Assembly (NCBI GenBank): GCA_013153685.1
Contig: JAADDX010000054.1
Span: 2,842-66,841 of the forward strand
Length of the DNA: 64,000 bases
Reading direction: 5' to 3'
Source of the DNA: Campylobacterota bacterium
Lineage (GTDB): Bacteria > Campylobacterota > Campylobacteria > Campylobacterales > JAADDX01
Positions within the stretch are counted from its first letter, which is position 1. Each line of letters starts with the position of its first letter. The notes under the pieces are model-generated. The model was not told the origin of the DNA. It saw nothing but the letters and a program-made list of their open reading frames with translations, and did not search any database. This document shows, one piece after another, positions 1 to 64,000 of this stretch. Position numbers and translations under genes: made by a program.

Positions 1-1148
1 TGCGTAGTAAGGAGTGTAGATAATTCCTTTAGAACATAATCTCCCTTATCATGACCATAAGTATCGTTAATTTGTTTAAAATAATCAATATCGATAATCA
101 ACAACGCATAATTATCCAAATCATGCAATTTCTTCATACAACCGCTTCTATTTAACAATTGGGTAAGATAATCAATTTGTGCTTTGAATTTCGCTTGTTT
201 GTAGAAATATACAGTAAAAATAATCATCAAAATTACCAAATACAACATCAGCACACCAACTAACATGTGGTGGAAATTTTTGTTTAGTTCCACTATTACT
301 TTAAGACCCTTTAGAGGAAATATACTAAGGATATATCCCTCTTTACGATTGTGCACATTTACTAAAGGATAAGCAAAGATTAGATTGTTCTCAATGATAT
401 GAATCTTTTTATTGAAATTTACATGATGTATATGAGAAAATAGTTTACAACCATTTCCCCAGATGTAATATTCTGGATTTAATTTACATGTTTTAAACGA
501 TTTTAACTCATCATGAAATACTCTGGAATTGACTAATGTTTTAGGCACTACCATTGCTAGATGTTCTTTAGCAAACATATAATTAATAAGGTTATTTATA
601 CTAAACGATATCTCAAAACTCCCTATAAGTTTGTTGTGATAAATAAGTGGATACACATTCCTAAAACCACCAATCCCTCGTCCTATCTCAAAACCATGAA
701 AAGGTTTCTTGGTATTTTGAACATACCTAATAGAATCCCTAAAAGCAAGCAGATGATCTCCAAATTTATCCAAATTATGAAATCTTACAAATGAAATCCC
801 ACCTCTTAGATGGAAATGCACTAAATAAAATCCATTTTTCTTGAGAATGTAGTATTTAGGTAAAAATACCTTGATTAGCTGATTTCGTGCGGTCATGAAA
901 TTTTTCATATTCATATCCGCCTGATAAACAATATCCAATACTCGCTTATCTATTAGCAAGTTTTTTAACAAGTCGGTGTTTTTATTGAGCACAGCAAGTT
1001 CTTTATTAAATGTAACTTTATTTTGAGCGTAAAACTCATGCAAATACTTAGCGATGTTTCTATCTTTTTGTAACTTTAAAAACATCACTAGAAATATGAA
1101 AAATATCGAATGAACGAATATAATTATGTATAATGTTTTCTTTGTCAA
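1..1148 (-). CDS. Membrane sensor diguanylate cyclase (TM, Cache-type periplasmic domain, TM, GGDEF); 3' part lies beyond the window start
   Basis: Own minus-strand translation. The frame is open from 1148 to the window edge, so it is absent from the ORF track. TM1 is LYIIIFVHSIFFIFLVMF. FYLVHFHLRGGISFVRFHNLDKFGDHLLAFRDSI...GFEIGRGIGGFRNVYPLIYHNKLIGSFEISF resembles the Cache_3-Cache_2 signature. TM2 is MLVGVLMLYLVILMIIFTVYFY. LLIIDIDYFKQINDTYGHDKGDYVLKEL is the first half of a GGDEF domain. Start set at TTG 1148 (SD AAGGGA 4 nt upstream, 1 nt after the upstream stop) rather than ATG 1085, because only then is TM1 included. Confidence 0.75.
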   Translation of the reverse strand, partial: MTKKTLYIIIFVHSIFFIFLVMFLKLQKDRNIAKYLHEFYAQNKVTFNKELAVLNKNTDLLKNLLIDKRVLDIVYQADMNMKNFMTARNQLIKVFLPKYYILKKNGFYLVHFHLRGGISFVRFHNLDKFGDHLLAFRDSIRYVQNTKKPFHGFEIGRGIGGFRNVYPLIYHNKLIGSFEISFSINNLINYMFAKEHLAMVVPKTLVNSRVFHDELKSFKTCKLNPEYYIWGNGCKLFSHIHHVNFNKKIHIIENNLIFAYPLVNVHNRKEGYILSIFPLKGLKVIVELNKNFHHMLVGVLMLYLVILMIIFTVYFYKQAKFKAQIDYLTQLLNRSGCMKKLHDLDNYALLIIDIDYFKQINDTYGHDKGDYVLKELSTLLTT

Positions 1149-1149
1149 A

Positions 1150-2355
1150 TTATCCCTTTTGCGTATTAAGTTCTATCATTTCCCACGGAAGACCTTGTTT
1201 ATTAAGCTCATCCAAAAATGGTTTGGCATCAAATTCTTCCATATTATGCACTCCTTCAGCAAACCATTTTTTATCGGCTATCATTTTTGCCCCTATCATT
1301 GCTGGCACTCCTGTTGTATAACTCACACATTGAGCCCCTGTCTCACGATAAGCACATTGATGGTCACAAATTTGGTAAATATATACTTTTCTTTTATGTC
1401 CGTTTTTAATCCCTTCTATTACACAACCAATATTTGTCTGCCCTTTTGTTCTCTCTCCCAAACTTGCTGGGTCTGGTAAAACTTTTTTTAGAAATTCCAT
1501 AGGTGAGATTTTACACCCATCACACACCTCAATAGGCTCAATATTTGTCATTCCCACATTTTGTAACACTTCAAGGTGTTTTAAATATTTATCACTAAAT
1601 GTCATAAAAAATCTAATTCTTTTTAGATGAGGGATATTTTTTACTAAACTTTCCAATTCTTCGTGATACAAAAGATAACTTGGGTAAGTTCCTACTTTTG
1701 GATATTCCCAATCCATTTTAATACTCATAGGCTCTACTTCTATCCATTTGCCCTCTTCCCAATATTTCCCTTTTTGAGTAATTTCTCTTATGTTGATTTC
1801 TGGATTGAAATTTGTAGCAAAAGGATATCCGTGATCTCCCGCATTACAATCAAGTATATCCACATAATGAATCTCATCAAATAAATATTGATTTGCGTAT
1901 GCAATAAATACATTCGTAACTCCTGGGTCAAATCCACTTCCAAGAAGTGCCATTAAATGAGCTTTTTTAAAATCATCATCTTTTGCCCATTGTAATTTGT
2001 ATTCAAATTTTGCTTCATCTGGGTGTTCGTAATTGGCGGTATCTACATAATGAGCCCCAGCTTTTACGCATGCGTCCATTATTGTAAGGTCTTGATATGG
2101 AAGGGCTACATTTAGTACAATATCAGCCCCTACTTTTGTAATAAGCTGTGCAGTCTCATCTACATTATCCGCATCTACTTGATATGTATCTATTTTTACC
2201 CCTAGCTTTTTTTCTATATCGTTTGCTATTGCATCACATTTGCTTTTTGTTCTACTTGCAAGTGAAATTTTCTCAAAGCTATCCAAATTCATTGCCGCTT
2301 TAAAAGTAGCAACTCTTCCAACCCCACCAGCTCCGATAATCAACAGATTTGCCAT
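1150..2355 (-). CDS. Carboxy(nor)spermidine dehydrogenase (saccharopine dehydrogenase family, CANSDH)
   Basis: N-terminal Rossmann motif LLIIGAGGVGRV and a full-length ~400 aa saccharopine-dehydrogenase-like protein. It sits in the same transcription unit as nspC. ATG 2355 (AGGA SD 6 nt upstream) is preferred over the TTG at 2361 used in the track. Confidence 0.8.
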   Translation of the reverse strand: MANLLIIGAGGVGRVATFKAAMNLDSFEKISLASRTKSKCDAIANDIEKKLGVKIDTYQVDADNVDETAQLITKVGADIVLNVALPYQDLTIMDACVKAGAHYVDTANYEHPDEAKFEYKLQWAKDDDFKKAHLMALLGSGFDPGVTNVFIAYANQYLFDEIHYVDILDCNAGDHGYPFATNFNPEINIREITQKGKYWEEGKWIEVEPMSIKMDWEYPKVGTYPSYLLYHEELESLVKNIPHLKRIRFFMTFSDKYLKHLEVLQNVGMTNIEPIEVCDGCKISPMEFLKKVLPDPASLGERTKGQTNIGCVIEGIKNGHKRKVYIYQICDHQCAYRETGAQCVSYTTGVPAMIGAKMIADKKWFAEGVHNMEEFDAKPFLDELNKQGLPWEMIELNTQKG

Positions 2356-2433
2356 TTTCAATCCTTATTTTTGTAAAATTATACCATATTTTACACATTC
2401 ATACATACACTATACTTGCAGTATTGTTTGCAT

Positions 2434-2823
2434 TTAGTGCTTCTTAGAGTGCAAATAATGGTAAATTGCCTGTATCTCTTCATCTACTAAATAGTCATAT
2501 TTAGGCATAAATGAATAATTAATTTTTTTGAGTTTGTGATTTTTGAATATTTTTGAATATTTCAACCTCACATAAAAAGTCTCCCATTTCGTCTTGGTGA
2601 TATCTGGGGCTACCAGCTTGACAAGATTACCGTTTTTATCTCGATATTTGGCAACTAATCTACCATGTCCATACTTGGCATGGCACTTAATGCACCCTAT
2701 ACCACGCGGATTTTGATACAACATCTTACCATATTCCAGATTTGTAATAAAATCCGTAGATAATAGCTGAAGTGGCATAAGGATTATAGCAAACTTAAGA
2801 TAATCTATTTTTATAATCTTCAA
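2434..2823 (-). CDS. Small secreted c-type cytochrome (monohaem, class I-like)
   Basis: 129 aa with a hydrophobic signal-like N-terminus ([13 protein letters not shown]). It has a single haem c motif CIKCH and a candidate distal Met in SFMPKY. It overlaps the 3' end of nspC by 29 nt. Confidence 0.6.
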   Translation of the reverse strand: MKIIKIDYLKFAIILMPLQLLSTDFITNLEYGKMLYQNPRGIGCIKCHAKYGHGRLVAKYRDKNGNLVKLVAPDITKTKWETFYVRLKYSKIFKNHKLKKINYSFMPKYDYLVDEEIQAIYHYLHSKKH

Positions 2824-3898
2824 AATGAAATTCCCTTACTATCCATAATTTCCCGTTTTTTCTCTTATATCCAATTGATGGCATTCTAACGCCGTTAAAA
2901 TGGGTATTTTTCACCATTGTATAATGTATCATATCCTCAAAGATTATATGATCACCAACTTTTAATTCTTCATCAAAGCTATAATCACCAATAATATCTC
3001 CACTCAAACAAGTATTTCCGCCAAGCCTATAAGTGTATCTCTTTTGGTTTGGTTTGCCAGCACCTCTTACTTCCGGTCTATAAGGCATAGCTAAAACATC
3101 TGGCATGTGAGCCTCCGCACTCGTATCAAGGATGGCTATCTTCATCCCATTCTCCACAATATCCAACACCTCACTCACCAAATACCCCGTCTGCCACCCG
3201 ACTGCTTCACCAGGTTCTAATATCACTTCTACATCATATTTGGCTTTGAATCTTTTAATAATTTCTATCAATTCATCCACATCATAATCACTTCGCGTGA
3301 TATGATGTCCTCCACCGAAATTTACCCATTCCATTTGGTATAAATATTTACCAAATTTACTCTCTACACCCTCTAATACTTTTATCAAGGCTTTACTATC
3401 TTGTTCACAAAGTGCATGGAAATGAAGCCCACTAACATTCTCTAATAAATCCTCTTGGAAATTATCTATCGTAACACCCATCCTACTATATACACCGCAA
3501 GGATCATACAAAGCTACCGGCGATGAACTAACTTCTGGATTGATTCTAATACCTATTTTGGCTTTGGATTTGACTCTATTTTGATATCTTTGCAACTGCG
3601 AAAAGGAATTGAATATAACCTTGTCACTAATTTGTGCTATCTCATCAATCTCATCATCTTTGTATGCAGGCGAATATGTGTGCACTTCCCAATTTTTCAT
3701 ATTTGCTAACTTAGCTTCCCAAAGTCCGCTACAAGTAGCTCCACTTAGATATTTCTCAAGCAAATCAAAACTAGCCCACAAAGCAAACCCTTTAAGTGCT
3801 ACAAGCACTTTGCAGCCGGCTTGTTGTTGGACTTTATTAAGAATTTGTAGATTTTTCTCTAGTAATTCTTCTTCACAGATATAAATAGGTGTTTTCAT
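2795..3898 (-). CDS. nspC: Carboxy(nor)spermidine decarboxylase
   Basis: 367 aa PLP-dependent fold-III decarboxylase pattern: [24 protein letters not shown]. It is paired with CANSDH downstream and has a 4-nt overlap with pgk upstream. Confidence 0.85.
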
Positions 3899-5091
3899 TT
3901 GTGAGTTAGCACCTCAATCCCTGGCAATTTCTTACCTTCAAGCAACTCCAAACTTGCTCCACCACCAGTTGAGATAAACGTCATCTCTTCATCATCACCG
4001 GCTCGTTGAACCAAGTCAGCAGTATCTCCACCACCTACTACCTTAATTCCGTGTGTTCTTGCAATCTCATGAGAGATTTTAAAACTTCCTCTTGAAAATT
4101 TATCCATCTCATACACACCCATAGGACCGTTCCAAAGTATTGTTTGCGAATCCCACAACACTTCTCCAAACAATCTCACAGTTGCCGGACCTATATCAAG
4201 TCCCATCCATCCTTCTGGGATTTCTTGATAAGTAGTATACTGCACCATTGCACTCTCATCAAACTTATCAGCCACTACCACATCCACTGGTAGATAAAAT
4301 TTCACTCCCAGTCTTTTGGCTTCATCCATAATATGCTTTGCTTCATCTATCAAATCATCCTCTACAAGAGACTTACCGACCTCATATCCAAGGGCTTTTA
4401 GGAATGTAAATGCCATTCCACCGCCAATAACCATCTTATCTACTTTCGGTAGCAAGTTAATCAACGCTTGTAACTTTCCACTAACCTTACTTCCTCCTAC
4501 AACTGCACTAAACGGTCTTGCTGGACTTTGAAGTAGTTTGTGAAAAAAGTTGATCTCTTTTAACAACAAAAATCCACCTGCTTTATGGTCATCATCAAAA
4601 AAGTTAGTAATAGCATGCACGCTTGCATGAGCTCTATGAGATACTCCAAATGCGTCATTAATATAAAAATCCGCAAAATCCGCTAAACTTTTAGCAAATT
4701 CAATATCATCTTTTGTCTCACCTTCTTCAAATCTTACATTCTCCAAAAGCAAAATCTCACCATCTTTTAGATTATGAGCCTTGGTTTTGGCATCTGTTCC
4801 TACTACGTCTGTCGCTAAGAAAATTTCCTCATGCAATAAATGATGAAGTCTTTTAGCTACGGGTGCTAACGAATACTTCTCATCAAACCCTTCTTTTGGT
4901 CTTCCCATATGGCTTGCTAAAATAATTTTTGCCTCTATATCTAGTAAATATTTGATAGTCGGTAGGGCTTCTTTGATTCTTCTATCATCTGCAATATTTC
5001 CAAACTCATCCATAGGAACATTAAAATCACATCTTACAAATACTCTCTCGCCTTTTTTAATCTCCAAATCTTTTACGCTATTTAATCTCAT
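3895..5091 (-). CDS. pgk: Phosphoglycerate kinase
   Basis: 398 aa with [22 protein letters not shown] and VVGGGDTA motifs. 4-nt overlap with gapA. Confidence 0.95.
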
Positions 5092-6089
5092 TTATACTCT
5101 CCCGCAATTACTGCCATATCTATAAGTCTATTTGAATAACCCATTTCATTGTCATACCAAGCCATCACTTTTACCATATTTCCTTCAATAACTTGCGTCA
5201 AATCAATAGCCACGATTGATGAAAATAGTGATGAAGTAAAATCACTACTTACACATTTATCATAATCAATTGCTAAAATATCTTTTAATTCGTTTTTGCT
5301 TGCGTTAATTAAAGCTTCATTTACCTCTTGGATAGTTGTGTTTTTTGAGACTACAACATTTAAATCTATCAAACTTACATTTGGAGTAGGCACTCTTACT
5401 GCTTGTCCGTGCATTTTACCGAGTAATTCTGGAATTACTTTACCAATAGCCTTTGCCGCTCCGGTGGTAGTAGGAATCATATTAATAGCTGCTGCTCTTC
5501 CTCTTCTGATATCTTTGTGGTGTTTTACATCGAGGATTTTTTGGTCGTTTGTATAGCTATGAACCGTAGTCATAAGTCCCTTTTCAATCCCAAAATTATC
5601 CACAAGCACTTTTGCAACAGGTGCTAGACAATTAGTAGTACATGACGCATTTGAGATAATTTTCTCTCCTGCGTATTTATCGCTATTTACACCCACTACA
5701 AAAGTAGGAGTATCATCTTTTGGAGGTGCTGACATAATCACACATTTTGCACCTTTATCGATATGCACTTGCGTATTTTCTTGTTTTAAGAATTTACCAG
5801 TACACTCAAGCACCACTTCAGTCCCTACACTTGCAAAATCAATCTTTGAAGGGTCTCTATCGCTAAATAGCGTCACCGTATCTCTCCCAATTCTTAAATG
5901 TTTCTCATCAATCACCTCAACATCTTCAAATCTTGAATGCACACTATCATATTTCAAAAGATACGCGAGTTGCTCAGCAGTCCCGCTATCGTTTATTGCT
6001 ACTAATTCTACATCATCTCTATTTGCTATTATTCTGGCACTACTTCTTCCTATTCTTCCAAAACCATTAATTGCTACTTTAACAGCCAT
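5088..6089 (-). CDS. gapA: Glyceraldehyde-3-phosphate dehydrogenase
   Basis: 333 aa with NAD motif INGFGRIGR and catalytic [12 protein letters not shown]. Confidence 0.95.
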
Positions 6090-6152
6090 AAAACCTCTCC
6101 TTTTTAAAATATTATGAAATTATATCAAAATTCACTTCAATCCCAAAATTCA

Positions 6153-6944
6153 CTACAACTTTCTAGCACGCATGGAAATAAACTCTTCTTGAAAATCGTA
6201 AGCCTTTAGTTTAAAAGCATCATAACACGAATTATGCTCAATATCAAATACAACAGCTTGAAAAATCTTTTTACACTTGTCGTTGATGTCGAATTTTTTG
6301 GAAAAACCACTCAAAAATCTCTGAATTGCTTCTTTTTCGTTCATACCTATTACGTTGTCATAACATCCGCTAAGACCAATATCACTCAAATATCCAGCAC
6401 GCTCTATCATCAAATCATCAGTTCCTATATGTGTATGAGTCCCCACAAGAGCGGCAATATGGTCTTTAAGTAACAAAAACAACGCTCGCTTCTCAGCTGT
6501 CGTCTCTGCATGGAAATCGATAAAAATATTATAATCTTGATACTTTTTTACCTCCTTTAAAAGCACTCTAAAAGGATTTTCAAAAATTGGCATCCCAAAC
6601 ATTCCCATAGCGGAAAATACCGCTAGCTTGTGCTTTTCATCCACAAAGACTCCACTTCCGGCAGTCTCTTCATACATGTTAATAGGACGCAAAATAGGCT
6701 CAGTTTGCATAAGTTCGATAATCTCTTTTTTATCAAAGCTATGATTTCCACCGGTAAAAATATCGATACCGCTGTTTCGCATTTCCTGGTAATTTTTTTG
6801 ACTCATTCCAAAGCCATGACTTACGTTTTCATAATTTGCCACTACTACGTCTATGTTATATTTTTGTCTAATTTTTGGTAGATGATACTGGATCATTCGT
6901 CTGCCTGGTTTGCCTACAATATCTCCAATAAACAATAATCTCAT
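6153..6944 (-). CDS. YmdB-like metallophosphoesterase (2',3'-cyclic-nucleotide phosphodiesterase family)
   Basis: 263 aa with FIGDIVGKPGR, GGNHSFD and IDFHAETTAEK, typical of the YmdB/TIGR00282-type calcineurin-like family. Confidence 0.8.
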   Translation of the reverse strand: MRLLFIGDIVGKPGRRMIQYHLPKIRQKYNIDVVVANYENVSHGFGMSQKNYQEMRNSGIDIFTGGNHSFDKKEIIELMQTEPILRPINMYEETAGSGVFVDEKHKLAVFSAMGMFGMPIFENPFRVLLKEVKKYQDYNIFIDFHAETTAEKRALFLLLKDHIAALVGTHTHIGTDDLMIERAGYLSDIGLSGCYDNVIGMNEKEAIQRFLSGFSKKFDINDKCKKIFQAVVFDIEHNSCYDAFKLKAYDFQEEFISMRARKL

Positions 6945-7006
6945 TTGTATCCTTAAAAATTTTATGCAATTATAACATTTTACAACTTTACAGTGGGTAT
7001 AAAATT

Positions 7007-7015
7007 TGCTATAAT
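7007..7015 (+). promoter_or_regulatory. Extended -10 promoter element TGCTATAAT upstream of the oxidase gene
   Basis: Exact TGnTATAAT lies 28 nt upstream of ATG 7043. An AAGGA SD lies in between. Confidence 0.4.
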
Positions 7016-7042
7016 GTAGAAAAACTTAAATTAAGGATTACG

Positions 7043-8275
7043 ATGAAAGTTGCTATTGTGGGTGCTGGTATTAGCGGACTTGCTAGTGGGTATTATTTGC
7101 AAAAGATGGGATTTGAAGTAGATATTTACGAAAAAGAGAGAATTGGCGGTAAGGCGTATACACACAAACAAGGGGAATTTTTGTTTGAAGAGGGTGTAAA
7201 CGGATTTTTAGATAACGTGCCAGAGACATTGGAATTAGCTAGCGAGATAGGAGTACCTACTTTGCGAGCCAATCAAAATGCTAAAATTAGATATATTTTT
7301 GATGACAAACTATATCGCCTACCAAGCTCACCAAAAGATTTCTTGTTTGGGGATATTATGCCATTTAGTGCTAAGCTTAGAATGTTTAAAGAATTTTTCA
7401 TCCCTCCACAACCGCAAGAAGACGAGAGTGTAGCAAGCTTTACAAATAGGAGATTGGGTGAGTTTTTCACTAAGAGATTTATGACGCCTATGACAGCTGG
7501 GATATACGCATCAACCCCACAAAGTCTCTCAATTAATGCAGCATTCCCAAAAATCGCCAAATTAGAAAAAGAATATGGTGGATTATTTCGTGGAATGCTC
7601 AAAAAGAAAAAGGGGGGAGCTCCAAGTGGTGAATTGACATCTTTTGAGTTTGGAATGAGCGAGATGATAGAGAAGCTGGCTAAAAACCTCAATATTATCC
7701 ATAAGCCGATCAATTCATTAGAAGAATTATGCTCTTACGACAAGATCATACTAGCTACACCAGCTTATGAGAGTGCGAAAATACTCAAATCCAAATACCC
7801 TACTTTAGCAGCAGAGTTAGCAAAGATTGATTATACTCCAGTAGCAATCGTAGGATTTAGCGGAGATATCAAACCAGAAGCATTTGGTATTTTAACGACA
7901 CAACTAAACACTCTTGGGATTTTGATGGATAAATATATATTTCCGCATAGAGGAGGAATTCGAGCAATGGTAGGGGGAGAACGATTTAGGGGTATTTTGG
8001 AGATGAGTAAAGAAGAAATTATCCAAATGACACTCAATGATATTGAGCAAATCATCCCAAATCATAATCTCAAAGTAGAATTTTTCAAACTCTGGAAGCA
8101 AGCTATACCAAATTACAAAGTGGGGCATTTGAAAATTGTTAGAAACATACTAGATGAGGTAAATAAAATTGATGATCTATATCTCAATTCTAACGCTTAT
8201 AGGGGGGTTAGTTTTAATGATTGTATTAAAAATTCAAAAGAATTAGCCGCAAGCATTAAATACGACAATGTATAG
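7043..8275 (+). CDS. HemY-type protoporphyrinogen/coproporphyrinogen oxidase (FAD-dependent)
   Basis: 410 aa with dinucleotide fold VAIVGAGISGLASGYYL...YEKERIGGK. DESVASFTNRRLG and C-terminal NAYRGVSFNDCI fit the PPOX pattern. Confidence 0.75.
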   Translation: MKVAIVGAGISGLASGYYLQKMGFEVDIYEKERIGGKAYTHKQGEFLFEEGVNGFLDNVPETLELASEIGVPTLRANQNAKIRYIFDDKLYRLPSSPKDFLFGDIMPFSAKLRMFKEFFIPPQPQEDESVASFTNRRLGEFFTKRFMTPMTAGIYASTPQSLSINAAFPKIAKLEKEYGGLFRGMLKKKKGGAPSGELTSFEFGMSEMIEKLAKNLNIIHKPINSLEELCSYDKIILATPAYESAKILKSKYPTLAAELAKIDYTPVAIVGFSGDIKPEAFGILTTQLNTLGILMDKYIFPHRGGIRAMVGGERFRGILEMSKEEIIQMTLNDIEQIIPNHNLKVEFFKLWKQAIPNYKVGHLKIVRNILDEVNKIDDLYLNSNAYRGVSFNDCIKNSKELAASIKYDNV

Positions 8276-8876
8276 GCACTTTATCAAACCACTCCTTGAT
8301 AAAATTGCAGCTTTGATGCTATTAGCAGTACTAGCTCCGTTAATGGCATTAATAGCTTTAGCGATATATATCTCGATGGGTAAGCCAATCCTCTTTCGGC
8401 AACAAAGAGTAGGATACAAAGAAAAAATATTTACCATTTACAAATTTAGAACTATGAATGATAAAACAGATGATAATGGAGAATTATTGCCCGATAATGA
8501 GAGATTAGAGGGGATAGGAGCATTTATTAGGAAATATAGCTTGGATGAATTGCCTCAGTTATACAATATTTTAAAAGGGGATATGAGCTTTATAGGACCA
8601 AGACCTTTGCTTGTGGAGTATTTGCCTCATTACACACAAGAACAAAGAAAAAGACACGATGTATTACCGGGGATTAGCGGGCTTGCACAAGTAAAGGGGA
8701 GAAATTTGTTAAGTTGGCACAAGCGTTTTAGGTATGATACGTTTTATGTGCGGAAATTGTCATTTTGTCTTGATATGTACATCATCTTGCTAACATTTAT
8801 CAAACTAATCAAAAAAGAAGGAGTCTTTACCAAAGACAACCAGACAATGCCTAAATTTAACCAGGACAATCCTTAA
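8268..8876 (+). CDS. Small monotopic phosphoglycosyl transferase (PglC/WbaP C-terminal type sugar transferase)
   Basis: 202 aa with re-entrant helix [18 protein letters not shown]. Motifs [15 protein letters not shown] and [21 protein letters not shown] are present. Confidence 0.8.
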
Positions 8877-10651
8877 TCAATCTTTAACACACTCAAAAAT
8901 GCTTCTTGTGGGATATTTACTTTCCCTATACTTTTCATTCTTTTTTTACCTTGCTTTTGTTTTTCAAGGAGTTTTCTTTTTCTACTAATATCCCCACCAT
9001 AACATTTAGCAGTTACATCTTTTCTCAAAGCTTTTACCGTTTCACGAGCAATGATTTTATTTCCTACACTTGCTTGAATAGCTACTTCAAAAAGTTGTCT
9101 TGGGATTAACTCTTTCATCACCTTAATAAGCTCACGTCCTTTTTTTTCTGCTTTATTTTTATCTACGATTATAGAGAGGGCATCTACTACTTCACCAGCA
9201 ACTCTAATATCCATCTTCACCAAATCACCCTCTTTATACCCAATCATTTCATAATCAAAACTTGCATAACCTTTTGTAGTAGATTTTAGCTTATCATAAA
9301 AATCCGTTACAATCTCATTCATAGGAATTTCGTATTCAAGCAACACTCTATCCCCTACATAATCCATCTTTTTTTGGATTCCTCTTTTTTCATTTAAAAA
9401 TGTAATAATATTTCCTACAAATTCATCTGGCACAAGGATAGTAGCTTTTACATAAGGTTCAAGTATTTTTTCTATTTTGCTAACATCTGGTAATTCACTT
9501 GGATTTGATACTTCTATCTCTTCACCATCAGTCGTAATTACTTTGTATGTAACACTTGGTGCAGTAGCGATTAGTTCAAGTCCAAATTCTCTCTCTAACC
9601 TTTCTTTTACAACCTCCATATGAAGCATACCTAAAAATCCAACCCTAAATCCAAATCCAAGTGCTTTTGAAGTTTCTGGCTCATACGTGATAGATGAGTC
9701 ATTTAGTTTTAGTTTATCCAGTGCATCTCTTAAATCATCAAATTTATCAGTTTCAATCGGATAAATTCCCGCAAATACGAATGATTTTACTTCTTCAAAC
9801 TCATCTGCTGGCTCGCTTGCTGGATTTTTAGCATCAGTTATCGTATCCCCTACTCTAATATCTGCTACATTTTTAAGTCCTAAAACAACTACTCCAATTT
9901 CACCTGTTTTAATCGCATTTGTTGGTAATTTTCTTTTTGGGTGTGGGTAGTAAAGCTCATTTACTTTGTGAGTTTTACCTGTTCCCATTACTAAAATTTC
10001 TTGCCCTTTTTTAATCTCACCATCAAACACCCTAACAAGTGCTAATGCTCCTAAATAATTATCAAACCAACTATCATAAATCAAAGCTTTTGTAGGGGCA
10101 TTTGGATTGCCTTGTGGTGCTGGGACTCTCTCTACAATCGCATCTAAAAGCTCTTTTATCCCTTCACCTGTCTTTGCACTTACCAAAATTGCACCACTTG
10201 CATCAATCCCAATAGTCTCTTCTATCTCATTTGCTACTCTATCAACATCTGCACTTGGCAAGTCGATTTTGTTTATTACGGGTATTATTTCAAGGTCATT
10301 ATCAAGGGCTAAATAAACATTTGCAATCGTTTGAGCCTCTACTCCTTGGCTTGCATCTACTACAAGCAAAGCCCCTTCACTACTTTTTAAAGATTTGCTT
10401 ACTTCATAGCTAAAATCCACATGCCCCGGGGTATCGATTAAATTTAAAATATGTCCGTTATATTCAAGTCTAACACTTTGGGCTTTTATAGTAATTCCTC
10501 TTTCTTTTTCTATATCCATACTATCAAGCATTTGAGCTTCAAGCTCCCTATCGCTTACCGCTCCACACTCTTGAATTAATCTATCTGCGAGTGTGCTTTT
10601 TCCGTGGTCTATATGAGCTATTATCGAAAAGTTTCTGATTTTTTCTTGCAT
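8873..10651 (-). CDS. lepA: Translation elongation factor 4
   Basis: 592 aa with G motifs [21 protein letters not shown] and NKID, plus the LepA-specific C-terminal domain. Confidence 0.95.
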
Positions 10652-10687
10652 AAAAGTTCCTTATTTTTTAGGAAATTATAACATATT

Positions 10688-11323
10688 TTACCACTGAAAC
10701 AAATCTTTTAGTTTCTCTTTATCGACAACTTTTAGTTTGGAGTGTTGGTTTTGTATGACACCCATTTCTTTGAGCTTTTTTAATTTCCTAGAGAGAGTCT
10801 CTGGTTTGATATTCAAAAGCGAAGCGATTGAGTGTTGTTTAAGGCTCTCAAAAGCCTCTGTGTGTTCATAGATAAATTTGGCGATTTTAGTCTCCGTATC
10901 TAAGACGATATTATCAATTACATCTTCCAAAGAGGACATTTTCTTAAGTAGTGATTGCATTATTCTAAGGCATATTGCTTCTTTGTTCATCAATTCTTGA
11001 AATTTACCAAATTCAATCTTCAATACCATCCCATCGGTATTCATAATACAATTAGCTGGATATGGGATATTTATCAGATTTGCCCTCTCAGCCAGTAATG
11101 TGGGTGCACTAAAATAATGCAATACCACTTCTTGTCCTTTGGTATCTATCTTGTATATCTTAGCCACCCCTTTTACTAATAGATACAAATAAGTAGGGGT
11201 ATCTCCTTGATAAAAAACAATCTGACTTTTTTTAAGAGGCATTAGCGTGGAGATAGATCTGATCTGCTCTAAGCTCTCATCATCTAATTCACTAAATAAC
11301 GGTATTTTGCGTAATTCTATCAT
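10688..11323 (-). CDS. Crp/Fnr-family transcriptional regulator (no Fnr-type Cys cluster)
   Basis: 211 aa with a cNMP-binding-like barrel (PLFSELDDESLEQI...YLYLLVKGVAKIYK). The C-terminal HTH is SIASLLNIKPETLSRKLKKLKEMGVI. Confidence 0.8.
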   Translation of the reverse strand: MIELRKIPLFSELDDESLEQIRSISTLMPLKKSQIVFYQGDTPTYLYLLVKGVAKIYKIDTKGQEVVLHYFSAPTLLAERANLINIPYPANCIMNTDGMVLKIEFGKFQELMNKEAICLRIMQSLLKKMSSLEDVIDNIVLDTETKIAKFIYEHTEAFESLKQHSIASLLNIKPETLSRKLKKLKEMGVIQNQHSKLKVVDKEKLKDLFQW

Positions 11324-11344
11324 CTCTATCTCCTCAGTGCTTAT

Positions 11345-11797
11345 CTAAAACCACTTCTTCATCGCACTTTGTGCTTCTCTTTTGAGTTGGGTTTCTTTTA
11401 AGGCTTGTCGTTTATCATGCAATTTCTTTCCTCTAGCCACGGCAATAGTGAGCTTGGCTTTGTTTTTGTGATTAAAATGCAAATCCAAAGGGATAATTGA
11501 ATACCCCTTTTGACTAACTGCTCCGGCTAATTTGGCTATTTCTTTTTTGTGTAGCAAAAGTCTTCTTGGGCGTGTGGGATCGTGTTTAAAATACGCATTG
11601 GTAGTCTCAAGATTGGAGATATGACCTTGCATCCACCAAGCTTGGGAATCTTGGATTTTGATATAGCTATCTTTGAGATTAACCCTACCTTTTCTAATGG
11701 CCTTAACCTCACTTCCTTTAAGCTCAATACCCGCTTCATACTTATCTAATATCTCATAATCATGAAACGCCTTTTTATTACGTGCGACTACTTTCAT
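11345..11797 (-). CDS. smpB: SsrA-binding protein
   Basis: 150 aa with [26 protein letters not shown] and a basic C-terminal tail. Confidence 0.9.
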
Positions 11798-12194
11798 CTC
11801 TATCCTTAATAATACGTTTTTCTATATCATACAACGCGTATCTATTTTGCTTGAAAATCTCCGATGTGGAAATATCAATAAGCTTGAAAATCTCTTCTAA
11901 AACTCTTGCACTTTGTTGTGCACGCTTAATATTGGCTGTAATTATATCAAATATATCGGCACGATTTTGCTCACTTTTGGTAGAATCTCTCAAAACATCA
12001 TTCGTAGCATCTCTAGAATCGATAAGGAGTTGATAATCAATAGGTAGTTTTACATGTCTGAGGCGTTTGAGTAAAGAGGATATATCTTTGTTATCATAAA
12101 CATAACGAAAAATATCCTCAACTACTCGAATCCCTTCTTGATAGCGGTTAATATTAGCATCCACTATCCGCAGCACATCGTTATTCTTCTTCAC
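11778..12194 (-). CDS. Stand-alone ThiD2-like domain protein (this domain is otherwise fused N-terminally to thiamine-phosphate synthase); function unknown
   Basis: [25 protein letters not shown] matches, from memory, the N-terminal domain of some ThiE proteins. The start is ambiguous. GTG 12194 is chosen to limit overlap with the upstream gene; the track uses ATG 12227. It overlaps smpB by 20 nt. Confidence 0.35.
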
Positions 12195-12852
12195 CCAGCA
12201 TCCCAAGTATTTGAAGTAACGAGACAAATAGATTAAAAAAGTCCAAATATAGTGCTATTGCACCCTCTATCGGTGTTGAATAATTTCCTTGGATGATGTT
12301 TTGGGTATCATAAAGGATAAAGAAACTAAACAACACACTGCTAACTATCGCAATAACAAGTTGAAGTAGTGATGAATGAAAGAAAATATTCAAAAGGGAT
12401 GCTACCACTACCACTATAAGAGTAATAAACAAAATCTTCGACATTGTCGTAAAGTCTCTTTTGGTATTCATCGCAAACAAACTCAAACTCCCAAAAGCGA
12501 TAGATGTCAACAAAAACGCCTCTGCTACAACTCCACCCATCCCTCTGCTTACAAACATAGCAATAAGAGGAGATATAGTAAGACCACTTACAAACGTAAA
12601 GGCAAATAACACAGCTAGATTAATCCCTGGTTTGTCCTTGAGTGCTTGCAAGCCAAACAATAAAACAAATTCCAAAATCACAACACCCCAAAATCCAAAA
12701 CCACTACTAGGCATAAAGCTCATACCTATATAAGCACCAACACTACCTCCTAGCAAACTACCGGCAAATAGCTGATATGTCTGCTTGATAAATTCATTTA
12801 CTCTTGCGGCGTTTTGTTGAGTTGAGATATAACCTCTATCATATAATCCCAT
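12181..12852 (-). CDS. Bax-inhibitor-1/YccA family membrane protein
   Basis: 223 aa with about 7 hydrophobic helices and a charged C-terminus LGEEE, fitting the UPF0005/BI-1 pattern. Confidence 0.85.
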   Translation of the reverse strand: MGLYDRGYISTQQNAARVNEFIKQTYQLFAGSLLGGSVGAYIGMSFMPSSGFGFWGVVILEFVLLFGLQALKDKPGINLAVLFAFTFVSGLTISPLIAMFVSRGMGGVVAEAFLLTSIAFGSLSLFAMNTKRDFTTMSKILFITLIVVVVASLLNIFFHSSLLQLVIAIVSSVLFSFFILYDTQNIIQGNYSTPIEGAIALYLDFFNLFVSLLQILGMLGEEE

Positions 12853-12920
12853 TAATACTCCTTAATTTTTTGCTAATTTTAATAATTATAGATGAATGTA
12901 AAATTAATCTTTTTGCGAAA

Positions 12921-12949
12921 TTGACATTTGGTGATAAAAAAGTTATAAT
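12921..12949 (+). promoter_or_regulatory. Consensus sigma-70 promoter TTGACA-17 nt-TATAAT
   Basis: TTGACA at 12921-12926 and TATAAT at 12944-12949 have an exact 17-nt spacer, 22 nt upstream of ATG 12972. This supports the shortened start of the downstream gene. Confidence 0.55.
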
Positions 12950-12971
12950 AAACTCAAAAAAAGGTTATAAA

Positions 12972-15077
12972 ATGGGATTTTTTATCAAGCTACTCAAAGA
13001 ATTAAATAGTGCAGAGAGTGAGAAGTTTATAGTTTTAGCATTAGCTTTGGGACTAATTAGCGGATTCTTGCCGATGTTTAATGTCGTTAATATCATAATT
13101 TTATTTATTGTTTTTACGCTAAGAGTGCCTTTGGGGCTATATTTATCTGCATGGGGAGTTTTTGGGATTGTGGGATATTTTATGGATTATATATTCCACA
13201 AAACCGGTTTGATGTTATTACAAGCCCACATCTTGCAACCTTTGTGGACATGGCTGTATAATCTACCTTTACTAAGATGGAGCGGATTTAATAATTCAAT
13301 CGTATTAGGATCGTTGGTTTGGGGAGGTATCTTGGCAATAGTGCTGTATATCACAGTATCCAAAATCATCCCAATATACCGAGAGAAGGCTTTTGCGTTT
13401 TTTAATTCTATTTCATACCTCAAATGGATAGTGCCTAAAGAACAAAAAAGAGGGATTATCAGATGGAGCGGACTAGCTGGTATTGGTGCGATTTTTGCTC
13501 TAGTGATTGCGTTTTTTGTGACATTTACCAATCCGACTATCAAATTTATACTCGAATATTCTCTCTCAAAAGCGTTACATCAGGATGTCTATATCAAATC
13601 GGTAGATGTGTCGTTTAAAAACGCTCATTTAACAATTCACAAATTACAAACTCCAAAATTCACAATTGACAATATTTTGGTAGATTTGTCGTGGAAATAT
13701 TTAATATGGAGAAAATTTGACATCGAAAAATTGATTATTAGCAATATCAACATACAAAAAAGTGTCTTACAACTCGTAAAACACTCATCAAACTCGACTG
13801 GCACACACAAATTTGATTTGCATCTCAATCTCCCTTCACCGGCGAAACTATTGCAAAATCCTCTCACAGTAACCCAAAAAATCGCTAAGCTCAAAAAAGA
13901 CTACAAACAATTACAAACACTTATATCCAATATCAAATCGGATATCAAAAACCAAAAAAACAATATCAAAAGTATCCAAGCAGATATCCAAAAATTACAA
14001 CATATTCAAATCAAAAACACAAACGATATCAATAAAATTTTATCGATAGTAAACTCTCTTAAGAGTAAAATCAATGCTATCAACACCCGTTTATCGCAAG
14101 ATAAACAAAATATTCTAAAAGCCAAAAAAATACTTCTAGCAGATACCAAACAAATCAAAATTGCTCTAAAGCACGATTATCGCACATTATCACAACAATA
14201 CAATCTTATCCAAAACCACCAATACCTCCAAGCCACAAATATGCTTTTAAAACCACAAATTAGCTATTATGTCGATAAATTTCATACGATTTATGACCAT
14301 ATCAAACCTTACTTATCACATTTACACACACAACCACAACCGCAATACATCAGAAAACAAGGGATTACGATCAAATTTCCAGATCATATCAAATATCCGG
14401 ATTTCTTGCTATCTTACGGTAAGGCCAACGCTATTTTAGATGATGCAACATTCAAAATAGAAGCGTTCAATCTCACAGATAATCAGTCTCTTACTAACAA
14501 ACCCGCAAAATTGCAGATAAATTCTACATCAAAATATTACAAAGCATTACATATCCAAGCAAGCTATCTTCATAACAAACTTGTAGCTGATACTAGCTTA
14601 GAAGGGTTTCATGTAGATAAATTAACAAAAGACAATCTCACTATAATCCAGCCAATCATTTCCTCACACATAACTTTAGCTTATGACCACCACCTCAAAG
14701 CCACAGCCAAAATTTACATCCAAGCTAAAGAAGTTAGATTCCAAAAATACACTCTTAATAACATAAAAGACTTTAATATCGACGTGCATATTGATAAAGA
14801 TATCCAAATCTCATCTGATTTAGATAAAATACTAACCAAATTTATCTCTCAACAACTAGCACAACAAATCAATGCCAAAAAAGCACAACTAAAAACCATG
14901 CTAGATAAAAAAGTAGCCAAAGAGCTACAAGGGATAAATCCATCAGAAGTTGATCAAATACTAAAAAGCATCACAACACAACAAAGCAGCATAGATTCGC
15001 TCAAAGAACTACTAAAGAAATATTCAAAAAGTTATCTAAGTAAACAATTACTAAAGAGCAATTTATTCAAATTCTAA
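12972..15077 (+). CDS. Fusion membrane protein: TIGR03546-like N-terminal domain plus TIGR03545/AsmA-like domain with a long K/N/Q-rich coiled coil
   Basis: Start moved from 12804 to ATG 12972, with a promoter just upstream and an AAGG SD. The N-terminal part (LLKELNSAESEKF...GFLPMFN...RWSGFNNSIVLGS...IYREKA) resembles small TIGR03546-type proteins. From IIRWSGLAGIGAIFALVIAFF onward it resembles the N-terminus of TIGR03545 proteins. Both family calls are from memory. Confidence 0.6.
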   Translation: MGFFIKLLKELNSAESEKFIVLALALGLISGFLPMFNVVNIIILFIVFTLRVPLGLYLSAWGVFGIVGYFMDYIFHKTGLMLLQAHILQPLWTWLYNLPLLRWSGFNNSIVLGSLVWGGILAIVLYITVSKIIPIYREKAFAFFNSISYLKWIVPKEQKRGIIRWSGLAGIGAIFALVIAFFVTFTNPTIKFILEYSLSKALHQDVYIKSVDVSFKNAHLTIHKLQTPKFTIDNILVDLSWKYLIWRKFDIEKLIISNINIQKSVLQLVKHSSNSTGTHKFDLHLNLPSPAKLLQNPLTVTQKIAKLKKDYKQLQTLISNIKSDIKNQKNNIKSIQADIQKLQHIQIKNTNDINKILSIVNSLKSKINAINTRLSQDKQNILKAKKILLADTKQIKIALKHDYRTLSQQYNLIQNHQYLQATNMLLKPQISYYVDKFHTIYDHIKPYLSHLHTQPQPQYIRKQGITIKFPDHIKYPDFLLSYGKANAILDDATFKIEAFNLTDNQSLTNKPAKLQINSTSKYYKALHIQASYLHNKLVADTSLEGFHVDKLTKDNLTIIQPIISSHITLAYDHHLKATAKIYIQAKEVRFQKYTLNNIKDFNIDVHIDKDIQISSDLDKILTKFISQQLAQQINAKKAQLKTMLDKKVAKELQGINPSEVDQILKSITTQQSSIDSLKELLKKYSKSYLSKQLLKSNLFKF

Positions 15078-15087
15078 AGGAGAGTTT

Positions 15088-16476
15088 ATGTATATTTACA
15101 ATTCACACACCAAACAAAAAGAAAAATTTGTACCTATTAAAGATAACGATGTGAAAGTCTACGTATGTGGACCAACGGTATATGATGACGCTCATCTCGG
15201 GCACGCAAGAAGCAGTATTAGTTTCGATTTGCTAAGAAGAGTGCTAAAAGCAAATGGTTATAACGTAACCTTTGTCAAAAACTTCACGGATATCGATGAT
15301 AAAATAATCAACAAAATCAACACCACCGGTAAAACGTTACAAGAAATTACTCAACACTATATCGATAGTTATCTACACGATATGGGTGCTTTGGGTGTGC
15401 AAAGAGCGGATATCGAGCCAAAGGCGACTGAGAGCTTGGATGCAATGTTTGAGCTTATTAATATCTTAAAAACCAAAGGGTATACTTATGAATTAAATGG
15501 GGATATATATTTTGATACAAGCAAAGATGAAAATTATTGTTCACTAAGTCACAAATGTCAAGATGATGCTGAGAGTAGAGTTAGCATTGAAGGCAAAAAA
15601 CATCCAGCGGATTTTGCTTTGTGGAAAGGTTGTAAGGGAGATGGGGATGTATGTTTTGATTCGCCTTTTGGCAAAGGTCGCCCTGGATGGCATATCGAAT
15701 GTAGTGCTATGATAAAAAAACATATCGCTTATGAGGGTGAATTTGAGATAGATATACATGGCGGTGGGGCGGACTTGTTCTTTCCGCATCATGAAAATGA
15801 AGAAGCTCAAAGTAGTTGTGCATATGGAGGACACTTGGCAAAATATTGGATGCATAACGGATTTGTGAATATTAATGGGGAGAAGATGAGTAAGTCTTTG
15901 GGAAATAGCTTTTTTATCAAAGACGCCCTTAAGGTATATGATGGGGAAATTTTGAGATTTTATCTCATGGGGACTCATTACAGAGCAGGATTGAATTTTA
16001 ATGAAGAAGATTTATTAGCAAGCAAAAAGAGACTTGATAAACTCTATAGACTCAAAAAACGGATCTATGGTTTAAACAAAACAAACAAAGATAAAGACTT
16101 TGAAGATAGACTACTTCAAGCTATGAATGATGATTTGAATATCTCAAAAGCACTAGCGGTGATTGACGAATTTATCGCAAGTGCCAATGACGAACTTGAC
16201 AAAAATCCAAAAGATAAATCACTCAAACAAAAAATCAACTCAAATATCAACTTTATCCATAATCTACTTGGTATTGGAGGTAAAGACGCTTATGAGTATT
16301 TCCAAATGGGGATTGATGATGATACAAAAGAAAAAATAGAAGCATTAATCGCCAAAAGAGACAAAGCTAAAAAAGAGAAAAATTTTGAAATCGCAGATCA
16401 AATTAGAGATGGATTAAAAGAACTAGGAATTGCTATTAGCGATACACCAAACGGGACAATTTGGGAAAAGATATAG
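15088..16476 (+). CDS. cysS: Cysteinyl-tRNA synthetase
   Basis: 462 aa with class I HIGH-type HLGHARS and KMSKS motifs. Confidence 0.95.
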   Translation: MYIYNSHTKQKEKFVPIKDNDVKVYVCGPTVYDDAHLGHARSSISFDLLRRVLKANGYNVTFVKNFTDIDDKIINKINTTGKTLQEITQHYIDSYLHDMGALGVQRADIEPKATESLDAMFELINILKTKGYTYELNGDIYFDTSKDENYCSLSHKCQDDAESRVSIEGKKHPADFALWKGCKGDGDVCFDSPFGKGRPGWHIECSAMIKKHIAYEGEFEIDIHGGGADLFFPHHENEEAQSSCAYGGHLAKYWMHNGFVNINGEKMSKSLGNSFFIKDALKVYDGEILRFYLMGTHYRAGLNFNEEDLLASKKRLDKLYRLKKRIYGLNKTNKDKDFEDRLLQAMNDDLNISKALAVIDEFIASANDELDKNPKDKSLKQKINSNINFIHNLLGIGGKDAYEYFQMGIDDDTKEKIEALIAKRDKAKKEKNFEIADQIRDGLKELGIAISDTPNGTIWEKI

Positions 16477-17487
16477 ATGTTAACATTTCTTAGACTCAAA
16501 CGATCCAAATTTGGAGGGGCTGAAAATTATCTCTCAAGACTTACAGATGAATTATCCAAACACAACGTCAAATTCACTATCAAATATTCTTCCGCCCCCA
16601 AATTTCTACCCAGCTGGCTAAAGATCATATGGTATAATCTAGAAGTATGTCTTGGCAAAAAAGATATTTATTTCTCTTTTGAGCGTGTAATATGTCCGGA
16701 TATTTATAGAGCTGGTGATGGAGTGCATAAGGTATTTTTACAAACCATCAAAAAATCCAAATTCAATCCATTGCATTATGTGTATTTGTTTATTGAAAAA
16801 CGGATGTTTCAAAATGCCAAAATCATTATTGCTAATTCCAATATGATCAAACACCAAATCACTACTACCTACAACATCTCTCCTAACAAAATCATAACTA
16901 TCTACAACGGGATCAAGCTAAAACCACTAAGCAATGCAGATGATATCAAGAAAGAATTTAATATCACAAATGAAAAAATTTTGTTATATGTCGGTAGCGG
17001 ATTTGAGCGAAAAGGGGTAAAAGAGGTGATTCAAATCGCAAGTTATCTTGATGGAGATTATAAACTATTTATTGTGGGTAAAGAAAAACGGATAAAATGG
17101 TATCAAGATTATGCCAAACAACTAGGTGTCAATGCTATTTTTACCAATACTAGAGAAGATGTAGACAAATTTTATAGCTTAGCCGATGTATTTGTATTTC
17201 CTACTCATTACGAACCTTTTAGTAATGTGGTGCTAGAGGCTATGAGCTTTAAGTGTGCCGTTATTACTACGGCACAAAATGGAGCGAGTGAAATTTTGCC
17301 CGAAGAATTTGTTATGAAAAATCCTAAGGATTACAAAATCGAACTACTAAAGAAGCTATTAACCAACCCTTCATACCTCCAAAGCATCAAAGAACAAAAT
17401 TACCAAATAGCATCACAATTTACTATCGAAAAAAATGCCAAAGAAACCCTAAAAGTAATACAACAAGTTCTCAAGGATACAAAATGA
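16477..17487 (+). CDS. GT4 glycosyltransferase, WaaG/RfaG-like (LPS core)
   Basis: 336 aa with N-terminal KFGGAENYLSRL and a C-terminal EX7E-type HYEPFSNVVLEAMSF. The ATG abuts the cysS stop. Confidence 0.75.
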   Translation: MLTFLRLKRSKFGGAENYLSRLTDELSKHNVKFTIKYSSAPKFLPSWLKIIWYNLEVCLGKKDIYFSFERVICPDIYRAGDGVHKVFLQTIKKSKFNPLHYVYLFIEKRMFQNAKIIIANSNMIKHQITTTYNISPNKIITIYNGIKLKPLSNADDIKKEFNITNEKILLYVGSGFERKGVKEVIQIASYLDGDYKLFIVGKEKRIKWYQDYAKQLGVNAIFTNTREDVDKFYSLADVFVFPTHYEPFSNVVLEAMSFKCAVITTAQNGASEILPEEFVMKNPKDYKIELLKKLLTNPSYLQSIKEQNYQIASQFTIEKNAKETLKVIQQVLKDTK

Positions 17488-18347
17488 AAAAAACAATCAA
17501 ACTAGCCCATTCTCCGGATGCAGATGATATTTTTATGTATTATGCTATCAAATTTGGCTGGATTACTAGCAGATACGATATACATAATTATGCAGACGAT
17601 ATAGAAACCCTCAATCAACAAACATTACAAAACATCTGGGATGTAAGTGCGATTAGCTTTGCACTATTTCCACATATCTGTAAAGACTATGCTTTGCTAA
17701 AAACAGCTGTGAGTTTTGGAGAGGGGTATGGTCCTAAGCTTATCAAAAAGAAAAATACCAAACTCAAAAAACATTTCACAGTCGCTCTAAGCGGTAAATA
17801 TACCACAAACGCACTATTATTTAGACTAAAATATCCACATGCCAAAATTAGATATTATAACTTTTTGGATATTGAAAAAGCTGTCTTAAACGGTGAAGTA
17901 GATGCGGGAGTGTTGATACACGAATCTATTCTTAATTTTGATAGCGATTTAGAAGTAGAAGCGGAATTGTGGGATATATGGATAGAATTAGCCCAAGATT
18001 CCTTACCGCTACCGCTAGGAGGGATGGCTATACGCAGAAGTATACCGCTACTTGATGCTATTGAGATAGAGGAAATTTTGACAAAGGCGGTAAAAGTAGC
18101 CAACCAACACAAACATCTCTTATCCGCGATGTTGATTGAGAGAAATTTAGTCAGAGTAGATAATCAAACTCTTCAAAAATATCTATCTTTGTATGCCAAT
18201 CAAAATAGTATCACAATGAACCAAACCCAACTAAAAGCACTTGAGAGATTGTTTGAATTGGGGTATAATGCGGGATTTTATACTCATAAAACAGATATCG
18301 TTACGGCATTGATTCCTAGTGAATACAAAAATATTCGATTTAGCTAG
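17484..18347 (+). CDS. MqnA/MqnD-family menaquinone (futalosine pathway) biosynthesis protein
   Basis: 287 aa with LAHSPDADDIFMYYAI, typical of the periplasmic-binding-fold MqnA/MqnD family. I cannot tell from the sequence alone which of the two enzymes it is. Confidence 0.6.
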   Translation: MKKTIKLAHSPDADDIFMYYAIKFGWITSRYDIHNYADDIETLNQQTLQNIWDVSAISFALFPHICKDYALLKTAVSFGEGYGPKLIKKKNTKLKKHFTVALSGKYTTNALLFRLKYPHAKIRYYNFLDIEKAVLNGEVDAGVLIHESILNFDSDLEVEAELWDIWIELAQDSLPLPLGGMAIRRSIPLLDAIEIEEILTKAVKVANQHKHLLSAMLIERNLVRVDNQTLQKYLSLYANQNSITMNQTQLKALERLFELGYNAGFYTHKTDIVTALIPSEYKNIRFS

Positions 18348-18375
18348 CCTAGGGCGGTTAATTTATTGATAAATA

Positions 18376-18384
18376 TGCTATAAT
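18376..18384 (+). promoter_or_regulatory. Extended -10 promoter TGCTATAAT upstream of aroQ
   Basis: Exact TGnTATAAT lies 22 nt upstream of ATG 18406. An AAGGAG SD lies in between. Confidence 0.4.
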
Positions 18385-18405
18385 TCAAACAAAAAAGGAG
18401 ATTTT

Positions 18406-18879
18406 ATGAAAATTGTAGTAATTCAAGGACCAAACTTAAATATGCTTGGAATTAGAGAACAAAACATCTATGGAGCAATGAAGCTAGAAGATATTCACAA
18501 CCAAATGAAAGCAGTAGCGGAGCAAAACGGATTTGATATTGAATTTTTTCAATCAAATTTAGAAGGAGAGATTGTAGATAAGATCCAAGAATGCCTAGGT
18601 GATGCGGATGGGATTATTATTAATCCAGCGGCATATACACATACATCAATTGCCATCAGAGACGCACTAAGAGCAGTGCAACTACCTACAATAGAGGTGC
18701 ATATATCAAATATCGCTGCAAGAGAAGAATTTAGAAAAAAAAGTCTCATCTCTGATATTTGTGCGGGGACAATTGCCGGATTTGGACCGTTTAGTTATCA
18801 TTTGGGGATGATTGGGATGATTCAAATCCTAAATGAAATCAAAATGATGAAAGAAGCACAAGCCAAACAAAATGGATAA
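18406..18879 (+). CDS. aroQ: 3-dehydroquinate dehydratase, type II
   Basis: 157 aa with [26 protein letters not shown] and VHISNI. Confidence 0.9.
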
Positions 18880-19879
18880 TTTTATTTTAAATAAAGAAAA
18901 TGAAATTTACTATGAATGCGGATATAGCTGTGACAACGCTATCTACCTTCAAATCGGTGATGAGAAATATTTTATCACCGATGGTAGATACACACTTGAT
19001 GCTTTAGAAAATGCAAAAGCACAAGTAATCACCACCAAAACCTTACTAAAAACCACAAGAGAGATAATCCTAAAAAAAAGAGTAAAGACTCTTATAATAG
19101 ATCCTTTAAATTGGGATTATGAAAGCTTTGTTTCGTTACATCAAGTCACACATCTTACCAAACAAGCAAACTACTCTCACAAAAAAAGAATCATCAAAAC
19201 CCCTAATGAACTCGATATCATCAAAAAAGCGGTAAAACTCGGTGCGGATGCTTTTGAGGAATTTAAAAACGAGATAAAAATCGGTGATGATGAATACGAA
19301 TTGAGCTACAAATTCAAAGAAAAACTGACAAATAGAGGCAAACGCGAGCTAAGCTTTGAGCCTATTGTAGCTATCAATCAAAATAGTGCTAAACCGCATG
19401 CAGTTGTGAGTGATAATAAATTGCAAAAAAACGATATTTTATTGTTAGATGCAGGGATTAAATACAAAAGATATTGCAGTGATAGAACAAGAAGTATCGC
19501 TATTAATGAAAATCTATCTATGTCAAAAACACAAATATTCCAAAATAAAGAATACCAAAAAATATACGACATCGTCCTACAAGCACAAGAGAAGGCTTTA
19601 AATGCCATCAAAGTAGGGATGAAAATCAGCGAACTTGACAAAATCGCAAGGGATTTTATCACACAAGCCGGATACGGTAAATATTTCGTGCATTCATTAG
19701 GTCATGGTGTAGGGCTTGATATCCATGAATTACCGTATGTAAATAGCACAAACGACACAATTATCCAAGAAGGGATGGTATTTACTATCGAACCAGGAAT
19801 TTACTTGCCAGATAAATTTGGGGTGAGAATAGAGGATATGGTGTGTATCAATTATGATAGTAAAGTAGAAATCCTCTAA
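18872..19879 (+). CDS. M24 family Xaa-Pro aminopeptidase
   Basis: 335 aa with pita-bread metal-ligand motifs LLLDAG...[19 protein letters not shown] and EDMV. Confidence 0.85.
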
Positions 19880-21192
19880 CCTCTAAATCCCCATGCTACC
19901 ATAAAAGCCAATATACATAATTGTATCAAAATAAACGGTATTACCCCTTTGTAAATATCAAGAGTTGTCACTTCTTTGGGTGCTACACCCCTTAAATAAA
20001 ACAAACTAAATCCAAATGGCGGAGTTAAGAAGGAGCTTTGCAAATTGAGTGCGATCAAAATAGCAAACCAAATAGGATCAATCCCCAAGCTATCAGCCAC
20101 AGGCAACAAAATCGGCACTACGATATAACTAATCTCTATAAAATCGATAAAAAATCCCAAAAAGAAAATAATCAACATTACCAATACCACAAACAACAAC
20201 TTCGCATGCGGCAACGCCGTGAGGAAATCTTCTACTATAGAATCAGCCCCGCTATATACAAAGACCATACTAAAAGCTGTTGCACCTATTAAAATAGCAA
20301 ATACCATAGAGGTGATTTTAACCGCCTCTAAAGCGGCTTCTTCTATCAGTTTGATATTTAGCTGTTTATAAAACCCAGCCAAAATAACACTACCTACAGC
20401 ACCCACACTTGCACTCTCCGTAGCAGTAGCAATACCAGCAAAAATACTTCCTAGTACCAATATAATCAAAATTAACGGTGGAAATAAAGAATATACAATC
20501 CCTTTGACATCCAAATTCACATCATGCATCGCCGGTGCAATATCTCTTTTGAGATTTGCAACTACCAAAATATACGCAATATAAGCCCCTACAAGTAGCA
20601 TACTTGGCATAATCGCCGCTTTAAATAGATCCCCTACTGGCTGGTTAAACACATCCGCTAAGATAATTAATACGATACTTGGCGGTATAATCTGTCCCAA
20701 AGTCCCACTAGCACAAATCGTCCCGCTAGCCAATCCTTTGTCGTATCCGTGTTTGAGCATCACAGGCAAAGCAATAACCCCCATCGCTACAACACTAGCT
20801 CCTACAACTCCAGTACTTGCAGCAAGCATGGTACCGATAATTACCGTCGAGACAGCAAGTCCACCTCTTACTCTTCCAAATAACGTCCCCATGCTCTCCA
20901 AAAGTCGCTTAGCAATCGAGCTTTTCTCAAGGACAATCCCCATAAAAATAAACAAAGGAATAGCAATCAAAATCTTGTTTTGCATAATAGAATATATCCT
21001 AAAAGGCATCATAGAAAACATACTAATAAATTCATCAGCCCAATCAGCAAATAACACAGCCCCATCTTGAGCCAACTCAAAATACGACGAAATAGCTCCA
21101 AAAATCAAAGCAACCGCCCCAAAAGTAAAAGCAACAGGAAATCCTATTAATAGCATAAATAACGCTACAATAAACATAATCAAACCGGTCAT
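19876..21192 (-). CDS. dctM: TRAP transporter large permease subunit (DctM) with no DctQ/DctP gene in the vicinity
   Basis: 438 aa polytopic protein with the typical DctM N-terminus MFIVALFMLLIGFPVAFTFGAVALIF...IPLFIFMG. Its start lies 2 nt after the stop of the upstream EAL gene. Confidence 0.85.
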   Translation of the reverse strand: MTGLIMFIVALFMLLIGFPVAFTFGAVALIFGAISSYFELAQDGAVLFADWADEFISMFSMMPFRIYSIMQNKILIAIPLFIFMGIVLEKSSIAKRLLESMGTLFGRVRGGLAVSTVIIGTMLAASTGVVGASVVAMGVIALPVMLKHGYDKGLASGTICASGTLGQIIPPSIVLIILADVFNQPVGDLFKAAIMPSMLLVGAYIAYILVVANLKRDIAPAMHDVNLDVKGIVYSLFPPLILIILVLGSIFAGIATATESASVGAVGSVILAGFYKQLNIKLIEEAALEAVKITSMVFAILIGATAFSMVFVYSGADSIVEDFLTALPHAKLLFVVLVMLIIFFLGFFIDFIEISYIVVPILLPVADSLGIDPIWFAILIALNLQSSFLTPPFGFSLFYLRGVAPKEVTTLDIYKGVIPFILIQLCILAFMVAWGFRG

Positions 21193-21194
21193 TT

Positions 21195-23210
21195 TTATCC
21201 TTTTATATTCGGTTGTGGTTCTCCAAGATAAAAACCTTGTGAATAATCAATCCCCAATTCTTTGACTTTTTGTAATACCTCTTTGGAATGAACAAACTCG
21301 GCTATTGTTTTGATACCGGTTTTATTGGCAAATACGATAATCGTCTCTACGATTAGCTCCGATTTTTTGTCGTGATTGATATTTTTAATCAAACTTCCAT
21401 CGATTTTAAGATAATCGATATCTAGATTTAGGATATGTTCAAAATTGCTATATCCACTACCAAAATCATCAATAGCCACTTCACTCCCTTTTGATTTGAC
21501 TAAATGGATAAAATTTTTTAATTCATCGTAATTACTAATCGCATCATCTTCTAATATCTCAAATGTAATATACTCAAACAATTCCGGATATTGATGCAAC
21601 AAACCATTTATAAAACTCATAGTTTCTTTATTTTCTATATCATCAATCGAAACGTTTAGAGATATCTTGACTTTGTGCTGTTTTAATAAGTCAATTGCTC
21701 TTTCGTATATCATCATCGTAATAAACTTGTATAATCGATTTTTCTTAGCCAATTCTAAAAATGGATAAATCGATAGCACCTCATCATTGTGTTTAATCCT
21801 TGCTAAAACTTCATATTTGATAATTTCACCGGTTTTATTTGAAAAAATCGGCTGGAAATAAGGGATAATATTTCCAGTATCAATAGCTTGTTTTAAAATA
21901 GAAGCTTTTTTGATATTTTCTTTAATAATTTCCTCTTGATTAAGACTAGGGTCATACACACCGACATTTTTGGTCTTATCTTGTTTAATAGTCTTTAGGA
22001 TAATGTCTGCAGTTTCGATAAGTGGCGGTGTATCGCTAATACCTATACTAATCATTACATTAAATTCCACATCTTGGTATTTGATAGGGTTAAATCTAAA
22101 ATAATTTACAATCTCATTTGCAAGTTCTATAGCGACTTTTTGTGAGACATTATTAAGCAATATTCCAAACGCATCCGCACCTATACGATAAAACTTCGGT
22201 TTATACTCAGTAGGGATAAAATGTTGTAATACTTTGGTAATTTCTTTAAGAATAAAATCACCAGCATCAATACCATAAATATCGTTGTATACCTTAAAAT
22301 CATCAATATCGACAATCAAAAATGTTTGATTTGGTGCTTTTACATCCTCAACTAATTTACGTCTATTGTAAAGTTTGGTAAGATCGTCTGTGATAATAGT
22401 AGTCTCTAGAAGTTTGTTCTCCTTTTCTATTTTTACAAACAATATCAAAATCACAACAATAGATAGTATCACAAATAATATCAACAATACAGACACTATG
22501 GTAACTACTTTTAGTTGTTGTTTGGTTTCTTTTATAAATTCCGTAATACAATTCTCTAGCTCGTCTTGTGTTTTGTATTCTAATACCGCTCTAATATCAT
22601 TGATATATTTTGGGAGTAGTTGCTTAAAGAGCTGGACATTTTTTAGAAATACCCTTGTAAATGGGGTTTGTTTGATATACTTGATTTTATCGTAATATGA
22701 TAGATTAGAGATAAACACCTCTTCTTGACTTGATTTGGCTAGCAAAAATTGGGTCGCCACTTTTACAAGAATCCTTTTTTCAGAAATAGGCAGTGTTTTT
22801 AATTCGGGTAATTTAGTGGTTAATTCCGCGATATACATATCCGCATTTTTTAGTGGAGCAATAATAGTCTCCAATCTATAAATATCGTCAATTTTGGATA
22901 AAATATCTTTTTTATATCGCAAAAACATCGCGTAAGCTTTGGTATCAAGCTGGAAAGTTGGATCGTTTTGTAAATTGGTAAGAATACTTCTAATACCCCT
23001 CTCAAGTTCCACAACCCCATCAAAATTCTTATACAAATACACGCTAATACTTAAAATTTCATAATTTAGCTGTAGTTCTTTTTGTTTTAATAGCTCTAGG
23101 TGCTGCATAATAATATCGTTTCGACTAAAGTAATTTTTGGTATAGTTATTAAACGTCACAAGTGCACCTACGATAAACATCCCTACAATAATCAATACTA
23201 CTTTTTTCAT
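21195..23210 (-). CDS. Membrane c-di-GMP phosphodiesterase: helical periplasmic sensor (DAHL-like), degenerate GGDEF, EAL
   Basis: 671 aa with TM1 VVLIIVGMFIVGALV and a ~210 aa helical periplasmic region (HLELLKQKELQLNYEILSISVYLYKNFDG). TM2 follows. The GGDEF fold has its signature degenerated to RIGADAF. The EAL domain has EVLARI, ISLNVS, FEILED, IDDFGSGYSNF, LKIDGSLI and QGFYLGEP. Confidence 0.8.
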   Translation of the reverse strand: MKKVVLIIVGMFIVGALVTFNNYTKNYFSRNDIIMQHLELLKQKELQLNYEILSISVYLYKNFDGVVELERGIRSILTNLQNDPTFQLDTKAYAMFLRYKKDILSKIDDIYRLETIIAPLKNADMYIAELTTKLPELKTLPISEKRILVKVATQFLLAKSSQEEVFISNLSYYDKIKYIKQTPFTRVFLKNVQLFKQLLPKYINDIRAVLEYKTQDELENCITEFIKETKQQLKVVTIVSVLLILFVILSIVVILILFVKIEKENKLLETTIITDDLTKLYNRRKLVEDVKAPNQTFLIVDIDDFKVYNDIYGIDAGDFILKEITKVLQHFIPTEYKPKFYRIGADAFGILLNNVSQKVAIELANEIVNYFRFNPIKYQDVEFNVMISIGISDTPPLIETADIILKTIKQDKTKNVGVYDPSLNQEEIIKENIKKASILKQAIDTGNIIPYFQPIFSNKTGEIIKYEVLARIKHNDEVLSIYPFLELAKKNRLYKFITMMIYERAIDLLKQHKVKISLNVSIDDIENKETMSFINGLLHQYPELFEYITFEILEDDAISNYDELKNFIHLVKSKGSEVAIDDFGSGYSNFEHILNLDIDYLKIDGSLIKNINHDKKSELIVETIIVFANKTGIKTIAEFVHSKEVLQKVKELGIDYSQGFYLGEPQPNIKG

Positions 23211-24115
23211 TTGGCATCCAATATTTCCGGTCTTTTACCGGTTAGTGTCTTAAAAAAGGCTATAATCGACTCTATTTGTTGGTCCGTAAGAGACAAACCT
23301 AGATTGTAATAAGCCATTTTGTTAATCGCCACAAATAGCTCTTTAGTAGAAGCATCATGGAAATAAGGTGCAGTTTGTGTGATATTTCTGAGACTTGGGA
23401 CTTTGTAGACAAATTTATCATCATTGCGATGAGTTATCTCATACCTATCTCCTACCCTATCTTTGGCTTTGTGAATAACACCGATTTTTTGAAACGAATT
23501 TCCACCCATATTAGCTCCATTATGACAAGTAATACAACCTAGCTTTTTAAAGTTATAATATCCTTGTAATTCTTGCTTGGTTAGATTTCCCTCATTACGC
23601 AACCATTTATCAAACTTACTATCTACGCTAACGAGTGCTTTTTCAAATTCTGCTACGGCATCTTGAAACATCTCAAAAGTCGGTTTATCCGTATGATAAA
23701 TTCTCGAGATATCGGCAAGATACTTTTGTTGCAATACTTCTACTACTTTTTGTGGGCTTGAGCCCATCTCTTTTGGATTGTTAATAGGCCCTTTGATTTG
23801 TTCTTTCAAATCCAAAGCCCTCCCATTCCAAAATTGTCGGAAATTATATACTGCATTATACACAGTTGGAGACTGAATATTACCCAATCTCCCATACACT
23901 CCCACAGATACGTCTCTTGGGTCTGCACCCCCATATTGCGGGGAATGGCAACTCGCACAAGAAATTGTTCCATCTGCTGAGAATGTAGTATCAAAAAACA
24001 ACTTCTTTCCAAACAACGCTTTTTGTTTGTTGTATTTAATAGGTTGTAGCGGTGTAATAGGTTCATATCGTAAAGCAAATAAAAATATCGGTAAAATTAA
24101 TAATAATTTCCTCAT
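23207..24115 (-). CDS. Dihaem cytochrome c peroxidase (CCP/MauG family)
   Basis: 302 aa with a signal peptide, two haem c motifs (CASCHSP and CITCHNG) and PSLRNI. ATGA overlap with the downstream EAL gene. Confidence 0.9.
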   Translation of the reverse strand: MRKLLLILPIFLFALRYEPITPLQPIKYNKQKALFGKKLFFDTTFSADGTISCASCHSPQYGGADPRDVSVGVYGRLGNIQSPTVYNAVYNFRQFWNGRALDLKEQIKGPINNPKEMGSSPQKVVEVLQQKYLADISRIYHTDKPTFEMFQDAVAEFEKALVSVDSKFDKWLRNEGNLTKQELQGYYNFKKLGCITCHNGANMGGNSFQKIGVIHKAKDRVGDRYEITHRNDDKFVYKVPSLRNITQTAPYFHDASTKELFVAINKMAYYNLGLSLTDQQIESIIAFFKTLTGKRPEILDAK

Positions 24116-24202
24116 CTCTCTCCTTTATAAGGTTCCTTTATATGGGATTTTAACATAAATCATCAATATTGTCAACCAATTACATGTACGCTAAGTAATT
24201 TA

Positions 24203-24211
24203 TGTTATAAT
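24203..24211 (+). promoter_or_regulatory. Extended -10 promoter TGTTATAAT upstream of the lipoprotein gene
   Basis: Exact TGnTATAAT lies 28 nt upstream of ATG 24239, with an AAGGA SD. Confidence 0.4.
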
Positions 24212-24238
24212 CTATCTTAAATTATCAAAGGATGTAGT

Positions 24239-24685
24239 ATGAGAGTAGTTTTTTTGGTTATTTTTGTGGTGATGTTTTTATTTAGTGGATGTGCTACGCA
24301 AACTCAATCTGTAATTATTGCTCTTAAAAACAAAAATATCGCAATCCACAATCAAGCAATCCTCAAAAAAACATTCACATCCAAAATCATTGAAGTCTAT
24401 AATCTAGGAGAGCTTAGCTTCAAACTAAGACTTAGTCATTATCGCGTATGTATCAACAACCAATGCATGGATAAAGCACGCTTTATCAAACGACTCAATC
24501 CACACTATCCAACCAATCTATTAGATAAAATCATCCAAAAACAACCATTAGAGAATATTCCAATTACCAAAACATCAAACGGCTTTATACAAAAGACCGC
24601 AAATTTCACATACATAGTAACGCCTAAGAAGGCATTATTTAAAGATAGCAAAAGCCATTTTTTATTTTTGATTAGGGAGTTATGA
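24239..24685 (+). CDS. Hypothetical lipoprotein
   Basis: 148 aa with a signal peptide ending in the lipobox FLFSGC. No family recognised. Confidence 0.6.
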   Translation: MRVVFLVIFVVMFLFSGCATQTQSVIIALKNKNIAIHNQAILKKTFTSKIIEVYNLGELSFKLRLSHYRVCINNQCMDKARFIKRLNPHYPTNLLDKIIQKQPLENIPITKTSNGFIQKTANFTYIVTPKKALFKDSKSHFLFLIREL

Positions 24686-25636
24686 TTGTTTGTTGTGTTC
24701 TAAGAGCTTTTGGTAAATCTCCTTAGCTCTTTTTGAACGAAGTGAAAATTTACGCGGTTTTTTGAATTTGGTTTTGAGATAATTTCTAAGCTTCTTAGCA
24801 AAAAGTACAAATTCCCTTAGTGGTTTAGTTAGGCGAAATGAACGACTATTGAGGATATCTATATAATTTTGCCATGCTTGTTGGGCATCGGCTTTGACTT
24901 CATGAATTGTAGCTTGCAAAGATTGTATGTTCTCTTGCATTTGATGTAATTGTTCATATAGAGCTTTTTCTCTATCTTCAATACCCCACAATATCTCATC
25001 CAACGACAAAGAATTATCCACTATTTGTGGTATTTCTTGTTTGGATGCTACTATGGCATAATCAAAAGGTGATCTAAAAATGTCAGTTACGTTGCGTTTG
25101 AGGGATGGTTGGTGCAATTGGAGGATTTGGGCTTGGAAATTGTAATGCTCTATTGTAAATTTTAACAAATCTTTGGGAATTGGTCTAATATGGGTAGGAT
25201 CTAGATAAAAATACTCGCTTGCCACTCTTATATTTTGAGGATTGGGAGTCTCCAAAATCAAAATACCATTCGCATCTAACACTCTATAAGCTTCACGGAT
25301 AAGCTGGGTAAGCTTCTCAAACGGAATATGTTCTATCATATGAAAAGATGTGATTAAAATAGCACTATTATCCGCTTGTGCTTGCAGATATTCAAGTGCG
25401 TCCATAATAATCACATCATTATCATTAGCCATGTGTTTATCGATATCTACACCTACAGCCTCAATACCGTGTTCTTGTAGCAAATCAACAAACTCTCCTC
25501 TACCACAACCCAAATCAATCACTTTTTTTGGAGTATCTTTTAGTATAGGTAGTAAGAAATCTAAATAAACTTGTTGTTTTTGTTTGACTGATTCTTTAGT
25601 GCCTCTAAAAGTGTCTTCAAATTTTCTATAAAACAT
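24680..25636 (-). CDS. Class I SAM-dependent methyltransferase with C-terminal coiled-coil/basic extension
   Basis: 318 aa with motif I VIDLGCGRGEFVDLL and post-I DVIIMDALEYL. The last ~110 aa are heptad-like (ALYEQLHQMQENIQSLQATIHEVKADAQQAW) followed by NSRSFRLTKPLR and a Lys/Arg tail. Confidence 0.75.
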   Translation of the reverse strand: MFYRKFEDTFRGTKESVKQKQQVYLDFLLPILKDTPKKVIDLGCGRGEFVDLLQEHGIEAVGVDIDKHMANDNDVIIMDALEYLQAQADNSAILITSFHMIEHIPFEKLTQLIREAYRVLDANGILILETPNPQNIRVASEYFYLDPTHIRPIPKDLLKFTIEHYNFQAQILQLHQPSLKRNVTDIFRSPFDYAIVASKQEIPQIVDNSLSLDEILWGIEDREKALYEQLHQMQENIQSLQATIHEVKADAQQAWQNYIDILNSRSFRLTKPLREFVLFAKKLRNYLKTKFKKPRKFSLRSKRAKEIYQKLLEHNKQS

Positions 25637-25637
25637 A

Positions 25638-26498
25638 TTAAATCTTTAAGTTTTTGATATGTTCTAATCTCTCATGAATCGGCGGGTGAGATGCAAATAT
25701 GCTCTCTAAAAACCCAACTATCCCAAAAGCTTTCATCTCACTTGGCAAAGCTAATTGCTCTTTTGGAATTTCCCCCAATTTTGCAAGTGCATAATAAATA
25801 CCTTCCTTTCCATCCAATCTCACAGCACCTTCATCCGCTTTAAATTCGCGATATCTACTAAACCACATCAAAATAGCCGTTGCAAATAAACTAAATATCA
25901 TCTCCAATACAAAACTTACAATAAAATAACTCATCCCCTCACCCTCTTCTTCTTCATCGTTTGATGTAAGAATTGATGCGATTATTCTTGAGATAAATAT
26001 CACAAATGTATTTAATACACCTTGCATCAGAGTCATAGTCACCATATCGCCGTGTTTGATGTGGCTAATCTCATGAGCTAACACACCCTCTACCTCTTTT
26101 GGTTGCATAATATCCAACAATGAAGTAGATACAGCAACTAAAGCATCATTTTTATTCCAACCAGTCGCAAACGCGTTTGGAGGTCCATCAAATATACCAA
26201 CTTCCGGCATTTTGATACCGGCTTTAGCAGATAATTTAGATATTGTCATCAATAACCATTCCTCTGTTTGATTTTGAGGAGTTTGTATCACTCTTACTCC
26301 CATACCGCTTTTTGCCATGGTTTTAGAGAGCAAAAGAGATATAAAAGCCCCACCAAACCCAAATACAAAAGCAATCAACAACAAAGAATTCACACTATTA
26401 TCCAGATGAATCCCAAAAAACGCACTCAATATAAACAACACCACATACAATGACGCCATTACGGCAAGATTCATAACAATCAACATCACTATTGCCAT
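25638..26498 (-). CDS. htpX: M48 zinc protease HtpX
   Basis: 286 aa with HEISHIKHGD, four hydrophobic segments and C-terminal SHPPIHERL. Confidence 0.9.
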   Translation of the reverse strand: MAIVMLIVMNLAVMASLYVVLFILSAFFGIHLDNSVNSLLLIAFVFGFGGAFISLLLSKTMAKSGMGVRVIQTPQNQTEEWLLMTISKLSAKAGIKMPEVGIFDGPPNAFATGWNKNDALVAVSTSLLDIMQPKEVEGVLAHEISHIKHGDMVTMTLMQGVLNTFVIFISRIIASILTSNDEEEEGEGMSYFIVSFVLEMIFSLFATAILMWFSRYREFKADEGAVRLDGKEGIYYALAKLGEIPKEQLALPSEMKAFGIVGFLESIFASHPPIHERLEHIKNLKI

Positions 26499-28034
26499 CT
26501 ATTCTCCCTTTATGTTTAATAATTCTTTATTGATAAGGTTAATCATATTATAGCCAACTTCAGATGAAATTATACCGTGTTTCATAGCTTCTTGTATAGA
26601 ATCTTTCTGTTTAAGTAACAATCTCTTAAGAGATGTGCGAAATTCGTAATTTTTGACATGCTTATCATCTTTGGCTAATTGCTCAATTATATCTTTGGCA
26701 TGTTGTAAGTTTTTTTGCTGATTTTTGTATAATAGATTGTATACATGTTCTGATATAATAGCTTCTTGTTTCATCTCTTCTAACTCTTTAGTTGCAGCAT
26801 TAATCGCAATAAGCTGTGCTTTTTCGTATTCATATTTCTCAAGATTTTTATTTTTTGATGTAATATTCAAAAATTTCAATAAAAATTTGATCGACAATCC
26901 TTGTACAATCAAAGAAAACCCAACCACACCAAAAGTCATCACAAGTATCATATCTCTGTATTGATAATCATTTGGGATAGATAGTGCAAGTGCCATAGCT
27001 AATGCTCCTCTTACACCTCCCCATACAAATATCGCTTGCCATTTGATATTGATTTTTTTATCCAAAACGTTAACAATCGGCGTTAATACCAAGACAGACA
27101 CCACTCTACCCAACAACACGGCTACAATTCCTAGAGTAATGTAGTAGAAATTTGAGATAATATCTATCTTACTAACTTCAAGCCCGATAATAAAAAACAC
27201 AACCGAGTTGATCACAAACGCCACATACTCCCAAAAATCTTTTACAGATACCCTAGTAGTAGGGCTCATCCCTATCTTAGTCCCATAATTTCCTACCATT
27301 AATCCAGCAAAAATTACGGCAATTACACCAGATACCTCAAAATATTCAGCACTAATATAAGTAAGATACGTCACAATAGTAGTAAGGGTAATTTCTATTA
27401 AATGATCATCAATCAACGCCGTAATTCTAGAAAACGTTAATCCCAATATACTACCTATAATAGCACCTCCAAAAGCCACAATCACAAACTCCCTAAGACC
27501 ATGCACCATAGAAAACTCACCATGACTAAATGCTATAGATGCAATGATACTAAATACCACTACCGAAATACCATCATTTAACAAACTCTCCCCTTCAATA
27601 ATCGACGAGAGGCGTGTTGGCACTCCAAGTTCTTTAAATATCGCAAGCACACTAATCGGGTCGGTTGAGGAAATCACCGCACCAAAGAGCAACATTACAA
27701 CAAGTGGTATATGCAACACAGCATGCAAAAAGTATCCAATAACAAATACCGATACAAGCACACCAAAGATTGCATAAATTAAAATAGGCTTGAGATTTTC
27801 TTTGAATTCATTAGCATTGAGATTAAATGCTGCTTCAAACAACAAAGGCGGTAGCAAAATATGAAAAATCAAATCCGATGTCAGATGAATATCCGGAAAT
27901 GTGTGAAATACACTCAATATAATTCCCGCAAAAATCAAAGCAATAGTATAAGGTAAATTACTAAAATATCGCACTAACATTGCTACAGTCGCAATAACCA
28001 TCATCAATATAACAATTTCCACTTCCAAACCCAT
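26499..28034 (-). CDS. CPA1-family Na+/H+ antiporter (NhaP-type) with cytoplasmic C-terminal domain
   Basis: 511 aa polytopic protein with FGAVISSTDPISVLAIFKELG and a C-terminal ~110 aa soluble helical region. Confidence 0.85.
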   Translation of the reverse strand: MGLEVEIVILMMVIATVAMLVRYFSNLPYTIALIFAGIILSVFHTFPDIHLTSDLIFHILLPPLLFEAAFNLNANEFKENLKPILIYAIFGVLVSVFVIGYFLHAVLHIPLVVMLLFGAVISSTDPISVLAIFKELGVPTRLSSIIEGESLLNDGISVVVFSIIASIAFSHGEFSMVHGLREFVIVAFGGAIIGSILGLTFSRITALIDDHLIEITLTTIVTYLTYISAEYFEVSGVIAVIFAGLMVGNYGTKIGMSPTTRVSVKDFWEYVAFVINSVVFFIIGLEVSKIDIISNFYYITLGIVAVLLGRVVSVLVLTPIVNVLDKKINIKWQAIFVWGGVRGALAMALALSIPNDYQYRDMILVMTFGVVGFSLIVQGLSIKFLLKFLNITSKNKNLEKYEYEKAQLIAINAATKELEEMKQEAIISEHVYNLLYKNQQKNLQHAKDIIEQLAKDDKHVKNYEFRTSLKRLLLKQKDSIQEAMKHGIISSEVGYNMINLINKELLNIKGE

Positions 28035-28035
28035 T

Positions 28036-29049
28036 TTAGTCTCCTTTTATTAATTTTACCACTTCTAACGCACTCCCATGCCCCAAAACATCTCTCAAAA
28101 TCTGAGATTTAGCGATAAATTCATCAATTGAGCTATTTTGATATTCACTCAGTAATGCTTCTATATCAAAATCTTGCAAATATTCTTTGTGAAATTCCCC
28201 CTTGTTGGCTTGTTGAAAAATAATATTTGCCAATCCCACATAATCCAACTTCACAAACAACTTCGCAATAAGATATTCAATCTTACGTGCTTTATACATC
28301 AATACAAATGGTGTGCCGATAATAGCAGCTTCTAAAGTAGCAGTCCCGCTACATATGTAAGCAAAATCGGATGTAAGCAACGTCTTTTGCGTATCGAAAC
28401 TAACCTCAAATTCACCAATATCACCATATATATCCATCTCATCTGCATAAATACGAGGCACTACCAACACTTTCTTGGCTTGGATTTTTGTAGCCAATTG
28501 CCTAAATATAGGCATTAATGCTTTGATTTCACTCTTTCTGCTACCTGGTAGAAAAGCTACTTGATTATACACTAAATCATCTCTAAATTGAGTAATTTCA
28601 TCAAGCAAAGGATTTCCGACATATTCCTTTATCCAATATTTCCTCTCAAACGGAAATATAAACGCTTTTTTATCGATAAGTTGATTAATCACCTTAATTC
28701 TACCGCGTTTCCAAGCCCACACTTTCGGTAAGATATAGTATATAATTTCTATTTGTGGATTGATTTTTTTGATAGCTTTAGCTAAAGGAATATTAAAAGA
28801 TGGTGCATCAATTAAAAGCACTTTATCGCACTCCTTGGATGCTAAGGCTAGTGTTTGGATGGCTTCTTTGGCTTTTTTGATTTTGGGTATTACATCTACA
28901 AAACCCATTACCGAAAATTCTTTACTATCATACAAAGGAGTGCCAAATTTGCTATCAAAAATCCCAACTAATTCAAACGGATACAAAGCCAGCAAATGCG
29001 ATAAATGCAAATTCGCAGACGGCTCAAGACTTGCGACTAGTATCTTCAC
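28036..29049 (-). CDS. lpxB: Lipid-A-disaccharide synthase
   Basis: 337 aa GT19 pattern: ILVASLEPSANLHLSHLL, FLPGSRKSEI, CSGTATLEAAIIGTP. GTG start. Confidence 0.85.
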   Translation of the reverse strand: MKILVASLEPSANLHLSHLLALYPFELVGIFDSKFGTPLYDSKEFSVMGFVDVIPKIKKAKEAIQTLALASKECDKVLLIDAPSFNIPLAKAIKKINPQIEIIYYILPKVWAWKRGRIKVINQLIDKKAFIFPFERKYWIKEYVGNPLLDEITQFRDDLVYNQVAFLPGSRKSEIKALMPIFRQLATKIQAKKVLVVPRIYADEMDIYGDIGEFEVSFDTQKTLLTSDFAYICSGTATLEAAIIGTPFVLMYKARKIEYLIAKLFVKLDYVGLANIIFQQANKGEFHKEYLQDFDIEALLSEYQNSSIDEFIAKSQILRDVLGHGSALEVVKLIKGD

Positions 29050-29167
29050 CGCTATTCTTTAAAAAATCATCTGCATCTTTAAAAAAATCATCCTCTTTTT
29101 TAGTTTTTTTGCTCTTTTTAACAAACGTCGAGCTATGCTTCTTGCGTAATGAAAAGTTTGTTGGCAT
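29024..29167 (-). CDS. Candidate small ORF (47-49 aa), basic N-terminus and acidic duplicated C-terminus; unverified
   Basis: It is below the track cutoff and was found by own translation: M(CM)PTNFSLRKKHSSTFVKKSKKTKKEDDFFKDADDFLKNSGEDTSRKS. A strong SD (TAAGGAGG) follows directly after the gmd stop. In-frame ATGs lie at 29173 and 29167. The ORF overlaps the lpxB start by 26 nt. Confidence 0.25.
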   Translation of the reverse strand: MPTNFSLRKKHSSTFVKKSKKTKKEDDFFKDADDFLKNSGEDTSRKS

Positions 29168-29182
29168 GCACATACTTCCTCC

Positions 29183-30217
29183 TTAAAAAGAAATTCCTAT
29201 CTCGTTTCTTTTAATATCGGCTAAAACCATGATCTGACATAATTGTTCTAATGTTGTCTTTGGTTGCCAATTTAGCTCATCTTTGGCTTTTTGAGGATTT
29301 CCTATTAGCAAGTCTACCTCCGCTGGACGATAAAATTTAGGATTTACTCTTACGACTACTTTGTTGGTAGCTTTGTTAATACCCACTTCATTCTCACCGC
29401 TACCCCTAAATTCTAGCTCAATATCCACAGCTTTAAATGCCATTTTTACAAAATCTCTCACACTTTGAGTTTGATTAGTAGCCAATACATAAGTATCCGC
29501 TTTTGGTGCTTGCATCATCAAATACATCCCTTCGACATATTCTTTAGCATACCCCCAATCCCTTTTGGCATCCAAATTACCAAGTTCTAACACATCCAAT
29601 TTCCCCAACTTAATCTTAGCGACCGCATCAGTAATTTTACGCGTTACAAACTCTTTGCCTCTTAGAGGAGACTCGTGGTTAAATAGTATCCCACTTGTCG
29701 CAAATATATCATAACTCTCTTTATAATTCACACACATCCAATGAGCATACAACTTAGCAATACCATAAGGGCTACGCGGATAAAAAGGTGTCTTCTCACT
29801 CTGTGGTATTTCCATAACTTTCCCAAACATCTCAGAAGTTGAGGCTTGATAGAATTTAATTTTAGGATTAACAATCCTAATCGCCTCAAGCAAATGCACA
29901 GCTCCCAAGCCGGTGATATGAGCGGTGGTAAGTGGTTGTTTGAAGCTCACTCCCACAAAGCTTTGTGCTGCAAGATTATAAACTTCATCCGGTTGAATTT
30001 GAGATATTGTCCTAACACTATCACTAGCATCGGTTAGGTCAAATTCGATCAAATGTAAATTTTCATCATCTTGTATCCCAAGCTCATTAATCCTCCAAAA
30101 ATTCACAGAACTCACTCTCCTATAAGTCCCATATACCTCATAACCTTTTTGCAATAAAAACTGTGCCAAATAAGCACCATCCTGTCCTGTAATACCGGTA
30201 ATTAACGCTTTTTTCAT
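29183..30217 (-). CDS. gmd: GDP-mannose 4,6-dehydratase
   Basis: [25 protein letters not shown] and [10 protein letters not shown] (SYK triad region). Start moved to ATG 30217 ([16 protein letters not shown]) from 30256. Confidence 0.9.
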
Positions 30218-30368
30218 TTGGTGTATTTCCTTCATATAATAAATAATCGATTTCATTTATTGAATGTAATTTTGAATTATATCATAAAATACCAAATTTC
30301 CTAACCGTGCATAACGATATTTTTTGATGTTTTTTGGTGTGATTTTTTGCTGTGGATGTGGAAAATTA

Positions 30369-30377
30369 TGTTATAAT
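30369..30377 (+). promoter_or_regulatory. Extended -10 promoter TGTTATAAT upstream of nadA
   Basis: Exact TGnTATAAT in the gmd/nadA divergent intergenic region. Confidence 0.4.
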
Positions 30378-30399
30378 TAACTCAAATTGCTAATAAATC

Positions 30400-31413
30400 A
30401 TGCTTTTGTGCAAAAACAGCAATTTAAGTTATTATAAAGGATTTTGTTTGATAGCTACAATCAACGAACTCAAGAAAAAACACAATATCACAATCGCTGC
30501 ACATTATTACCAAAAAGATGAAGTATTTGAATGTGCAGATTTGGTAGGAGATAGTCTAGAACTAGCCAAAAAAAGTCAAAATTTAAATGGGACTTTGGTT
30601 TTTTGTGGTGTTAGTTTCATGGGTGAGGCTACCAAAATTCTAAACCCGACTCTTAAGGTATACATGCCAAGACTCGGAAGTTGTTCGATGGCTAGGATGG
30701 CTACGCCAGAGGGATTTGATAAAGCTATTGAGCAGCTACAACAGCACGATATCGATTTTATCCCTGTGGTATACGTTAATTCTACAGCCGCTATAAAGGC
30801 GAGAGTAGCACGCTTAGGTGGGCTTACGTGCACAAGCTCAAATGCACAAAAAATCGTAGAGTGGGTATTGGCTCAAGGTAAAAAAGTATTCTTCTTACCG
30901 GATAAAAACTTGGGTTTTAATATCGCAAGAACACTTAACAAAACTTCAGCTTTAGTAGGCGATGGTGGTTATGAAAAGGCTGATATTATATGTTATGACG
31001 GCTTGTGTAGTGTGCACCAACTCTTTAGCGTAGAAGATATAGAATTTTACAAAGAGAAGTTTGATGATATTGTAATAGCAGCTCATCCAGAAGCTAGCAT
31101 AGAGGTATGCAAGAGATGTGATTTTGTAGGCAGCACATCACAGTTGTTGCAATACATCGAAAATTTACCGCCTCATCAAAAAGTAGCCGTAGGGACTGAG
31201 TATAACTTTATCAAAAGATTAAAACACCCAAATACTTACGTATTATCATCAACCAAACCAGAATGTGCAAGTATGAACGAAACTACGCTTGAGTCATTGT
31301 ATGAATTGATGATTGCTATTGATAATAATCGAGCATTTAATGAGATTGTAGTGGATCCCCAAACGGCACAAGATGCAAAAATTGCATTAGAGAGAATGAT
31401 GAATTTGTCATAA
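30400..31413 (+). CDS. nadA: Quinolinate synthase
   Basis: AAHYYQKDEV and a three-repeat NadA architecture. The start is ambiguous. ATG 30400 has no SD, whereas in-frame TTG 30448 has AAAGGA 5 nt upstream and gives a more typical N-terminus. Confidence 0.85.
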   Translation: MLLCKNSNLSYYKGFCLIATINELKKKHNITIAAHYYQKDEVFECADLVGDSLELAKKSQNLNGTLVFCGVSFMGEATKILNPTLKVYMPRLGSCSMARMATPEGFDKAIEQLQQHDIDFIPVVYVNSTAAIKARVARLGGLTCTSSNAQKIVEWVLAQGKKVFFLPDKNLGFNIARTLNKTSALVGDGGYEKADIICYDGLCSVHQLFSVEDIEFYKEKFDDIVIAAHPEASIEVCKRCDFVGSTSQLLQYIENLPPHQKVAVGTEYNFIKRLKHPNTYVLSSTKPECASMNETTLESLYELMIAIDNNRAFNEIVVDPQTAQDAKIALERMMNLS

Positions 31414-31422
31414 AGGAGTAGA

Positions 31423-32394
31423 ATGTTTGATAATAAAACAATATTAATCACCGGTGGAGCTGGATTTGTAGGTAGTAATCTGGCTTTATATTTCCAGCAA
31501 CACACAAACGCTAAAATCGTCGTATTTGATAAATTCAGAAGCGAAGAGAGATTTAGTAATGGAAATCTCAAAAGCTTCGGACATTATGAAAATCTAATCG
31601 ATTTTCAAGGGGTTGTGATTAGCGGTGATATCACAAATCAAGACGATTTAGATAGACTAAGAGAATATAAGTTTGATTATATATTTCATCAAGCTGCTAT
31701 TTCCGATACCACCGTGCTAGATCAAAAAATCATGATAGATACCAACGTCAACGCCTTTGCAGATTTGTTGGATATGGCTGTAAAGATGGATGCTACTATG
31801 GTATATGCAAGTAGTGCTGCAACGTATGGGGGTAGTGATACGTTTAAAATCGGCTACGAATCTCCAAATAACGTATACGGATTTAGCAAGCTTATGATGG
31901 ATAATCTTGCAAAAGAATATTATGACAAAATTCGAGTGGTGGGTCTTAGATATTTCAATGTCTATGGTCCAAGAGAATATCACAAAGACAAAACTTCGTC
32001 TATGGTATTGCAGTTTGGCTTGCAATTATTAAGAGGTGAAGCGGCAAAGTTATTCGAAGGTAGCGACAAGATTTTGAGAGATTTCATCTATATTGAGGAT
32101 GTTATAGAGGCAAATATCAAAGCTGCAAAAGCAAAAAGCGGTGTGTATAACGTAGGCACCGGTAAGGCACGATCATTCCAAGATATTGTAGATATTCTCA
32201 AAGATGAACTACATATCCAAAGAGATGATATATATATCCCAAATCCTTACATCGGCAGATATCAATTCTTCACTCAAGCTGATATTTCCGATACACAAAA
32301 ATATCTTGAATTCGCTCCTAAATTCACACTAGAAAAAGGGATAAAAGCGTATTTACCATACATCAAAAAAATTCATCAAAAGGAAGTAAAATGA
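31423..32394 (+). CDS. hldD: ADP-L-glycero-D-manno-heptose 6-epimerase (SDR family)
   Basis: 323 aa with ILITGGAGFVGSNLA, YGFSKLMMD (YxxxK) and RYFNVYGPRE. Confidence 0.75.
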   Translation: MFDNKTILITGGAGFVGSNLALYFQQHTNAKIVVFDKFRSEERFSNGNLKSFGHYENLIDFQGVVISGDITNQDDLDRLREYKFDYIFHQAAISDTTVLDQKIMIDTNVNAFADLLDMAVKMDATMVYASSAATYGGSDTFKIGYESPNNVYGFSKLMMDNLAKEYYDKIRVVGLRYFNVYGPREYHKDKTSSMVLQFGLQLLRGEAAKLFEGSDKILRDFIYIEDVIEANIKAAKAKSGVYNVGTGKARSFQDIVDILKDELHIQRDDIYIPNPYIGRYQFFTQADISDTQKYLEFAPKFTLEKGIKAYLPYIKKIHQKEVK

Positions 32395-33260
32395 ACATGG
32401 AAAGTTTAATCAAAGAAGTTGTAATACCGTTTGATAAGAGTATACAAGAGGATAAGGAAATTGCAAAATATTTCGCTTCAAAGGAAATATCTTCAAAATA
32501 CAATTTTGATATAGCAAAATTATCAATTGCTTTGTTGTATGATGCCACAAAAGCAAGAGAGATTATGATACAGCTTGCAGATACATACAAAGATTTGGGG
32601 ATAGATACCCAAACGATGCACAGATACATGATGATATTTTTCAAATTACACAAAAAATGGGCAAAAGAAAATTTCAATACAGATAATTACTACGATTTGT
32701 TAATGGATAAGTTTGATGATATGTTTGTAAAAATCTATGATGAAAAATTACAAAATAGCTTTTTTACAATAGATAGCGAAGAAAACGATGAATATGACGA
32801 ACTTATCAATCATGTGCTACAAACACACCATCAAAAAACTATTAGTGCCAAGGAATATCTAGACCAAGGTGACTTAACACAAGACGACTTGGCAGATATT
32901 ATCGAAACAATAGACAAATGTGAGGAGTTGTTAAATTACCAAACACTAGAGCCACAATTTCTTGAGAAATTTATCGGTATGATGCAAATGTTATCTTATA
33001 TTTTATACAATACTCAAGAATTCAAAGACGTAGGGTATGCAATGGAGCATTTCGCACAAGATCTAGAAGCTATCAATCTAGAAACATTGCCACCTCAAAA
33101 AAAAGAATTCGTTTGGAATATGCTTATACAACTTAGCAAAGATTTAGAAAAATGGATTAAGTACATATTTGTAGATAAAAGTGTAGATGATATTCACTAC
33201 TTTGATGCCTCATTCCTAGCAAGTATGGCACAATTTAATATATTGATTAACAAAGACTAA
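32391..33260 (+). CDS. Hypothetical acidic, apparently all-helical cytoplasmic protein; family not recognised
   Basis: 289 aa, Asp/Glu-rich, with no TM segment or signal peptide. ATGA overlap with the hldD stop implies co-translation. Confidence 0.7.
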   Translation: MNMESLIKEVVIPFDKSIQEDKEIAKYFASKEISSKYNFDIAKLSIALLYDATKAREIMIQLADTYKDLGIDTQTMHRYMMIFFKLHKKWAKENFNTDNYYDLLMDKFDDMFVKIYDEKLQNSFFTIDSEENDEYDELINHVLQTHHQKTISAKEYLDQGDLTQDDLADIIETIDKCEELLNYQTLEPQFLEKFIGMMQMLSYILYNTQEFKDVGYAMEHFAQDLEAINLETLPPQKKEFVWNMLIQLSKDLEKWIKYIFVDKSVDDIHYFDASFLASMAQFNILINKD

Positions 33261-33266
33261 TCTAAT

Positions 33267-33285
33267 CCCCAAGATAATCTTGGGG
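33267..33285. terminator. Hairpin between convergent genes (possible bidirectional terminator)
   Basis: CCCCAAGA-taa-TCTTGGGG is a perfect 8-bp stem with a 3-nt loop, lying between the stops at 33260 (+) and 33304 (-). No clear U-tract on either side. Confidence 0.45.
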
Positions 33286-33303
33286 CAGATTACATAAACT
33301 AGC

Positions 33304-35046
33304 TTATAGATATTGTTCCCCGTCGTAGATATAAATCAATGCATTTACATCTATATTATCGATATTATCTACACTAAAGCTGCATAGTATATTATCATCA
33401 CTAAGGTTTGCTTCGTTTTTGTTGTCCACATAAAATACGGTAATATTATTTCCATCTTCATACATTACCAAAGCTGCAGATGCGTCGGTATTATCTCCAT
33501 TTAGATCAATTACATCACTACAACCATTCTCATCAATCCCATAATCATTACCGCTCTTTACCACATATAGTGCTACATCATCTGATATATTTCCGGCTTT
33601 AAGAGCACTAATCGTATCAGAAGTATCTCTAATTCTATCATATACACTCAATGTCGAAACTGTCGGTGCCGAACCTAGTGCAAAAGCATTTTTGTTTAGT
33701 AATATCTTATCATGGTCATAATCATAATCCAAAATCGATACATGATGTATATCAGATATCCAAGATTCAAAAAACACATAATCCTCTCCAGCACCAGTTG
33801 CAAGTGTAGCACTCTCAATCATATCGTTAGCTTTTAGCACGATATAATCATCACCCCCTAAAGCATCGACTCTATCCGCACCAGCATTGATGAGAATTTG
33901 ATCATTTTGGTTTGTTCCGCTCATATCATCATACATCCCATCTCTTCCCACAATCCACATTCCATTTTCACTTTGGGCACTCATATCAAGCTTACTAATA
34001 TCACCATTATTTGGATCAAGTGTTACAAAAAAGTGCGGCTTCATATTATCTACATAACCATCGGAAAATACCAAATCATCATCGCTTATAGAAGCATCGC
34101 TAGTGTATACTACACTTCCTCTATCGGTGATTTTATACACATTATCTCCAGCACCCATCACCACATCAAATCCATCCTTTGTATCCACAACCAATCCTGT
34201 TGCTGATGGATTAAGCTTGATATTATCATCATTATTTGTTCCTATTACGTATTTGATTTGGCTCAGATCCACATCACTCAAATCATAAATATCACTATAA
34301 GCAACATTCAAATACAAAGTATCCCCTTGGATTGCATACATCTGAGAGCTATCCATAGTAGGAGCAACCCCAGCAAATGCACTAACAGCAGATAACTTAT
34401 CTGATGAAGAATCCAACTGTGTCTTGAGAGCTTGGATGTCATCTTGGGTTTTGATTTTGGATACAACAGCTTGCATAGTTTGCACATCTTCTTTGAGTCG
34501 TGTACTATCATCCGTATCGATACTATCTACACTATCTGCAATTTCCTTTGATGCTTGCACTCTATTAGTATAAGTTTGAGCCGCCTTTAGGGCATCGTTA
34601 AAGTAATCTTGTGAATATCCATGATCCAAATAATATTGCTGCCACATATCGGGATGTTGAGGAATATCAAGTGCAACATTTACAATATCCAAAATCGCCT
34701 CACCCAATGTTTTGGTATGATCATACACCGTATGTGCCCAATAATCAATCCCTTGCGGGTCAGATTCATAGGATTTATCAAACAATGTCTTATACACACT
34801 CTCAATAACATTTTTGATACTATCGTAATTATTCAAATCCAAATTCGCATAATCTGGATACAAATCACCCAAATCATACGCTTTAGTTGCATAAATAGCA
34901 CCATTTACCATATTTTCCGCAAGCTGTGTTTGGCTATATTGATGTGTTATAGAATCGTTATACCAATAATCCACTTCCGCTTTGCTAGGTGCTCTTTGGA
35001 ACATAGCAACGTATAATTCAATAATCTTATCTCTATCAATCATCAC
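33304..35046 (-). CDS. Large acidic DUF4214-type protein with degenerate RTX/beta-roll-like Gly-Asp repeats; probably exported
   Basis: 580 aa. Two DUF4214-like segments are present (IIELYVAMFQRAPSKAEVDYWYN and VYKTLFDKSYESDPQGIDYWAH). The C-terminal half has GTNNDDNI, GAGDNVY, GTNQNDQILINAGADRVDALGGDDYIVL and TGAGEDYVFF. There is no N-terminal signal peptide. Confidence 0.6.
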   Translation of the reverse strand: MMIDRDKIIELYVAMFQRAPSKAEVDYWYNDSITHQYSQTQLAENMVNGAIYATKAYDLGDLYPDYANLDLNNYDSIKNVIESVYKTLFDKSYESDPQGIDYWAHTVYDHTKTLGEAILDIVNVALDIPQHPDMWQQYYLDHGYSQDYFNDALKAAQTYTNRVQASKEIADSVDSIDTDDSTRLKEDVQTMQAVVSKIKTQDDIQALKTQLDSSSDKLSAVSAFAGVAPTMDSSQMYAIQGDTLYLNVAYSDIYDLSDVDLSQIKYVIGTNNDDNIKLNPSATGLVVDTKDGFDVVMGAGDNVYKITDRGSVVYTSDASISDDDLVFSDGYVDNMKPHFFVTLDPNNGDISKLDMSAQSENGMWIVGRDGMYDDMSGTNQNDQILINAGADRVDALGGDDYIVLKANDMIESATLATGAGEDYVFFESWISDIHHVSILDYDYDHDKILLNKNAFALGSAPTVSTLSVYDRIRDTSDTISALKAGNISDDVALYVVKSGNDYGIDENGCSDVIDLNGDNTDASAALVMYEDGNNITVFYVDNKNEANLSDDNILCSFSVDNIDNIDVNALIYIYDGEQYL

Positions 35047-35056
35047 TTCTCCTTAT

Positions 35057-35680
35057 CTAATACACGTAATTCAATACTTCTTTTAGATCTTTTTTATCTA
35101 TTATCACATTGGCTGCTTTTTTGAGCACATCTTTAGCACAAAATGCCACCCTTGTATCAGCATACTCAAACATACTCAAATCGTTTGCACCATCACCACA
35201 CACAAACGTATCTTCTTTTGATATCCCAAGTATGTGCTGCAATCTTTGCAACATATCACCTTTGGAGTAATTAAACATCATATCTCCGCCTACAAGCCCT
35301 GTAAGAATACCATCTTTAGCATGAAGTATATTTGCAAAATCAGCATCAAATCCTAACTGTTCTTTCGCGTATGAAGTAGCCACTCTAAAACCACCACTAA
35401 AACACACCACAGTATAACCTAGTTTTTTTAATTGGGAAATAGTCTCCTTTGCTCCTGGCATAAAAGGGAGGTTATGAGCTATTTTTATAATTTCCTCTTC
35501 TTTTAGACCCTTTAAGAGTTGAACTCTCATAATCAAACTCTCAAAAAAATCAATCTCTCCAGCCATAGCCTTGGCTGTCAAAGACGCTACTTTATCTTGG
35601 AGTCCAAGTGCCTTAGCAAACTCATCTATCGTCTCTCCATCCATCAAAGTCGAATCAAAATCAAACACTGCTAATTTCAT
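35057..35680 (-). CDS. serB: Phosphoserine phosphatase (HAD family)
   Basis: 207 aa with HAD motif I LAVFDFDSTLMDGE, a SGG region and GDGANDLSM. Confidence 0.85.
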   Translation of the reverse strand: MKLAVFDFDSTLMDGETIDEFAKALGLQDKVASLTAKAMAGEIDFFESLIMRVQLLKGLKEEEIIKIAHNLPFMPGAKETISQLKKLGYTVVCFSGGFRVATSYAKEQLGFDADFANILHAKDGILTGLVGGDMMFNYSKGDMLQRLQHILGISKEDTFVCGDGANDLSMFEYADTRVAFCAKDVLKKAANVIIDKKDLKEVLNYVY

Positions 35681-35715
35681 GAAAAACCTTTAAACGAATA
35701 AAAGGAAATAAATCC

Positions 35716-37047
35716 TTATATTCCTGTAGATACAAATACTGGAGCTGCAAAGATACCAAAATAAATAGTTCCAGCCAAAAGAATAAGTTGTCCTAATAAA
35801 CTACCTGGTGTCATATATATTTTGCTAGTATTATACCCATCCGTAGTATCAAAGTAGATATGTTTGATAACCCACGCATAATACCCCACAGATAATGCGG
35901 AATTTAACGCTGCAATAAGCACCAACGGCCACAATCCTGCATCTACCCCTGCCCAAAATGTTACGGCTTTTGAGATAAATCCAGCCATAATAGGCACACC
36001 TGCTAAGCTTAATAATTGAATTGTAAAAAATAGTGCATGAAGTGGACTTCTTTGATACAATCCTCTAATATCATCTAAAGTCTTAATATGAGCTTCTCTT
36101 CTTAGATCATTTAACAATAAAAACACACTTGTTTGCATAAAAATATACGCTACAGCCAAATATACTAATGCAGTATAACTATATCCACTTGCTATTGCAG
36201 CAAACGGAATAAGCATATACCCAGCATGTGCGATTGACGAAAATGATAAAATTTTTGCAATTTTCTTTTGAAATAATGCCATAAAATTCCCAAGTGTCAT
36301 TGTAATAATCGCAAAGAAACTAAACAATAAAACAGTTGTATTAAGGTATGCTTGTAAGAAAATATAAAATGCTTTGAATGTAGCAATTACGACTACTACT
36401 TTGATAACACTACTTAAAATAGCTGCAGCCGAATGGTTGATTTGTGCATACGCATCACCAGCCCAACCGTGCATAGGCACAATTGTCATCTTATAGAAAA
36501 TCCCAGCAAGCATAATACCTACCGCAACTAACGTAAAATTACCTCTTATTGCTATTTCCGCATAGTTAAAACTTGGTGTTACCATAGCAAATAGTGCAAA
36601 CCCTAGCAAAATAAATCCACTTGCAGTAGCCCCAGCTACAAACATTTTAATAGCACCCTCAGCGTTTAATCTACTTCTAATATTCGCACCTAGCACATAA
36701 GAAATAATCGCAATTACTTCAAATAATACAATAAACATCAAAAAGTTATTCGTCTCCAGCATAGCCATACTTGCCGCACCCAAAAATAACGTTTGTGATA
36801 CGAGCGGTCTCTCAAACCCGCTAAATGTCATCATTGTAGCTGCTAATACTATCAATACTACAATCTCTAAAAGCTGTATATCCGGTGTGAGAGTAAAATA
36901 CTCCATCGAAATACCATGCCCCATAAATACGTTAAATGCTGCAAATGCAAATGCAGCAGTTGCGATATATTTCGCAATAACGATTTTTCCTTTAAAGAAC
37001 AAAGGAACTAAAAGTCCGGCTCCTATTAATATAATCAAACTATTCAT
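35716..37047 (-). CDS. nuoN: Complex I-type subunit N (antiporter-like)
   Basis: 443 aa polytopic Mrp/NuoN-like protein, last gene of the nuo block. 1-nt overlap with nuoM. Confidence 0.85.
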   Translation of the reverse strand: MNSLIILIGAGLLVPLFFKGKIVIAKYIATAAFAFAAFNVFMGHGISMEYFTLTPDIQLLEIVVLIVLAATMMTFSGFERPLVSQTLFLGAASMAMLETNNFLMFIVLFEVIAIISYVLGANIRSRLNAEGAIKMFVAGATASGFILLGFALFAMVTPSFNYAEIAIRGNFTLVAVGIMLAGIFYKMTIVPMHGWAGDAYAQINHSAAAILSSVIKVVVVIATFKAFYIFLQAYLNTTVLLFSFFAIITMTLGNFMALFQKKIAKILSFSSIAHAGYMLIPFAAIASGYSYTALVYLAVAYIFMQTSVFLLLNDLRREAHIKTLDDIRGLYQRSPLHALFFTIQLLSLAGVPIMAGFISKAVTFWAGVDAGLWPLVLIAALNSALSVGYYAWVIKHIYFDTTDGYNTSKIYMTPGSLLGQLILLAGTIYFGIFAAPVFVSTGI

Positions 37048-38477
37048 TACATACCTCCAAACATTGCAAATGCATTATTTGCTATATCAAAGATTGGTTG
37101 AGGATATACACCAAAAAATACAATCAACACCGCATAAATACAAAGTGCCAAAAATTCTGGTTTACTCATATCAAATTTGCTTTTTGCAACAATTGGTGAA
37201 ATTTCCGCGTGGAACGCACGTCTAACTGCCCAAATCACATAACCAGCACTGATTAACGAAGCAATCGCCGCTACCGCTATCCACCATCCATAAGCTTTAA
37301 TAGCTGATACTATGATGGTAAGCTCTCCTACAAATCCCATCGTTCCTGGTAAACCAAGTGCCGCCATACCGGCTAATACGAATATCGCACTGATATAAGG
37401 TGCTTTTTGCATAATTCCACCCATCTCATCCATATACCAAGTATGAGTCTTGTGATGCACCCAACCAGCAATCAAGAACATTGGTGAGATCACCAAAGCA
37501 TGCCCTATCATCTCATAAAGTGCTGCACTCAATCCGTCATAAGTTACAGTAGCAATAGCCACCACTACAAGTCCCATGTGCGAAATTGATGAATATGCCA
37601 CCATTTTCTTAATATGTCTTTCATAAATCGCCAAGAACCCTGCAAATAATGTAGTCGTAAGACCCAATACAACCATATACATTGAAAACTGCATAGTAGT
37701 TGCCGGCATCATTTCCACTACAAATCTAATAAGTCCATACGCACCCATTTTAAGTAAAACACCAGCTAGCAATACCGAAATACTACTTGGTGCTTCCACG
37801 TGTGCATCCGGTAGCCAAGTATGAAATGGGAAAAGAGGCAATTTAGCTGCAAACCCAATAAACATAAACCACCAAATCAATACCGGAGTAGCAAGCATAG
37901 CCTCTTTAATCATAGTAAAGTCCATCTGCCCTGTTTGTTTGTAAATAAGGAAAAAACTCACAAGCATAAACATTGACGCGAAGTGAGTGTATAAGAAAAA
38001 TTTAATCGCTGCATAAACTTTTCTCTCACCTCCCCAAATACCTACCAAAAAGAGCATTGGAACAAGGGTCATCTCCCAAAAAATGAAAAACCACAAAAGG
38101 TTTGTTGTCATAAACACACCAAAAATCGGTCCCGCAAATAAGATTAGCAAAGAAAAATATGCTGCTTGCATTTTTTCTTCCCACGAAGTAAACACTACCA
38201 AAATCAACAGTGCTGCTGTTAATATCAACATAGCCACACTCAAAGCATCTACTTGCAACGTAAGTGCATAATCAAACCCCGGAACTCTCAAATAATCTCC
38301 AAGTACCAAAAATCCACCACCAACCGGTAAAGCATGGTATAAATCCACAGAGATAATCAACAATAATACAAATAATGCCAAAGCAGCCCATTTAGCCACC
38401 CATTCAGCACCCCTTGAGATAAAATACACAAACGGTGCTAGAAGCATCGGTCCAAATATCAACATTATACTACTCAT
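37047..38477 (-). CDS. nuoM: Complex I-type subunit M (antiporter-like)
   Basis: NuoM pattern: FFIFWEMTLVPM, WLPDAHVEAPSSISVLLAGVLLKMG. ATG 38477 (SD AAGGTG 6 nt upstream) is preferred over GTG 38486. Confidence 0.9.
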   Translation of the reverse strand: MSSIMLIFGPMLLAPFVYFISRGAEWVAKWAALALFVLLLIISVDLYHALPVGGGFLVLGDYLRVPGFDYALTLQVDALSVAMLILTAALLILVVFTSWEEKMQAAYFSLLILFAGPIFGVFMTTNLLWFFIFWEMTLVPMLFLVGIWGGERKVYAAIKFFLYTHFASMFMLVSFFLIYKQTGQMDFTMIKEAMLATPVLIWWFMFIGFAAKLPLFPFHTWLPDAHVEAPSSISVLLAGVLLKMGAYGLIRFVVEMMPATTMQFSMYMVVLGLTTTLFAGFLAIYERHIKKMVAYSSISHMGLVVVAIATVTYDGLSAALYEMIGHALVISPMFLIAGWVHHKTHTWYMDEMGGIMQKAPYISAIFVLAGMAALGLPGTMGFVGELTIIVSAIKAYGWWIAVAAIASLISAGYVIWAVRRAFHAEISPIVAKSKFDMSKPEFLALCIYAVLIVFFGVYPQPIFDIANNAFAMFGGM

Positions 38478-38478
38478 A

Positions 38479-40326
38479 TTACACACCTTTTACTATAATT
38501 AGAATTGCAACTACAATAATCGCAACACCAATTGCATATGTTCCGATATAATCACCAATTCTACCCGTATGTCCGATTCTAAATCCTCTAAAAATCATTC
38601 TTGCAAACGGCACCGTAGCATTTACAACCCAATCAATCATATAAGTATCAACCCATCTAAGAGCCCTTGCTATACCGTTTACTACGATGTTTTTACTAAT
38701 AAACGTAATTCCAGCTTCTACATAATATCCTCTAAATAATAATTGGTGAATAATTTGCATAAATCTATGTTTCGAAATTTTCTCAAGTAGATTCATCCCT
38801 TTTACATACAATCCTACAACAATAGCAAATAATGTCGCCATTCCAAGCAACAATCCTACAAGCAACCCTTTTACATGAGGCTCTTCAATCTCATGTCCTA
38901 CAATATACTCAACCGCATCAGTTTGATATAAAGCAATTCCAAGCGTAACAAACGCTAAAATTCCAAGAGGTAATCTAATAAAGAAATTTCCCGGTGCATG
39001 AACATGTCCCGCAATATCTTCATTTCTTGGCTCACCCAAGAAAATAAGAATCCAAAGTCTTGTAATATACGCAATAGATAAAAGCCCTGCAATAGTTACT
39101 AATGTATATACAAACGGGCTTCCATGCGTAATAGCTTCTGCAATAATCATATCTTTTGAGAAAAATCCACTAAATGGTGGCAGCCCAGCAAGAGACATAG
39201 AACCCATCGCCATGAATAACGCTACGTATGGAGCTGTCTTGATGAGACCTCCAAGCTTCCAAGCATCTTTTGTGTGGTGTGCTATATAGATAACTGCACC
39301 CGCACTTAGGAATAATAAAGCTTTGAAAATCGCATGGTTCATAAGATGAAGCATCCCTGCAGCCAAACTACCTACTCCAAGTCCTACAAACGCAATAGAT
39401 AAGTGCGACATTGTCGAATACGCAAGGATTTTCTTAATCTCTTTTTGCACCAATGCACTTGTAGCTCCAATAAATGCCGAAAGTGCTGCTACATTTGCTA
39501 CTACAAGCAACGCATCCGTATAAGCATAAAAATCAAAAAGTCTCGCTACGATATAGATACCACTATTTACCATCGTAGCACCGTGAATAAGTGCTGATAC
39601 CGTAGTAGGTCCTTCCATCGCATTCATTAACCACGGATATAGTGGAAATTGTCCAGACTTACCAACTGCTGCTAAAAAGATAAAAATAGCTGTTATAAAC
39701 GCTACTGTTTTGTCAATCTCACCAGCTTTTGCAAGACTATCTAGATCCACCATATTAATATTTCCAACAAAATATACCAAAAGCCCAATTGCGGCTAGAA
39801 GGAATATATCACCAAATCTTGTATATAAAAATGCTTGCATCCCTGCATCCGCAGCAGATTTGGTCTTAAACCAAAATGAGATGAGTAAATATGAAGCAAG
39901 CCCCATAAACTCCCAACCTGCAAATGCACCAATTAAGTCTTTTGCAATTACAAGTAAAATCATACCACCGATAAAAAACAATACTTTTGCGTAGTATCTC
40001 GGCTGATCTGGATCATCACCCATATAATCATGAGCAAAATGGATATCTGCAAACCCAAGTCCAGTCGCTATCAACAACATTACAATACTTAAATGATCTA
40101 TATAAATCCCAAGAGGTAACGTAAGATTACCGTATGCAATCCAAGTATAATCTATATCAATAGGAGTCTCTCCATAGTGCATAAATACATAAACAGATGT
40201 CCCAAACAAAATAGCCCCTACTATTTCTGCTACCCAAAAGGCTAACTTCTGGTTCATCTTTCCTAAAATAAACGCAAGTGCCGCACCTACGTATGGCAAT
40301 ATTAAATAAATACTTACACTAGTCAT
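38479..40326 (-). CDS. nuoL: Complex I-type subunit L (antiporter-like, with long C-terminal extension)
   Basis: GWEFMGLASYLLISFW and WLMNAMEGPTTVSALIHGATMV. ATG 40326 (AAGGGGG SD) is preferred over 40344. It overlaps the nuoK end by 8 nt. Confidence 0.9.
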   Translation of the reverse strand: MTSVSIYLILPYVGAALAFILGKMNQKLAFWVAEIVGAILFGTSVYVFMHYGETPIDIDYTWIAYGNLTLPLGIYIDHLSIVMLLIATGLGFADIHFAHDYMGDDPDQPRYYAKVLFFIGGMILLVIAKDLIGAFAGWEFMGLASYLLISFWFKTKSAADAGMQAFLYTRFGDIFLLAAIGLLVYFVGNINMVDLDSLAKAGEIDKTVAFITAIFIFLAAVGKSGQFPLYPWLMNAMEGPTTVSALIHGATMVNSGIYIVARLFDFYAYTDALLVVANVAALSAFIGATSALVQKEIKKILAYSTMSHLSIAFVGLGVGSLAAGMLHLMNHAIFKALLFLSAGAVIYIAHHTKDAWKLGGLIKTAPYVALFMAMGSMSLAGLPPFSGFFSKDMIIAEAITHGSPFVYTLVTIAGLLSIAYITRLWILIFLGEPRNEDIAGHVHAPGNFFIRLPLGILAFVTLGIALYQTDAVEYIVGHEIEEPHVKGLLVGLLLGMATLFAIVVGLYVKGMNLLEKISKHRFMQIIHQLLFRGYYVEAGITFISKNIVVNGIARALRWVDTYMIDWVVNATVPFARMIFRGFRIGHTGRIGDYIGTYAIGVAIIVVAILIIVKGV

Positions 40327-40627
40327 TGTATTTACCCCCTTCATCCAATTTATCTGGGATAACTTCTTTTGTGATTCTATTTGATAATAAGAATATCAAA
40401 ACTCCTGCCGCCGCTTCAAGTGTTGCAATAACTATCACGATATATGCAATAGCTAGATTTTGTGTCATACCAAAATGATACGCACTACTTGCCAATACCA
40501 AAATCACAGCATTTAAAAGCATCTCTAATGAAAAAAATATTCTCAAAAAATCAGCTTTATTCGTAACGCCGTATAACCCTATCGCAAATAAAATAATTGC
40601 GAATATCATATCTATCTCAAAACTCAT
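40319..40627 (-). CDS. nuoK: Complex I-type subunit K
   Basis: 102 aa with three TM helices and a conserved Glu in LEMLLNAV and TLEAAAG. Confidence 0.85.
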   Translation of the reverse strand: MSFEIDMIFAIILFAIGLYGVTNKADFLRIFFSLEMLLNAVILVLASSAYHFGMTQNLAIAYIVIVIATLEAAAGVLIFLLSNRITKEVIPDKLDEGGKYND

Positions 40628-41100
40628 GACAATTCCTTTTCATGCTTTAGAGTATGTAGCATTCTAATACTTCCGTATAGTAAACTAGCTCCTACCACAG
40701 CCAAGAATATCGCAACTTCGGCATAATTTTCGGTTAGAACGGTAACTTGTGCTTTTACGTTACCCGCATTCTCTACTACGTTGAAGTTTGGCATAATAAA
40801 TGGAATTACAATAAATCCAATAGCTATTAAAACAATACTTGCCACAGCCCATGGTCTTGATTTTTCTTCTGGAAATGTACTTCCTATTACCGTCACACCA
40901 AATAATACCAATACTACAATCCCACCGGTATAGACAAAAATCTGGAACAATCCAAGTAATTTTTCGTCATATCCGATATAATAAAGTCCAAGCAAAAACA
41001 TTAACAACGCAAAACTCAAAACTGCCGGAACTGTTTTTTTTACCGTAATTGAAATTACAGCCAAGATAATTACCGCTACAAGTAACAAAATACTAACCAT
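40624..41100 (-). CDS. nuoJ: Complex I-type subunit J
   Basis: Start moved to ATG 41100 (MVSILLLVAV, SD AAGGAGG 5 nt upstream). The 62-codon polybasic N-terminus in the track is the nuoI tail read in another frame. Confidence 0.8.
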   Translation of the reverse strand: MVSILLLVAVIILAVISITVKKTVPAVLSFALLMFLLGLYYIGYDEKLLGLFQIFVYTGGIVVLVLFGVTVIGSTFPEEKSRPWAVASIVLIAIGFIVIPFIMPNFNVVENAGNVKAQVTVLTENYAEVAIFLAVVGASLLYGSIRMLHTLKHEKELS

Positions 41101-41665
41101 TATTATCCTCCTTTGTAGGAGCTTCTTTACTAGCTTCCTCTTTTGCTTTTGCTTCAGCTTCGGCTTTTGCTTTTGCTTCAGCTTCGGCTTTCTTTTTGGC
41201 CGCCATCTCAGCTTTCTTTTTGGCTGCTGCCTCAGCTTTTTTTCTTTCTTCTTCTTTTTTCTTTTCGATCCAATCTTGCGGCACATCTACTCTCACCCAA
41301 AAATTATCTTGAGCTTCATGTGCTCCACCAGCTCTCATATCAAAAGTTCCACCGCTCAATTTCAATGCCTTTGGTTTGGTAGGGCATACATCCTCGCATA
41401 ATCCACAAAAAATACAAATAGCCAAATTCACTTCCGGTATCTTATTTGGTCTTTTTAATGGTAACGGTTTCATCACAATCGCATCTACGGGACAGATTTT
41501 ATTACAAGCATCACACCCCGTACAAACATCATATAAAATCTCATGCTTACCTCTAAATATTTCAGACTTATGCACGAAATCTTTGCTTGCGTCTTTGGTA
41601 GCAAGCCTATCTTCTGTCATACTTTTTGATACTCTTATCATTTTTTTTATAATATCAACTAACAT
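41093..41665 (-). CDS. nuoI: Complex I-type subunit I (2x[4Fe-4S] ferredoxin fold) with an unusual Lys/Ala/Glu-rich C-terminal tail
   Basis: Fe-S motifs CTGCDACNKICP and CIFCGLCEDVCP are present. Residues ~134-190 are KKKEEERKKAEAAAKKKAEMAAKKKAEAEAKAKAEAEAKAKEEASKEAPTKEDNNG. Confidence 0.85.
   Translation of the reverse strand: MLVDIIKKMIRVSKSMTEDRLATKDASKDFVHKSEIFRGKHEILYDVCTGCDACNKICPVDAIVMKPLPLKRPNKIPEVNLAICIFCGLCEDVCPTKPKALKLSGGTFDMRAGGAHEAQDNFWVRVDVPQDWIEKKKEEERKKAEAAAKKKAEMAAKKKAEAEAKAKAEAEAKAKEEASKEAPTKEDNNG
41141..41236 (-). repeat. Four 24-bp tandem units inside the nuoI 3' end (two identical, two imperfect)
   Basis: 41141-41164 equals 41165-41188 (ttttgcttttgcttcagcttcggc). 41189-41212 and 41213-41236 are related copies of each other (tttctttttggc[c/t]gc[c/t][a/g][t/c]ctcagc). 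They encode the 8-residue periodic AEAKAK/KKKAEXAA tail. Confidence 0.9.
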
Positions 41666-41666
41666 A

Positions 41667-42632
41667 TCAAGCTCCTAAAATATATAGTTTCGCAAAGATT
41701 ACCCAAACTATATTTAAAATCGACAACGGAACCAACCAACTCCATGCGAATTTTAACATTTGATCAAGTCTAAGTCTTGGATTTGATGCTCTAATAGCCA
41801 CCATCACCACCGCAATAAGTGCAATCTTTAGAAATAAACACCAAAAACTATCAAAAAACAATCCTCTATAACCACTAAAGAATAGCGTTACAGCAGCAGC
41901 TGATACTACCAAAATCTCGGTAAATTCAGCAAATTTAAGCAATACATAATTTGTCCCTGAGTATTCTGTATAAAATCCATATACAATTTCCTGTTCCGCA
42001 TCTGGAATATGAAACGGTGGTTGTTCTAAAATCCCAAGCATTGCAATAATAAAAATAATCGCTCCTGGCAATAAAATCAACGTCGTAAGCCAATTATTAG
42101 CATACATAATATCATGCAAATTCATTGTTCCAAATAAAATAGCTGGGCTTAATGCCGCTAAGAAGAACGGGGTCTCCATTGAGAGCATTTGAGCCAATAT
42201 TCTCATACCACCAAGAAATGAATATTTATTGTTACTACCAAATCCCGTAAGAAAGAGTAAAAACGGCTCAACACCGATTAATACAACCAATCCTAAAACT
42301 CCATATTGAGTATCCACAACCACACCATTGTGCATCCAAGGAGTCCAAGGAATCAAAACAACCGGTAACGCCGCTACTATCGGTGTGATAAGAGGAATTA
42401 CATTAAATAAATACGGATCTACACTCTTTGGTGTGATATTCTCTTTTGTTAAGAGTTTAAATACATCATACACCGTTTGTAACGTCCCAGCCGGTCCGTT
42501 AAAATGTGGTCCTACCCTTTTGTGTATCCTAGCAAGTACTTTTCTTGCAAAATAAAACACAAAAAAGGTCCATCCTAGCAAAAACAAAAGACCTGGAAAG
42601 ACCAATATCTGAAATATTATATTATTCATCAT
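41667..42632 (-). CDS. nuoH: Complex I-type subunit H
   Basis: 321 aa with ARIHKRVGPHFNGPAGTLQTVYDVFKLLTKE, matching the NuoH N-terminal loop pattern. About 8 TM helices. Confidence 0.9.
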   Translation of the reverse strand: MMNNIIFQILVFPGLLFLLGWTFFVFYFARKVLARIHKRVGPHFNGPAGTLQTVYDVFKLLTKENITPKSVDPYLFNVIPLITPIVAALPVVLIPWTPWMHNGVVVDTQYGVLGLVVLIGVEPFLLFLTGFGSNNKYSFLGGMRILAQMLSMETPFFLAALSPAILFGTMNLHDIMYANNWLTTLILLPGAIIFIIAMLGILEQPPFHIPDAEQEIVYGFYTEYSGTNYVLLKFAEFTEILVVSAAAVTLFFSGYRGLFFDSFWCLFLKIALIAVVMVAIRASNPRLRLDQMLKFAWSWLVPLSILNIVWVIFAKLYILGA

Positions 42633-42642
42633 CTCTATCTCC

Positions 42643-44292
42643 TTATCTATCTAAATCACCCTGACAAATATGCATACTTCCATAAACCAATGGAATATCA
42701 GAGAGAGTTTTTCCTCTTAAAAGTTCATCTAAAACCATCGTGTGATTCACACTTGGTGCTTTGATTTTGAGTCTATATGGGTTTGTTGCTTTCTCTTGTG
42801 TTACAAGATGCATCAAAATCTCTCCTCTTGCCCATTCGATTCTGGTTACTGCTTCACCCGCTGGCAGTTTTTTTGGTATTCTTACAAGATGGTCTTTTTG
42901 TGGATTCATCTCTCCACTTGCTATCCCTTCTTGAATTTTTGCAATAGCTTGTTTGATAATATCCATTGACTGGTCTAATTCTTTGAAAAATATATGCAAT
43001 CTATCGTAAATATCCCCATTCTCACAAGTTACATAATCAAATTCAATCTCATCATACCCTGCATAAGGCTCATCGATTCTCACATCCACTTTTACTCCAC
43101 TTGCCCTTGCAATCGGACCTGCCATGTAGTTTTGAACCACATCTTCTTTGCTGATAATAGCATTTGCTACCGCTCTTGTCTTCATAAGAGGGTTGTTAAT
43201 AAAAATATCAAAAAATTCATCCTTGCTACTTTCGTATTTCTCAATAGCCTTTTGTACAATATCCAACCATCCATCTCTTAATGGATATCTCACACCACCT
43301 GGCTCAATACACGCAGTAGCAATTCTAGCCCCACTATATTCTTCTAAAGCATCTAGGAAATATTCTCTTACATCCATAGTCCACATTACAAACGTATGAA
43401 GTCCGGCATTACCGAAAAATCCACCCATACTAATAAGATGTGATGCGATTCTACCGATTTCCCCTAATACTACTCTCATCAATTTTGCAAATCTTGTAAT
43501 CTCTTTTCCTGCAATCTCCTCAACCGCTTGAGAGTAACAAATCATAGGATTTGGATTGTCCATAAAACAAATTCTCTCAACCGCTACAATGCTCCCAATA
43601 AAATCTTTTCTTTCCACTAAATGTTCAAGTGCTCTCCAAACATATCCAATATCTGGATCCACCCATTGGATATTTTCTCCATCCACACCTACTTTCAATC
43701 TAATAGGACCGCTTGCTGGGTGTGTAGGTCCCCAGTGAAGGATAGTTTTACTTCCGTCTTTTGGCAGTGTTTTTTCATTCTCTTCGTATTCATCAAGCCA
43801 TTCGCTAGTAATTTCATCAATATTTTGGATTAAATTTTGTTCGTGAGCTTTCCAGTCAAAATCTTTTCTAAATGGAAATTTACCGTAATAATCAGCTGAA
43901 ATTAAGAAATATCTCAAATTAGGATGCCCTTCAAACTTTACTCCGAATGTAGAGTATGCTTCTAATTCATGCCAATTGGCACTTGGCATCAAAGGAGTAA
44001 TAGATGGTATTTTGCATGCTTCTAATTCTCTTGGAATATCAAATTTTAGCCATACGTTTTTTTTGTTGATAATATCTTCTAAAAAATAATTAACCTCTAT
44101 TTTATTTTCATCTATAAAATCTGTAGGCGAAACTGTTGAACATGTTTTAATACCCTCTGCTTGCAAGTCTTGCACTATACTAAGCAAGTCGTTTGGATTT
44201 GTGAATTTAGCTTTTAGCCATGTTGGTTTGTAGTCTTCTACATACTCGTTGTCATATTTTTCTAATACTTTTCTAATCGCTTCCATCATCAA
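42643..44292 (-). CDS. nuoCD: Fused complex I-type subunits C and D (NuoCD), with the D part divergent and hydrogenase-like
   Basis: 549 aa. The N-terminal ~170 aa is NuoC-like (ANWHELEAYSTFGVKFEGHPNLRYF). The D part begins HWGPTHPASGPIRLKV and ends VYGSMHICQGDLDR. Only 10 nt separate it from nuoH. Confidence 0.8.
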   Translation of the reverse strand: MMMEAIRKVLEKYDNEYVEDYKPTWLKAKFTNPNDLLSIVQDLQAEGIKTCSTVSPTDFIDENKIEVNYFLEDIINKKNVWLKFDIPRELEACKIPSITPLMPSANWHELEAYSTFGVKFEGHPNLRYFLISADYYGKFPFRKDFDWKAHEQNLIQNIDEITSEWLDEYEENEKTLPKDGSKTILHWGPTHPASGPIRLKVGVDGENIQWVDPDIGYVWRALEHLVERKDFIGSIVAVERICFMDNPNPMICYSQAVEEIAGKEITRFAKLMRVVLGEIGRIASHLISMGGFFGNAGLHTFVMWTMDVREYFLDALEEYSGARIATACIEPGGVRYPLRDGWLDIVQKAIEKYESSKDEFFDIFINNPLMKTRAVANAIISKEDVVQNYMAGPIARASGVKVDVRIDEPYAGYDEIEFDYVTCENGDIYDRLHIFFKELDQSMDIIKQAIAKIQEGIASGEMNPQKDHLVRIPKKLPAGEAVTRIEWARGEILMHLVTQEKATNPYRLKIKAPSVNHTMVLDELLRGKTLSDIPLVYGSMHICQGDLDR

Positions 44293-44295
44293 TCC

Positions 44296-44769
44296 TTAAA
44301 ACTTCATTTCTTTCCAAAGTCCGCCTTGGCTTGCGGCACTTGGTTCACCTTTTTTGATTTTTTCTTTTACTTCTTCTAGACCCGCTAATATCGCTTCTGG
44401 TCTTGGAGGACAACCTGCTACAAACACATCTGCTGGTAAAATTTCCGTCACGTTTTTAATAACGCTCGCACTATCATTATAAGGTCCCCCATCATAAGCA
44501 CAAGCACCAATAGCCACCACATAGCTAGGTTCTGGCATCTGTGCATAAGTCCTAAGAAGTGCCGGTAAAATCTTTTTACTTACAAGTCCTGTAATAAAAA
44601 TAATATCCGCTTGTCTTGGTGTAGGAGTCATTATGTATCCATATCTCTCCCAATCGTATCTTGGAGACATTGCCGCAAGCATTTCTAGTGAACAACACCC
44701 ACTACAAAAATGCACAATCCATGGGGATTTACTCTTTGCGTAATTAAAAAAATCAAGAATTTTTAGCAT
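44296..44769 (-). CDS. nuoB: Complex I-type subunit B (N2 cluster subunit)
   Basis: 157 aa with Cys ligand pattern FCSGCCSLEM, GACAYDGGPY and GCPPRPEA. Confidence 0.9.
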   Translation of the reverse strand: MLKILDFFNYAKSKSPWIVHFCSGCCSLEMLAAMSPRYDWERYGYIMTPTPRQADIIFITGLVSKKILPALLRTYAQMPEPSYVVAIGACAYDGGPYNDSASVIKNVTEILPADVFVAGCPPRPEAILAGLEEVKEKIKKGEPSAASQGGLWKEMKF

Positions 44770-45091
44770 ATCTATACTCCTTCATTGAAATAGTAACGGC
44801 TGCGAACAATAACAATCCAAATACCATCGCGATATTTAGGCTATATTCCGTATTATCAAATACAAACAAACTAAAAAATAGCCCACTCATATCAAAGATA
44901 ATAAAAGCAATTGCGAAAATAAAATACCCAAAATTTGCTTTCATAGGCACTTCACTACTTGGTGGAAGCCCACACTCAAAGTGATCATTTTTTACTTCAT
45001 TTGGTCTATATGGTGCTACCATAATACCTAGTAAATACAGTAAAAACACACCGCCTAATATTCCAAAAGCAAATATAAAAACAGTCTCCAT
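44753..45091 (-). CDS. nuoA: Complex I-type subunit A
   Basis: Start moved to ATG 45091 (METVFIFAFGILGG, SD AAGGAG 6 nt upstream) from TTG 45181. 112 aa with 3 TM helices and the FECGLPP motif. Confidence 0.8.
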   Translation of the reverse strand: METVFIFAFGILGGVFLLYLLGIMVAPYRPNEVKNDHFECGLPPSSEVPMKANFGYFIFAIAFIIFDMSGLFFSLFVFDNTEYSLNIAMVFGLLLFAAVTISMKEYRYAKNS

Positions 45092-45170
45092 ACAAAACTC
45101 CTTGTCTAATTTAGAGATTTTTATATAAAATGATAAAATAATTTTTGGATTTTTTAAAGGTTTTTGGGGA

Positions 45171-45176
45171 ATTATA
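45171..45176 (-). promoter_or_regulatory. Candidate -10 hexamer TATAAT for the nuo operon
   Basis: The minus strand reads ttttgatTATAATtcccc about 80 nt upstream of nuoA ATG 45091. Position-based guess only. Confidence 0.3.
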
Positions 45177-45196
45177 ATCAAAATTTATAAAAAGCG

Positions 45197-45209
45197 TTAC
45201 CAATGGTAA
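45197..45209. promoter_or_regulatory. Perfect palindrome TTACCA-A-TGGTAA upstream of the candidate nuo promoter
   Basis: This is a 6+1+6 inverted repeat. It ends 20 nt upstream of the candidate -10, so its centre is near -39. Confidence 0.25.
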
Positions 45210-45252
45210 TACTTTGATAGCAACGTGGAAATTATGAAACTAATATTAATTA

Positions 45253-45621
45253 TTAATCTCCCAATGCTTCTAGTATCTTTGTGTATTCTAAAGGAATGGG
45301 GGTAATTTGCCAATTTTTCAAAAACACCAATTTGATTTGTGCATGAAATAATAACTGATCTTGTTTGTAGATATCTTGCGTGATATGTGCTATGCTTTTT
45401 TTGATAGCATCTACCTTCGTATGCACATCAATCAAATCCCCAAGACGTGCGGGCAAATAAAAAGTAGCTTGTACATCTCTTACTACAAATCCATCCTCTT
45501 GGAAATAAATATTGTTTTGAAAAAACAATTCGCTTCTTGCACGCTCACAAAATGCCAAATACTTGGTATGATATACTACACCTCCCGCATCGGTATCTTC
45601 ATAATATACCCTAAATTGCAT
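45253..45621 (-). CDS. YbgC-like 4HBT hot-dog acyl-CoA thioesterase
   Basis: 122 aa with VYYEDTDAGGVVYHTKYLAFCERARSE. Confidence 0.8.
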   Translation of the reverse strand: MQFRVYYEDTDAGGVVYHTKYLAFCERARSELFFQNNIYFQEDGFVVRDVQATFYLPARLGDLIDVHTKVDAIKKSIAHITQDIYKQDQLLFHAQIKLVFLKNWQITPIPLEYTKILEALGD

Positions 45622-45629
45622 AAATCCTC

Positions 45630-46769
45630 CTAATAAAACATCTCAATTACTACATAGCTTAAAAACAACATAATGTGACTCAATCCTTCTAAGTAATTCG
45701 TCTCTCCATTATCTGTAGTTTTCCATGCCAAAATAATCGTAATAATCAATGCCCCTATTTGTAAAGGTGTAAAATCCATGGAAATATTAATACCAAACAT
45801 AATTCCCAAGAATAACACAATAGGCACAGTTATCAAAATAGAGACAGTGCTAGCTCCCATTGCGATATTTACTACTCTTTGGATTTGATTGTTTTTTGCA
45901 GCTTTAATCGCTGTAAAAAGCTCTGGTGCTACCGTAATAAGGGCGATTACAATCCCAGCAAATCCGGCAGAAAAACCAAAATCTTTTAATACCAAAATTC
46001 CGTCTTTAGCAAACACTTCACTCAAAATACCCACAAACCCTAGTAACAACACCAAAAACACACCGTTTGTTATATTGCTTCTTTTATCAAAGAAATAATT
46101 ATGTTCTTCTTGAACAACCGTGTAATTTGCTCTAAAAATTCTACTTCTTACGCTAGATCTGAAAAAATCCGTATGAGTGGTTGTCTGAAATTTGAAAATA
46201 AAAATATAAAATATCAACAACAAAACTGAGATTGCGATACTAGCATGAAATACATCAGTGGTACTATGATGACCAACTGACAAAGTAGAAGGGACAAGTA
46301 ACATAGCCGATGAAACAAACAATACGGTAGTATAACTTGATGAAGTATCTTCATTGTGGGTTTGTTCTTTGTAATTAAGCCCTCCAATAAACATAGCAAG
46401 CCCCAATAATGCGTTCAAATCGACAATAAACGTAGAAATAATCCCGTTTTTTACAGCAACCACTGCTTGGGGATTGTGAGTAGCTTCTAATAACACCATA
46501 AAAAGCAACAATATCTCCACTGCAACAGCACTGAAGGTTAGAATCAAACTTCCAAAAGGCTCCCCAAAACGGTGTGCCAAAATCTCGGCAATTTCACTAA
46601 TAGTAACAGAAATACTCCCTATGGCAATAATAGCAAAAATAGTAGTCCAAACGATAGAATATCCACGCATGTGGAAATATAAAGCCAAAATTCCAAATAC
46701 AATTCCAAAAATAATATCCCAATAATCACGCACAATATTATGACTTTGGGTATTGGTCTGCGAATCCAC
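45630..46769 (-). CDS. CaCA-family Ca2+/H+ exchanger (ChaA-like)
   Basis: 379 aa polytopic protein. Two alpha-repeat-like segments are present: GEPFGSLILTFSAVAVEILL and AGIVIALITVAPELFTAIKAA. GTG start with an AAAGGAG SD. Confidence 0.8.
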   Translation of the reverse strand: MDSQTNTQSHNIVRDYWDIIFGIVFGILALYFHMRGYSIVWTTIFAIIAIGSISVTISEIAEILAHRFGEPFGSLILTFSAVAVEILLLFMVLLEATHNPQAVVAVKNGIISTFIVDLNALLGLAMFIGGLNYKEQTHNEDTSSSYTTVLFVSSAMLLVPSTLSVGHHSTTDVFHASIAISVLLLIFYIFIFKFQTTTHTDFFRSSVRSRIFRANYTVVQEEHNYFFDKRSNITNGVFLVLLLGFVGILSEVFAKDGILVLKDFGFSAGFAGIVIALITVAPELFTAIKAAKNNQIQRVVNIAMGASTVSILITVPIVLFLGIMFGINISMDFTPLQIGALIITIILAWKTTDNGETNYLEGLSHIMLFLSYVVIEMFY

Positions 46770-46801
46770 CTATGCTCCTTTGTTGATAGAGTGATAGTGT
46801 A

Positions 46802-46810
46802 ATTTTAACA
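46802..46810 (-). promoter_or_regulatory. Extended -10-like element TGTTAAAAT upstream of the exchanger gene
   Basis: The minus strand reads TGTTAAAAT 33 nt upstream of GTG 46769. Confidence 0.35.
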
Positions 46811-46874
46811 CATTTTATAAAAAAGTTGAAGGAAATTTGAATAACAAAAGGGAGAAAGAAGAGGAAACCTTTAG

Positions 46875-47150
46875 TTACGAATGTAAAGGTTTGATTTTAT
46901 CAAATGGATTTTCTACTACGTGTTTTCTATCCACAATGTATGGTAATAAAGCTGCCGCTCTTGCTCTTTTTACCGCATTTGATAATGCTTCTTGGTGTTT
47001 TTTACAAGTTCCAGTAAGTCTTCTTGGCATAATTTTGAATCTCTCGCTAATTCCATATTTTAATACATCCAAATCTTTGTAGTCGATATGGTCTATTTTC
47101 ATCTCACAAAATTTACATCTTTTTTTTCCGTATTTTCTTTTTTCGCTCAT
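46875..47150 (-). CDS. rpsR: Ribosomal protein S18
   Basis: Start moved to ATG 47150 ([23 protein letters not shown]). [32 protein letters not shown] is present. Confidence 0.9.
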
Positions 47151-47160
47151 ATTAATTCCT

Positions 47161-47619
47161 TTAAAATGGTATATCTTCTTCATCTATATCTATAGATGGC
47201 ACATTTTGTTGTGGTTGAGGTTGAGGTTGTGGTTGTGGTTGTGGTTGAGGTGTAGACGCTTGTGTTGCGTAATTTCCACTCTCATGATTATCTCTACCTC
47301 CTAAAAACTTCAACTGCTCTACTATCACTTCGTGTTTACTGCGTTTTTGTCCACTTTGGTCTACCCATTGATTAAGGGATAATCTACCCTCTATCAATAC
47401 TTGGCTTCCTTTTTTGAGGTATTGGTTGGCAGTCTCGGCTGCTCTACCAAATACAGTAAAATCAATAAACATCGCTTCTTGTTTTTTTTCTTTGGTAACT
47501 GGATCTGTGTATACCCTATTAGTAGCGATTCCACTTTTTGCTACCGCTGTTCCACTTGGAGTATATCTAAGCTCGATATCTCTAGTTAAGTTACCTATTA
47601 AAATCACTTTGTTATACAT
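47161..47619 (-). CDS. ssb: Single-stranded DNA-binding protein
   Basis: OB-fold N-terminus [23 protein letters not shown], a (PQ)n linker and the acidic tip DIDEEDIPF. Confidence 0.95.
47206..47250 (-). repeat. Hexanucleotide (CCNCAA) repeat encoding (PQ)7-8 in the SSB linker
   Basis: The plus strand reads ttgttgtggttgaggttgaggttgtggttgtggttgtggttgagg. It translates as [17 protein letters not shown]. Confidence 0.9.
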
Positions 47620-47954
47620 TATTTTACTTTACTTGCTTGTGTTTCCCAGATTTTTTGTTCTTTTTTGTTTTCGTATTTTACTGTGATAAATCTAATTACA
47701 TCTTCGTTGATTCTTAAATTTCTCTCGATTTCTTTAATTGCACTTGTAGGTGCCGTGTAGTAAATGATAGTGTAATAACCTCTTTTGTTTTTTTGCACTT
47801 CGTATGCTAAATCTCTCATTCCTACTTTGTCTACTGCAGCAATTTCACCACCATTTGCAGTGATAACGTTTACAACCGCTTCGATTTGTTTTTGAATTTC
47901 TTCGTCTGTTAGTGTTGGTTTTAACACAAATAACGTTTCGTAATGTTTTTTCAT
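47619..47954 (-). CDS. rpsF: Ribosomal protein S6
   Basis: 111 aa starting MKKHYETLFVLKPTLTDEE. TAATG overlap with ssb. Confidence 0.9.
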   Translation of the reverse strand: MKKHYETLFVLKPTLTDEEIQKQIEAVVNVITANGGEIAAVDKVGMRDLAYEVQKNKRGYYTIIYYTAPTSAIKEIERNLRINEDVIRFITVKYENKKEQKIWETQASKVK

Positions 47955-48009
47955 TAGTCTTTCCTTTTGGTTTTTTAGCCCTCAAAAAGAGCAAGGACTT
48001 CAAGCCGCA

Positions 48010-48018
48010 ATTATACCA
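48010..48018 (-). promoter_or_regulatory. Extended -10 promoter TGGTATAAT for rpsF-ssb-rpsR
   Basis: The minus strand reads TGGTATAAT about 55 nt upstream of rpsF ATG 47954, just after the ParA-like gene stop. Confidence 0.45.
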
Positions 48019-48044
48019 TAAAAAAATAAATTTTGGCTTAAATT

Positions 48045-48782
48045 TTATAGTTTTTTCAAGATTTCATCAACTACAAGTGTATAATCGTCTTTACCCCTAG
48101 AGTGCTCTTTGGCGATAGATTTGAGTCCGTTTTTGAAGATATGAGTAAGTTTGATATCTTTCCTAATAGGAGGCAGTATTTTATCCTTTCCTATGATAGA
48201 AGCTAATTTATCGATAGTTTCTTTGTGTTCTTTGATAGACTTACTATAAAACGTAGGCAATACCCCAAGAAGTTTGAAATCGGTCTTTAGTCGTGATGCG
48301 ATTTTATAAAAAATTTTTACAAATTGCACCGTCCCAACAAGCCCCAAATATTCCGTCTTCATTGGCACTATTACATAATCTGATGCCAAAATCGCCATCT
48401 CCAAGACAGTATCACTCATCGGTGCTGTATCGATGATACAAAAGTCGTATTCATCTTTGACTTTACGCAACAATTTCTTAAGAGTTTTTTTGTTTTGCAA
48501 CAATGATGAATTGTAATTGATATTTGCCGGAATAAAGTATAGATTTTTCATCTTACTTTTTTGGACTATAAGCTTAATGTCGATATCCTCTTTTTGGATG
48601 GCTTTGTGAATACCGTATTCAAAATCATGCTTAATACCAAGACCATATTGAATATGCCCTTGCGTATCCAAATCAATAAGCAACGTCTTATAACCTCTTT
48701 GTGCAAATTCCGCAGCAATACTTAACGTAGTGGTGGTTTTACCTACTCCACCTTTTCTATTGGTAATTAGTATCGTAATCAT
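48045..48782 (-). CDS. Orphan ParA/MinD-superfamily ATPase (no ParB partner nearby)
   Basis: 245 aa with deviant Walker A NRKGGVGKTTT, LLIDLDTQGH and Walker B FCIIDTAP. Confidence 0.8.
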   Translation of the reverse strand: MITILITNRKGGVGKTTTTLSIAAEFAQRGYKTLLIDLDTQGHIQYGLGIKHDFEYGIHKAIQKEDIDIKLIVQKSKMKNLYFIPANINYNSSLLQNKKTLKKLLRKVKDEYDFCIIDTAPMSDTVLEMAILASDYVIVPMKTEYLGLVGTVQFVKIFYKIASRLKTDFKLLGVLPTFYSKSIKEHKETIDKLASIIGKDKILPPIRKDIKLTHIFKNGLKSIAKEHSRGKDDYTLVVDEILKKL

Positions 48783-49015
48783 TCTATCCTCTTATACAAA
48801 ACATTTTCGAAAAGTTTTGCAAGCGTTTCATCTTCTACTTCAACTTCTACATCCCGTTTTTTAATAAGCAATACTTGCACTATACTTCCCCCCAAATGTG
48901 GAGTTTCTACTACAATCTTTGAGATATTATCTTGAGATACGGATGCGATAAATTCCTCTACTCTCTCATCCTCAATCTCTTCGTTAATATACAAAACATC
49001 ATCTTCCAATCTCAT
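48779..49015 (-). CDS. Small acidic protein (78 aa), weakly STAS-like, translationally coupled to the ParA-like gene
   Basis: ATGA overlap with the downstream ATPase gene. Sequence: MRLEDDVLYINEEIEDERVEEFIASVSQDNISKIVVETPHLGGSIVQVLLIKKRDVEVEVEDETLAKLFENV. The fold assignment is a guess. Confidence 0.5.
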   Translation of the reverse strand: MRLEDDVLYINEEIEDERVEEFIASVSQDNISKIVVETPHLGGSIVQVLLIKKRDVEVEVEDETLAKLFENVLYKRIE

Positions 49016-49035
49016 GATGGTCCTTTTTTTGAGTT

Positions 49036-49041
49036 ATTATA
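49036..49041 (-). promoter_or_regulatory. Candidate -10 TATAAT upstream of the 78-aa ORF
   Basis: The minus strand reads ttaaTATAATaactcaaaaaaaggaccatcATG. The leader would be very short. Confidence 0.3.
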
Positions 49042-49066
49042 TTAAAAAAAAACAAAAATATCAACA

Positions 49067-50377
49067 TTAATCAAACATCAATTTTTTGAATCTATCAAAT
49101 CCAAACTCCTTAATTACCAACGCAAACAAAATATATCCAGATAAACTACTAGCTAGTGCTAGACCGCAAGCTTGTAAAGGGTATATCAAAATCAGAGAAA
49201 AAATTATATTCCAACCAAGAGAAATTGCGGAAATTTTGGCTGCTTTTAGATGAAGGTGGGTTGAGTATAAATAACTTAAAAATATCTTAGACAAGCCAAA
49301 AGGTAATAAACCAATCATATACATTTGCAATACCCTAGCCGTATGATACGTATCATTAGCATCAAATTCTCCTCTTTGAAACAACAGCTCCACTATCGGC
49401 TTAGCACCTACAATGCCGATAATACTTGCAATACCAAGCAAAACCAAAAGCAAAATAAAACTTTTTTTCATCATAAGCATTGCTTGAGCTTGTGCATTGT
49501 TATTGAGATATTTGGCAATCTTAGGAAATATAGCTATCGAAGTAGCTATGGCAAAAAGGGCTAATGGTAATTGAAATAACCGATTTGCGTAATACAAATA
49601 ACTAATACTTCCACTTACTAAAAAAGTCGCAAGCCATGTATCTAAGAATGCGGAAATATGAGCTGTAGAATTACCGAAAATAGATGGCAAAAAGGCTTTG
49701 TTAAATTTTTGTTGGACTTGCGTATCTACCTTAGGGCTCTTACATCCTACCAACAATAGCTTAATAATACCAAACCTATAAGCCGCTACCAAATGAGCGA
49801 GCAATTGCAACAATCCTCCCACTAACACACCAATACTCATATAATAAATAATTTCCACCGGCGGTTTATCTCTAGCAAGCAATAAGGAAATAATAAGCGA
49901 TATATTCAACAAAGCCGTAGAAAAGGATGTGGTCGCAAAATGATTCTTGTATTGTAAAAGAGCAGCCAAAAACGTAACTAAAAAAATGAAATCTAAATAA
50001 TAAAAGTTAATAGCAATCAAAGGTGCGGCTATTTGCTTGGCTTGCATACTAAAACCAAAAGCCAAAATATTTGTGATAAAATTTGCAAAAATAGTTACAA
50101 ATGCCGATAATGTTAGTATAATTATAAAAAACTTTTTTAGGGTATTAAAAGCAAATGAGGGTTTGTATTTAGCCGCACTAAACGCCGGTAGAAAGCTTTG
50201 CATAAAAGCACCCTCGGCAAATATTCGTCTAAAAAGATTTGGCAGTTTAAAAGCCACAAAGAAAATATCGCTATAAATATTTGCACCGAGGATAGAAGCA
50301 CTTAACAAGTCTCTTATGAATCCGAGAATTCTCGAAAAAAGAATTCCACTACTGTTTGTAAAAATTGCTCTAAACAT
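49067..50377 (-). CDS. murJ: Lipid II flippase MurJ (MviN)
   Basis: Start moved to ATG 50377 (MFRAIFTNSSGILFSRILGFIRD, the canonical MurJ N-terminus). The 63-codon extension in the track overlaps the divergent gene. Confidence 0.85.
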   Translation of the reverse strand: MFRAIFTNSSGILFSRILGFIRDLLSASILGANIYSDIFFVAFKLPNLFRRIFAEGAFMQSFLPAFSAAKYKPSFAFNTLKKFFIIILTLSAFVTIFANFITNILAFGFSMQAKQIAAPLIAINFYYLDFIFLVTFLAALLQYKNHFATTSFSTALLNISLIISLLLARDKPPVEIIYYMSIGVLVGGLLQLLAHLVAAYRFGIIKLLLVGCKSPKVDTQVQQKFNKAFLPSIFGNSTAHISAFLDTWLATFLVSGSISYLYYANRLFQLPLALFAIATSIAIFPKIAKYLNNNAQAQAMLMMKKSFILLLVLLGIASIIGIVGAKPIVELLFQRGEFDANDTYHTARVLQMYMIGLLPFGLSKIFLSYLYSTHLHLKAAKISAISLGWNIIFSLILIYPLQACGLALASSLSGYILFALVIKEFGFDRFKKLMFD

Positions 50378-50423
50378 AGGTGGAATTATATCACAAAAAA
50401 TATATATTAATTTAAGGAATGGG

Positions 50424-52511
50424 ATGAGTTTACTTAAAAAAGTAACTAAAATGTTCAAAAAAGAAAATAAAGCACCAACATCAGATGAGGTAGAAATACC
50501 ATCACAACTAGTAAAAACAGGAAATGTTGCGTATGCTTTGCAGCAACTTGCTAAAAAATACAACATCCCTACTACAAAGATAGATTTTGATATCGTAAAT
50601 ATCGAAACTCAAATCAAAATGACAAAAGACTCAGATTTTGAGCCAGCTACTGCGGAAATTATTGAATTAATAAGCAATAACATAGATATGTTGCTAGATG
50701 AGAATCTGGAAATTAAACAACAATACGATATCAAAATCAAACCATTTCAGACTGATGAAAAGTTTCATGTTGTCGGTAAAATAGAAGCGAGGGATTTGAC
50801 ACACGCAATCTACCATATCTCTCCTAAATCGCATATTTTTTATGATGATATGTTAGAGGGCTTTAATATTGAACTTGAGAAGAAATTTATCAATGAATTA
50901 AATAAGAGGAAATTAAAAGCCGGTATTTTAATCGACTTGCCGTTTTGGGAAGAGGAATTCAAAGCCGATATCAAAAAGCTAGTATCCGTAATAGAAGCAT
51001 TTGGTGGATTAGAAGAGCCTTTTACACTAACATTATGCAAGACCAAACCAGAACCCATCCCAACAGTACAACTCAAAATCATCGAACACTACAAACAATA
51101 CGCTCAACATTCAGAGAGAGTAAAAGCTCTTGTATACCCAGTGCACAAAGATGATTTGTTATTGGAAATTATCAAACCCAAACTCGGTAGAAACGGTAGG
51201 ACATACAAAGGTAAGCTAATCAAAGCGGAGCCTCTTAAGACTACAGAAGTGCCGCATTATCGAATTAATGAGGATGTTCGAAAAGAAGAGGATGACGATG
51301 TTATTAAATATTATGCCAACAAAAACGGTTACGTGCAAATCAAAGAAAACGTAATCTTAATCAAAAAAGAACTAGAAATTAATCAAATTTCCCTAAGAAG
51401 CGGTCACGTAAAAGGTGGTGAAGATAGTGATGTAAGTATGAAAATCAAAGAAACAAACGCCATGAAAGAAGCTATCAAAGACGGTATGGTAGTAGAGACA
51501 ACCGAGCTTATTGTGGGTGGAAATGTGGGAAAAGGTGCCAAAATCAAAGCCAAGTATCTAGAAATAGGAGGTCAAACTCACAAAAAATCCAAAATTATCG
51601 CAAATGAAGCCAAAATCAACGTCCACAAAGGACAATTAAAAGCCAAAAAAGCCCATATTACAAGATTAGAAGGTGGGATTATCAAAGCAGATGAAGTACA
51701 TTTAGAGCAGGTAATTAGTGGAAAGGTCGTTGCAAAGGAAATTTTTATAGAGTTACTAGGCTCACACATTACGCTCATTGCAGCGGATTTGATAGAAGTA
51801 ACCAAACTAAAAGGGAGTGAAAATAAATTTATTATCGATGAAGCGGCGGTATTGGATAAAGAGGAGCTAATTCACAAACTAGAAGCCAAAATCAGACAAA
51901 TAGAGATCAAAATCAGACAATTCCAAGATAAATTAAAACGCAACAAAAACCAAATCAAAAAAAACAAACCGCAAGTAGATGCAGCCAAAGAGAAAATAGA
52001 ACAAGAAAAACAAAGAGGCTTGCAAGTCAACCCAAATTTACTAGAGAAAATCAAAAAATTCAAGCAATTTGTGAAAAAAACCAAAAAAATAGAAGAGGAT
52101 ATTCAAGAGTTATTTAACCTCAAGCAAAAAGCGGAAGATGAAATCAAAGAATTACAAAAAAATGCATTTGATGCCAAAATTATCTCCAAATCTGGATTTA
52201 CGGAATTTAATAGAATCGAATTCCACTTGCAAAATCCAAAAGAGGATATCATATATGATACTAAAGCAAGTGATAAAAATATCAACTTATTTACATTAGA
52301 AGAGCTTGAGAGTGGTGTGCACAAAATTGTCAGCAAAGCAATAGAAGAATATCAAATCAAAGAGGAGGAGAGTGAAACTCAAGAAGAAAATAATGAAGAA
52401 ACCAAAAATGCCGATAGCAGCAAAGAACAAGTAGAAAATAACGACACTGATGAGAAGGGGGATACAGAAACTACAAACGAAAATGAAGCAGAAGAGTTTG
52501 TAGAATTATAA
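50424..52511 (+). CDS. FapA/DUF342-family protein, paralogue 1 (beta-helix core, coiled coil, acidic C-terminal tail)
   Basis: Start moved to ATG 50424 (MSLLKK, AAGGA SD). The N-terminal region contains IDFDI. The beta-helix-like core is ELIVGGNVGKGAKIKAKYLEIGGQTHKKSKIIANEAKINVHKG. A coiled coil follows, then the tail EEESETQEENNEETKN...EAEEFVEL. Confidence 0.6.
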   Translation: MSLLKKVTKMFKKENKAPTSDEVEIPSQLVKTGNVAYALQQLAKKYNIPTTKIDFDIVNIETQIKMTKDSDFEPATAEIIELISNNIDMLLDENLEIKQQYDIKIKPFQTDEKFHVVGKIEARDLTHAIYHISPKSHIFYDDMLEGFNIELEKKFINELNKRKLKAGILIDLPFWEEEFKADIKKLVSVIEAFGGLEEPFTLTLCKTKPEPIPTVQLKIIEHYKQYAQHSERVKALVYPVHKDDLLLEIIKPKLGRNGRTYKGKLIKAEPLKTTEVPHYRINEDVRKEEDDDVIKYYANKNGYVQIKENVILIKKELEINQISLRSGHVKGGEDSDVSMKIKETNAMKEAIKDGMVVETTELIVGGNVGKGAKIKAKYLEIGGQTHKKSKIIANEAKINVHKGQLKAKKAHITRLEGGIIKADEVHLEQVISGKVVAKEIFIELLGSHITLIAADLIEVTKLKGSENKFIIDEAAVLDKEELIHKLEAKIRQIEIKIRQFQDKLKRNKNQIKKNKPQVDAAKEKIEQEKQRGLQVNPNLLEKIKKFKQFVKKTKKIEEDIQELFNLKQKAEDEIKELQKNAFDAKIISKSGFTEFNRIEFHLQNPKEDIIYDTKASDKNINLFTLEELESGVHKIVSKAIEEYQIKEEESETQEENNEETKNADSSKEQVENNDTDEKGDTETTNENEAEEFVEL

Positions 52512-52521
52512 AGGATAGTAG

Positions 52522-54387
52522 ATGGGATTTTTTGACGGATTTAAAAAAGAGAGCAAAAAAGAGACAGAAATTAGCTCACATATCATAAAAACAGATAATA
52601 TTGCGGATATTTTAAACAAAATTTCCAAAGAAACAGACACGCCCATATCAAGCTTAGATTTTGATATAGAGGGTGTAGATACGTTTGTGAAATTAAGCAA
52701 GGATACTGAGTTTGTGCTTGCAGATTTTCAGACATTTGAGCTTATCAAAGAGAAGGACTTATTAAAAAACGCCGATTTTGAGATTCGACAAACATACGAA
52801 ATCAGACTCAAAAAATTTCGATTTTCAAATAGCTTTGAGCTACTAGGTAAAGTAGTCGTAAACCCAGATACCACTCAAGCAAGCTATATCGTCTCACCAA
52901 AATCAATACTAAGATACAACAACGCCCTTGAATTCAAGATAAAAGACGAATTAAACAAGAAAAAAGCCAAATTAAATATGTTAATAGAGCTAGACTTTTT
53001 AGAAGGAAATTTATCGCATGATGTGGATAAATTGATACAAATTGTCAAAGAGGGAGAGTTGCAAGAGGATTTTGAGATAGAATTATGTAGAGCTATCCCT
53101 CCTATCAAGCCGATTCCATTGCAAATTATCGAGCACTACAAAAAACACAAAAGAACGGATGATCGAGTAAAAGAATTTATCTACCCTATTAAAAAAGGGG
53201 AATTAATATTGGAGATTATCAAACCAAAAAACGGGATTATAGGTAGAAATTGCAAAGGGGAAGTGATTGAGGTAGAAGAGGTGGAGAATGTAAAAATCCC
53301 GCAATACTACTGCAGTGAAGATGTCCTTGTAAGAGAGGATGATAAACATATTGAATATATAGCCAATTCAGCTGGGTTTGTGTATATCAGACAAAACGAA
53401 ATAGAGATCAAACATGAGATAGAAGTTAATCAAATATCTCTAAAGACCGGAAATGTAAAAGGTGCTGAAGAGAGCGAAGTGAAGTTGGAAGTTAAAGACA
53501 GCGATGCCCTAAAAGAAGCTATCCATGATGGGATGGTGGTAGAGACAACCGAGCTTATCGTAAAAGGAAATGTAGGAAACGGTGCCAAAATCAAAGCAAA
53601 ATACTTAGAGATAGAAGGGCAAACTCACAAAGGTTCTAAAATACTTGCCAAAGAAGCTCATATCAACGCACACAAAGGGCACCTCAAAGCAAATATAGCT
53701 AAAATCAACCGACTAGAAGGGGGGCTAGTTGAAGGAAATAGCGTATCTATCAAACAAGCTATTAGCGGTAAAGTAATCGCTAAAGATATTCATGTAGATT
53801 TGTTAGGTTCGCATATCACGTTAATGGCGAGTGTGATGATTGATATTAGTAGTCTCAAAGGGCATGAGAACAAACTTATTATCGACGAAGTAGCAACAGA
53901 TAACAAAGAAGACTACATTAAAGAGGTCAAAAAAGAAGCACATGAGATGGATATAGAAATCCGCCATTTGCAAGAAAAGATAGACAAACACAAAACTAGC
54001 CTTAAAAACAACAAAAAAAACGTTCAAGCCATCGATAAAAAAATCAAAGAATTAAAAGCCAAAAAACTACCAATAGATAAAGAGTTGATTGACAAAATCA
54101 AAAAATACAAAGAATACGTCAAAAAAACAAGAATGCTTGAGGAAGATCTAAAGACGCTTAAGCTCAAAAGGGAATTGCTAGAGGATAAATTAAACAAAGT
54201 CCAAGAAGGTATTACGAAAGCTATTATTATAGCAAGGTCTGGATTTCCGGAATTTAACAGAATCGAATTTCACCTAACTAATCCGCCAAAGAAAATCACA
54301 TACGATACCAAAAGGACCGATCTTTATAAAACACGTTTTATGTTGCGTCAGGATGATGATGGAAATTATAAAATAGTAGGAGAATAG
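52522..54387 (+). CDS. FapA/DUF342-family protein, paralogue 2
   Basis: 621 aa, collinear with paralogue 1. Its core ELIVKGNVGNGAKIKAKYLEIEGQTHKGSKILAKEAHINAHKG looks roughly two-thirds identical by eye. It lacks the acidic tail. The stop abuts the ruvA ATG. Confidence 0.6.
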   Translation: MGFFDGFKKESKKETEISSHIIKTDNIADILNKISKETDTPISSLDFDIEGVDTFVKLSKDTEFVLADFQTFELIKEKDLLKNADFEIRQTYEIRLKKFRFSNSFELLGKVVVNPDTTQASYIVSPKSILRYNNALEFKIKDELNKKKAKLNMLIELDFLEGNLSHDVDKLIQIVKEGELQEDFEIELCRAIPPIKPIPLQIIEHYKKHKRTDDRVKEFIYPIKKGELILEIIKPKNGIIGRNCKGEVIEVEEVENVKIPQYYCSEDVLVREDDKHIEYIANSAGFVYIRQNEIEIKHEIEVNQISLKTGNVKGAEESEVKLEVKDSDALKEAIHDGMVVETTELIVKGNVGNGAKIKAKYLEIEGQTHKGSKILAKEAHINAHKGHLKANIAKINRLEGGLVEGNSVSIKQAISGKVIAKDIHVDLLGSHITLMASVMIDISSLKGHENKLIIDEVATDNKEDYIKEVKKEAHEMDIEIRHLQEKIDKHKTSLKNNKKNVQAIDKKIKELKAKKLPIDKELIDKIKKYKEYVKKTRMLEEDLKTLKLKRELLEDKLNKVQEGITKAIIIARSGFPEFNRIEFHLTNPPKKITYDTKRTDLYKTRFMLRQDDDGNYKIVGE

Positions 54388-54930
54388 ATGATAGCTGCAC
54401 TAAGAGGCGAGATTTTTCGCAAAATGCCCAACGCAATATTACTAGATGTAAATGGAGTAATTTATGAAGTAATTGTCAGTCTTAATAGTTATTCGCAACT
54501 AAAGACCAACGTTATGTTGTATATTACAGAAATTATCAGAGAGGATAGTTATACTTTGTATGGATTTGTGGATGAGGTTGAGAAGAAAATGTTTGATACC
54601 TTAATCAAAATCAACGGTATTGGAGCAAAAGTAGCTTTGGCTATATGTAGCACTTTTACTCCGAGCTCTTTTGCTAGTATTGTGCATACCAAAAACGTAT
54701 CAGCCCTCAAACAAGTCCCTGGAATAGGACCTAAAAGTGCCAATAGGATATTGGTAGAATTGAATGATTTTGATGTTGCGAGTGTCGATTCTACTGCTGT
54801 AGAAATTATTGCGGCATTGGAAAATTTAGGATTTAAAAAAGACAACATCACAAAGGTTCTTAAAGATATCACATACACCTCAACTGAGGATGCTATCAAA
54901 CAAGCACTTAAAAAACTTGCAAGTTTATAA
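54388..54930 (+). CDS. ruvA: Holliday junction DNA helicase subunit RuvA
   Basis: 180 aa with MIAALRGEI and HhH motifs [13 protein letters not shown] and [15 protein letters not shown]. Confidence 0.9.
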
Positions 54931-54939
54931 AGGGATACG

Positions 54940-57348
54940 TTGAAGTTTCGATATGTGTTTGGTATTGTTTTAGTAGGTTTGTTTGTATCATTTAGTATAC
55001 TTTATATCAATCTGCTAAGAGGAATTCATCTACGCGATATTCATCTCAAAGGTATCGATATAGGCACACTATCGATTCAAATCCAAAAGAAATTTGTCGT
55101 TTATGCCAAAGATATCTCTATTAGGCATAATGTATCTAATGGGGGGGATATAGATATCATCAACAATTTCAAATTCCTAAAAACCATCTTGCAGTATTTA
55201 TCGTTTTTTCAAGCCATCCATATCCACAATCTCTCTATCAACCATAGCAAAATCAATGATTTTCGATTCGCACACAATAGATTCTCTATTAATACACCAC
55301 AAGCAAATCTACATGCAATCATCCTACCTAAAGACAACAAATTATATTTCAAAATATTCTCTCTTTATTACAAACCAAAAGATATCGTTATTAAGGATGT
55401 TACAGGAAGTTTTTATTCGGATTTGATTTATTTGTATCTTAACGTGCAGAAAAAACATATCAAAGCTTTCATAAAAGCAAGTAATCACAAAATATTTTAT
55501 GATATTACATGCAATAATGCTACATTCCAAAATTACCACATCAACGCTCACATCAAAGGAAATAAACAAAAAGCATCAATATACATAAAAGTAGTCAATA
55601 ACCTACTCTCTTTAGAATCAAACATGCATCTTTATATACGCAACAAACTTTATCTCAAAAGTAAACATCTAGCCCTTACGTATCAAGATATTCCATTTAA
55701 TATCAACGATTTAATTGCGGAAATATCACAAGATAACATTATCCTAAATGCTCGCACAATCAGCTCAAAAGATGTCGTATTAAACAATCCAAAAGCATCT
55801 CTCTCAACCGATAAAGTAGCGGTATCGTTTCATTCGCAATCCCTCATCTCTTCGCACCTCAATAAAATCTTACGCCTTTTTCATATCGATAATCCAGTCT
55901 ACCAAACACAAGGTAACAACCGTATTATTGCGTATTTAACCTATCACAACCATCAATTCCACCCAGATATCACTCTTATTACCAAAAATGCTTCATTACA
56001 AGTAGCCAAAAATGTCTTACTTGGTATCAACGGTCATATTCGCTTAAAAGACCATAAATTACTTTTTGCTAATTCACAAGTAACATTTCACAAATCTATA
56101 GTGCATACAAACTACCATATCCATCATGGAACACTTGATTTTGATACACTTGATATCAATGCTAGTGGAGATGTGGATATGAATATTACACATATCCTAT
56201 CTTTGCATCATTTCCCAGAACACTTCAATATGGACTTAAAAAAATTACAAATAAATTTGGAACGTTTACATACCAATATATATCTCAAACCTCTCAAAAT
56301 CGTTATTTCATCATTCAAAGATATCCCACACCCACTACTAAAAGAATACCAAATCTATAATGGGCATGCAGATATTTCACTTATGCCATTTTTGCTGGAT
56401 GCTGATATATTTACACATCAAAATATTATCTTACTTAACAAAAAGCCAATTCCACATTTTCATTTACATATGAGCAATAACGATATTAATATTACACACA
56501 AGCAATGCCATATCCATATCAATTATCCTCAACTTCATTATCGTAATTGTGATATCAATATCACGAGATTTTTAACAAAACAGACCCAAAAAACACGCGA
56601 TTTTAACATTTCCATTGCAGCTAAGAATACCAATATTATCTATAAAAACGTCTCTTTTTATCTACAACAAGCAAAATTGCACTATAATCACTATTTAATA
56701 ATCAACGCCCAAACAAACCCCACAACCATATCTATCAAAAAAAATAACAAATTTCTAGACATCATCATCTCTCATCTCACCGACAAAACACTCACACTCT
56801 CGCAAGATTTTTTACAAGATTTTGATGCCAATATCCACATTACTAGATACAAAGATAAAGCATTTAATGGTTATGTAGATATCAACAAAGGGTATATCCA
56901 CCAATTAAAAGGGTTTAATAATCTAATCGCGTTTATCAATCTTATCCCGTCATTAGCCACATTTAGGCCCGCTGGATTTACAAACAAAGGATACCAAATC
57001 AAATACGCTCATATAGATTTTATATACGATAAGCCGTTTTTGTATCTCAAAGGAAATATTAAAGGGATGAATATCAATTTTGATATCAACGGATATATCA
57101 ATACCGACAAACAAACAATCAATCTAAACGTCAAAGCCAATATTCTCATCAAAATTCTCAAAGATATTCCTATTGTGAATTATATACTACTTGGCAAAGA
57201 TAAGGGAATTACTATCAATCTCACGGTCACTGGAAATCTGCATAATCCTAAAATACACAAAAACACTACCAAAAACATCATACAATCGCCTCTTAATATA
57301 ATCCAACGAGCAATTACTATCCCTTTTCATCTAAAAGACGCATTTTAG
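54940..57348 (+). CDS. AsmA/YhdP-like large envelope protein (N-terminal TM anchor, repetitive beta-rich body, AsmA-like C-terminus)
   Basis: 802 aa with a TTG start and TM VFGIVLVGLFVSFSILYI. The C-terminal GYVDINKGYIHQLKGFNNLIAFINLIPSLATFRPAGFTNKGYQIKYAHIDF...LTVTGNLHNPKIH resembles AsmA/YhdP C-terminal regions (from memory). Confidence 0.55.
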   Translation: MKFRYVFGIVLVGLFVSFSILYINLLRGIHLRDIHLKGIDIGTLSIQIQKKFVVYAKDISIRHNVSNGGDIDIINNFKFLKTILQYLSFFQAIHIHNLSINHSKINDFRFAHNRFSINTPQANLHAIILPKDNKLYFKIFSLYYKPKDIVIKDVTGSFYSDLIYLYLNVQKKHIKAFIKASNHKIFYDITCNNATFQNYHINAHIKGNKQKASIYIKVVNNLLSLESNMHLYIRNKLYLKSKHLALTYQDIPFNINDLIAEISQDNIILNARTISSKDVVLNNPKASLSTDKVAVSFHSQSLISSHLNKILRLFHIDNPVYQTQGNNRIIAYLTYHNHQFHPDITLITKNASLQVAKNVLLGINGHIRLKDHKLLFANSQVTFHKSIVHTNYHIHHGTLDFDTLDINASGDVDMNITHILSLHHFPEHFNMDLKKLQINLERLHTNIYLKPLKIVISSFKDIPHPLLKEYQIYNGHADISLMPFLLDADIFTHQNIILLNKKPIPHFHLHMSNNDINITHKQCHIHINYPQLHYRNCDINITRFLTKQTQKTRDFNISIAAKNTNIIYKNVSFYLQQAKLHYNHYLIINAQTNPTTISIKKNNKFLDIIISHLTDKTLTLSQDFLQDFDANIHITRYKDKAFNGYVDINKGYIHQLKGFNNLIAFINLIPSLATFRPAGFTNKGYQIKYAHIDFIYDKPFLYLKGNIKGMNINFDINGYINTDKQTINLNVKANILIKILKDIPIVNYILLGKDKGITINLTVTGNLHNPKIHKNTTKNIIQSPLNIIQRAITIPFHLKDAF

Positions 57349-57357
57349 TTAAAAATT

Positions 57358-57366
57358 TGTTATAAT
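57358..57366 (+). promoter_or_regulatory. Extended -10 promoter TGTTATAAT upstream of the pseudouridine synthase gene
   Basis: Exact TGnTATAAT lies 19 nt upstream of GTG 57385, with an AAAGGA SD. Confidence 0.4.
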
Positions 57367-57384
57367 TAGACAAAAAGGATACAA

Positions 57385-58119
57385 GTGGAGAAGGCGTATA
57401 AACTACTAGCAAAACAAGAGAATATTTCATTTAATCAAGCCAAAAAACTCATCGATAATGGGAGGGTTTTTGCAAATGATAAAAAGATCAAAATTGCTAG
57501 GGCTTTGATGAAAGAGAAAACCAGATTCAAAATCGTTCATCATCAAAAACCACAAAAGATTTTCGAAGACGAGAACATTATCGTAATTAACAAACCGCCT
57601 TACATCACTAGTGAGGAGATAGAAAAACTCTACAAAACCGCTTTGTTACACAGACTTGATAAAGATACAAGCGGGATTTTGGTGTTAGTCAAAAACAAAA
57701 CATTCCAACAAAAAGCAATCAACGCATTCAAAAATCAAACCGTCTACAAAGAATATCTAGCATGGGTAAGTGGAATTGTAAGTGAAGAAGTAGTCATCGA
57801 TACACCACTTAAGATTATCAAATCCAAACATGGGGCTTATGCTAAAATCGATCAAAATGGTGCAAAAGCCATCACTCATGTCTATCCACTCAAAGCATTT
57901 AGACACAAAAGTGAAGTAAGAGTGGTGATTCATACCGGAAAAACTCATCAGATTAGAGCTCATCTAGCATATATCAACCATCCTATTTTAGGTGATGAAA
58001 AATATGGTGGATTAAAAGCCAAAAGATTAATGCTTCATCATCACAAATTCAAGATTTTTGATTATGAATTTACTATCGATCCTCCAGCTGATTTTACGAT
58101 TATGGAGGAGTATAATTGA
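57385..58119 (+). CDS. RluA-family pseudouridine synthase with S4-like N-terminal domain
   Basis: 244 aa with catalytic HRLDKDTSG and GKTHQIRAHL. GTG start. Confidence 0.85.
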   Translation: MEKAYKLLAKQENISFNQAKKLIDNGRVFANDKKIKIARALMKEKTRFKIVHHQKPQKIFEDENIIVINKPPYITSEEIEKLYKTALLHRLDKDTSGILVLVKNKTFQQKAINAFKNQTVYKEYLAWVSGIVSEEVVIDTPLKIIKSKHGAYAKIDQNGAKAITHVYPLKAFRHKSEVRVVIHTGKTHQIRAHLAYINHPILGDEKYGGLKAKRLMLHHHKFKIFDYEFTIDPPADFTIMEEYN

Positions 58120-59738
58120 TCAAACAAGAATCAATACAACAACTAAAATCAATCATTGATATTGTAGATGTTGTTGGGAATTATATCCCACTCAAAAAAC
58201 AAGGTAGCAACTACACCGCTTTATGCCCTTTCCACAGTGAAAAGACCCCCTCTTTTGTCGTAAGTCCATCTAAACAAATCTATCATTGTTTTGGCTGTGG
58301 GGCTAGCGGAGATGGGATTAAGTTTGTGATGGAGATAGAGAAAATCTCTTATCCAGAAGCACTTGAGAAGCTTGCAAACATGTATAATATCAAGTTAGAG
58401 TATACTTCAAATAATGATTATCAAAGTCTAGATATTTTAGACAAACTCAACGGATTTTATATCCAACACCTCACTGCCAATAAAACTGCGTATGAGTATC
58501 TTCGCAAGCGAGGCTTGCATCAAAGCACTATTGAAAAATTTGCACTAGGGTATGCACCATCTTCACAAGAGCAAATAGAATTTTTCAACCAAGTAAACTT
58601 TCCGCTACAAAAAGGGGTAGAACTTGGCGTATTTGCCAAAGGTGATAGAGGCATTTATGCTAGATTAATTGATAGAATCACATTTCCAATCTTCCATAAT
58701 AACAAAATTATCGCATATGGAGGTAGAACTATCTCTAATCATCCAGCAAAATATATCAATTATTCCAATACCAAGCTTTTTAACAAATCCAGAACATTTT
58801 ATGGGCTTAATTTTGCACGAGATAAGATCCTAAAAACCAAGCAAATCATTATTACAGAAGGCTACATGGATGTGATCATGCTACATCAAGCCGGCTTTGA
58901 GAACGTAGTAGCAACCCTTGGGACTGCACTTACTAAAGACCACTTACCAACACTCAACAAACTTCACGCTGACGTGATTATCGCATACGATGGTGATGAT
59001 GCCGGAATAAATGCGGCTATCAAAGCGGCTAGTTTGTTAGCACAAAATAGTTTTGATGGTGGGGTTGTGTTGTTTCAAGAGGGGTATGACCCAGCTGATA
59101 TGATTCAAGAAGGGCGTGATGTTGAGGTATTGTTTCAAAACAAAGAGGCTTTTATCCCATTTGTTATCAAACAAATTATTGCCAAATACGACATATCAAA
59201 TCCCCTACAAAAACAAAAAGCATACGAACAAATCAAACAATTCATCCTCACACTTCCAATCCTCATTCAAGAGAGTGTCGCACGCGATGCGGCACAGTTG
59301 TTGCAAATAGATGCGAAGCTTTTTAGGGTGCGAAAAAACATACCAATTATCAACACTGCCAAAAAAGATATAGCAGAAGCTGCTATTATCAAAACTTTAT
59401 ACCAAAATCCCCACTACATCAAAGAGATTTCCGAATATCTAGACCCACAAGCATTCCATACTCATGCTTACGAGCTAGAATTGTTGTATCAAGAAGACTT
59501 TCAAAATCCCAAATTATTGGATATCATACTTGATGAGAATATAAAAGAGCTAGATTACAAAGAACTAATCAACGCTGTTATTGCGTTGCTTATTAGGTAT
59601 TATCAAAACAAAATAAATCAACTCAAATTTCAAAATATGAATCTTTTTGAAAAATCTCATAAAATCAAAAAATACAGATTTGTGATTGATAAATTAAAAA
59701 AAGGAGAATTGGCTTATGAGAGCGATAGCACTATTTAG
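58116..59738 (+). CDS. dnaG: DNA primase
   Basis: 540 aa with zinc ribbon CPFHSEKTPSFVVSPSKQIYHCFGCGASGD and TOPRIM motifs EGYMDV and DGDDAG. TTG start. Confidence 0.95.
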   Translation: MIKQESIQQLKSIIDIVDVVGNYIPLKKQGSNYTALCPFHSEKTPSFVVSPSKQIYHCFGCGASGDGIKFVMEIEKISYPEALEKLANMYNIKLEYTSNNDYQSLDILDKLNGFYIQHLTANKTAYEYLRKRGLHQSTIEKFALGYAPSSQEQIEFFNQVNFPLQKGVELGVFAKGDRGIYARLIDRITFPIFHNNKIIAYGGRTISNHPAKYINYSNTKLFNKSRTFYGLNFARDKILKTKQIIITEGYMDVIMLHQAGFENVVATLGTALTKDHLPTLNKLHADVIIAYDGDDAGINAAIKAASLLAQNSFDGGVVLFQEGYDPADMIQEGRDVEVLFQNKEAFIPFVIKQIIAKYDISNPLQKQKAYEQIKQFILTLPILIQESVARDAAQLLQIDAKLFRVRKNIPIINTAKKDIAEAAIIKTLYQNPHYIKEISEYLDPQAFHTHAYELELLYQEDFQNPKLLDIILDENIKELDYKELINAVIALLIRYYQNKINQLKFQNMNLFEKSHKIKKYRFVIDKLKKGELAYESDSTI

Positions 59739-60669
59739 TGGTGGGCTTGATAGCTGTTTGGCAATCAAAATCATTCAGGAGATGGGAATTGAAGTAATAG
59801 CACTGCATATTAATACCGGTTTTGATAGTAATTTTGAGAAATTTGAATATCTCAAACATATAGCAGAACAACTAGGAGTGGAATTTTGTTTGATTGATCA
59901 TAGAAAATATTTTATTGAAAATATATTATTTTCACCAAAATACGGATATGGTAAAAACTTCAATCCTTGCATCGACTGCCATGCTAATATGATTAATACA
60001 GCACTTGAATATATGCACCAAGTAAACGCCAAGTTTATCATCTCTGGAGAGGTGCTCAATCAACGCCCAATGAGTCAAAAACTCGATGGACTTAGAAAAA
60101 TCGAAAAACTCTCCAAACAACCACAACTCGTCCTAAGACCGCTTAGTGCCAAATTGCTACCACCAACAATTGCAGAGGAGAATGGATGGGTAGATAGAGA
60201 GAAACTATATGCAATTAGCGGTAGAGATAGGAAAACACAACTCTTACTAGCCCAAAAATACTCTCTTACCGATTTCCAAGCACCAGCTGGCGGGTGTTTA
60301 TTGACTGATAAAAATTTTAGCTTAAAATTAAAAAGCTTCATACAATACAACAAATTAGAAGTAGAAGATATAGATATATTAAAAGTCGGTAGACATTTTG
60401 TAATCGATAATCACACTCTTATCATAGCACGCAACAAAGACGAAAATCAAATCCTCAAACAATACAACAATCCCAAATTCCTCAAAATATTTCCTATCAA
60501 CATCAAAGGACCAGTGGGCTTGATAAGCAAAGATGGGGATTATGAGATGGCCGCTAAGATTTTGTTGAGTTATACAAAAGCTAAAGAGGGGTATGTTAAG
60601 ATAGATAAAGAATACTTTGTTGAGGCACTTGAAGATAGAAGCCAAGCACAACAATATCTGGTATACTAG
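59716..60669 (+). CDS. PP-loop ATPase, tRNA-thiolation-enzyme-like (exact family not resolved)
   Basis: 317 aa with PP-loop ALFSGGLDS, NPCIDCH and GEVLNQRPMSQ. 23-nt overlap with dnaG. Confidence 0.6.
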   Translation: MRAIALFSGGLDSCLAIKIIQEMGIEVIALHINTGFDSNFEKFEYLKHIAEQLGVEFCLIDHRKYFIENILFSPKYGYGKNFNPCIDCHANMINTALEYMHQVNAKFIISGEVLNQRPMSQKLDGLRKIEKLSKQPQLVLRPLSAKLLPPTIAEENGWVDREKLYAISGRDRKTQLLLAQKYSLTDFQAPAGGCLLTDKNFSLKLKSFIQYNKLEVEDIDILKVGRHFVIDNHTLIIARNKDENQILKQYNNPKFLKIFPINIKGPVGLISKDGDYEMAAKILLSYTKAKEGYVKIDKEYFVEALEDRSQAQQYLVY

Positions 60670-60671
60670 GA

Positions 60672-61955
60672 ATGCAAATGAAACAATATATATATCCTTT
60701 AATAATTGCAGCGATTGTATTTGCTCTAGCACATATGTATTTTAATACCACATCATCGTCACTGCTGTCTATTGTGGTATTGATGATTGCATTTTGGATG
60801 AATGAAGCACTGCCACTGGGTGTAGTATCTTTATTTCCTATTATTTTATTTCCGTTATTTCATATCCTTGATCTAAAAGAAGTATCCACCAATTATTCAC
60901 ATCACATTATATTTTTGTTTATAGGGGGATTTTTGATGGCAATTGCGGTAGAGAAGACAAATTTGCATAGAGTATTAGCTAGCAAACTTATCTCCATCTT
61001 TCCACCGAATAAATTGATATTTGCGATGAGTTTTACCTCAGCTTTATTAAGTGCATTTTTATCAAACACTACTACAACTTTATTGCTCTTGCCAATTGCT
61101 CTTTATTTGAGCACTGATGAAAAATTCACCATAAGGCTTGTCTTGGCAATTGCTTATGGTGCAAGCATCGGTGGAATAATCACTCCCATAGGGACACCGC
61201 CAAATTTGATTTTGATGGGATTTTTAGATGATAACAATTTACCGACATTAACATTTGCACAATGGATGCTCAAAACTATCCCACTTGCTGCTATTATGCT
61301 AATAATTGTATCGTTTGTATTGAGTTGGGGGATTAAGGAGATAAAGATTGAAAAACTAGCAAGCTTTACATTAAATTCACAACAAAAAAAGTTGTCGATT
61401 ATTTTGGGATTAATGATTGTTATGCTGTTTGCAAATGCGTTTTTAAAAATCCCCGATGCTATTATTTTGTTATCGTTTGGATTATTGCTATTTATGCCAA
61501 AGTTACAATTTCTTGTATGGGAAGATACTAAAAAAATCCCGTATGAGATAGTGTTTTTATTTGGTGCTGGATTTTCTATCGCCAAAGCTTTTGTAGCTAC
61601 ACATTTGGCAGACAAAATTTCACAAATATTACTCTCTTTTACGCATTCATCTGAATTGTTGTTGTTATTTATCACAGCTACTGTTGTGACTTTTGCTACG
61701 GAAATCACTAGTAATACAGCATTAATATCAATAGCATTACCTATTATTTATGCTATGGGTATTGATAATAATATGCTAATGTTAGCTACTATATGTGCAA
61801 GCTATGCTTTTATGTTGCCAATTGCGACACCCCCAAATGCTATTGCGTTCTCAAGCGGAATTATTAAAATCCAGACAATGGCCAAATATGGATTGTTATT
61901 TAATATTTTAGCAATTATCACTACTACTTTATTTGCGTATTTGGTATGGAAATAG
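60672..61955 (+). CDS. DASS/SLC13-family anion:Na+ symporter (dicarboxylate or sulfate type)
   Basis: 427 aa polytopic protein. The two hallmark hairpin motifs are SNTTTTLLLLPIA and SNTALISIALPII, with PPNLI and PPNAI. Confidence 0.8.
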   Translation: MQMKQYIYPLIIAAIVFALAHMYFNTTSSSLLSIVVLMIAFWMNEALPLGVVSLFPIILFPLFHILDLKEVSTNYSHHIIFLFIGGFLMAIAVEKTNLHRVLASKLISIFPPNKLIFAMSFTSALLSAFLSNTTTTLLLLPIALYLSTDEKFTIRLVLAIAYGASIGGIITPIGTPPNLILMGFLDDNNLPTLTFAQWMLKTIPLAAIMLIIVSFVLSWGIKEIKIEKLASFTLNSQQKKLSIILGLMIVMLFANAFLKIPDAIILLSFGLLLFMPKLQFLVWEDTKKIPYEIVFLFGAGFSIAKAFVATHLADKISQILLSFTHSSELLLLFITATVVTFATEITSNTALISIALPIIYAMGIDNNMLMLATICASYAFMLPIATPPNAIAFSSGIIKIQTMAKYGLLFNILAIITTTLFAYLVWK

Positions 61956-63034
61956 CATTTTTATCGCATTTGGATTTGAATTTATACCGCTTTAGAATGC
62001 CTATTATGCGAAAATTAATACAACTAGGTCATAAAGTATACGCGATTGTTCCTAGCGGTGACGTATCGCATAAATTTGTCGATGAGGGGATTGTGCATGT
62101 GGATTATAATATCGATAGAAGTAGCCTAAATCCATTTAAAGAGTTACAAACAATACATCAATTACGCCATATAGTCCATAAACTCAATCCGGATATTTTA
62201 CATTCTTTCATGCACAAGCCAAACTTATACGCTAATCTTACATTTAGCAAAAATACAATCAATACGATTACCGGTCTTGGGAGTTTTTTTATTTATGACG
62301 ATATCAAATCCACTCTTATTAGAAATATCATTATCCAAGGATACAAATATTCATCCAAACACACCAAAAAAATCGTCCTACAAAATCAAGACGATTATGA
62401 ATATTTCAGCAAAATACTACCATCTCATAAATTAGCTCTTATCAAAAGTAGCGGTATTGACCTACAAGCGTTTCATCCAATTGCTAAAAACACCCAATTA
62501 CTCCGACAACTAGGCATCAAAGATAAAGTGGTAGTATTGATGGTAGGTAGAGTTATCAAGGATAAAGGTGTTAGAGAGTATATACAAGCGGCTAATATGC
62601 TACAAGATAAGGCGGTATTTTTGTATGCCGGCTTTATAGATAAGGGCAACAAAAACCATTTCACACCAAATTGGGGAGCGGTTAGATATTTGGGCTTTAG
62701 AGAGGATATCAAACAGCTTCTTAGCATTAGCGATATCTTCGTGCTACCAAGCTACAAAGAAGGTGTGCCGATGACTTTGCTAGAAGCGGGAGCTATGCAA
62801 AAAGCGATCGTTACTACCAATACATCGGGATGTAAGGATGTAGTGGATGATGGAATAAATGGGTTTTTGGTAGATGTCAAAGATACGCAAACATTAGCCC
62901 ACAAGATAGATATCCTTATTCACAATCCATCACTGCGAGCACGTTTTGGATATAACATTCGACAAAAAATGCAAGAATTTGACATCAATCATGTAGTAGA
63001 ACAATATTTGCAATTATATCGCGATATCACCTAA
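61946..63034 (+). CDS. GT4 family glycosyltransferase
   Basis: 362 aa with a C-terminal EX7E region PSYKEGVPMTLLEAGAMQKAIVTTNTSGCKDVV. 10-nt overlap with the transporter gene. Confidence 0.8.
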   Translation: MEIAFLSHLDLNLYRFRMPIMRKLIQLGHKVYAIVPSGDVSHKFVDEGIVHVDYNIDRSSLNPFKELQTIHQLRHIVHKLNPDILHSFMHKPNLYANLTFSKNTINTITGLGSFFIYDDIKSTLIRNIIIQGYKYSSKHTKKIVLQNQDDYEYFSKILPSHKLALIKSSGIDLQAFHPIAKNTQLLRQLGIKDKVVVLMVGRVIKDKGVREYIQAANMLQDKAVFLYAGFIDKGNKNHFTPNWGAVRYLGFREDIKQLLSISDIFVLPSYKEGVPMTLLEAGAMQKAIVTTNTSGCKDVVDDGINGFLVDVKDTQTLAHKIDILIHNPSLRARFGYNIRQKMQEFDINHVVEQYLQLYRDIT

Positions 63035-63380
63035 TACTACCTCCATTTTATCTTCTCTAAATTTTGCTCAAAGCATCTGTGATATCAGTAGAATACTTAT
63101 CATCTTTGCTAAAAAATTCACAAATACCATCAATTATCCCTCTTTTGTATTTAATTTCATTTTATTCTTTGAGACGATTAAAAAGTTTGTTCGTTTTATT
63201 TTATTTGAAATTTCACTTATAAGAAGCATTAAAAGGTTTGAGCAAACTGGGAAAATATCTTTTTCATCTCTTGCCCTCTTCAAGTACAATGCCCCTAACA
63301 TTAAGCCAAAAAGATTTTTACAAATAATAGGAGAGATAAAAATTAATGATATTGAACCAGAGGAAAGGGATAAAATATAA
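63000..63380 (+). other. Start-less 126-codon open frame (possible gene remnant)
   Basis: Own translation: the frame is open from 63000 to TAA 63378-63380 and contains no ATG, GTG or TTG. It ends ...SLIRSIKRFEQTGKISFSSLALFKYNAPNIKPKRFLQIIGEIKINDIEPEERDKI. An open frame of this length is unlikely by chance in DNA this AT-rich. Confidence 0.25.
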
Positions 63381-63431
63381 ACACCCCTTATTTTTCAAGA
63401 CCGCTTCATCGATTGTGTAATGCATTTTAAT

Positions 63432-63658
63432 TTAGCCTAAGTATTTTTCTAATCTGTCTTGAGAAATTATACCAAATTGGGAAATAATTTCAGCCCAGTT
63501 TGAGACAGATTTTTGCCATTTTAGTGGTGCACTTTTCTTTGTATTTACTCACTTTTTTGGGTGTATTTACCATTGCAGACAACATTATCCCATAACGAAA
63601 TAATATCTCACTACTTCTTAATACTATAAATCAAATTTGTATGCTTTACTGAGAATTT
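63432..63658 (-). pseudogene. IS256-family (mutator-type) transposase C-terminal remnant, frame-disrupted
   Basis: Own minus-strand translation gives KKSAPLKWQKSVSNWAEIISQFGIISQDRLEKYLG* (63432-63539). This matches the conserved C-terminal KKWT...W......L.I.F..R pattern of IS256-type transposases (from memory). Upstream, in other frames with stops, HTNLIYSIKK resembles the TTNxIESxNR motif. No intact ORF or inverted repeats were identified. Confidence 0.4.
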
Positions 63659-63683
63659 AGGAGATGAAGATACAAAAGGTAAT

Positions 63684-63699
63684 ATCCCCAAGAGGGGAT
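63684..63699 (-). terminator. Hairpin downstream of icd (candidate intrinsic terminator)
   Basis: ATCCCC-aaga-GGGGAT lies 8 nt after the icd stop. On the minus strand it is followed by attaccTTTTg. Confidence 0.45.
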
Positions 63700-63706
63700 G
63701 GGGGCA

Positions 63707-64000
63707 TTAGATTTTATCGATGATTTTGTTTAGAGTCTCACTTGGTCTCATAGCTTTGCTTGCTTTTTGATCATCTGGTCTATAATATCCACCAATATCT
63801 GCTGGTTTACCTTCTACTGCCATTAACTCTTCCATGATTTTATCTTCAAAATCTTTAAGCTCTTTTGCTACTGGTGTGAAAATTTCCGCTAATTCTTTAT
63901 TTTCATCTTGATTTGCAAGAGCTTCTGCAAGATACATAGCCCAATAATAATGACTTGCTTTATTATCCGGTTGTCCCGCTTTTCTACCTGGAACTTTGTT
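63707..64000 (-). CDS. icd: Monomeric-type NADP isocitrate dehydrogenase, C-terminal end only (the gene continues beyond the window)
   Basis: The frame is open to the window edge: ...NKVPGRKAGQPDNKASHYYWAMYLAEALANQDENKELAEIFTPVAKEL...GKPADIGGYYRPDDQKASKAMRPS. This matches the C-terminus of ~740 aa monomeric IDH enzymes. Confidence 0.85.
   Translation of the reverse strand, partial: NKVPGRKAGQPDNKASHYYWAMYLAEALANQDENKELAEIFTPVAKELKDFEDKIMEELMAVEGKPADIGGYYRPDDQKASKAMRPSETLNKIIDKI

What the first reader, a model, noticed from the sequence alone, without database searches (positions are those of the whole stretch)
35716..45091. Complex I-type operon lacking the entire NADH-input module (nuoA-B-CD-H-I-J-K-L-M-N, no E/F/G)
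Seen: ten consecutive, mostly overlapping minus-strand genes encode the membrane arm and the Q-module. The nuoCD stop (42643) and the nuoH start (42632) are 10 nt apart, so there is no room for nuoE, nuoF or nuoG where 14-gene operons carry them. No flavoprotein, ferredoxin or flavodoxin gene flanks the block. A thioesterase and a Ca2+/H+ exchanger lie upstream, and serB lies downstream.

Established: NuoEFG form the NADH-oxidising N-module. Eleven-subunit relatives (cyanobacterial/plastid NDH-1, archaeal Fpo) use ferredoxin or F420H2. In Campylobacter and Helicobacter, NuoE/F are replaced by two unrelated proteins and flavodoxin is the donor, but NuoG is retained.

Inference: this enzyme receives electrons from a donor encoded elsewhere, or docks it in a new way. 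It could also be a second, specialised complex alongside a canonical one.
Basis: partly seen in the sequence, partly recalled or inferred. Interest (0 to 1): 0.6.

Follow-up and report, generated by a model that had tools for sequence, protein, structure and literature searches.

The report
Nautiliales complex I without NADH module
This is a real ten-gene operon for a proton-pumping complex I relative that lacks the NADH-oxidising subunits; it was already described in Nautilia vent bacteria, and its acceptor pocket lacks the usual quinone-binding residues, so its real substrates remain untested.

Summary
Window 35716-45091 (minus strand) carries nuoA-B-CD-H-I-J-K-L-M-N, tightly packed, with no nuoE/F/G in the operon or anywhere in the 64 kb.

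The organism is a Nautiliales (Campylobacterota) MAG. The same 10-gene operon is present in every related locus long enough to show it.

It is not new. Campbell et al. 2009 reported the partial NUO of Nautilia profundicola. Degli Esposti 2015 named it 'NUO10', called it an ancestral form, and noted the odd NuoD residues.

I verified those residues here:
- NuoD lacks the quinone-binding His38 (deleted) and Tyr87 (Phe).
- NuoD keeps two relic [NiFe] cysteines, the same two as in the sulfur-reducing MBS complex.
- NuoB has a hybrid CxxCC motif that includes complex I's tandem cysteines.
- NuoH and NuoL/M/N/K are clearly complex I-type, with pumping residues conserved.

Most likely it is a reversible ferredoxin (or flavodoxin):menaquinone oxidoreductase coupled to proton translocation. 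A non-quinone acceptor such as sulfane sulfur is not excluded.

One small new observation: all Nautiliales NuoI carry a long K/E/A-rich helical C-terminal tail.

Interest is modest and novelty low.

The parts
44753..45091 (-). nuoA (112 aa)
   Evidence: Pfam PF00507. The ATG at 45091 is preceded by AAGGAG. Relatives align from this Met. Asp79 (E. coli numbering) is kept and Glu81 is Ser.
44296..44769 (-). nuoB (157 aa), carrier of the proximal 4Fe-4S cluster
   Evidence: PF01058; NCBIfam NuoB at 181 bits is above its cutoff. All four E. coli N2 ligands are conserved (C25, C26, C90, C120), plus an extra C22. The best PDB hit is MbsJ (6u8y_J) at 142 bits, against 138.7 for mitochondrial PSST.
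44689..44712 (-). NuoB motif HFCSGCCS (CxxCC)
   Evidence: Invariant in 17 Nautiliales NuoB and present in the Aquificota relative. An archaeal relative has CIACC. It combines the hydrogenase/MBS CxxC with the complex I tandem CC.
42643..44292 (-). nuoCD fusion (547-549 aa)
   Evidence: PF00329 plus PF00346. It is 100% identical to the deposited P0001. It scores below NCBIfam's NuoD equivalog cutoff (327.5 bits against 360).
43690..43731 (-). NuoD beta1-beta2 loop GPTHPASGPIRLKV, with the His38 equivalent deleted
   Evidence: Alignments to NDUFS2, E. coli NuoCD and validated T. thermophilus Nqo4. The deletion is present in 121/121 Nautiliales and 14/14 Aquificota sequences. The loop has the same length as in MbsL.
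43558..43575 (-). NuoD motif RICFMD (Cys at Nqo4 position 86, Phe at position 87)
   Evidence: Cys and Phe are invariant in 121 Nautiliales and 14 Aquificota sequences. The Cys corresponds to MbsL C85.
42643..42678 (-). NuoD C-terminus SMHICQGDLDR (Cys at Nqo4 position 403) plus stop codon
   Evidence: The Cys is invariant. By its position six residues from the C-terminus it corresponds to MbsL C385.
41667..42632 (-). nuoH (321 aa)
   Evidence: PF00146 at 287 bits. PDB scores: NdhA 161, Nqo8 159.5 and E. coli NuoH 155 bits, against MbsM 62 and MbhM 54. Most conserved charged residues are kept; Glu36 is Ala and Glu216 is Asp.
41093..41665 (-). nuoI (190 aa), 2x[4Fe-4S], the likely electron entry subunit
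   Evidence: Two complete CxxCxxCxxxCP motifs. Fer4 Pfam families and sub-threshold NuoI models match. PDB scores are similar for MbsN (45), HycF (45), NdhI (42) and Nqo9 (40).
41093..41278 (-). NuoI C-terminal K/A/E-rich tail (61 aa plus stop codon)
   Evidence: Composition is 17 K, 17 A, 14 E, net charge +2. AlphaFold2 predicts one helix over residues 130-179 at pLDDT 83-91. A conserved motif is present in all 15 Nautiliales NuoI and absent in the Aquificota and archaeal relatives.
40624..41100 (-). nuoJ (158 aa)
   Evidence: PF00499. The ATG at 41100 has an AAGGAGG Shine-Dalgarno. Relatives align only from about this point. Tyr59 is kept.
40319..40627 (-). nuoK (102 aa)
   Evidence: PF00420. 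Glu36 and Glu72 are conserved. The gene is also present in a contig carrying the exact N. profundicola NuoCD.
38479..40344 (-). nuoL (621 aa), antiporter-like subunit with a C-terminal extension
   Evidence: PF00361 plus PF00662; TIGR01974 at 419 bits is above its cutoff. E144, D178, K229, H254, K342, K399 and D400 are all conserved against E. coli.
37047..38486 (-). nuoM (479 aa)
   Evidence: TIGR01972 at 416 bits is above its cutoff. E144, K234, K265, H322 and E407 are conserved.
35716..37047 (-). nuoN (443 aa)
   Evidence: PF00361; NuoN models match best but below their cutoffs. K158, K217, K247 and K395 are conserved. The TM5 Glu lies three residues upstream of the aligned position.

Best explanation
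[quoted passage not shown] This is the form the literature calls the partial NUO or 'NUO10'.

Shown:
- It has no NADH-oxidising module.
- NuoI and NuoB keep all Cys ligands for three [4Fe-4S] clusters.
- NuoH, A, J, K and the three antiporter-like subunits L, M and N keep nearly all the charged residues used for proton pumping.
- NuoD lacks the canonical quinone ligands.

Inferred mechanism:
1. A low-potential soluble carrier, most likely ferredoxin and possibly flavodoxin, docks directly on the exposed NuoI/NuoCD surface. That is where NuoG sits in 14-subunit enzymes.
2. Electrons pass over the two NuoI clusters to the NuoB cluster.
3. From there they reach an acceptor in the pocket formed by NuoB, NuoD and NuoH. 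The acceptor is most likely menaquinone, bound in a non-canonical way.
4. The reaction is coupled to proton translocation through the complex I-type membrane arm.
5. It is probably reversible. With H2 or formate reducing the menaquinone pool, the proton motive force could drive menaquinol-to-ferredoxin electron flow to feed the reductive TCA cycle.
For: Gene content and order:
- Family matches for all ten genes.
- The same 10-gene operon occurs in all 15 Nautiliales loci that extend through nuoN. The two truncated loci agree as far as they reach. It also occurs in a contig carrying the exact N. profundicola protein.

Donor and N-module:
- No NuoE/F/G, ferredoxin or flavodoxin in the window.
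- No redox partner gene is conserved beside the operon in relatives.

Cofactor ligands:
- Eight Cys in NuoI.
- The four N2 ligands in NuoB.

Pumping residues against genuine E. coli sequences:
- NuoL 7/7, NuoM 5/5, NuoN 4/5 (the Glu is shifted), NuoK 2/2.

Membrane arm type:
- NuoH scores about 160 bits to Nqo8/NdhA and 62 to MbsM.

Menaquinone availability:
- A futalosine-pathway gene lies at 17484-18347.
- The Desulfurobacterium relatives contain MK-7.

Ferredoxin link:
- Nautilia uses ferredoxin-dependent rTCA enzymes and ferredoxin-coupled hydrogenases.
- In an Aquificota relative an echABCDEF hydrogenase operon sits 210 nt upstream of the homologous nuo operon, on the same strand.
- Ferredoxin is the donor proposed for other N-module-less enzymes.
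- Bacteroides NUO without NuoEFG contributes no NADH:quinone activity.

Selection:
- Strong purifying selection: NuoB is 88-96% and NuoH 78-91% identical across the order.
Against: - No biochemical data exist for this enzyme in any Nautiliales or Desulfurobacteriales.
- The acceptor pocket lacks His38 and Tyr87. Asp139 is variable (T/N/A). These residues bind and protonate the quinone headgroup in complex I.
- NuoH lacks the Glu36 equivalent.
- NuoD instead carries the two cysteines retained in the sulfur-reducing MBS. NuoB is marginally closer to MbsJ than to any complex I NuoB in the PDB.
- These points weaken the menaquinone assignment.
- Fpo keeps the same two Cys and lacks His38, yet reduces methanophenazine. 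Unlike this enzyme, it retains Tyr87.
- The direction of operation in vivo is unknown. Nautilia already has Ech/Coo-type hydrogenases that can make reduced ferredoxin.
Confidence: 0.55

Rival explanations
1. The enzyme is not a quinone reductase. It is a ferredoxin-driven reductase of sulfane sulfur (polysulfide or persulfide) or of another thiol-reactive acceptor, working like the archaeal MBS complex. The difference would be a full complex I-type proton-pumping arm in place of the Mrp-type module.
For: - NuoD shares the defining MbsL features. The His38 and Tyr87 equivalents are absent, the same two relic NiFe cysteines are kept (MbsL C85/C385), and the beta1-beta2 loop has the same length.
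- Both Cys and the Phe are invariant over 121 Nautiliales and 14 Aquificota sequences that are only 45% identical overall. That suggests function rather than relic.
- The best PDB hit of NuoB is MbsJ, and NuoB keeps the MbsJ C25 equivalent.
- Carriers of this enzyme type (Nautiliales, Desulfurobacteriales) are H2-oxidising sulfur reducers.
- The sulfur-reduction route of Thermovibrio and Caminibacter is described as unresolved.
Against: - MBS catalysis is attributed to a proximal cluster with only three Cys ligands (CxxCG). Here the tandem CC of complex I is present and invariant, so four-Cys ligation is expected.
- In MBS the two MbsL cysteines are dispensable for activity.
- NuoH is far closer to Nqo8/NdhA than to MbsM.
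- There is no Mrp-type module.
- N. profundicola already has PsrABC for quinol-dependent polysulfide reduction.
- Fpo keeps the same two Cys while reducing a quinone-like carrier.
Confidence: 0.15
2. The complex is linked to NAD(P)(H) after all, through an input module encoded elsewhere. This could be separately encoded NuoEFG-like proteins or another flavoprotein. It would run mainly in reverse to make NAD(P)H from the quinol pool, as proposed for N. profundicola in 2009.
For: - Campbell 2009 proposed exactly this.
- In the related Desulfurobacterium thermolithotrophum, nuoGFE sits in a separate operon from nuoABCDHIJKLMN.
- Thermovibrio has one cluster with nuoEFG and one without.
- The conserved helical NuoI tail could tether a partner.
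Against: - Two papers report that Nautiliales genomes lack NuoE/F/G altogether.
- None is found in this window.
- None lies beside the operon in the 17 related loci plus the N. profundicola-type contig L022.
- Bacteroides NUO without NuoEFG shows no NADH activity.
- Nothing here identifies a candidate flavoprotein partner.
Confidence: 0.12
3. It is a second, specialised complex that coexists with a canonical 14-subunit complex I elsewhere in the same genome.
For: - Thermovibrio ammonificans has both a full cluster and an EFG-less cluster.
- Only 64 kb of this genome could be inspected.
Against: - The published Nautiliales genomes carry only the partial operon.
- Degli Esposti 2015 defines NUO10/NUO11 organisms as lacking the N-module within the genome.
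Confidence: 0.05

Closest known systems
Partial NUO / 'NUO10' of Nautilia profundicola and other Nautiliales (Campbell et al. 2009, PMC2628731; Degli Esposti 2015, PMC4758237)
   Same: - Identical gene order A-B-CD-H-I-J-K-L-M-N with fused NuoCD and no NuoE/F/G.
- NuoCD is 76% identical to N. profundicola.
- Same NuoD residues (Cys86, Phe87, Cys403, no His38), as described in 2015 and confirmed here.
- Same NuoB CSGCC motif and the same NuoI tail.
   Different: - Only the flanking genes differ. Most Nautiliaceae have an AAA+ ATPase upstream and a TPR-like gene downstream. The window and its closest relative L001 do not.
- The window lineage is about 84-88% identical to its nearest metagenomic relatives and about 76% to named Nautilia.
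- The 2009 paper listed nuoK as missing. It is present.
NUO11 of Desulfurobacteriales / Aquificota
   Same: - It is the only other 50%-identity cluster close to the window NuoD (45% identity; everything else is at or below 39%).
- Same active-site pattern: His38 deleted, Cys86, Phe87, Cys403.
- Same NuoB CSGCC motif.
- Same gene order.
   Different: - NuoC and NuoD are separate genes.
- NuoI lacks the K/E/A-rich tail.
- Position 401 is Tyr rather than His.
- In one lineage an ech operon lies directly upstream.
- D. thermolithotrophum has a separate nuoGFE operon.
MBS, membrane-bound sulfane sulfur reductase of Pyrococcus furiosus (PDB 6U8Y; Yu et al. 2020, PMC7684303)
   Same: - The NuoD/MbsL pocket lacks the His38 and Tyr87 equivalents and keeps the same two relic Cys.
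- Equal beta1-beta2 loop length.
- NuoB/MbsJ align without gaps and share the first Cys of CxxC.
- Ferredoxin-type input through a NuoI homologue.
   Different: - MbsJ has CxxCG, giving a three-Cys cluster. Here the motif is CxxCC.
- The MBS membrane part is Mrp-derived (MbsA-H, H'). Here it is NuoA/H/J/K/L/M/N.
- NuoH scores 62 bits to MbsM against about 160 to Nqo8/NdhA.
Other N-module-less complex I relatives: Bacteroides NUO, Desulfitobacterium hafniense and Chlorobium NUO11, cyanobacterial NDH-1, archaeal Fpo
   Same: - Eleven core subunits and no NuoEFG.
- The donor is thought or shown to be ferredoxin, or F420H2 for Fpo.
- The acceptor is a membrane carrier.
- FpoD also keeps Cys86 and Cys403 and lacks His38.
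   Different: - NDH-1 is a quinone reductase whose NdhH differs from MbsL at the His38/Tyr87 positions, whereas this enzyme lacks both residues.
- Chlorobium NUO11 is described as menaquinone-reactive.
- FpoD keeps Tyr87.
- NDH-1 has extra ferredoxin-binding subunits; Fpo has FpoF and FpoO.
- In my rough tree the Nautiliales form sits in a basal grade, away from canonical NuoD.
Campylobacter/Helicobacter Nuo (flavodoxin-dependent; NuoE/F replaced, NuoG kept)
   Same: - Same phylum.
- No NADH-binding NuoE/F.
- A low-potential protein donor.
   Different: - That operon keeps NuoG and two replacement genes between nuoD and nuoG. Here nuoCD and nuoH are 10 nt apart.
- Degli Esposti 2015 classes the other epsilonproteobacterial clusters as derived from 14-gene operons and the Nautiliales one as ancestral.
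Canonical complex I (T. thermophilus, E. coli)
   Same: - Q- and P-module subunit set.
- Tandem-Cys N2 ligands.
- Pumping residues in NuoL/M/N/K.
- NuoCD fusion, as in E. coli and Aquifex.
   Different: - No N-module.
- The quinone ligands His38 and Tyr87 and the Asp139 partner are missing.
- NuoH Glu36 and NuoA Glu81 are replaced.
- Seven of the ten proteins score below NCBIfam's curated cutoffs for their Nuo families.

Membership tests
Canonical 14-subunit complex I (NADH:quinone oxidoreductase) | NADH-oxidising N-module NuoE, NuoF, NuoG | tested here: not met
   There are 10 nt between nuoCD and nuoH. tblastn of E. coli NuoE/F/G against the whole window gives nothing better than E = 1.8. 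No such Pfam domains occur in any window ORF.
Canonical 14-subunit complex I (NADH:quinone oxidoreductase) | Quinone headgroup ligands in NuoD (Nqo4 His38 and Tyr87, with partner Asp139) | tested here: not met
   His38 is deleted, Tyr87 is Phe and Asp139 is Asn here (T/N/A across the order). Tested by alignment to Nqo4 validated against PDB 2FUG and to NDUFS2 and E. coli NuoCD.
Canonical 14-subunit complex I (NADH:quinone oxidoreductase) | Tandem cysteines plus two further Cys ligating cluster N2 in NuoB | tested here: met
   C25, C26, C90 and C120 align with E. coli C63, C64, C129 and C158. They are invariant in 17 relatives.
Canonical 14-subunit complex I (NADH:quinone oxidoreductase) | Membrane arm with NuoH, A, J, K and three antiporter-like subunits carrying the conserved Lys/Glu/His chain | tested here: met
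   NuoL 7/7, NuoM 5/5, NuoN 4/5 (Glu shifted by 3), NuoK 2/2 and NuoJ Tyr59 are conserved. In NuoH 6/8 are identical, with Glu36 replaced by Ala and Glu216 by Asp. NuoH is closest to Nqo8/NdhA.
N-module-less 11-subunit complex I-like enzymes (NUO11/NUO10) | All eleven core subunits encoded together, without NuoE/F/G in the cluster | tested here: met
   The same structure occurs in the related Nautiliales loci and in an Aquificota locus.
N-module-less 11-subunit complex I-like enzymes (NUO11/NUO10) | No N-module genes anywhere in the genome | not testable with these tools
   Only 64 kb of this MAG is available. Published statements for N. profundicola and for Nautiliales generally say the genes are absent.
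N-module-less 11-subunit complex I-like enzymes (NUO11/NUO10) | Electron input from ferredoxin or another non-NADH donor at NuoI | not testable with these tools
   This needs enzyme assays. The only indirect hints are an ech operon next to the homologous nuo operon in Aquificota and the ferredoxin-based metabolism of Nautilia.
MBS / Mbx (membrane-bound sulfane sulfur reductase) | MbsL-type pocket: no His38 or Tyr87 equivalents, and two of the four NiFe cysteines retained | tested here: met
   Cys242 corresponds to MbsL C85 and Cys543 to C385 (549-aa numbering).
MBS / Mbx (membrane-bound sulfane sulfur reductase) | Proximal [4Fe-4S] with only three Cys ligands (MbsJ CxxCG), giving an open catalytic Fe | tested here: not met
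   The motif is CSGCC: a Cys replaces the Gly and supplies the complex I tandem ligand. This is a sequence-level test only; the actual ligation has not been observed.
MBS / Mbx (membrane-bound sulfane sulfur reductase) | Mrp-antiporter-derived membrane module (MbsA-H, H') and an MbsM anchor | tested here: not met
   The genes are NuoA/J/K/L/M/N. NuoH scores 62 bits to MbsM and about 160 to Nqo8/NdhA.
Group 4 membrane-bound [NiFe] hydrogenases (Ech, Mbh, Hyc) | Four cysteine ligands of the NiFe site (RxCGxC ... DPCxxC) in the large subunit | tested here: not met
   Only the first and third Cys remain (RICFMD ... HICQGD).
Campylobacter/Helicobacter-type Nuo | NuoG retained, and two unrelated genes in place of nuoE/nuoF | tested here: not met
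   No gene lies between nuoCD and nuoH. There is no NuoG homologue in the window.

The most novel reading that the evidence does not exclude
This enzyme, with its Desulfurobacteriales sister, may be a living intermediate between the sulfur-reducing MBS and complex I. It would be a ferredoxin-driven proton pump with a full complex I membrane arm, whose acceptor site does not use a quinone. That site is built from an invariant Cys-Phe...Cys pocket in NuoD and a CxxCC cluster motif in NuoB. It would instead reduce sulfane sulfur or another thiol-reactive substrate, or use ligand switching between CxxC and CC coordination. In Nautiliales, the conserved single-helix tail on NuoI would recruit the donor or a partner.
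Probability: 0.15. Interest if true: 0.75.

Novelty: already known. Interest (0 to 1): 0.3.

Why it matters
How complex I acquired quinone chemistry, and what N-module-less relatives do in strict anaerobes, are open questions. No enzyme of the Nautiliales/Desulfurobacteriales type has been purified.

If its donor is ferredoxin and it runs in both directions, it would link the quinone pool to the ferredoxin pool that drives CO2 fixation by the reductive TCA cycle in abundant vent autotrophs.

If its acceptor is not a quinone, it would document a missing step between sulfur-reducing MBS and complex I.

As a genome-scan finding, however, the operon is a well-annotated member of a described group. 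It adds only confirmation, plus the NuoI tail observation.

Tried and rejected
- Source contig: looking up the contig that encodes the exact NuoCD (P0001) returned 'not on record'. The rest of the MAG could therefore not be searched for nuoE/F/G.
- Promoter and terminator scan of 34500-47500: 61 promoter-like sites against 52.5 +/- 8.6 expected, and 12 terminator-like sites against 7.3 +/- 2.9. These are not informative. The transcription unit is inferred from gene packing only.
- Forcing a printed alignment to MbsL: a search with an 81-residue NuoD fragment left MbsL ranked too low to be printed. Only the coordinate ranges could be used.
- Rfam and tRNA scans of the window: nothing found.
I therefore dropped a claim that a 'DRLNY' clade in my tree is the Campylobacter type.
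- Neighbour-joining tree: it has no support values and serves only as a rough picture.
- AlphaFold2 of NuoI without an alignment: the Fe-S core was poor (mean pLDDT 47.7) and only the tail is interpretable.
- NuoI tail as a polycationic ferredoxin trap: rejected, because its net charge is only +2.
- AAA+ ATPase upstream of nuoA in most Nautiliaceae as an operon member: rejected, because it is absent from the window and from L001.
- My recalled E. coli numbers H228 and D329 were wrong and are not used.

Full report
**1. What is there**

Window 35716-45091 (minus strand) holds ten tightly packed genes. Pfam and NCBIfam identify them as nuoA, nuoB, a fused nuoCD, then nuoH, I, J, K, L, M and N.

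With corrected start codons the junctions are overlaps of 1-26 nt or gaps of 1-10 nt.

Three starts needed correcting:
- nuoA begins at ATG 45091, behind an AAGGAG Shine-Dalgarno.
- nuoJ begins at ATG 41100, behind AAGGAGG. The longer ORF to 41286 is the alternate frame of the lysine-rich end of nuoI.
- nuoCD probably begins at ATG 44286, which gives the 547-aa protein deposited in NCBI.

**2. Absence of the N-module and of donors in the window**

- I took the genuine E. coli K-12 nuo operon and searched NuoE, NuoF and NuoG against all six frames of the window. Nothing scored better than E = 1.8.
- Pfam scans of every other sizeable ORF found no flavoprotein of that kind, no flavodoxin and no ferredoxin.
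- A six-frame search for CxxCxxCxxxC found only the two motifs inside NuoI.
- The window does carry a menaquinone (futalosine pathway) gene at 17484-18347.

**3. Whose genome it is, and conservation**

A scan of one genome per species returned 17 loci, mostly Nautiliales or Nautiliaceae MAGs (two are labelled Campylobacterales and one Nitratifractor). NuoCD identity to them is 70-84%.

The protein database holds the identical sequence, from an 'Epsilonproteobacteria bacterium' MAG. It also holds homologues at 70-77% identity in Nautilia profundicola, N. lithotrophica, Nautilia sp. PV-1, Lebetimonas and Caminibacter.

All 15 loci that extend through nuoN have the same ten genes in the same order. 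The two truncated loci agree as far as they reach. NuoB is 88-96% identical and NuoH 78-91%.

The flanks are not conserved with the window. Most Nautiliaceae have an AAA+ ATPase upstream and a TPR-like gene plus miaA downstream. No redox partner gene travels with the operon.

**4. It is already described**

- The N. profundicola genome paper (Campbell et al. 2009) reports that the genome has the NUO genes except nuoE, F, G (and, it says, K). It notes the same structure in Caminibacter mediatlanticus. It infers a different input part encoded outside the operon, and proposes reverse electron transport to NAD(P)H.
- Degli Esposti 2015 names the Nautiliales arrangement NUO10 and calls it, with the Desulfurobacteriales NUO11, the most ancestral nuo form. 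The paper states that their NuoD keeps the first and third NiFe cysteines (Thermus positions 86 and 403) and lacks His38, Tyr87 and Asp139. It suggests an Mbx-like function.
- N-module-less complex I relatives in general are well known.
- The 2009 statement about nuoK is an annotation miss. nuoK is present here, in all complete relatives, and in a contig carrying the exact N. profundicola NuoCD.

**5. The acceptor pocket, checked on this sequence**

I recalled the T. thermophilus Nqo4 sequence and validated it as 409/409 identical to PDB 2FUG chain 4. I then aligned it with the window protein, 120 Nautiliales NuoCD sequences and 14 Aquificota NuoD sequences.

| Nqo4 position | Nautiliales (121 sequences incl. 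window) | Aquificota (14 sequences) |
|---|---|---|
| His38 | deleted in all | deleted in all |
| Asp86 | Cys in all | Cys in all |
| Tyr87 | Phe in all | Phe in all |
| Val403 | Cys in all | Cys in all |
| Asp139 | variable: T, N or A (Asn in the window) | Ala |
| Asp401 | His in nearly all | Tyr |

Alignments to mammalian NDUFS2 and to E. coli NuoCD show the same replacements.

According to the MBS structure paper, MbsL likewise lacks the His38 and Tyr87 equivalents and keeps exactly two relic cysteines, C85 and C385. The coordinate ranges of the phmmer match place the window's Cys242 on MbsL C85. They also show that the beta1-beta2 loop has the MbsL length, one residue shorter than in complex I or MBH.

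**6. NuoB is a hybrid**

Its N-terminal motif is FCSGCCSLEM. MbsJ has FCTGCGGIEM and mitochondrial PSST has FGLACCAVEM. The window protein therefore has the MBS/hydrogenase CxxC and the complex I tandem CC together.

All four E. coli N2 ligands are conserved. The motif is invariant in 17 Nautiliales and is present as CSGCC in the Aquificota relative. It appears as CIACC in an archaeal relative whose NuoD also has Cys86/Phe87.

In MBS, sulfur reduction is attributed to a proximal cluster with only three Cys ligands. The extra Cys here argues, at sequence level, for normal four-Cys ligation.

The best PDB match of NuoB is MbsJ, by a small margin (142 against 139 bits).

**7. The membrane arm is complex I-type and looks functional**

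- NuoH matches chloroplast NdhA, Thermus Nqo8 and E. coli NuoH at 155-161 bits. It matches MbsM at only 62 and MbhM at 54.
- Against the genuine E. coli proteins, the residues implicated in proton pumping are conserved: NuoL 7 of 7, NuoM 5 of 5, NuoK 2 of 2 and NuoJ Tyr59.
- NuoN keeps 4 of 5, with the TM5 Glu displaced by three positions.
- NuoH keeps most of its conserved residues but has Ala for Glu36. NuoA has Ser for Glu81.
- Which residues matter is my recalled knowledge of the complex I literature. The alignment itself is a tool result.

**8. Position among relatives**

A search of 1.84 billion cluster representatives found only one nearby cluster outside Nautiliales. It is at 45% identity and is made of Aquificota MAG proteins. 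Everything else is at or below 39%.

The next-best hits are other non-canonical forms with Cys86 (an unnamed archaeal-type 11-gene operon, Heimdallarchaeota, Ignicoccus, FpoD), then hydrogenases and canonical NuoD. A rough neighbour-joining tree without support values puts the Nautiliales plus Aquificota pair in a basal grade between hydrogenases and canonical NuoD. This agrees with the 2015 paper.

In one Aquificota lineage an echABCDEF hydrogenase operon lies 210 nt upstream of nuoA on the same strand. That is a weak hint of a shared ferredoxin partner. Desulfurobacterium thermolithotrophum has nuoGFE in a separate operon, and Thermovibrio has both a full cluster and an EFG-less cluster.

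**9. A small new observation**

NuoI ends in a 61-residue K/A/E-rich tail (17 K, 17 A, 14 E, net charge +2). All 15 Nautiliales NuoI have it, with a conserved core (EEWIE.KK.EEEEKARKK.EM.AKKKAEAE) and variable length. Total protein length ranges from 163 to 208 aa. The Aquificota and archaeal relatives lack it.

AlphaFold2 without an alignment predicts one continuous helix for residues 130-179 at pLDDT 83-91. The Fe-S core is modelled poorly.

NuoI is the subunit that faces NuoG in 14-subunit enzymes and faces ferredoxin in MBH, MBS and NDH-1. A spacer or tether role in partner binding is therefore conceivable, but this is pure inference.

**10. Most likely mechanism**

Shown:
- the subunit set;
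- three complete Fe-S binding sites;
- a complex I-type pumping arm under strong purifying selection;
- no N-module;
- a non-canonical acceptor pocket.

Inferred:
- A low-potential protein, most likely ferredoxin, donates electrons at NuoI.
- Electrons reach the NuoB cluster and reduce menaquinone in the NuoB/D/H cavity.
- The reaction pumps protons and is reversible. The proton motive force could drive menaquinol-to-ferredoxin transfer for the reductive TCA cycle.

Points that bear on the menaquinone assignment:
- Phe at position 87 does not by itself exclude quinone reduction. From memory, a Tyr-to-Phe mutant of Yarrowia complex I retains activity with short-chain quinones. I did not verify this here.
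- FpoD works without His38 and keeps both Cys, although it does keep Tyr87.

I give the overall reading about 0.55. Within that, I am more confident about the non-NADH protein donor than about menaquinone as acceptor.

**11. Rivals**

- MBS-like sulfane sulfur reductase with a complex I arm (about 0.15). The MbsL-like pocket, the invariance of the two Cys and the sulfur-reducing lifestyle support it. The CC motif, the complex I-type NuoH, the dispensability of those Cys in MBS, and the presence of PsrABC in Nautilia argue against it.
- NAD(P)H coupling through a separately encoded module (about 0.12). This is the 2009 proposal and has a precedent in Desulfurobacterium. The reported genome-wide absence of NuoEFG in Nautiliales argues against it.
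- A second complex beside a canonical one (about 0.05).

**12. Verdict**

The feature is an already described member of a known group.

The residual interest lies in the untested biochemistry of its MBS-like pocket and hybrid cluster motif, and in the Nautiliales-specific NuoI tail.

Noticed in passing
window 41093-41278 (-), and NuoI in L001-L017: NuoI carries a 61-aa K/A/E-rich C-terminal tail, predicted as one long helix. It is conserved in all 15 Nautiliales NuoI, with variable length, and is absent from the Aquificota and archaeal relatives. Its alternate reading frame creates a false lysine-rich N-terminal extension of the nuoJ ORF (40624-41286).
   Followed up: partly
window 40319-40627 (-); L022 13684-13992: nuoK is present here, in all complete relatives, and in a contig carrying the exact N. 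profundicola NuoCD. The 2009 genome paper listed nuoK as missing, which looks like an annotation miss.
   Followed up: yes
L002-L017 and L022, directly upstream of nuoA (e.g. L013 7156-8889, L022 7324-9036): A roughly 570-aa protein with a winged-helix domain and a C-terminal AAA+ ATPase domain lies on the same strand just before nuoA in 14 of 15 Nautiliaceae loci. It is absent from the window and from L001, and no homologue occurs anywhere in the 64 kb.
   Followed up: partly
L020 3270-8394 and L021 279-5403: In an Aquificota lineage a six-gene Ech-type [NiFe] hydrogenase operon ends 210 nt upstream of nuoA of the homologous 11-gene nuo operon, on the same strand.
   Followed up: no
window 42546-42548 (nuoH codon 29) and 44885-44887 (nuoA codon 69): NuoH has Ala where E. 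coli has the conserved Glu36 (FARK against GERR). NuoA has Ser where E. coli has Glu81. NuoN has its TM5 Glu three residues upstream of the aligned position.
   Followed up: partly
window 50316-52511 (+) and 52522-54387 (+): Two adjacent large proteins (731 and 621 aa) each carry a FapA_N (flagellar assembly protein A N-terminal) domain, apparently a tandem pair. The first ORF as listed overlaps the divergent murJ ORF (49067-50566), so one of the two starts is over-called.
   Followed up: no
window 54940-57348 (+), 33304-35046 (-), 32391-33260 (+), 24239-24685 (+): These ORFs of 802, 580, 289 and 148 aa have no significant Pfam match. The 580-aa ORF has only a weak, sub-threshold DUF4214 hit. 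The first three also have no NCBIfam match; the 148-aa ORF was not scanned there.
   Followed up: no
window 17484-18347 (+), 23207-24115 (-), 2434-2823 (-): A futalosine-pathway menaquinone biosynthesis gene, a di-haem cytochrome c peroxidase and a small cytochrome c lie in the window. They fit a menaquinone-based, peroxide-tolerant anaerobic respiratory chain.
   Followed up: no
all ten nuo proteins: Only NuoB, NuoL and NuoM reach NCBIfam's curated cutoffs for their families. NCBI names several Nautilia orthologues 'NADH-quinone oxidoreductase subunit D-related protein', which reflects how divergent this lineage is.
   Followed up: partly

Follow-up and report, generated by a model that had tools for sequence, protein, structure and literature searches.

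Operon without nuoEFG

How does a complex I-like enzyme that lacks the NuoE-G module meet its electron donor, and could a long charged tail on its NuoI subunit be part of the answer? This question is posed by the operon nuoA-B-CD-H-I-J-K-L-M-N (35716-45091, minus strand), recognised with Pfam and NCBIfam models in the window, i.e., the whole 64-kb stretch of DNA analysed here. All of its genes are on the minus strand: nuoA (about 44753-45091), nuoB (44296-44769), nuoCD with C and D fused (42643-44292), nuoH (41667-42632), nuoI (41093-41665), nuoJ (40624-41100; 158 aa, Pfam Oxidored_q3), nuoK (40319-40627), nuoL (38479-40344), nuoM (37047-38486) and nuoN (35716-37047). According to Pfam, the ten gene products cover NuoA, B, C, D, H, I, J, K, L, M and N, corresponding to the 11-subunit type. 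The nuoCD stop codon (42643) and the nuoH start (42632) are directly adjacent, with no nuoE, nuoF or nuoG between them, and this order is shared by related loci; for the operon, the absence of an N-module assumed in the initial annotation is borne out. Besides NuoI, no ORF with a CxxCxxCxxxC motif was found within the 64-kb window.

LepA encoded in the window is 85-86% identical to the LepA proteins of Caminibacter and Nautilia. The genome of Nautilia profundicola lacks nuoE, F, G and K (PMC2628731). For Nautiliales, an operon without the NuoE-G module was described as ancestral (PMC4758237), and the truncated complex of deep-branching, H2-dependent Campylobacterota was called possibly ancestral (bioRxiv 10.1101/717884; PMC4758237).

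The nuoI gene (190 aa plus stop codon) was assigned by its two CxxCxxCxxxCP motifs (residues 48-59 and 84-95), Pfam matches to 4Fe-4S dicluster domains (Fer4_7, Fer4_9, Fer4_10), the neighbouring nuoH and nuoJ, and Foldseek, which matched the model of the protein to NuoI/TYKY/NdhI chains with probability 1.0. In NuoI/Nqo9/TYKY proteins, these two motifs bind clusters N6a and N6b. The core of the protein (residues 1-132; 41270-41665, minus strand) consists in the AlphaFold2 model of an N-terminal helix and a 2x[4Fe-4S] ferredoxin fold, with pLDDT values of 85-94 in the cluster-binding region. The curated NCBIfam cut-offs were missed (62.7 bits vs. 113.05 for TIGR01971, and far below for every NuoI equivalog model), and the NCBI label on homologues of the protein is '4Fe-4S binding protein'. 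As a search with the core only yielded just four clusters below 1e-30, the core represents a distinct family. Judged from its sequence, the protein is a divergent subfamily of NuoI/Nqo9/TYKY rather than a non-member.

Tail sequence and 24-bp repeats

After ...VRVDVPQDW (W132), NuoI continues for 58 residues, IEKKKEEERKKAEAAAKKKAEMAAKKKAEAEAKAKAEAEAKAKEEASKEAPTKEDNNG (41096-41269, minus strand). This is the same Lys/Ala/Glu tail that the initial annotation, counting from E134, had given as ~57 residues at 41096-41266. Two 24-bp units encoding AEAEAKAK each (41141-41164 and 41165-41188, minus strand) are indeed identical (24/24), and two diverged units, AEMAAKKK (41189-41212) and AEAAAKKK (41213-41236, both minus strand), agree at 20/24 positions. 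Identity between the two pairs is only 13-16/24, so the four units form two pairs and not the single four-copy array described previously. Tandem Repeats Finder detected two period-24 arrays (41132-41191, score 99; 41187-41243, score 79), which outscore every other tandem repeat in the 64-kb window. The probability that all eight codons are alike in both AEAEAKAK units by chance is about 0.0013-0.0014 with the codon usage of the operon or of the tail; the exact copy is therefore a recent duplication or conversion and more than an effect of a low-complexity protein. No other stretch in any frame of the window reaches 80% K+E+A over 30 residues, and a genome-wide habit of K/E/A tails is not seen within these 64 kb.

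The tail runs into the translation signals of nuoJ. The nuoJ Shine-Dalgarno sequence AAGGAGG (41107-41113, minus strand), read from the sequence, lies inside the NuoI codons K-E-D, and nuoJ starts (ATG at 41098-41100) before nuoI has ended, with an overlap of 8 nt (ATGGTTAG). The ending ...AAGGAG...AATAATGGTTAG recurs in three related loci (L084, L086, L087). A basic 220-aa ORF from the mechanical ORF list, in another frame than the tail, is simply nuoJ over-extended into the tail; homologous NuoJ genes are called at 158 aa. A split NuoJ, together with a K/A/E tail, was seen in an archaeal-looking relative (P0236), for which a homologue search yielded no named relatives.

Conservation and length variation

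None of the 119 homologues closest to the window NuoI (60-89% identity; Nautilia, Caminibacter, Lebetimonas and many MAGs) lacks the tail, the top database matches being 87-89% identical. Sulfurimonas-type relatives (54-58% identity) possess a tail as well, which is shorter. It can be divided into a constant proximal part (residues 133-169, IEKKKEEERKKAEAAAKKKAEMAAKKKAEAEAKAKAE; 41159-41269, minus strand), delimited by near-invariant columns, dN and the AlphaFold2 helix, and a variable distal part (residues 170-190; 41096-41158, minus strand), delimited by column entropy, length variation and pLDDT.

The proximal consensus in the family reads W-I-E-x-K-K-x-E-E-E-E-K-A-R-K-K-A-E-M-M-A-K-K-K-A-E-A-E-A-K-K-K-A-E. 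In the alignment of 89 homologues, its near-invariant columns include K157 and K158 (87/87), E139 and E140 (86/87), E153, and M154 (M or L in 78/87). In the proximal 31 codons, whose synonymous sites are saturated, dN amounts to 0.013-0.055 vs. 0.096-0.154 in the core; purifying selection acts more strongly on the proximal tail than on the Fe-S core. An overlapping gene or a constraint at the DNA level behind this conservation was rejected, since synonymous sites are saturated and the ORF in the other frame is the over-extended nuoJ. Residues 144-147 correspond to gaps in 66/89 sequences, the window's clade being four residues longer there than the Nautilia-type homologues.

In the distal part, column entropy rises to more than 2 bits. 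This part is frequently disordered and rich in S/T/N/P/E, and one homologue (P0118) has 110 residues of it. Tail length varies from 46 to 60 aa inside clusters of at least 90% identity, in which repeat number varies too, and from 30 to 110 aa family-wide. Length variation between strains had been predicted from the repeats and does occur. The tail is more than a strain-level repeat expansion, being clade-wide and under selection. We conclude that the tail is a genuine, selected NuoI extension of the Nautiliaceae-type and (in a shorter form) the Sulfurimonas-type nuoEFG-less enzyme. In the literature searched, no published description of such a NuoI tail was found.

Charge pattern and predicted helix

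With 18 K/R against 15 D/E residues, the tail has a net charge of +3; family-wide, this value lies between -3 and +8. The net charge of the proximal 32 residues is +2 to +7 and is positive in 120/120 sequences; the distal part is neutral to acidic. AlphaFold2, which is prone to drawing helices for K/E/A-type sequences, predicts a single helix comprising residues 130-179 (50 residues, pLDDT 82-87). It is followed by about 11 disordered residues (pLDDT below 50 for residues 184-190) and the stop codon, and no domain is present at the helix end. Opposite-charge i,i+4 pairs number 17 vs. 7.6 in shuffles (0/10,000 shuffles reach 17), like-charge i,i+3 pairs 0 vs. 7.6. An amphipathic face is absent, the helical resultants being about 0.1 for K/R, D/E and A/M/I alike. 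The repeat units, the charge counts and the AlphaFold2 model thus agree with the 8-residue period, high charge and probable helix expected from the initial reading of the sequence. They disagree with its flexible poly-Lys arm, as the tail is a near-balanced polyampholyte with a rigid predicted 50-residue helix and ordered salt bridges. Foldseek alignments covered mainly the core (at most 159 columns, with an rmsd near 14 Å for the longest), and none of the solved NuoI homologues among the Foldseek matches was seen to end in a helix of this kind.

Tail and operon type

Tails were compared with operon type in a sample of loci whose 14-subunit comparison set came from a contig scan with the generic pattern CIFCGLCE; among the matches listed, there were three close relatives and 77 mostly Bacteroidota loci. 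A K/E-rich tail on NuoI is found in none of the 58 loci of the sample with a nuoEFG-sized gap between nuoD and nuoH, the 14-subunit loci being mostly Bacteroidota and thus a small and phylogenetically non-independent sample. Such a tail on a 14-subunit NuoI, which would have spoken against a link with the missing N-module, was therefore not encountered. All K/E-rich tails (L001-3, L084-88, L090, L091 and P0126 in L092) occur in gap-less operons. Within this biased sample, K/E-rich tails are confined to nuoEFG-less operons, as had been anticipated, but the converse does not hold: a tail-less relative (P0286/P0123, 51-53% identity) has the same nuoA-B-CD-H-I arrangement without nuoEFG, and hence an enzyme of this kind need not have the tail. 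In this tail-less clade (L082 contig) the operon is split, nuoJ-N not being part of the arrangement. NuoI extensions of other nuoEFG-less lineages differ in composition (Pro/Ala-rich in P0143, Q/K-rich in P0126), and the exposed NuoI C-terminus may simply be permissive for extensions.

Candidate role of the tail

The explanation that we favour, if tentatively, is that the tail, as a basic and conserved helix on the exposed face where electrons enter, recruits an acidic partner, e.g., ferredoxin. The tail would combine a constant segment of ~37 residues with a distal segment growing and shrinking by slippage of 24-bp units, and would fold as one solvent-exposed, salt-bridge-stabilised α-helix of about 50 residues (about 75 Å), similar to a single-α-helix (SAH) rod. 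This helix would begin where the NuoI fold ends, at the face that meets NuoG/E/F in the E. coli protein, and that face, presumably bare in this enzyme, would be the place where electrons must enter cluster N6a. The position of the helix relative to N6a is proposed by analogy with E. coli: NuoI possesses there an ordered 42-residue C-terminal extension (residues 139-180) that braces NuoG/E/F/B/D (Kolata & Efremov 2021; PMC8357420), and judging from these contacts, the chain leaves the NuoI fold on its C-terminal side at the interface with the N-module. Basic triplets eight residues apart and the conserved E-[M/L]-[M/L/A]-A-K-K-K motif lie midway along the constant segment, which would serve as an arm for recognition and electrostatic steering. 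Beside N6a, it would capture a soluble and acidic redox partner, namely ferredoxin, flavodoxin or an enzyme linked to ferredoxin. The enzyme could function as a ferredoxin:quinone oxidoreductase or, in the reverse direction, could use the pmf to supply the reverse TCA cycle with the reduced ferredoxin that it requires (PMC2628731).

We infer this partner-docking role from the features described above, and two of them limit its form. Over its full length the tail carries no more than +3, with charges that neutralise each other inside the helix, which weakens a simple electrostatic-antenna model. Furthermore, the invariance at the residue level exceeds the needs of nonspecific steering, and a fixed protein-protein contact fits equally well. 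In the orthologous operon of L002, a gene for a 1186-aa pyruvate:ferredoxin oxidoreductase is located between nuoJ and nuoK; since no such gene is present in the operons of L001, L003, L084, L086, L091 or the window, this is a supportive anecdote and not a family trait. The most specific version of the proposal, in which the 37-residue helix is the built-in dock for a donor or partner (ferredoxin, flavodoxin, or PFOR/OGOR) of the Nautiliaceae-type NuoEFG-less complex I, acting in cis as NdhS/NdhV/NdhO do in trans, we consider possible rather than probable. If it is true, donor recognition in bacterial 11-subunit complex I-like enzymes would for the first time have a recognisable motif, and E-[ML]-x-A-K-K-K on a C-terminal helix of NuoI would be a sequence marker predicting ferredoxin-coupled complexes in vent chemolithoautotrophs. 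[quoted passage not shown] The tail is a testable candidate for how this one meets its donor: short, strongly conserved and easy to delete, a helix on the face where electrons presumably enter offers a concrete way into the electron-donor question.

The main rival of docking is a structural role, which we regard as a real though rather doubtful possibility. The helix would pack on or clamp a surface of NuoCD/NuoB otherwise covered by the N-module, or reach loops of NuoH/NuoA, and would lend stability to the truncated peripheral arm, as the tails of E. coli NuoI, NuoB and NuoF do; the vent bacteria concerned are moderately thermophilic. Fixed interfaces typically show such invariance at the residue level with dN below that of the Fe-S core, and about six turns into the helix there is a hydrophobic M/L pair that is conserved. 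A direct precedent exists in E. coli, where residues 139-180 stabilise the arm, burying 122-805 Å2 of each of five subunits (PMC8357420). However, packing along the length of a helix without a hydrophobic or amphipathic face (resultants about 0.1) is unlikely, and the E. coli extension is an extended coil rather than a helix and mostly touches subunits that are missing here. The lack of a comparable helix on solved NuoI homologues in Foldseek and the existence of a tail-less relative do not favour a brace either. If the tail were merely a brace, it would be a second, structurally different NuoI C-terminal extension stabilising complex I, after that of E. coli.

A free rod or entropic bristle without a specific partner, which would shield the Fe-S face, space complexes apart or aid solubility or assembly of NuoI, seems improbable. 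SAH (ER/K) domains, e.g., those of myosin VI/X and caldesmon, are usually rigid linkers joining two folded domains. The tail shares with them the high E/K/R/A content, the dense ladder of opposite charges at i,i+4, the absence of a hydrophobic seam and the long isolated predicted helix; the variable, often disordered distal part with its 110 residues in P0118 and the extensions of unrelated composition on NuoI in other nuoEFG-less operons would suit such a role as well. Nevertheless, a spacer needs composition and pattern, not 37 near-invariant residues with a conserved M/L, and the persistent positive charge of the proximal part in 120/120 sequences would be left unexplained. Moreover, unlike SAH domains, the tail is far more conserved in sequence, has a free disordered C-terminal end and joins no second domain.

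It is very unlikely that EAK16-type self-complementary repeats pair the tails (helix to helix or as β-sheet), leading to dimers or membrane arrays. The idea comes from residues 160-175, which are identical to AEAEAKAKAEAEAKAK, the EAK16-II sequence; EAK16 is a self-assembling peptide derived from yeast zuotin, with a β-sheet spectrum (PMC2387071). The exact 16-mer is, however, limited to the window's clade (1 to 3 units) and is not kept across the NuoI family, the conserved proximal segment is more basic and not self-complementary, and AlphaFold2 predicts a helix; the match is a case of convergent low-complexity sequence in an unrelated protein.

Finally, a functionless product of neutral low-complexity expansion or of an assembly or frameshift error, for which the slippage-prone tandem-repeat DNA and the clear drift of the distal part might speak, is hardly conceivable: reading frame and tail are shared by more than 120 independently assembled homologues, which rules out the sequencing or frameshift artefact that the initial annotation had allowed for, the proximal 31 codons are strongly purified despite saturated synonymous change, and the frame closes in the conserved nuoJ Shine-Dalgarno/ATG overlap, so that this reading is refuted for the proximal 37 residues and is left only for the distal ~20.

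Comparison with known systems

The 42-residue extension of E. coli NuoI (PMC8357420) shows that canonical NuoI does not generally stop soon after the ferredoxin fold, as had been assumed in the initial annotation. As in E. coli and other enterobacteria, the window NuoI carries a lineage-specific, clade-conserved C-terminal extension of 40-60 residues, which would emerge at the face of the input module. In E. coli, however, the tail of the 14-subunit enzyme is an extended coil with one helical turn, whereas the tail of the window belongs to an enzyme lacking NuoEFG and is predicted to form a K/E/A helix of 50 residues, and the E. coli-type tail GKYPEYNFYR...DVRSILP (found in L080) does not resemble it in sequence.

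A further parallel may be the FpoF-less Fpo complex of Methanothrix, for which a lysine-rich C-terminal extension of FpoI has reportedly been proposed as a ferredoxin dock (by Welte & Deppenmeier, 2011/2014). This extension would likewise be C-terminal, lysine-containing and located on the NuoI homologue of an enzyme without an input module. The papers searched in which FpoI or FpoF is discussed make no mention of such an extension. Ferredoxin may donate electrons to the FpoB/FpoI clusters in the FpoF-less enzyme (PMC10470525; PMC9012536).

In photosynthetic NDH-1, ferredoxin binds in a strongly positive NdhI/NdhH pocket that NdhV and NdhO enlarge with basic residues of their own, and a Lys-rich flexible tail of NdhS has been proposed to 'fly-cast' for ferredoxin (PMC7021789; PMC13249358). 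Homologues of NdhS, NdhV or NdhO are not encoded in the nuo operon of the window. Like the window enzyme, NDH-1 is a complex I relative without an N-module; electrons enter it at N6a of the NuoI homologue, and additional basic residues around this site recruit acidic ferredoxin. In NDH-1, the additional basic residues are located on separate small subunits, whereas in the window they would be located on NuoI itself, on a long rigid predicted helix.

The NuoI tail and its repeats

The nuoI gene (41093-41665, minus strand) encodes a protein of 190 amino acids, whose second 4Fe-4S motif occupies residues 84-95 and whose fold ends with ...FWVRVDVPQDW at W132. Past W132 follows a tail of 58 residues, IEKKKEEERKKAEAAAKKKAEMAAKKKAEAEAKAKAEAEAKAKEEASKEAPTKEDNNG (41096-41269, minus strand), and translation, unit alignment and Tandem Repeats Finder all confirm the initial annotation of a Lys/Ala/Glu tail made from 24-bp repeats. 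Four such units had been proposed. Those at 41141-41164 and 41165-41188 are identical (24/24 match), each encoding AEAEAKAK, and those at 41189-41212 and 41213-41236 (AEMAAKKK and AEAAAKKK; all minus strand) have diverged (20/24 match), but the likeness between the two pairs is just 13-16/24. The two period-24 arrays found by Tandem Repeats Finder (scores 99 and 79) are the top-scoring tandem repeats of the 64-kb window; the only others scoring at least 60, at 47208-47251 and 52935-52976, are GTTGTG x7.3 and a 21-bp unit x2, respectively. Both AEAEAKAK units use the same codons (p ~0.0013, amino acids given), so one is a recent copy of the other, made by duplication or conversion. Of all Ala codons in the nuo operon GCC accounts for 4%, compared with 4/17 in the tail, where it is the first codon of both AEAEAKAK units and stands before the Lys run in the other two; this placement is consistent with unit copying at the DNA level. 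No reading frame of the 64-kb window contains another K/E/A-rich stretch.

Operon and host

The nuo operon (minus strand, ~35716-45091; Pfam and NCBIfam) consists of ten genes in the order nuoA, nuoB, fused nuoCD, nuoH, nuoI, nuoJ, nuoK, nuoL, nuoM and nuoN; nuoE, nuoF and nuoG are absent from it, nuoH following directly after nuoCD. No further ORF within the window carries a CxxCxxCxxxC motif, and the window contains no ferredoxin gene. The nuoJ start ATG (41098-41100, minus strand) gives a protein of 158 aa, as in relatives, and an 8-nt overlap with the nuoI stop (ATGGTTAG). The nuoJ Shine-Dalgarno sequence AAGGAGG is embedded in the NuoI codons K-E-D, so the tail's final residues KE[ED]NNG are constrained by nuoJ translation initiation. 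A mechanically called nuoJ ORF of 220 aa (40624-41286, minus strand) was rejected, as it starts 62 codons early; its over-extension is the NuoI tail in another frame, a K/R/Q/P-rich peptide (MCRKIGSKRKKKKKEKKLRQQPKRK...). The nuoA ORF (44753-45181, minus strand; 142 aa, TTG start) is probably also over-long: nuoA of relatives has 111-112 aa, agreeing with an internal ATG (METVFIFAFG...) at about 45091. Just downstream of the operon, 33304-35046 (minus strand) encodes an Asp/Asn-rich protein of 580 aa (MMIDRDKIIELYVAMFQRAPSKAEVDYWYND...) with repeated D-rich segments.

LepA of the window matches a protein of a MAG labelled 'Epsilonproteobacteria bacterium' at 100% identity and is 85-86% identical to Caminibacter/Nautilia LepA, so the source organism is an uncultivated relative of Nautiliaceae. 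The truncated Nautiliales operon is already well known: Nautilia profundicola was reported to be without nuoE, F and G (PMC2628731), an ancestral 'NUO10/NUO11' operon with fused NuoCD was described for Nautiliales (PMC4758237), and a truncated complex was reported for deep-branching Campylobacteria in general (bioRxiv 10.1101/717884).

Distribution and conservation of the tail

A similar tail is present in 119/119 best NuoI homologues found by protein search (60-89% identity), including those of named Nautilia, Caminibacter and Lebetimonas and of Nautiliaceae MAGs, whereas Sulfurimonas-type relatives (54-58% identity) have a shorter one (YIDSRLEEEEA.RVKKEL.AKKK.AEA...). The tail is thus a family trait, neither a strain oddity nor an artefact. 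The family itself is sharply set apart from other NuoI-like proteins, since the core alone, searched against 1.84 billion cluster representatives, found just four clusters below 1e-30; the window NuoI also scores under every curated NuoI cut-off of NCBIfam.

Across 89 aligned sequences, the first ~37 residues of the tail hardly vary: K157 and K158 are conserved in 87/87 sequences, E139, E140 and E153 in 86/87 and A156 in 85/85, and position 154 is M or L in 78/87. Beyond about residue 170 the columns have an entropy above 2 bits and the sequences differ in length, with tails of 30-110 residues in the family (median 52). Codon comparison of the window with three relatives (80-86% identity) gave dN of 0.013-0.055 for the proximal 31 tail codons versus 0.096-0.154 for the Fe-S core, with saturated synonymous sites in the former (9-17 synonymous versus 1-4 non-synonymous differences). 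With the caveat that the codons are few and of low complexity, purifying selection on the amino acids is thus at least as strong as on the core, and no constraint acts at the DNA level.

The predicted variation in repeat length was indeed seen: within clusters of at least 90% identity the tail measures 46-60 residues, varying entirely in the distal part, and AEAEAKAK occurs once in the homologues P0017 and P0317, twice in the window and nearly three times in P0012. At the homologous locus L087 the copies carry synonymous differences, so the exact copy is a recent event particular to the window.

Charge order and predicted structure

The tail had been called poly-Lys. With 18 K/R, 15 D/E and 17 A (net charge +3), it is a polyampholyte instead. 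Net charge of the whole tail ranges from -3 to +8 across the family (median +3); the proximal 32 residues carry a net positive charge in all sequences (+2 to +7), and those further out are neutral to acidic (-7 to +2). Given the family alignment, AlphaFold2 predicts a single unbroken helix for residues 130-179 (pLDDT 82-87) and a disordered end. In this helix opposite charges are spaced i,i+4 17 times (shuffle mean 7.6; reached in 0/10,000 shuffles), like charges twice at i,i+4 (shuffle mean 7.4) and never at i,i+3 (shuffle mean 7.6), and no class of residue is gathered on one face of the helix. Such charge order is the signature of a predicted salt-bridge-stabilised single alpha-helix (SAH).

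Foldseek identifies the core as NuoI/TYKY/NdhI and found no solved homologue with a comparable helix. By sequence, the best match among solved complex I-like membrane complexes is to subunit N of MBS, the membrane-bound sulfane reductase of Pyrococcus (PDB 6u8y_N, E 9.9e-11), only formylmethanofuran dehydrogenase polyferredoxin chains scoring higher; the match echoes a published proposal of a sister-group relation between Nautiliales Nuo and Mbx-like complexes (PMC4758237).

The tail and the absence of the N-module

For all loci retrieved, we measured how far nuoD lies from nuoH and how NuoI ends. A gap of 2.9-5.1 kb, the size of nuoEFG, is present in 58 loci, whose NuoI continues for 32-73 residues past the second cluster motif; a K/E/A helix occurs in 0/58, although some Bacteroidia among them have an unrelated extension (...RIDVTKRQT..EFKK...). 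K/E-rich tails are found in the gap-less loci L001-3, L084-88 and L091, and in L090 (186-bp gap). Of further near relatives, likewise encoded in nuoEFG-less operons, P0130 and P0126 have short K-rich tails and P0143 a Pro/Ala-rich one. As these sequences appear to show, the exposed NuoI C-terminus of nuoEFG-less enzymes accepts several kinds of extension.

The exception is the tail-less NuoI of P0286/P0123 (135-136 aa, 51-53% identity, ending ...FIIKAKEKISTQPQI), whose gene is the last of nuoA-B-CD-H-I and precedes an HTH/Bro-N/restriction-modification island. At L082 (10001-20408) and L083 (9467-19874), where the tail-less NuoI has 135 aa, the island that follows it comprises HTH regulators, Bro-N proteins, DNA methylases and an NgoPII-type restriction enzyme; no nuoJ-N lie within 10 kb, and thus this clade has a split operon. 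As the sample is small and phylogenetically clustered, it is consistent with the proposed correlation of tail with nuoEFG absence but does not prove it.

Just upstream of the nuo operon in L084, the closest NCBI relative (GCA_030826765.1, JAUUDM010000016.1), lies a gene for the large subunit of ribonucleotide reductase (2741-6304); its product has an intein that includes a LAGLIDADG endonuclease domain.

Possible function of the tail

No mention of a NuoI tail in Nautiliales-type organisms was found in the literature searched, and the tail is best classed as a lineage-specific C-terminal extension, predicted to be a conserved SAH-like helix, of an N-module-less enzyme. Through it, the donor question of 11-subunit complex I-like enzymes (PMC11238625) becomes accessible to experiment in this clade.

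Of the readings considered we tentatively favour one in which the constant net-basic helix, with its basic triplets at 8-residue intervals and an E-[M/L]-x-A-K-K-K motif, would recognise an acidic redox partner and steer it to the N6a entry site. In one Campylobacterales MAG (L002, JAJRQV010000102.1, 11025-16837), three genes between nuoJ and nuoK encode a DUF4010 membrane protein, a single-chain pyruvate:ferredoxin/flavodoxin oxidoreductase (1186 aa) and a dihydroorotate-dehydrogenase-like protein, and NuoL is in two pieces (529 and 92 aa). Neither L003 nor any other locus examined has the insert, so the oxidoreductase gene supports a ferredoxin link only anecdotally. The main rival, somewhat less likely, is that the helix braces the structure as the E. 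coli tails do; residue-level invariance speaks for this, the lack of any hydrophobic face and of the E. coli binding partners against it. That the helix is a partner-less SAH bristle or spacer seems unlikely. EAK-type self-association is very improbable. Residues 160-175 (41141-41188, minus strand) are exactly AEAEAKAKAEAEAKAK, i.e. EAK16-II, a self-assembling peptide from yeast zuotin (PMC2387071), probably by convergence of low-complexity sequence. All four are candidate functions; as for neutral expansion or an artefact, the proximal 37 residues refute both.

For Methanothrix, whose Fpo complex has no FpoF, a lysine-rich C-terminal extension of FpoI has been proposed to dock ferredoxin. A canonical NuoI had been thought to stop soon after the fold, but this is not general, as the C-terminal extension of E. 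coli NuoI (residues 139-180) runs across NuoG, NuoE, NuoB, NuoF and NuoD (PMC8357420). By analogy with this path, the fold's C-terminal exit would lie at the N-module interface, which without NuoEFG would be a solvent-exposed surface above N6a. On the corresponding surface photosynthetic NDH-1 binds ferredoxin, in a strongly positive pocket of NdhI and NdhH enlarged by basic residues of NdhV/NdhO (PMC7021789), and the Lys-rich flexible tail of NdhS was proposed to 'fly-cast' ferredoxin (PMC13249358).
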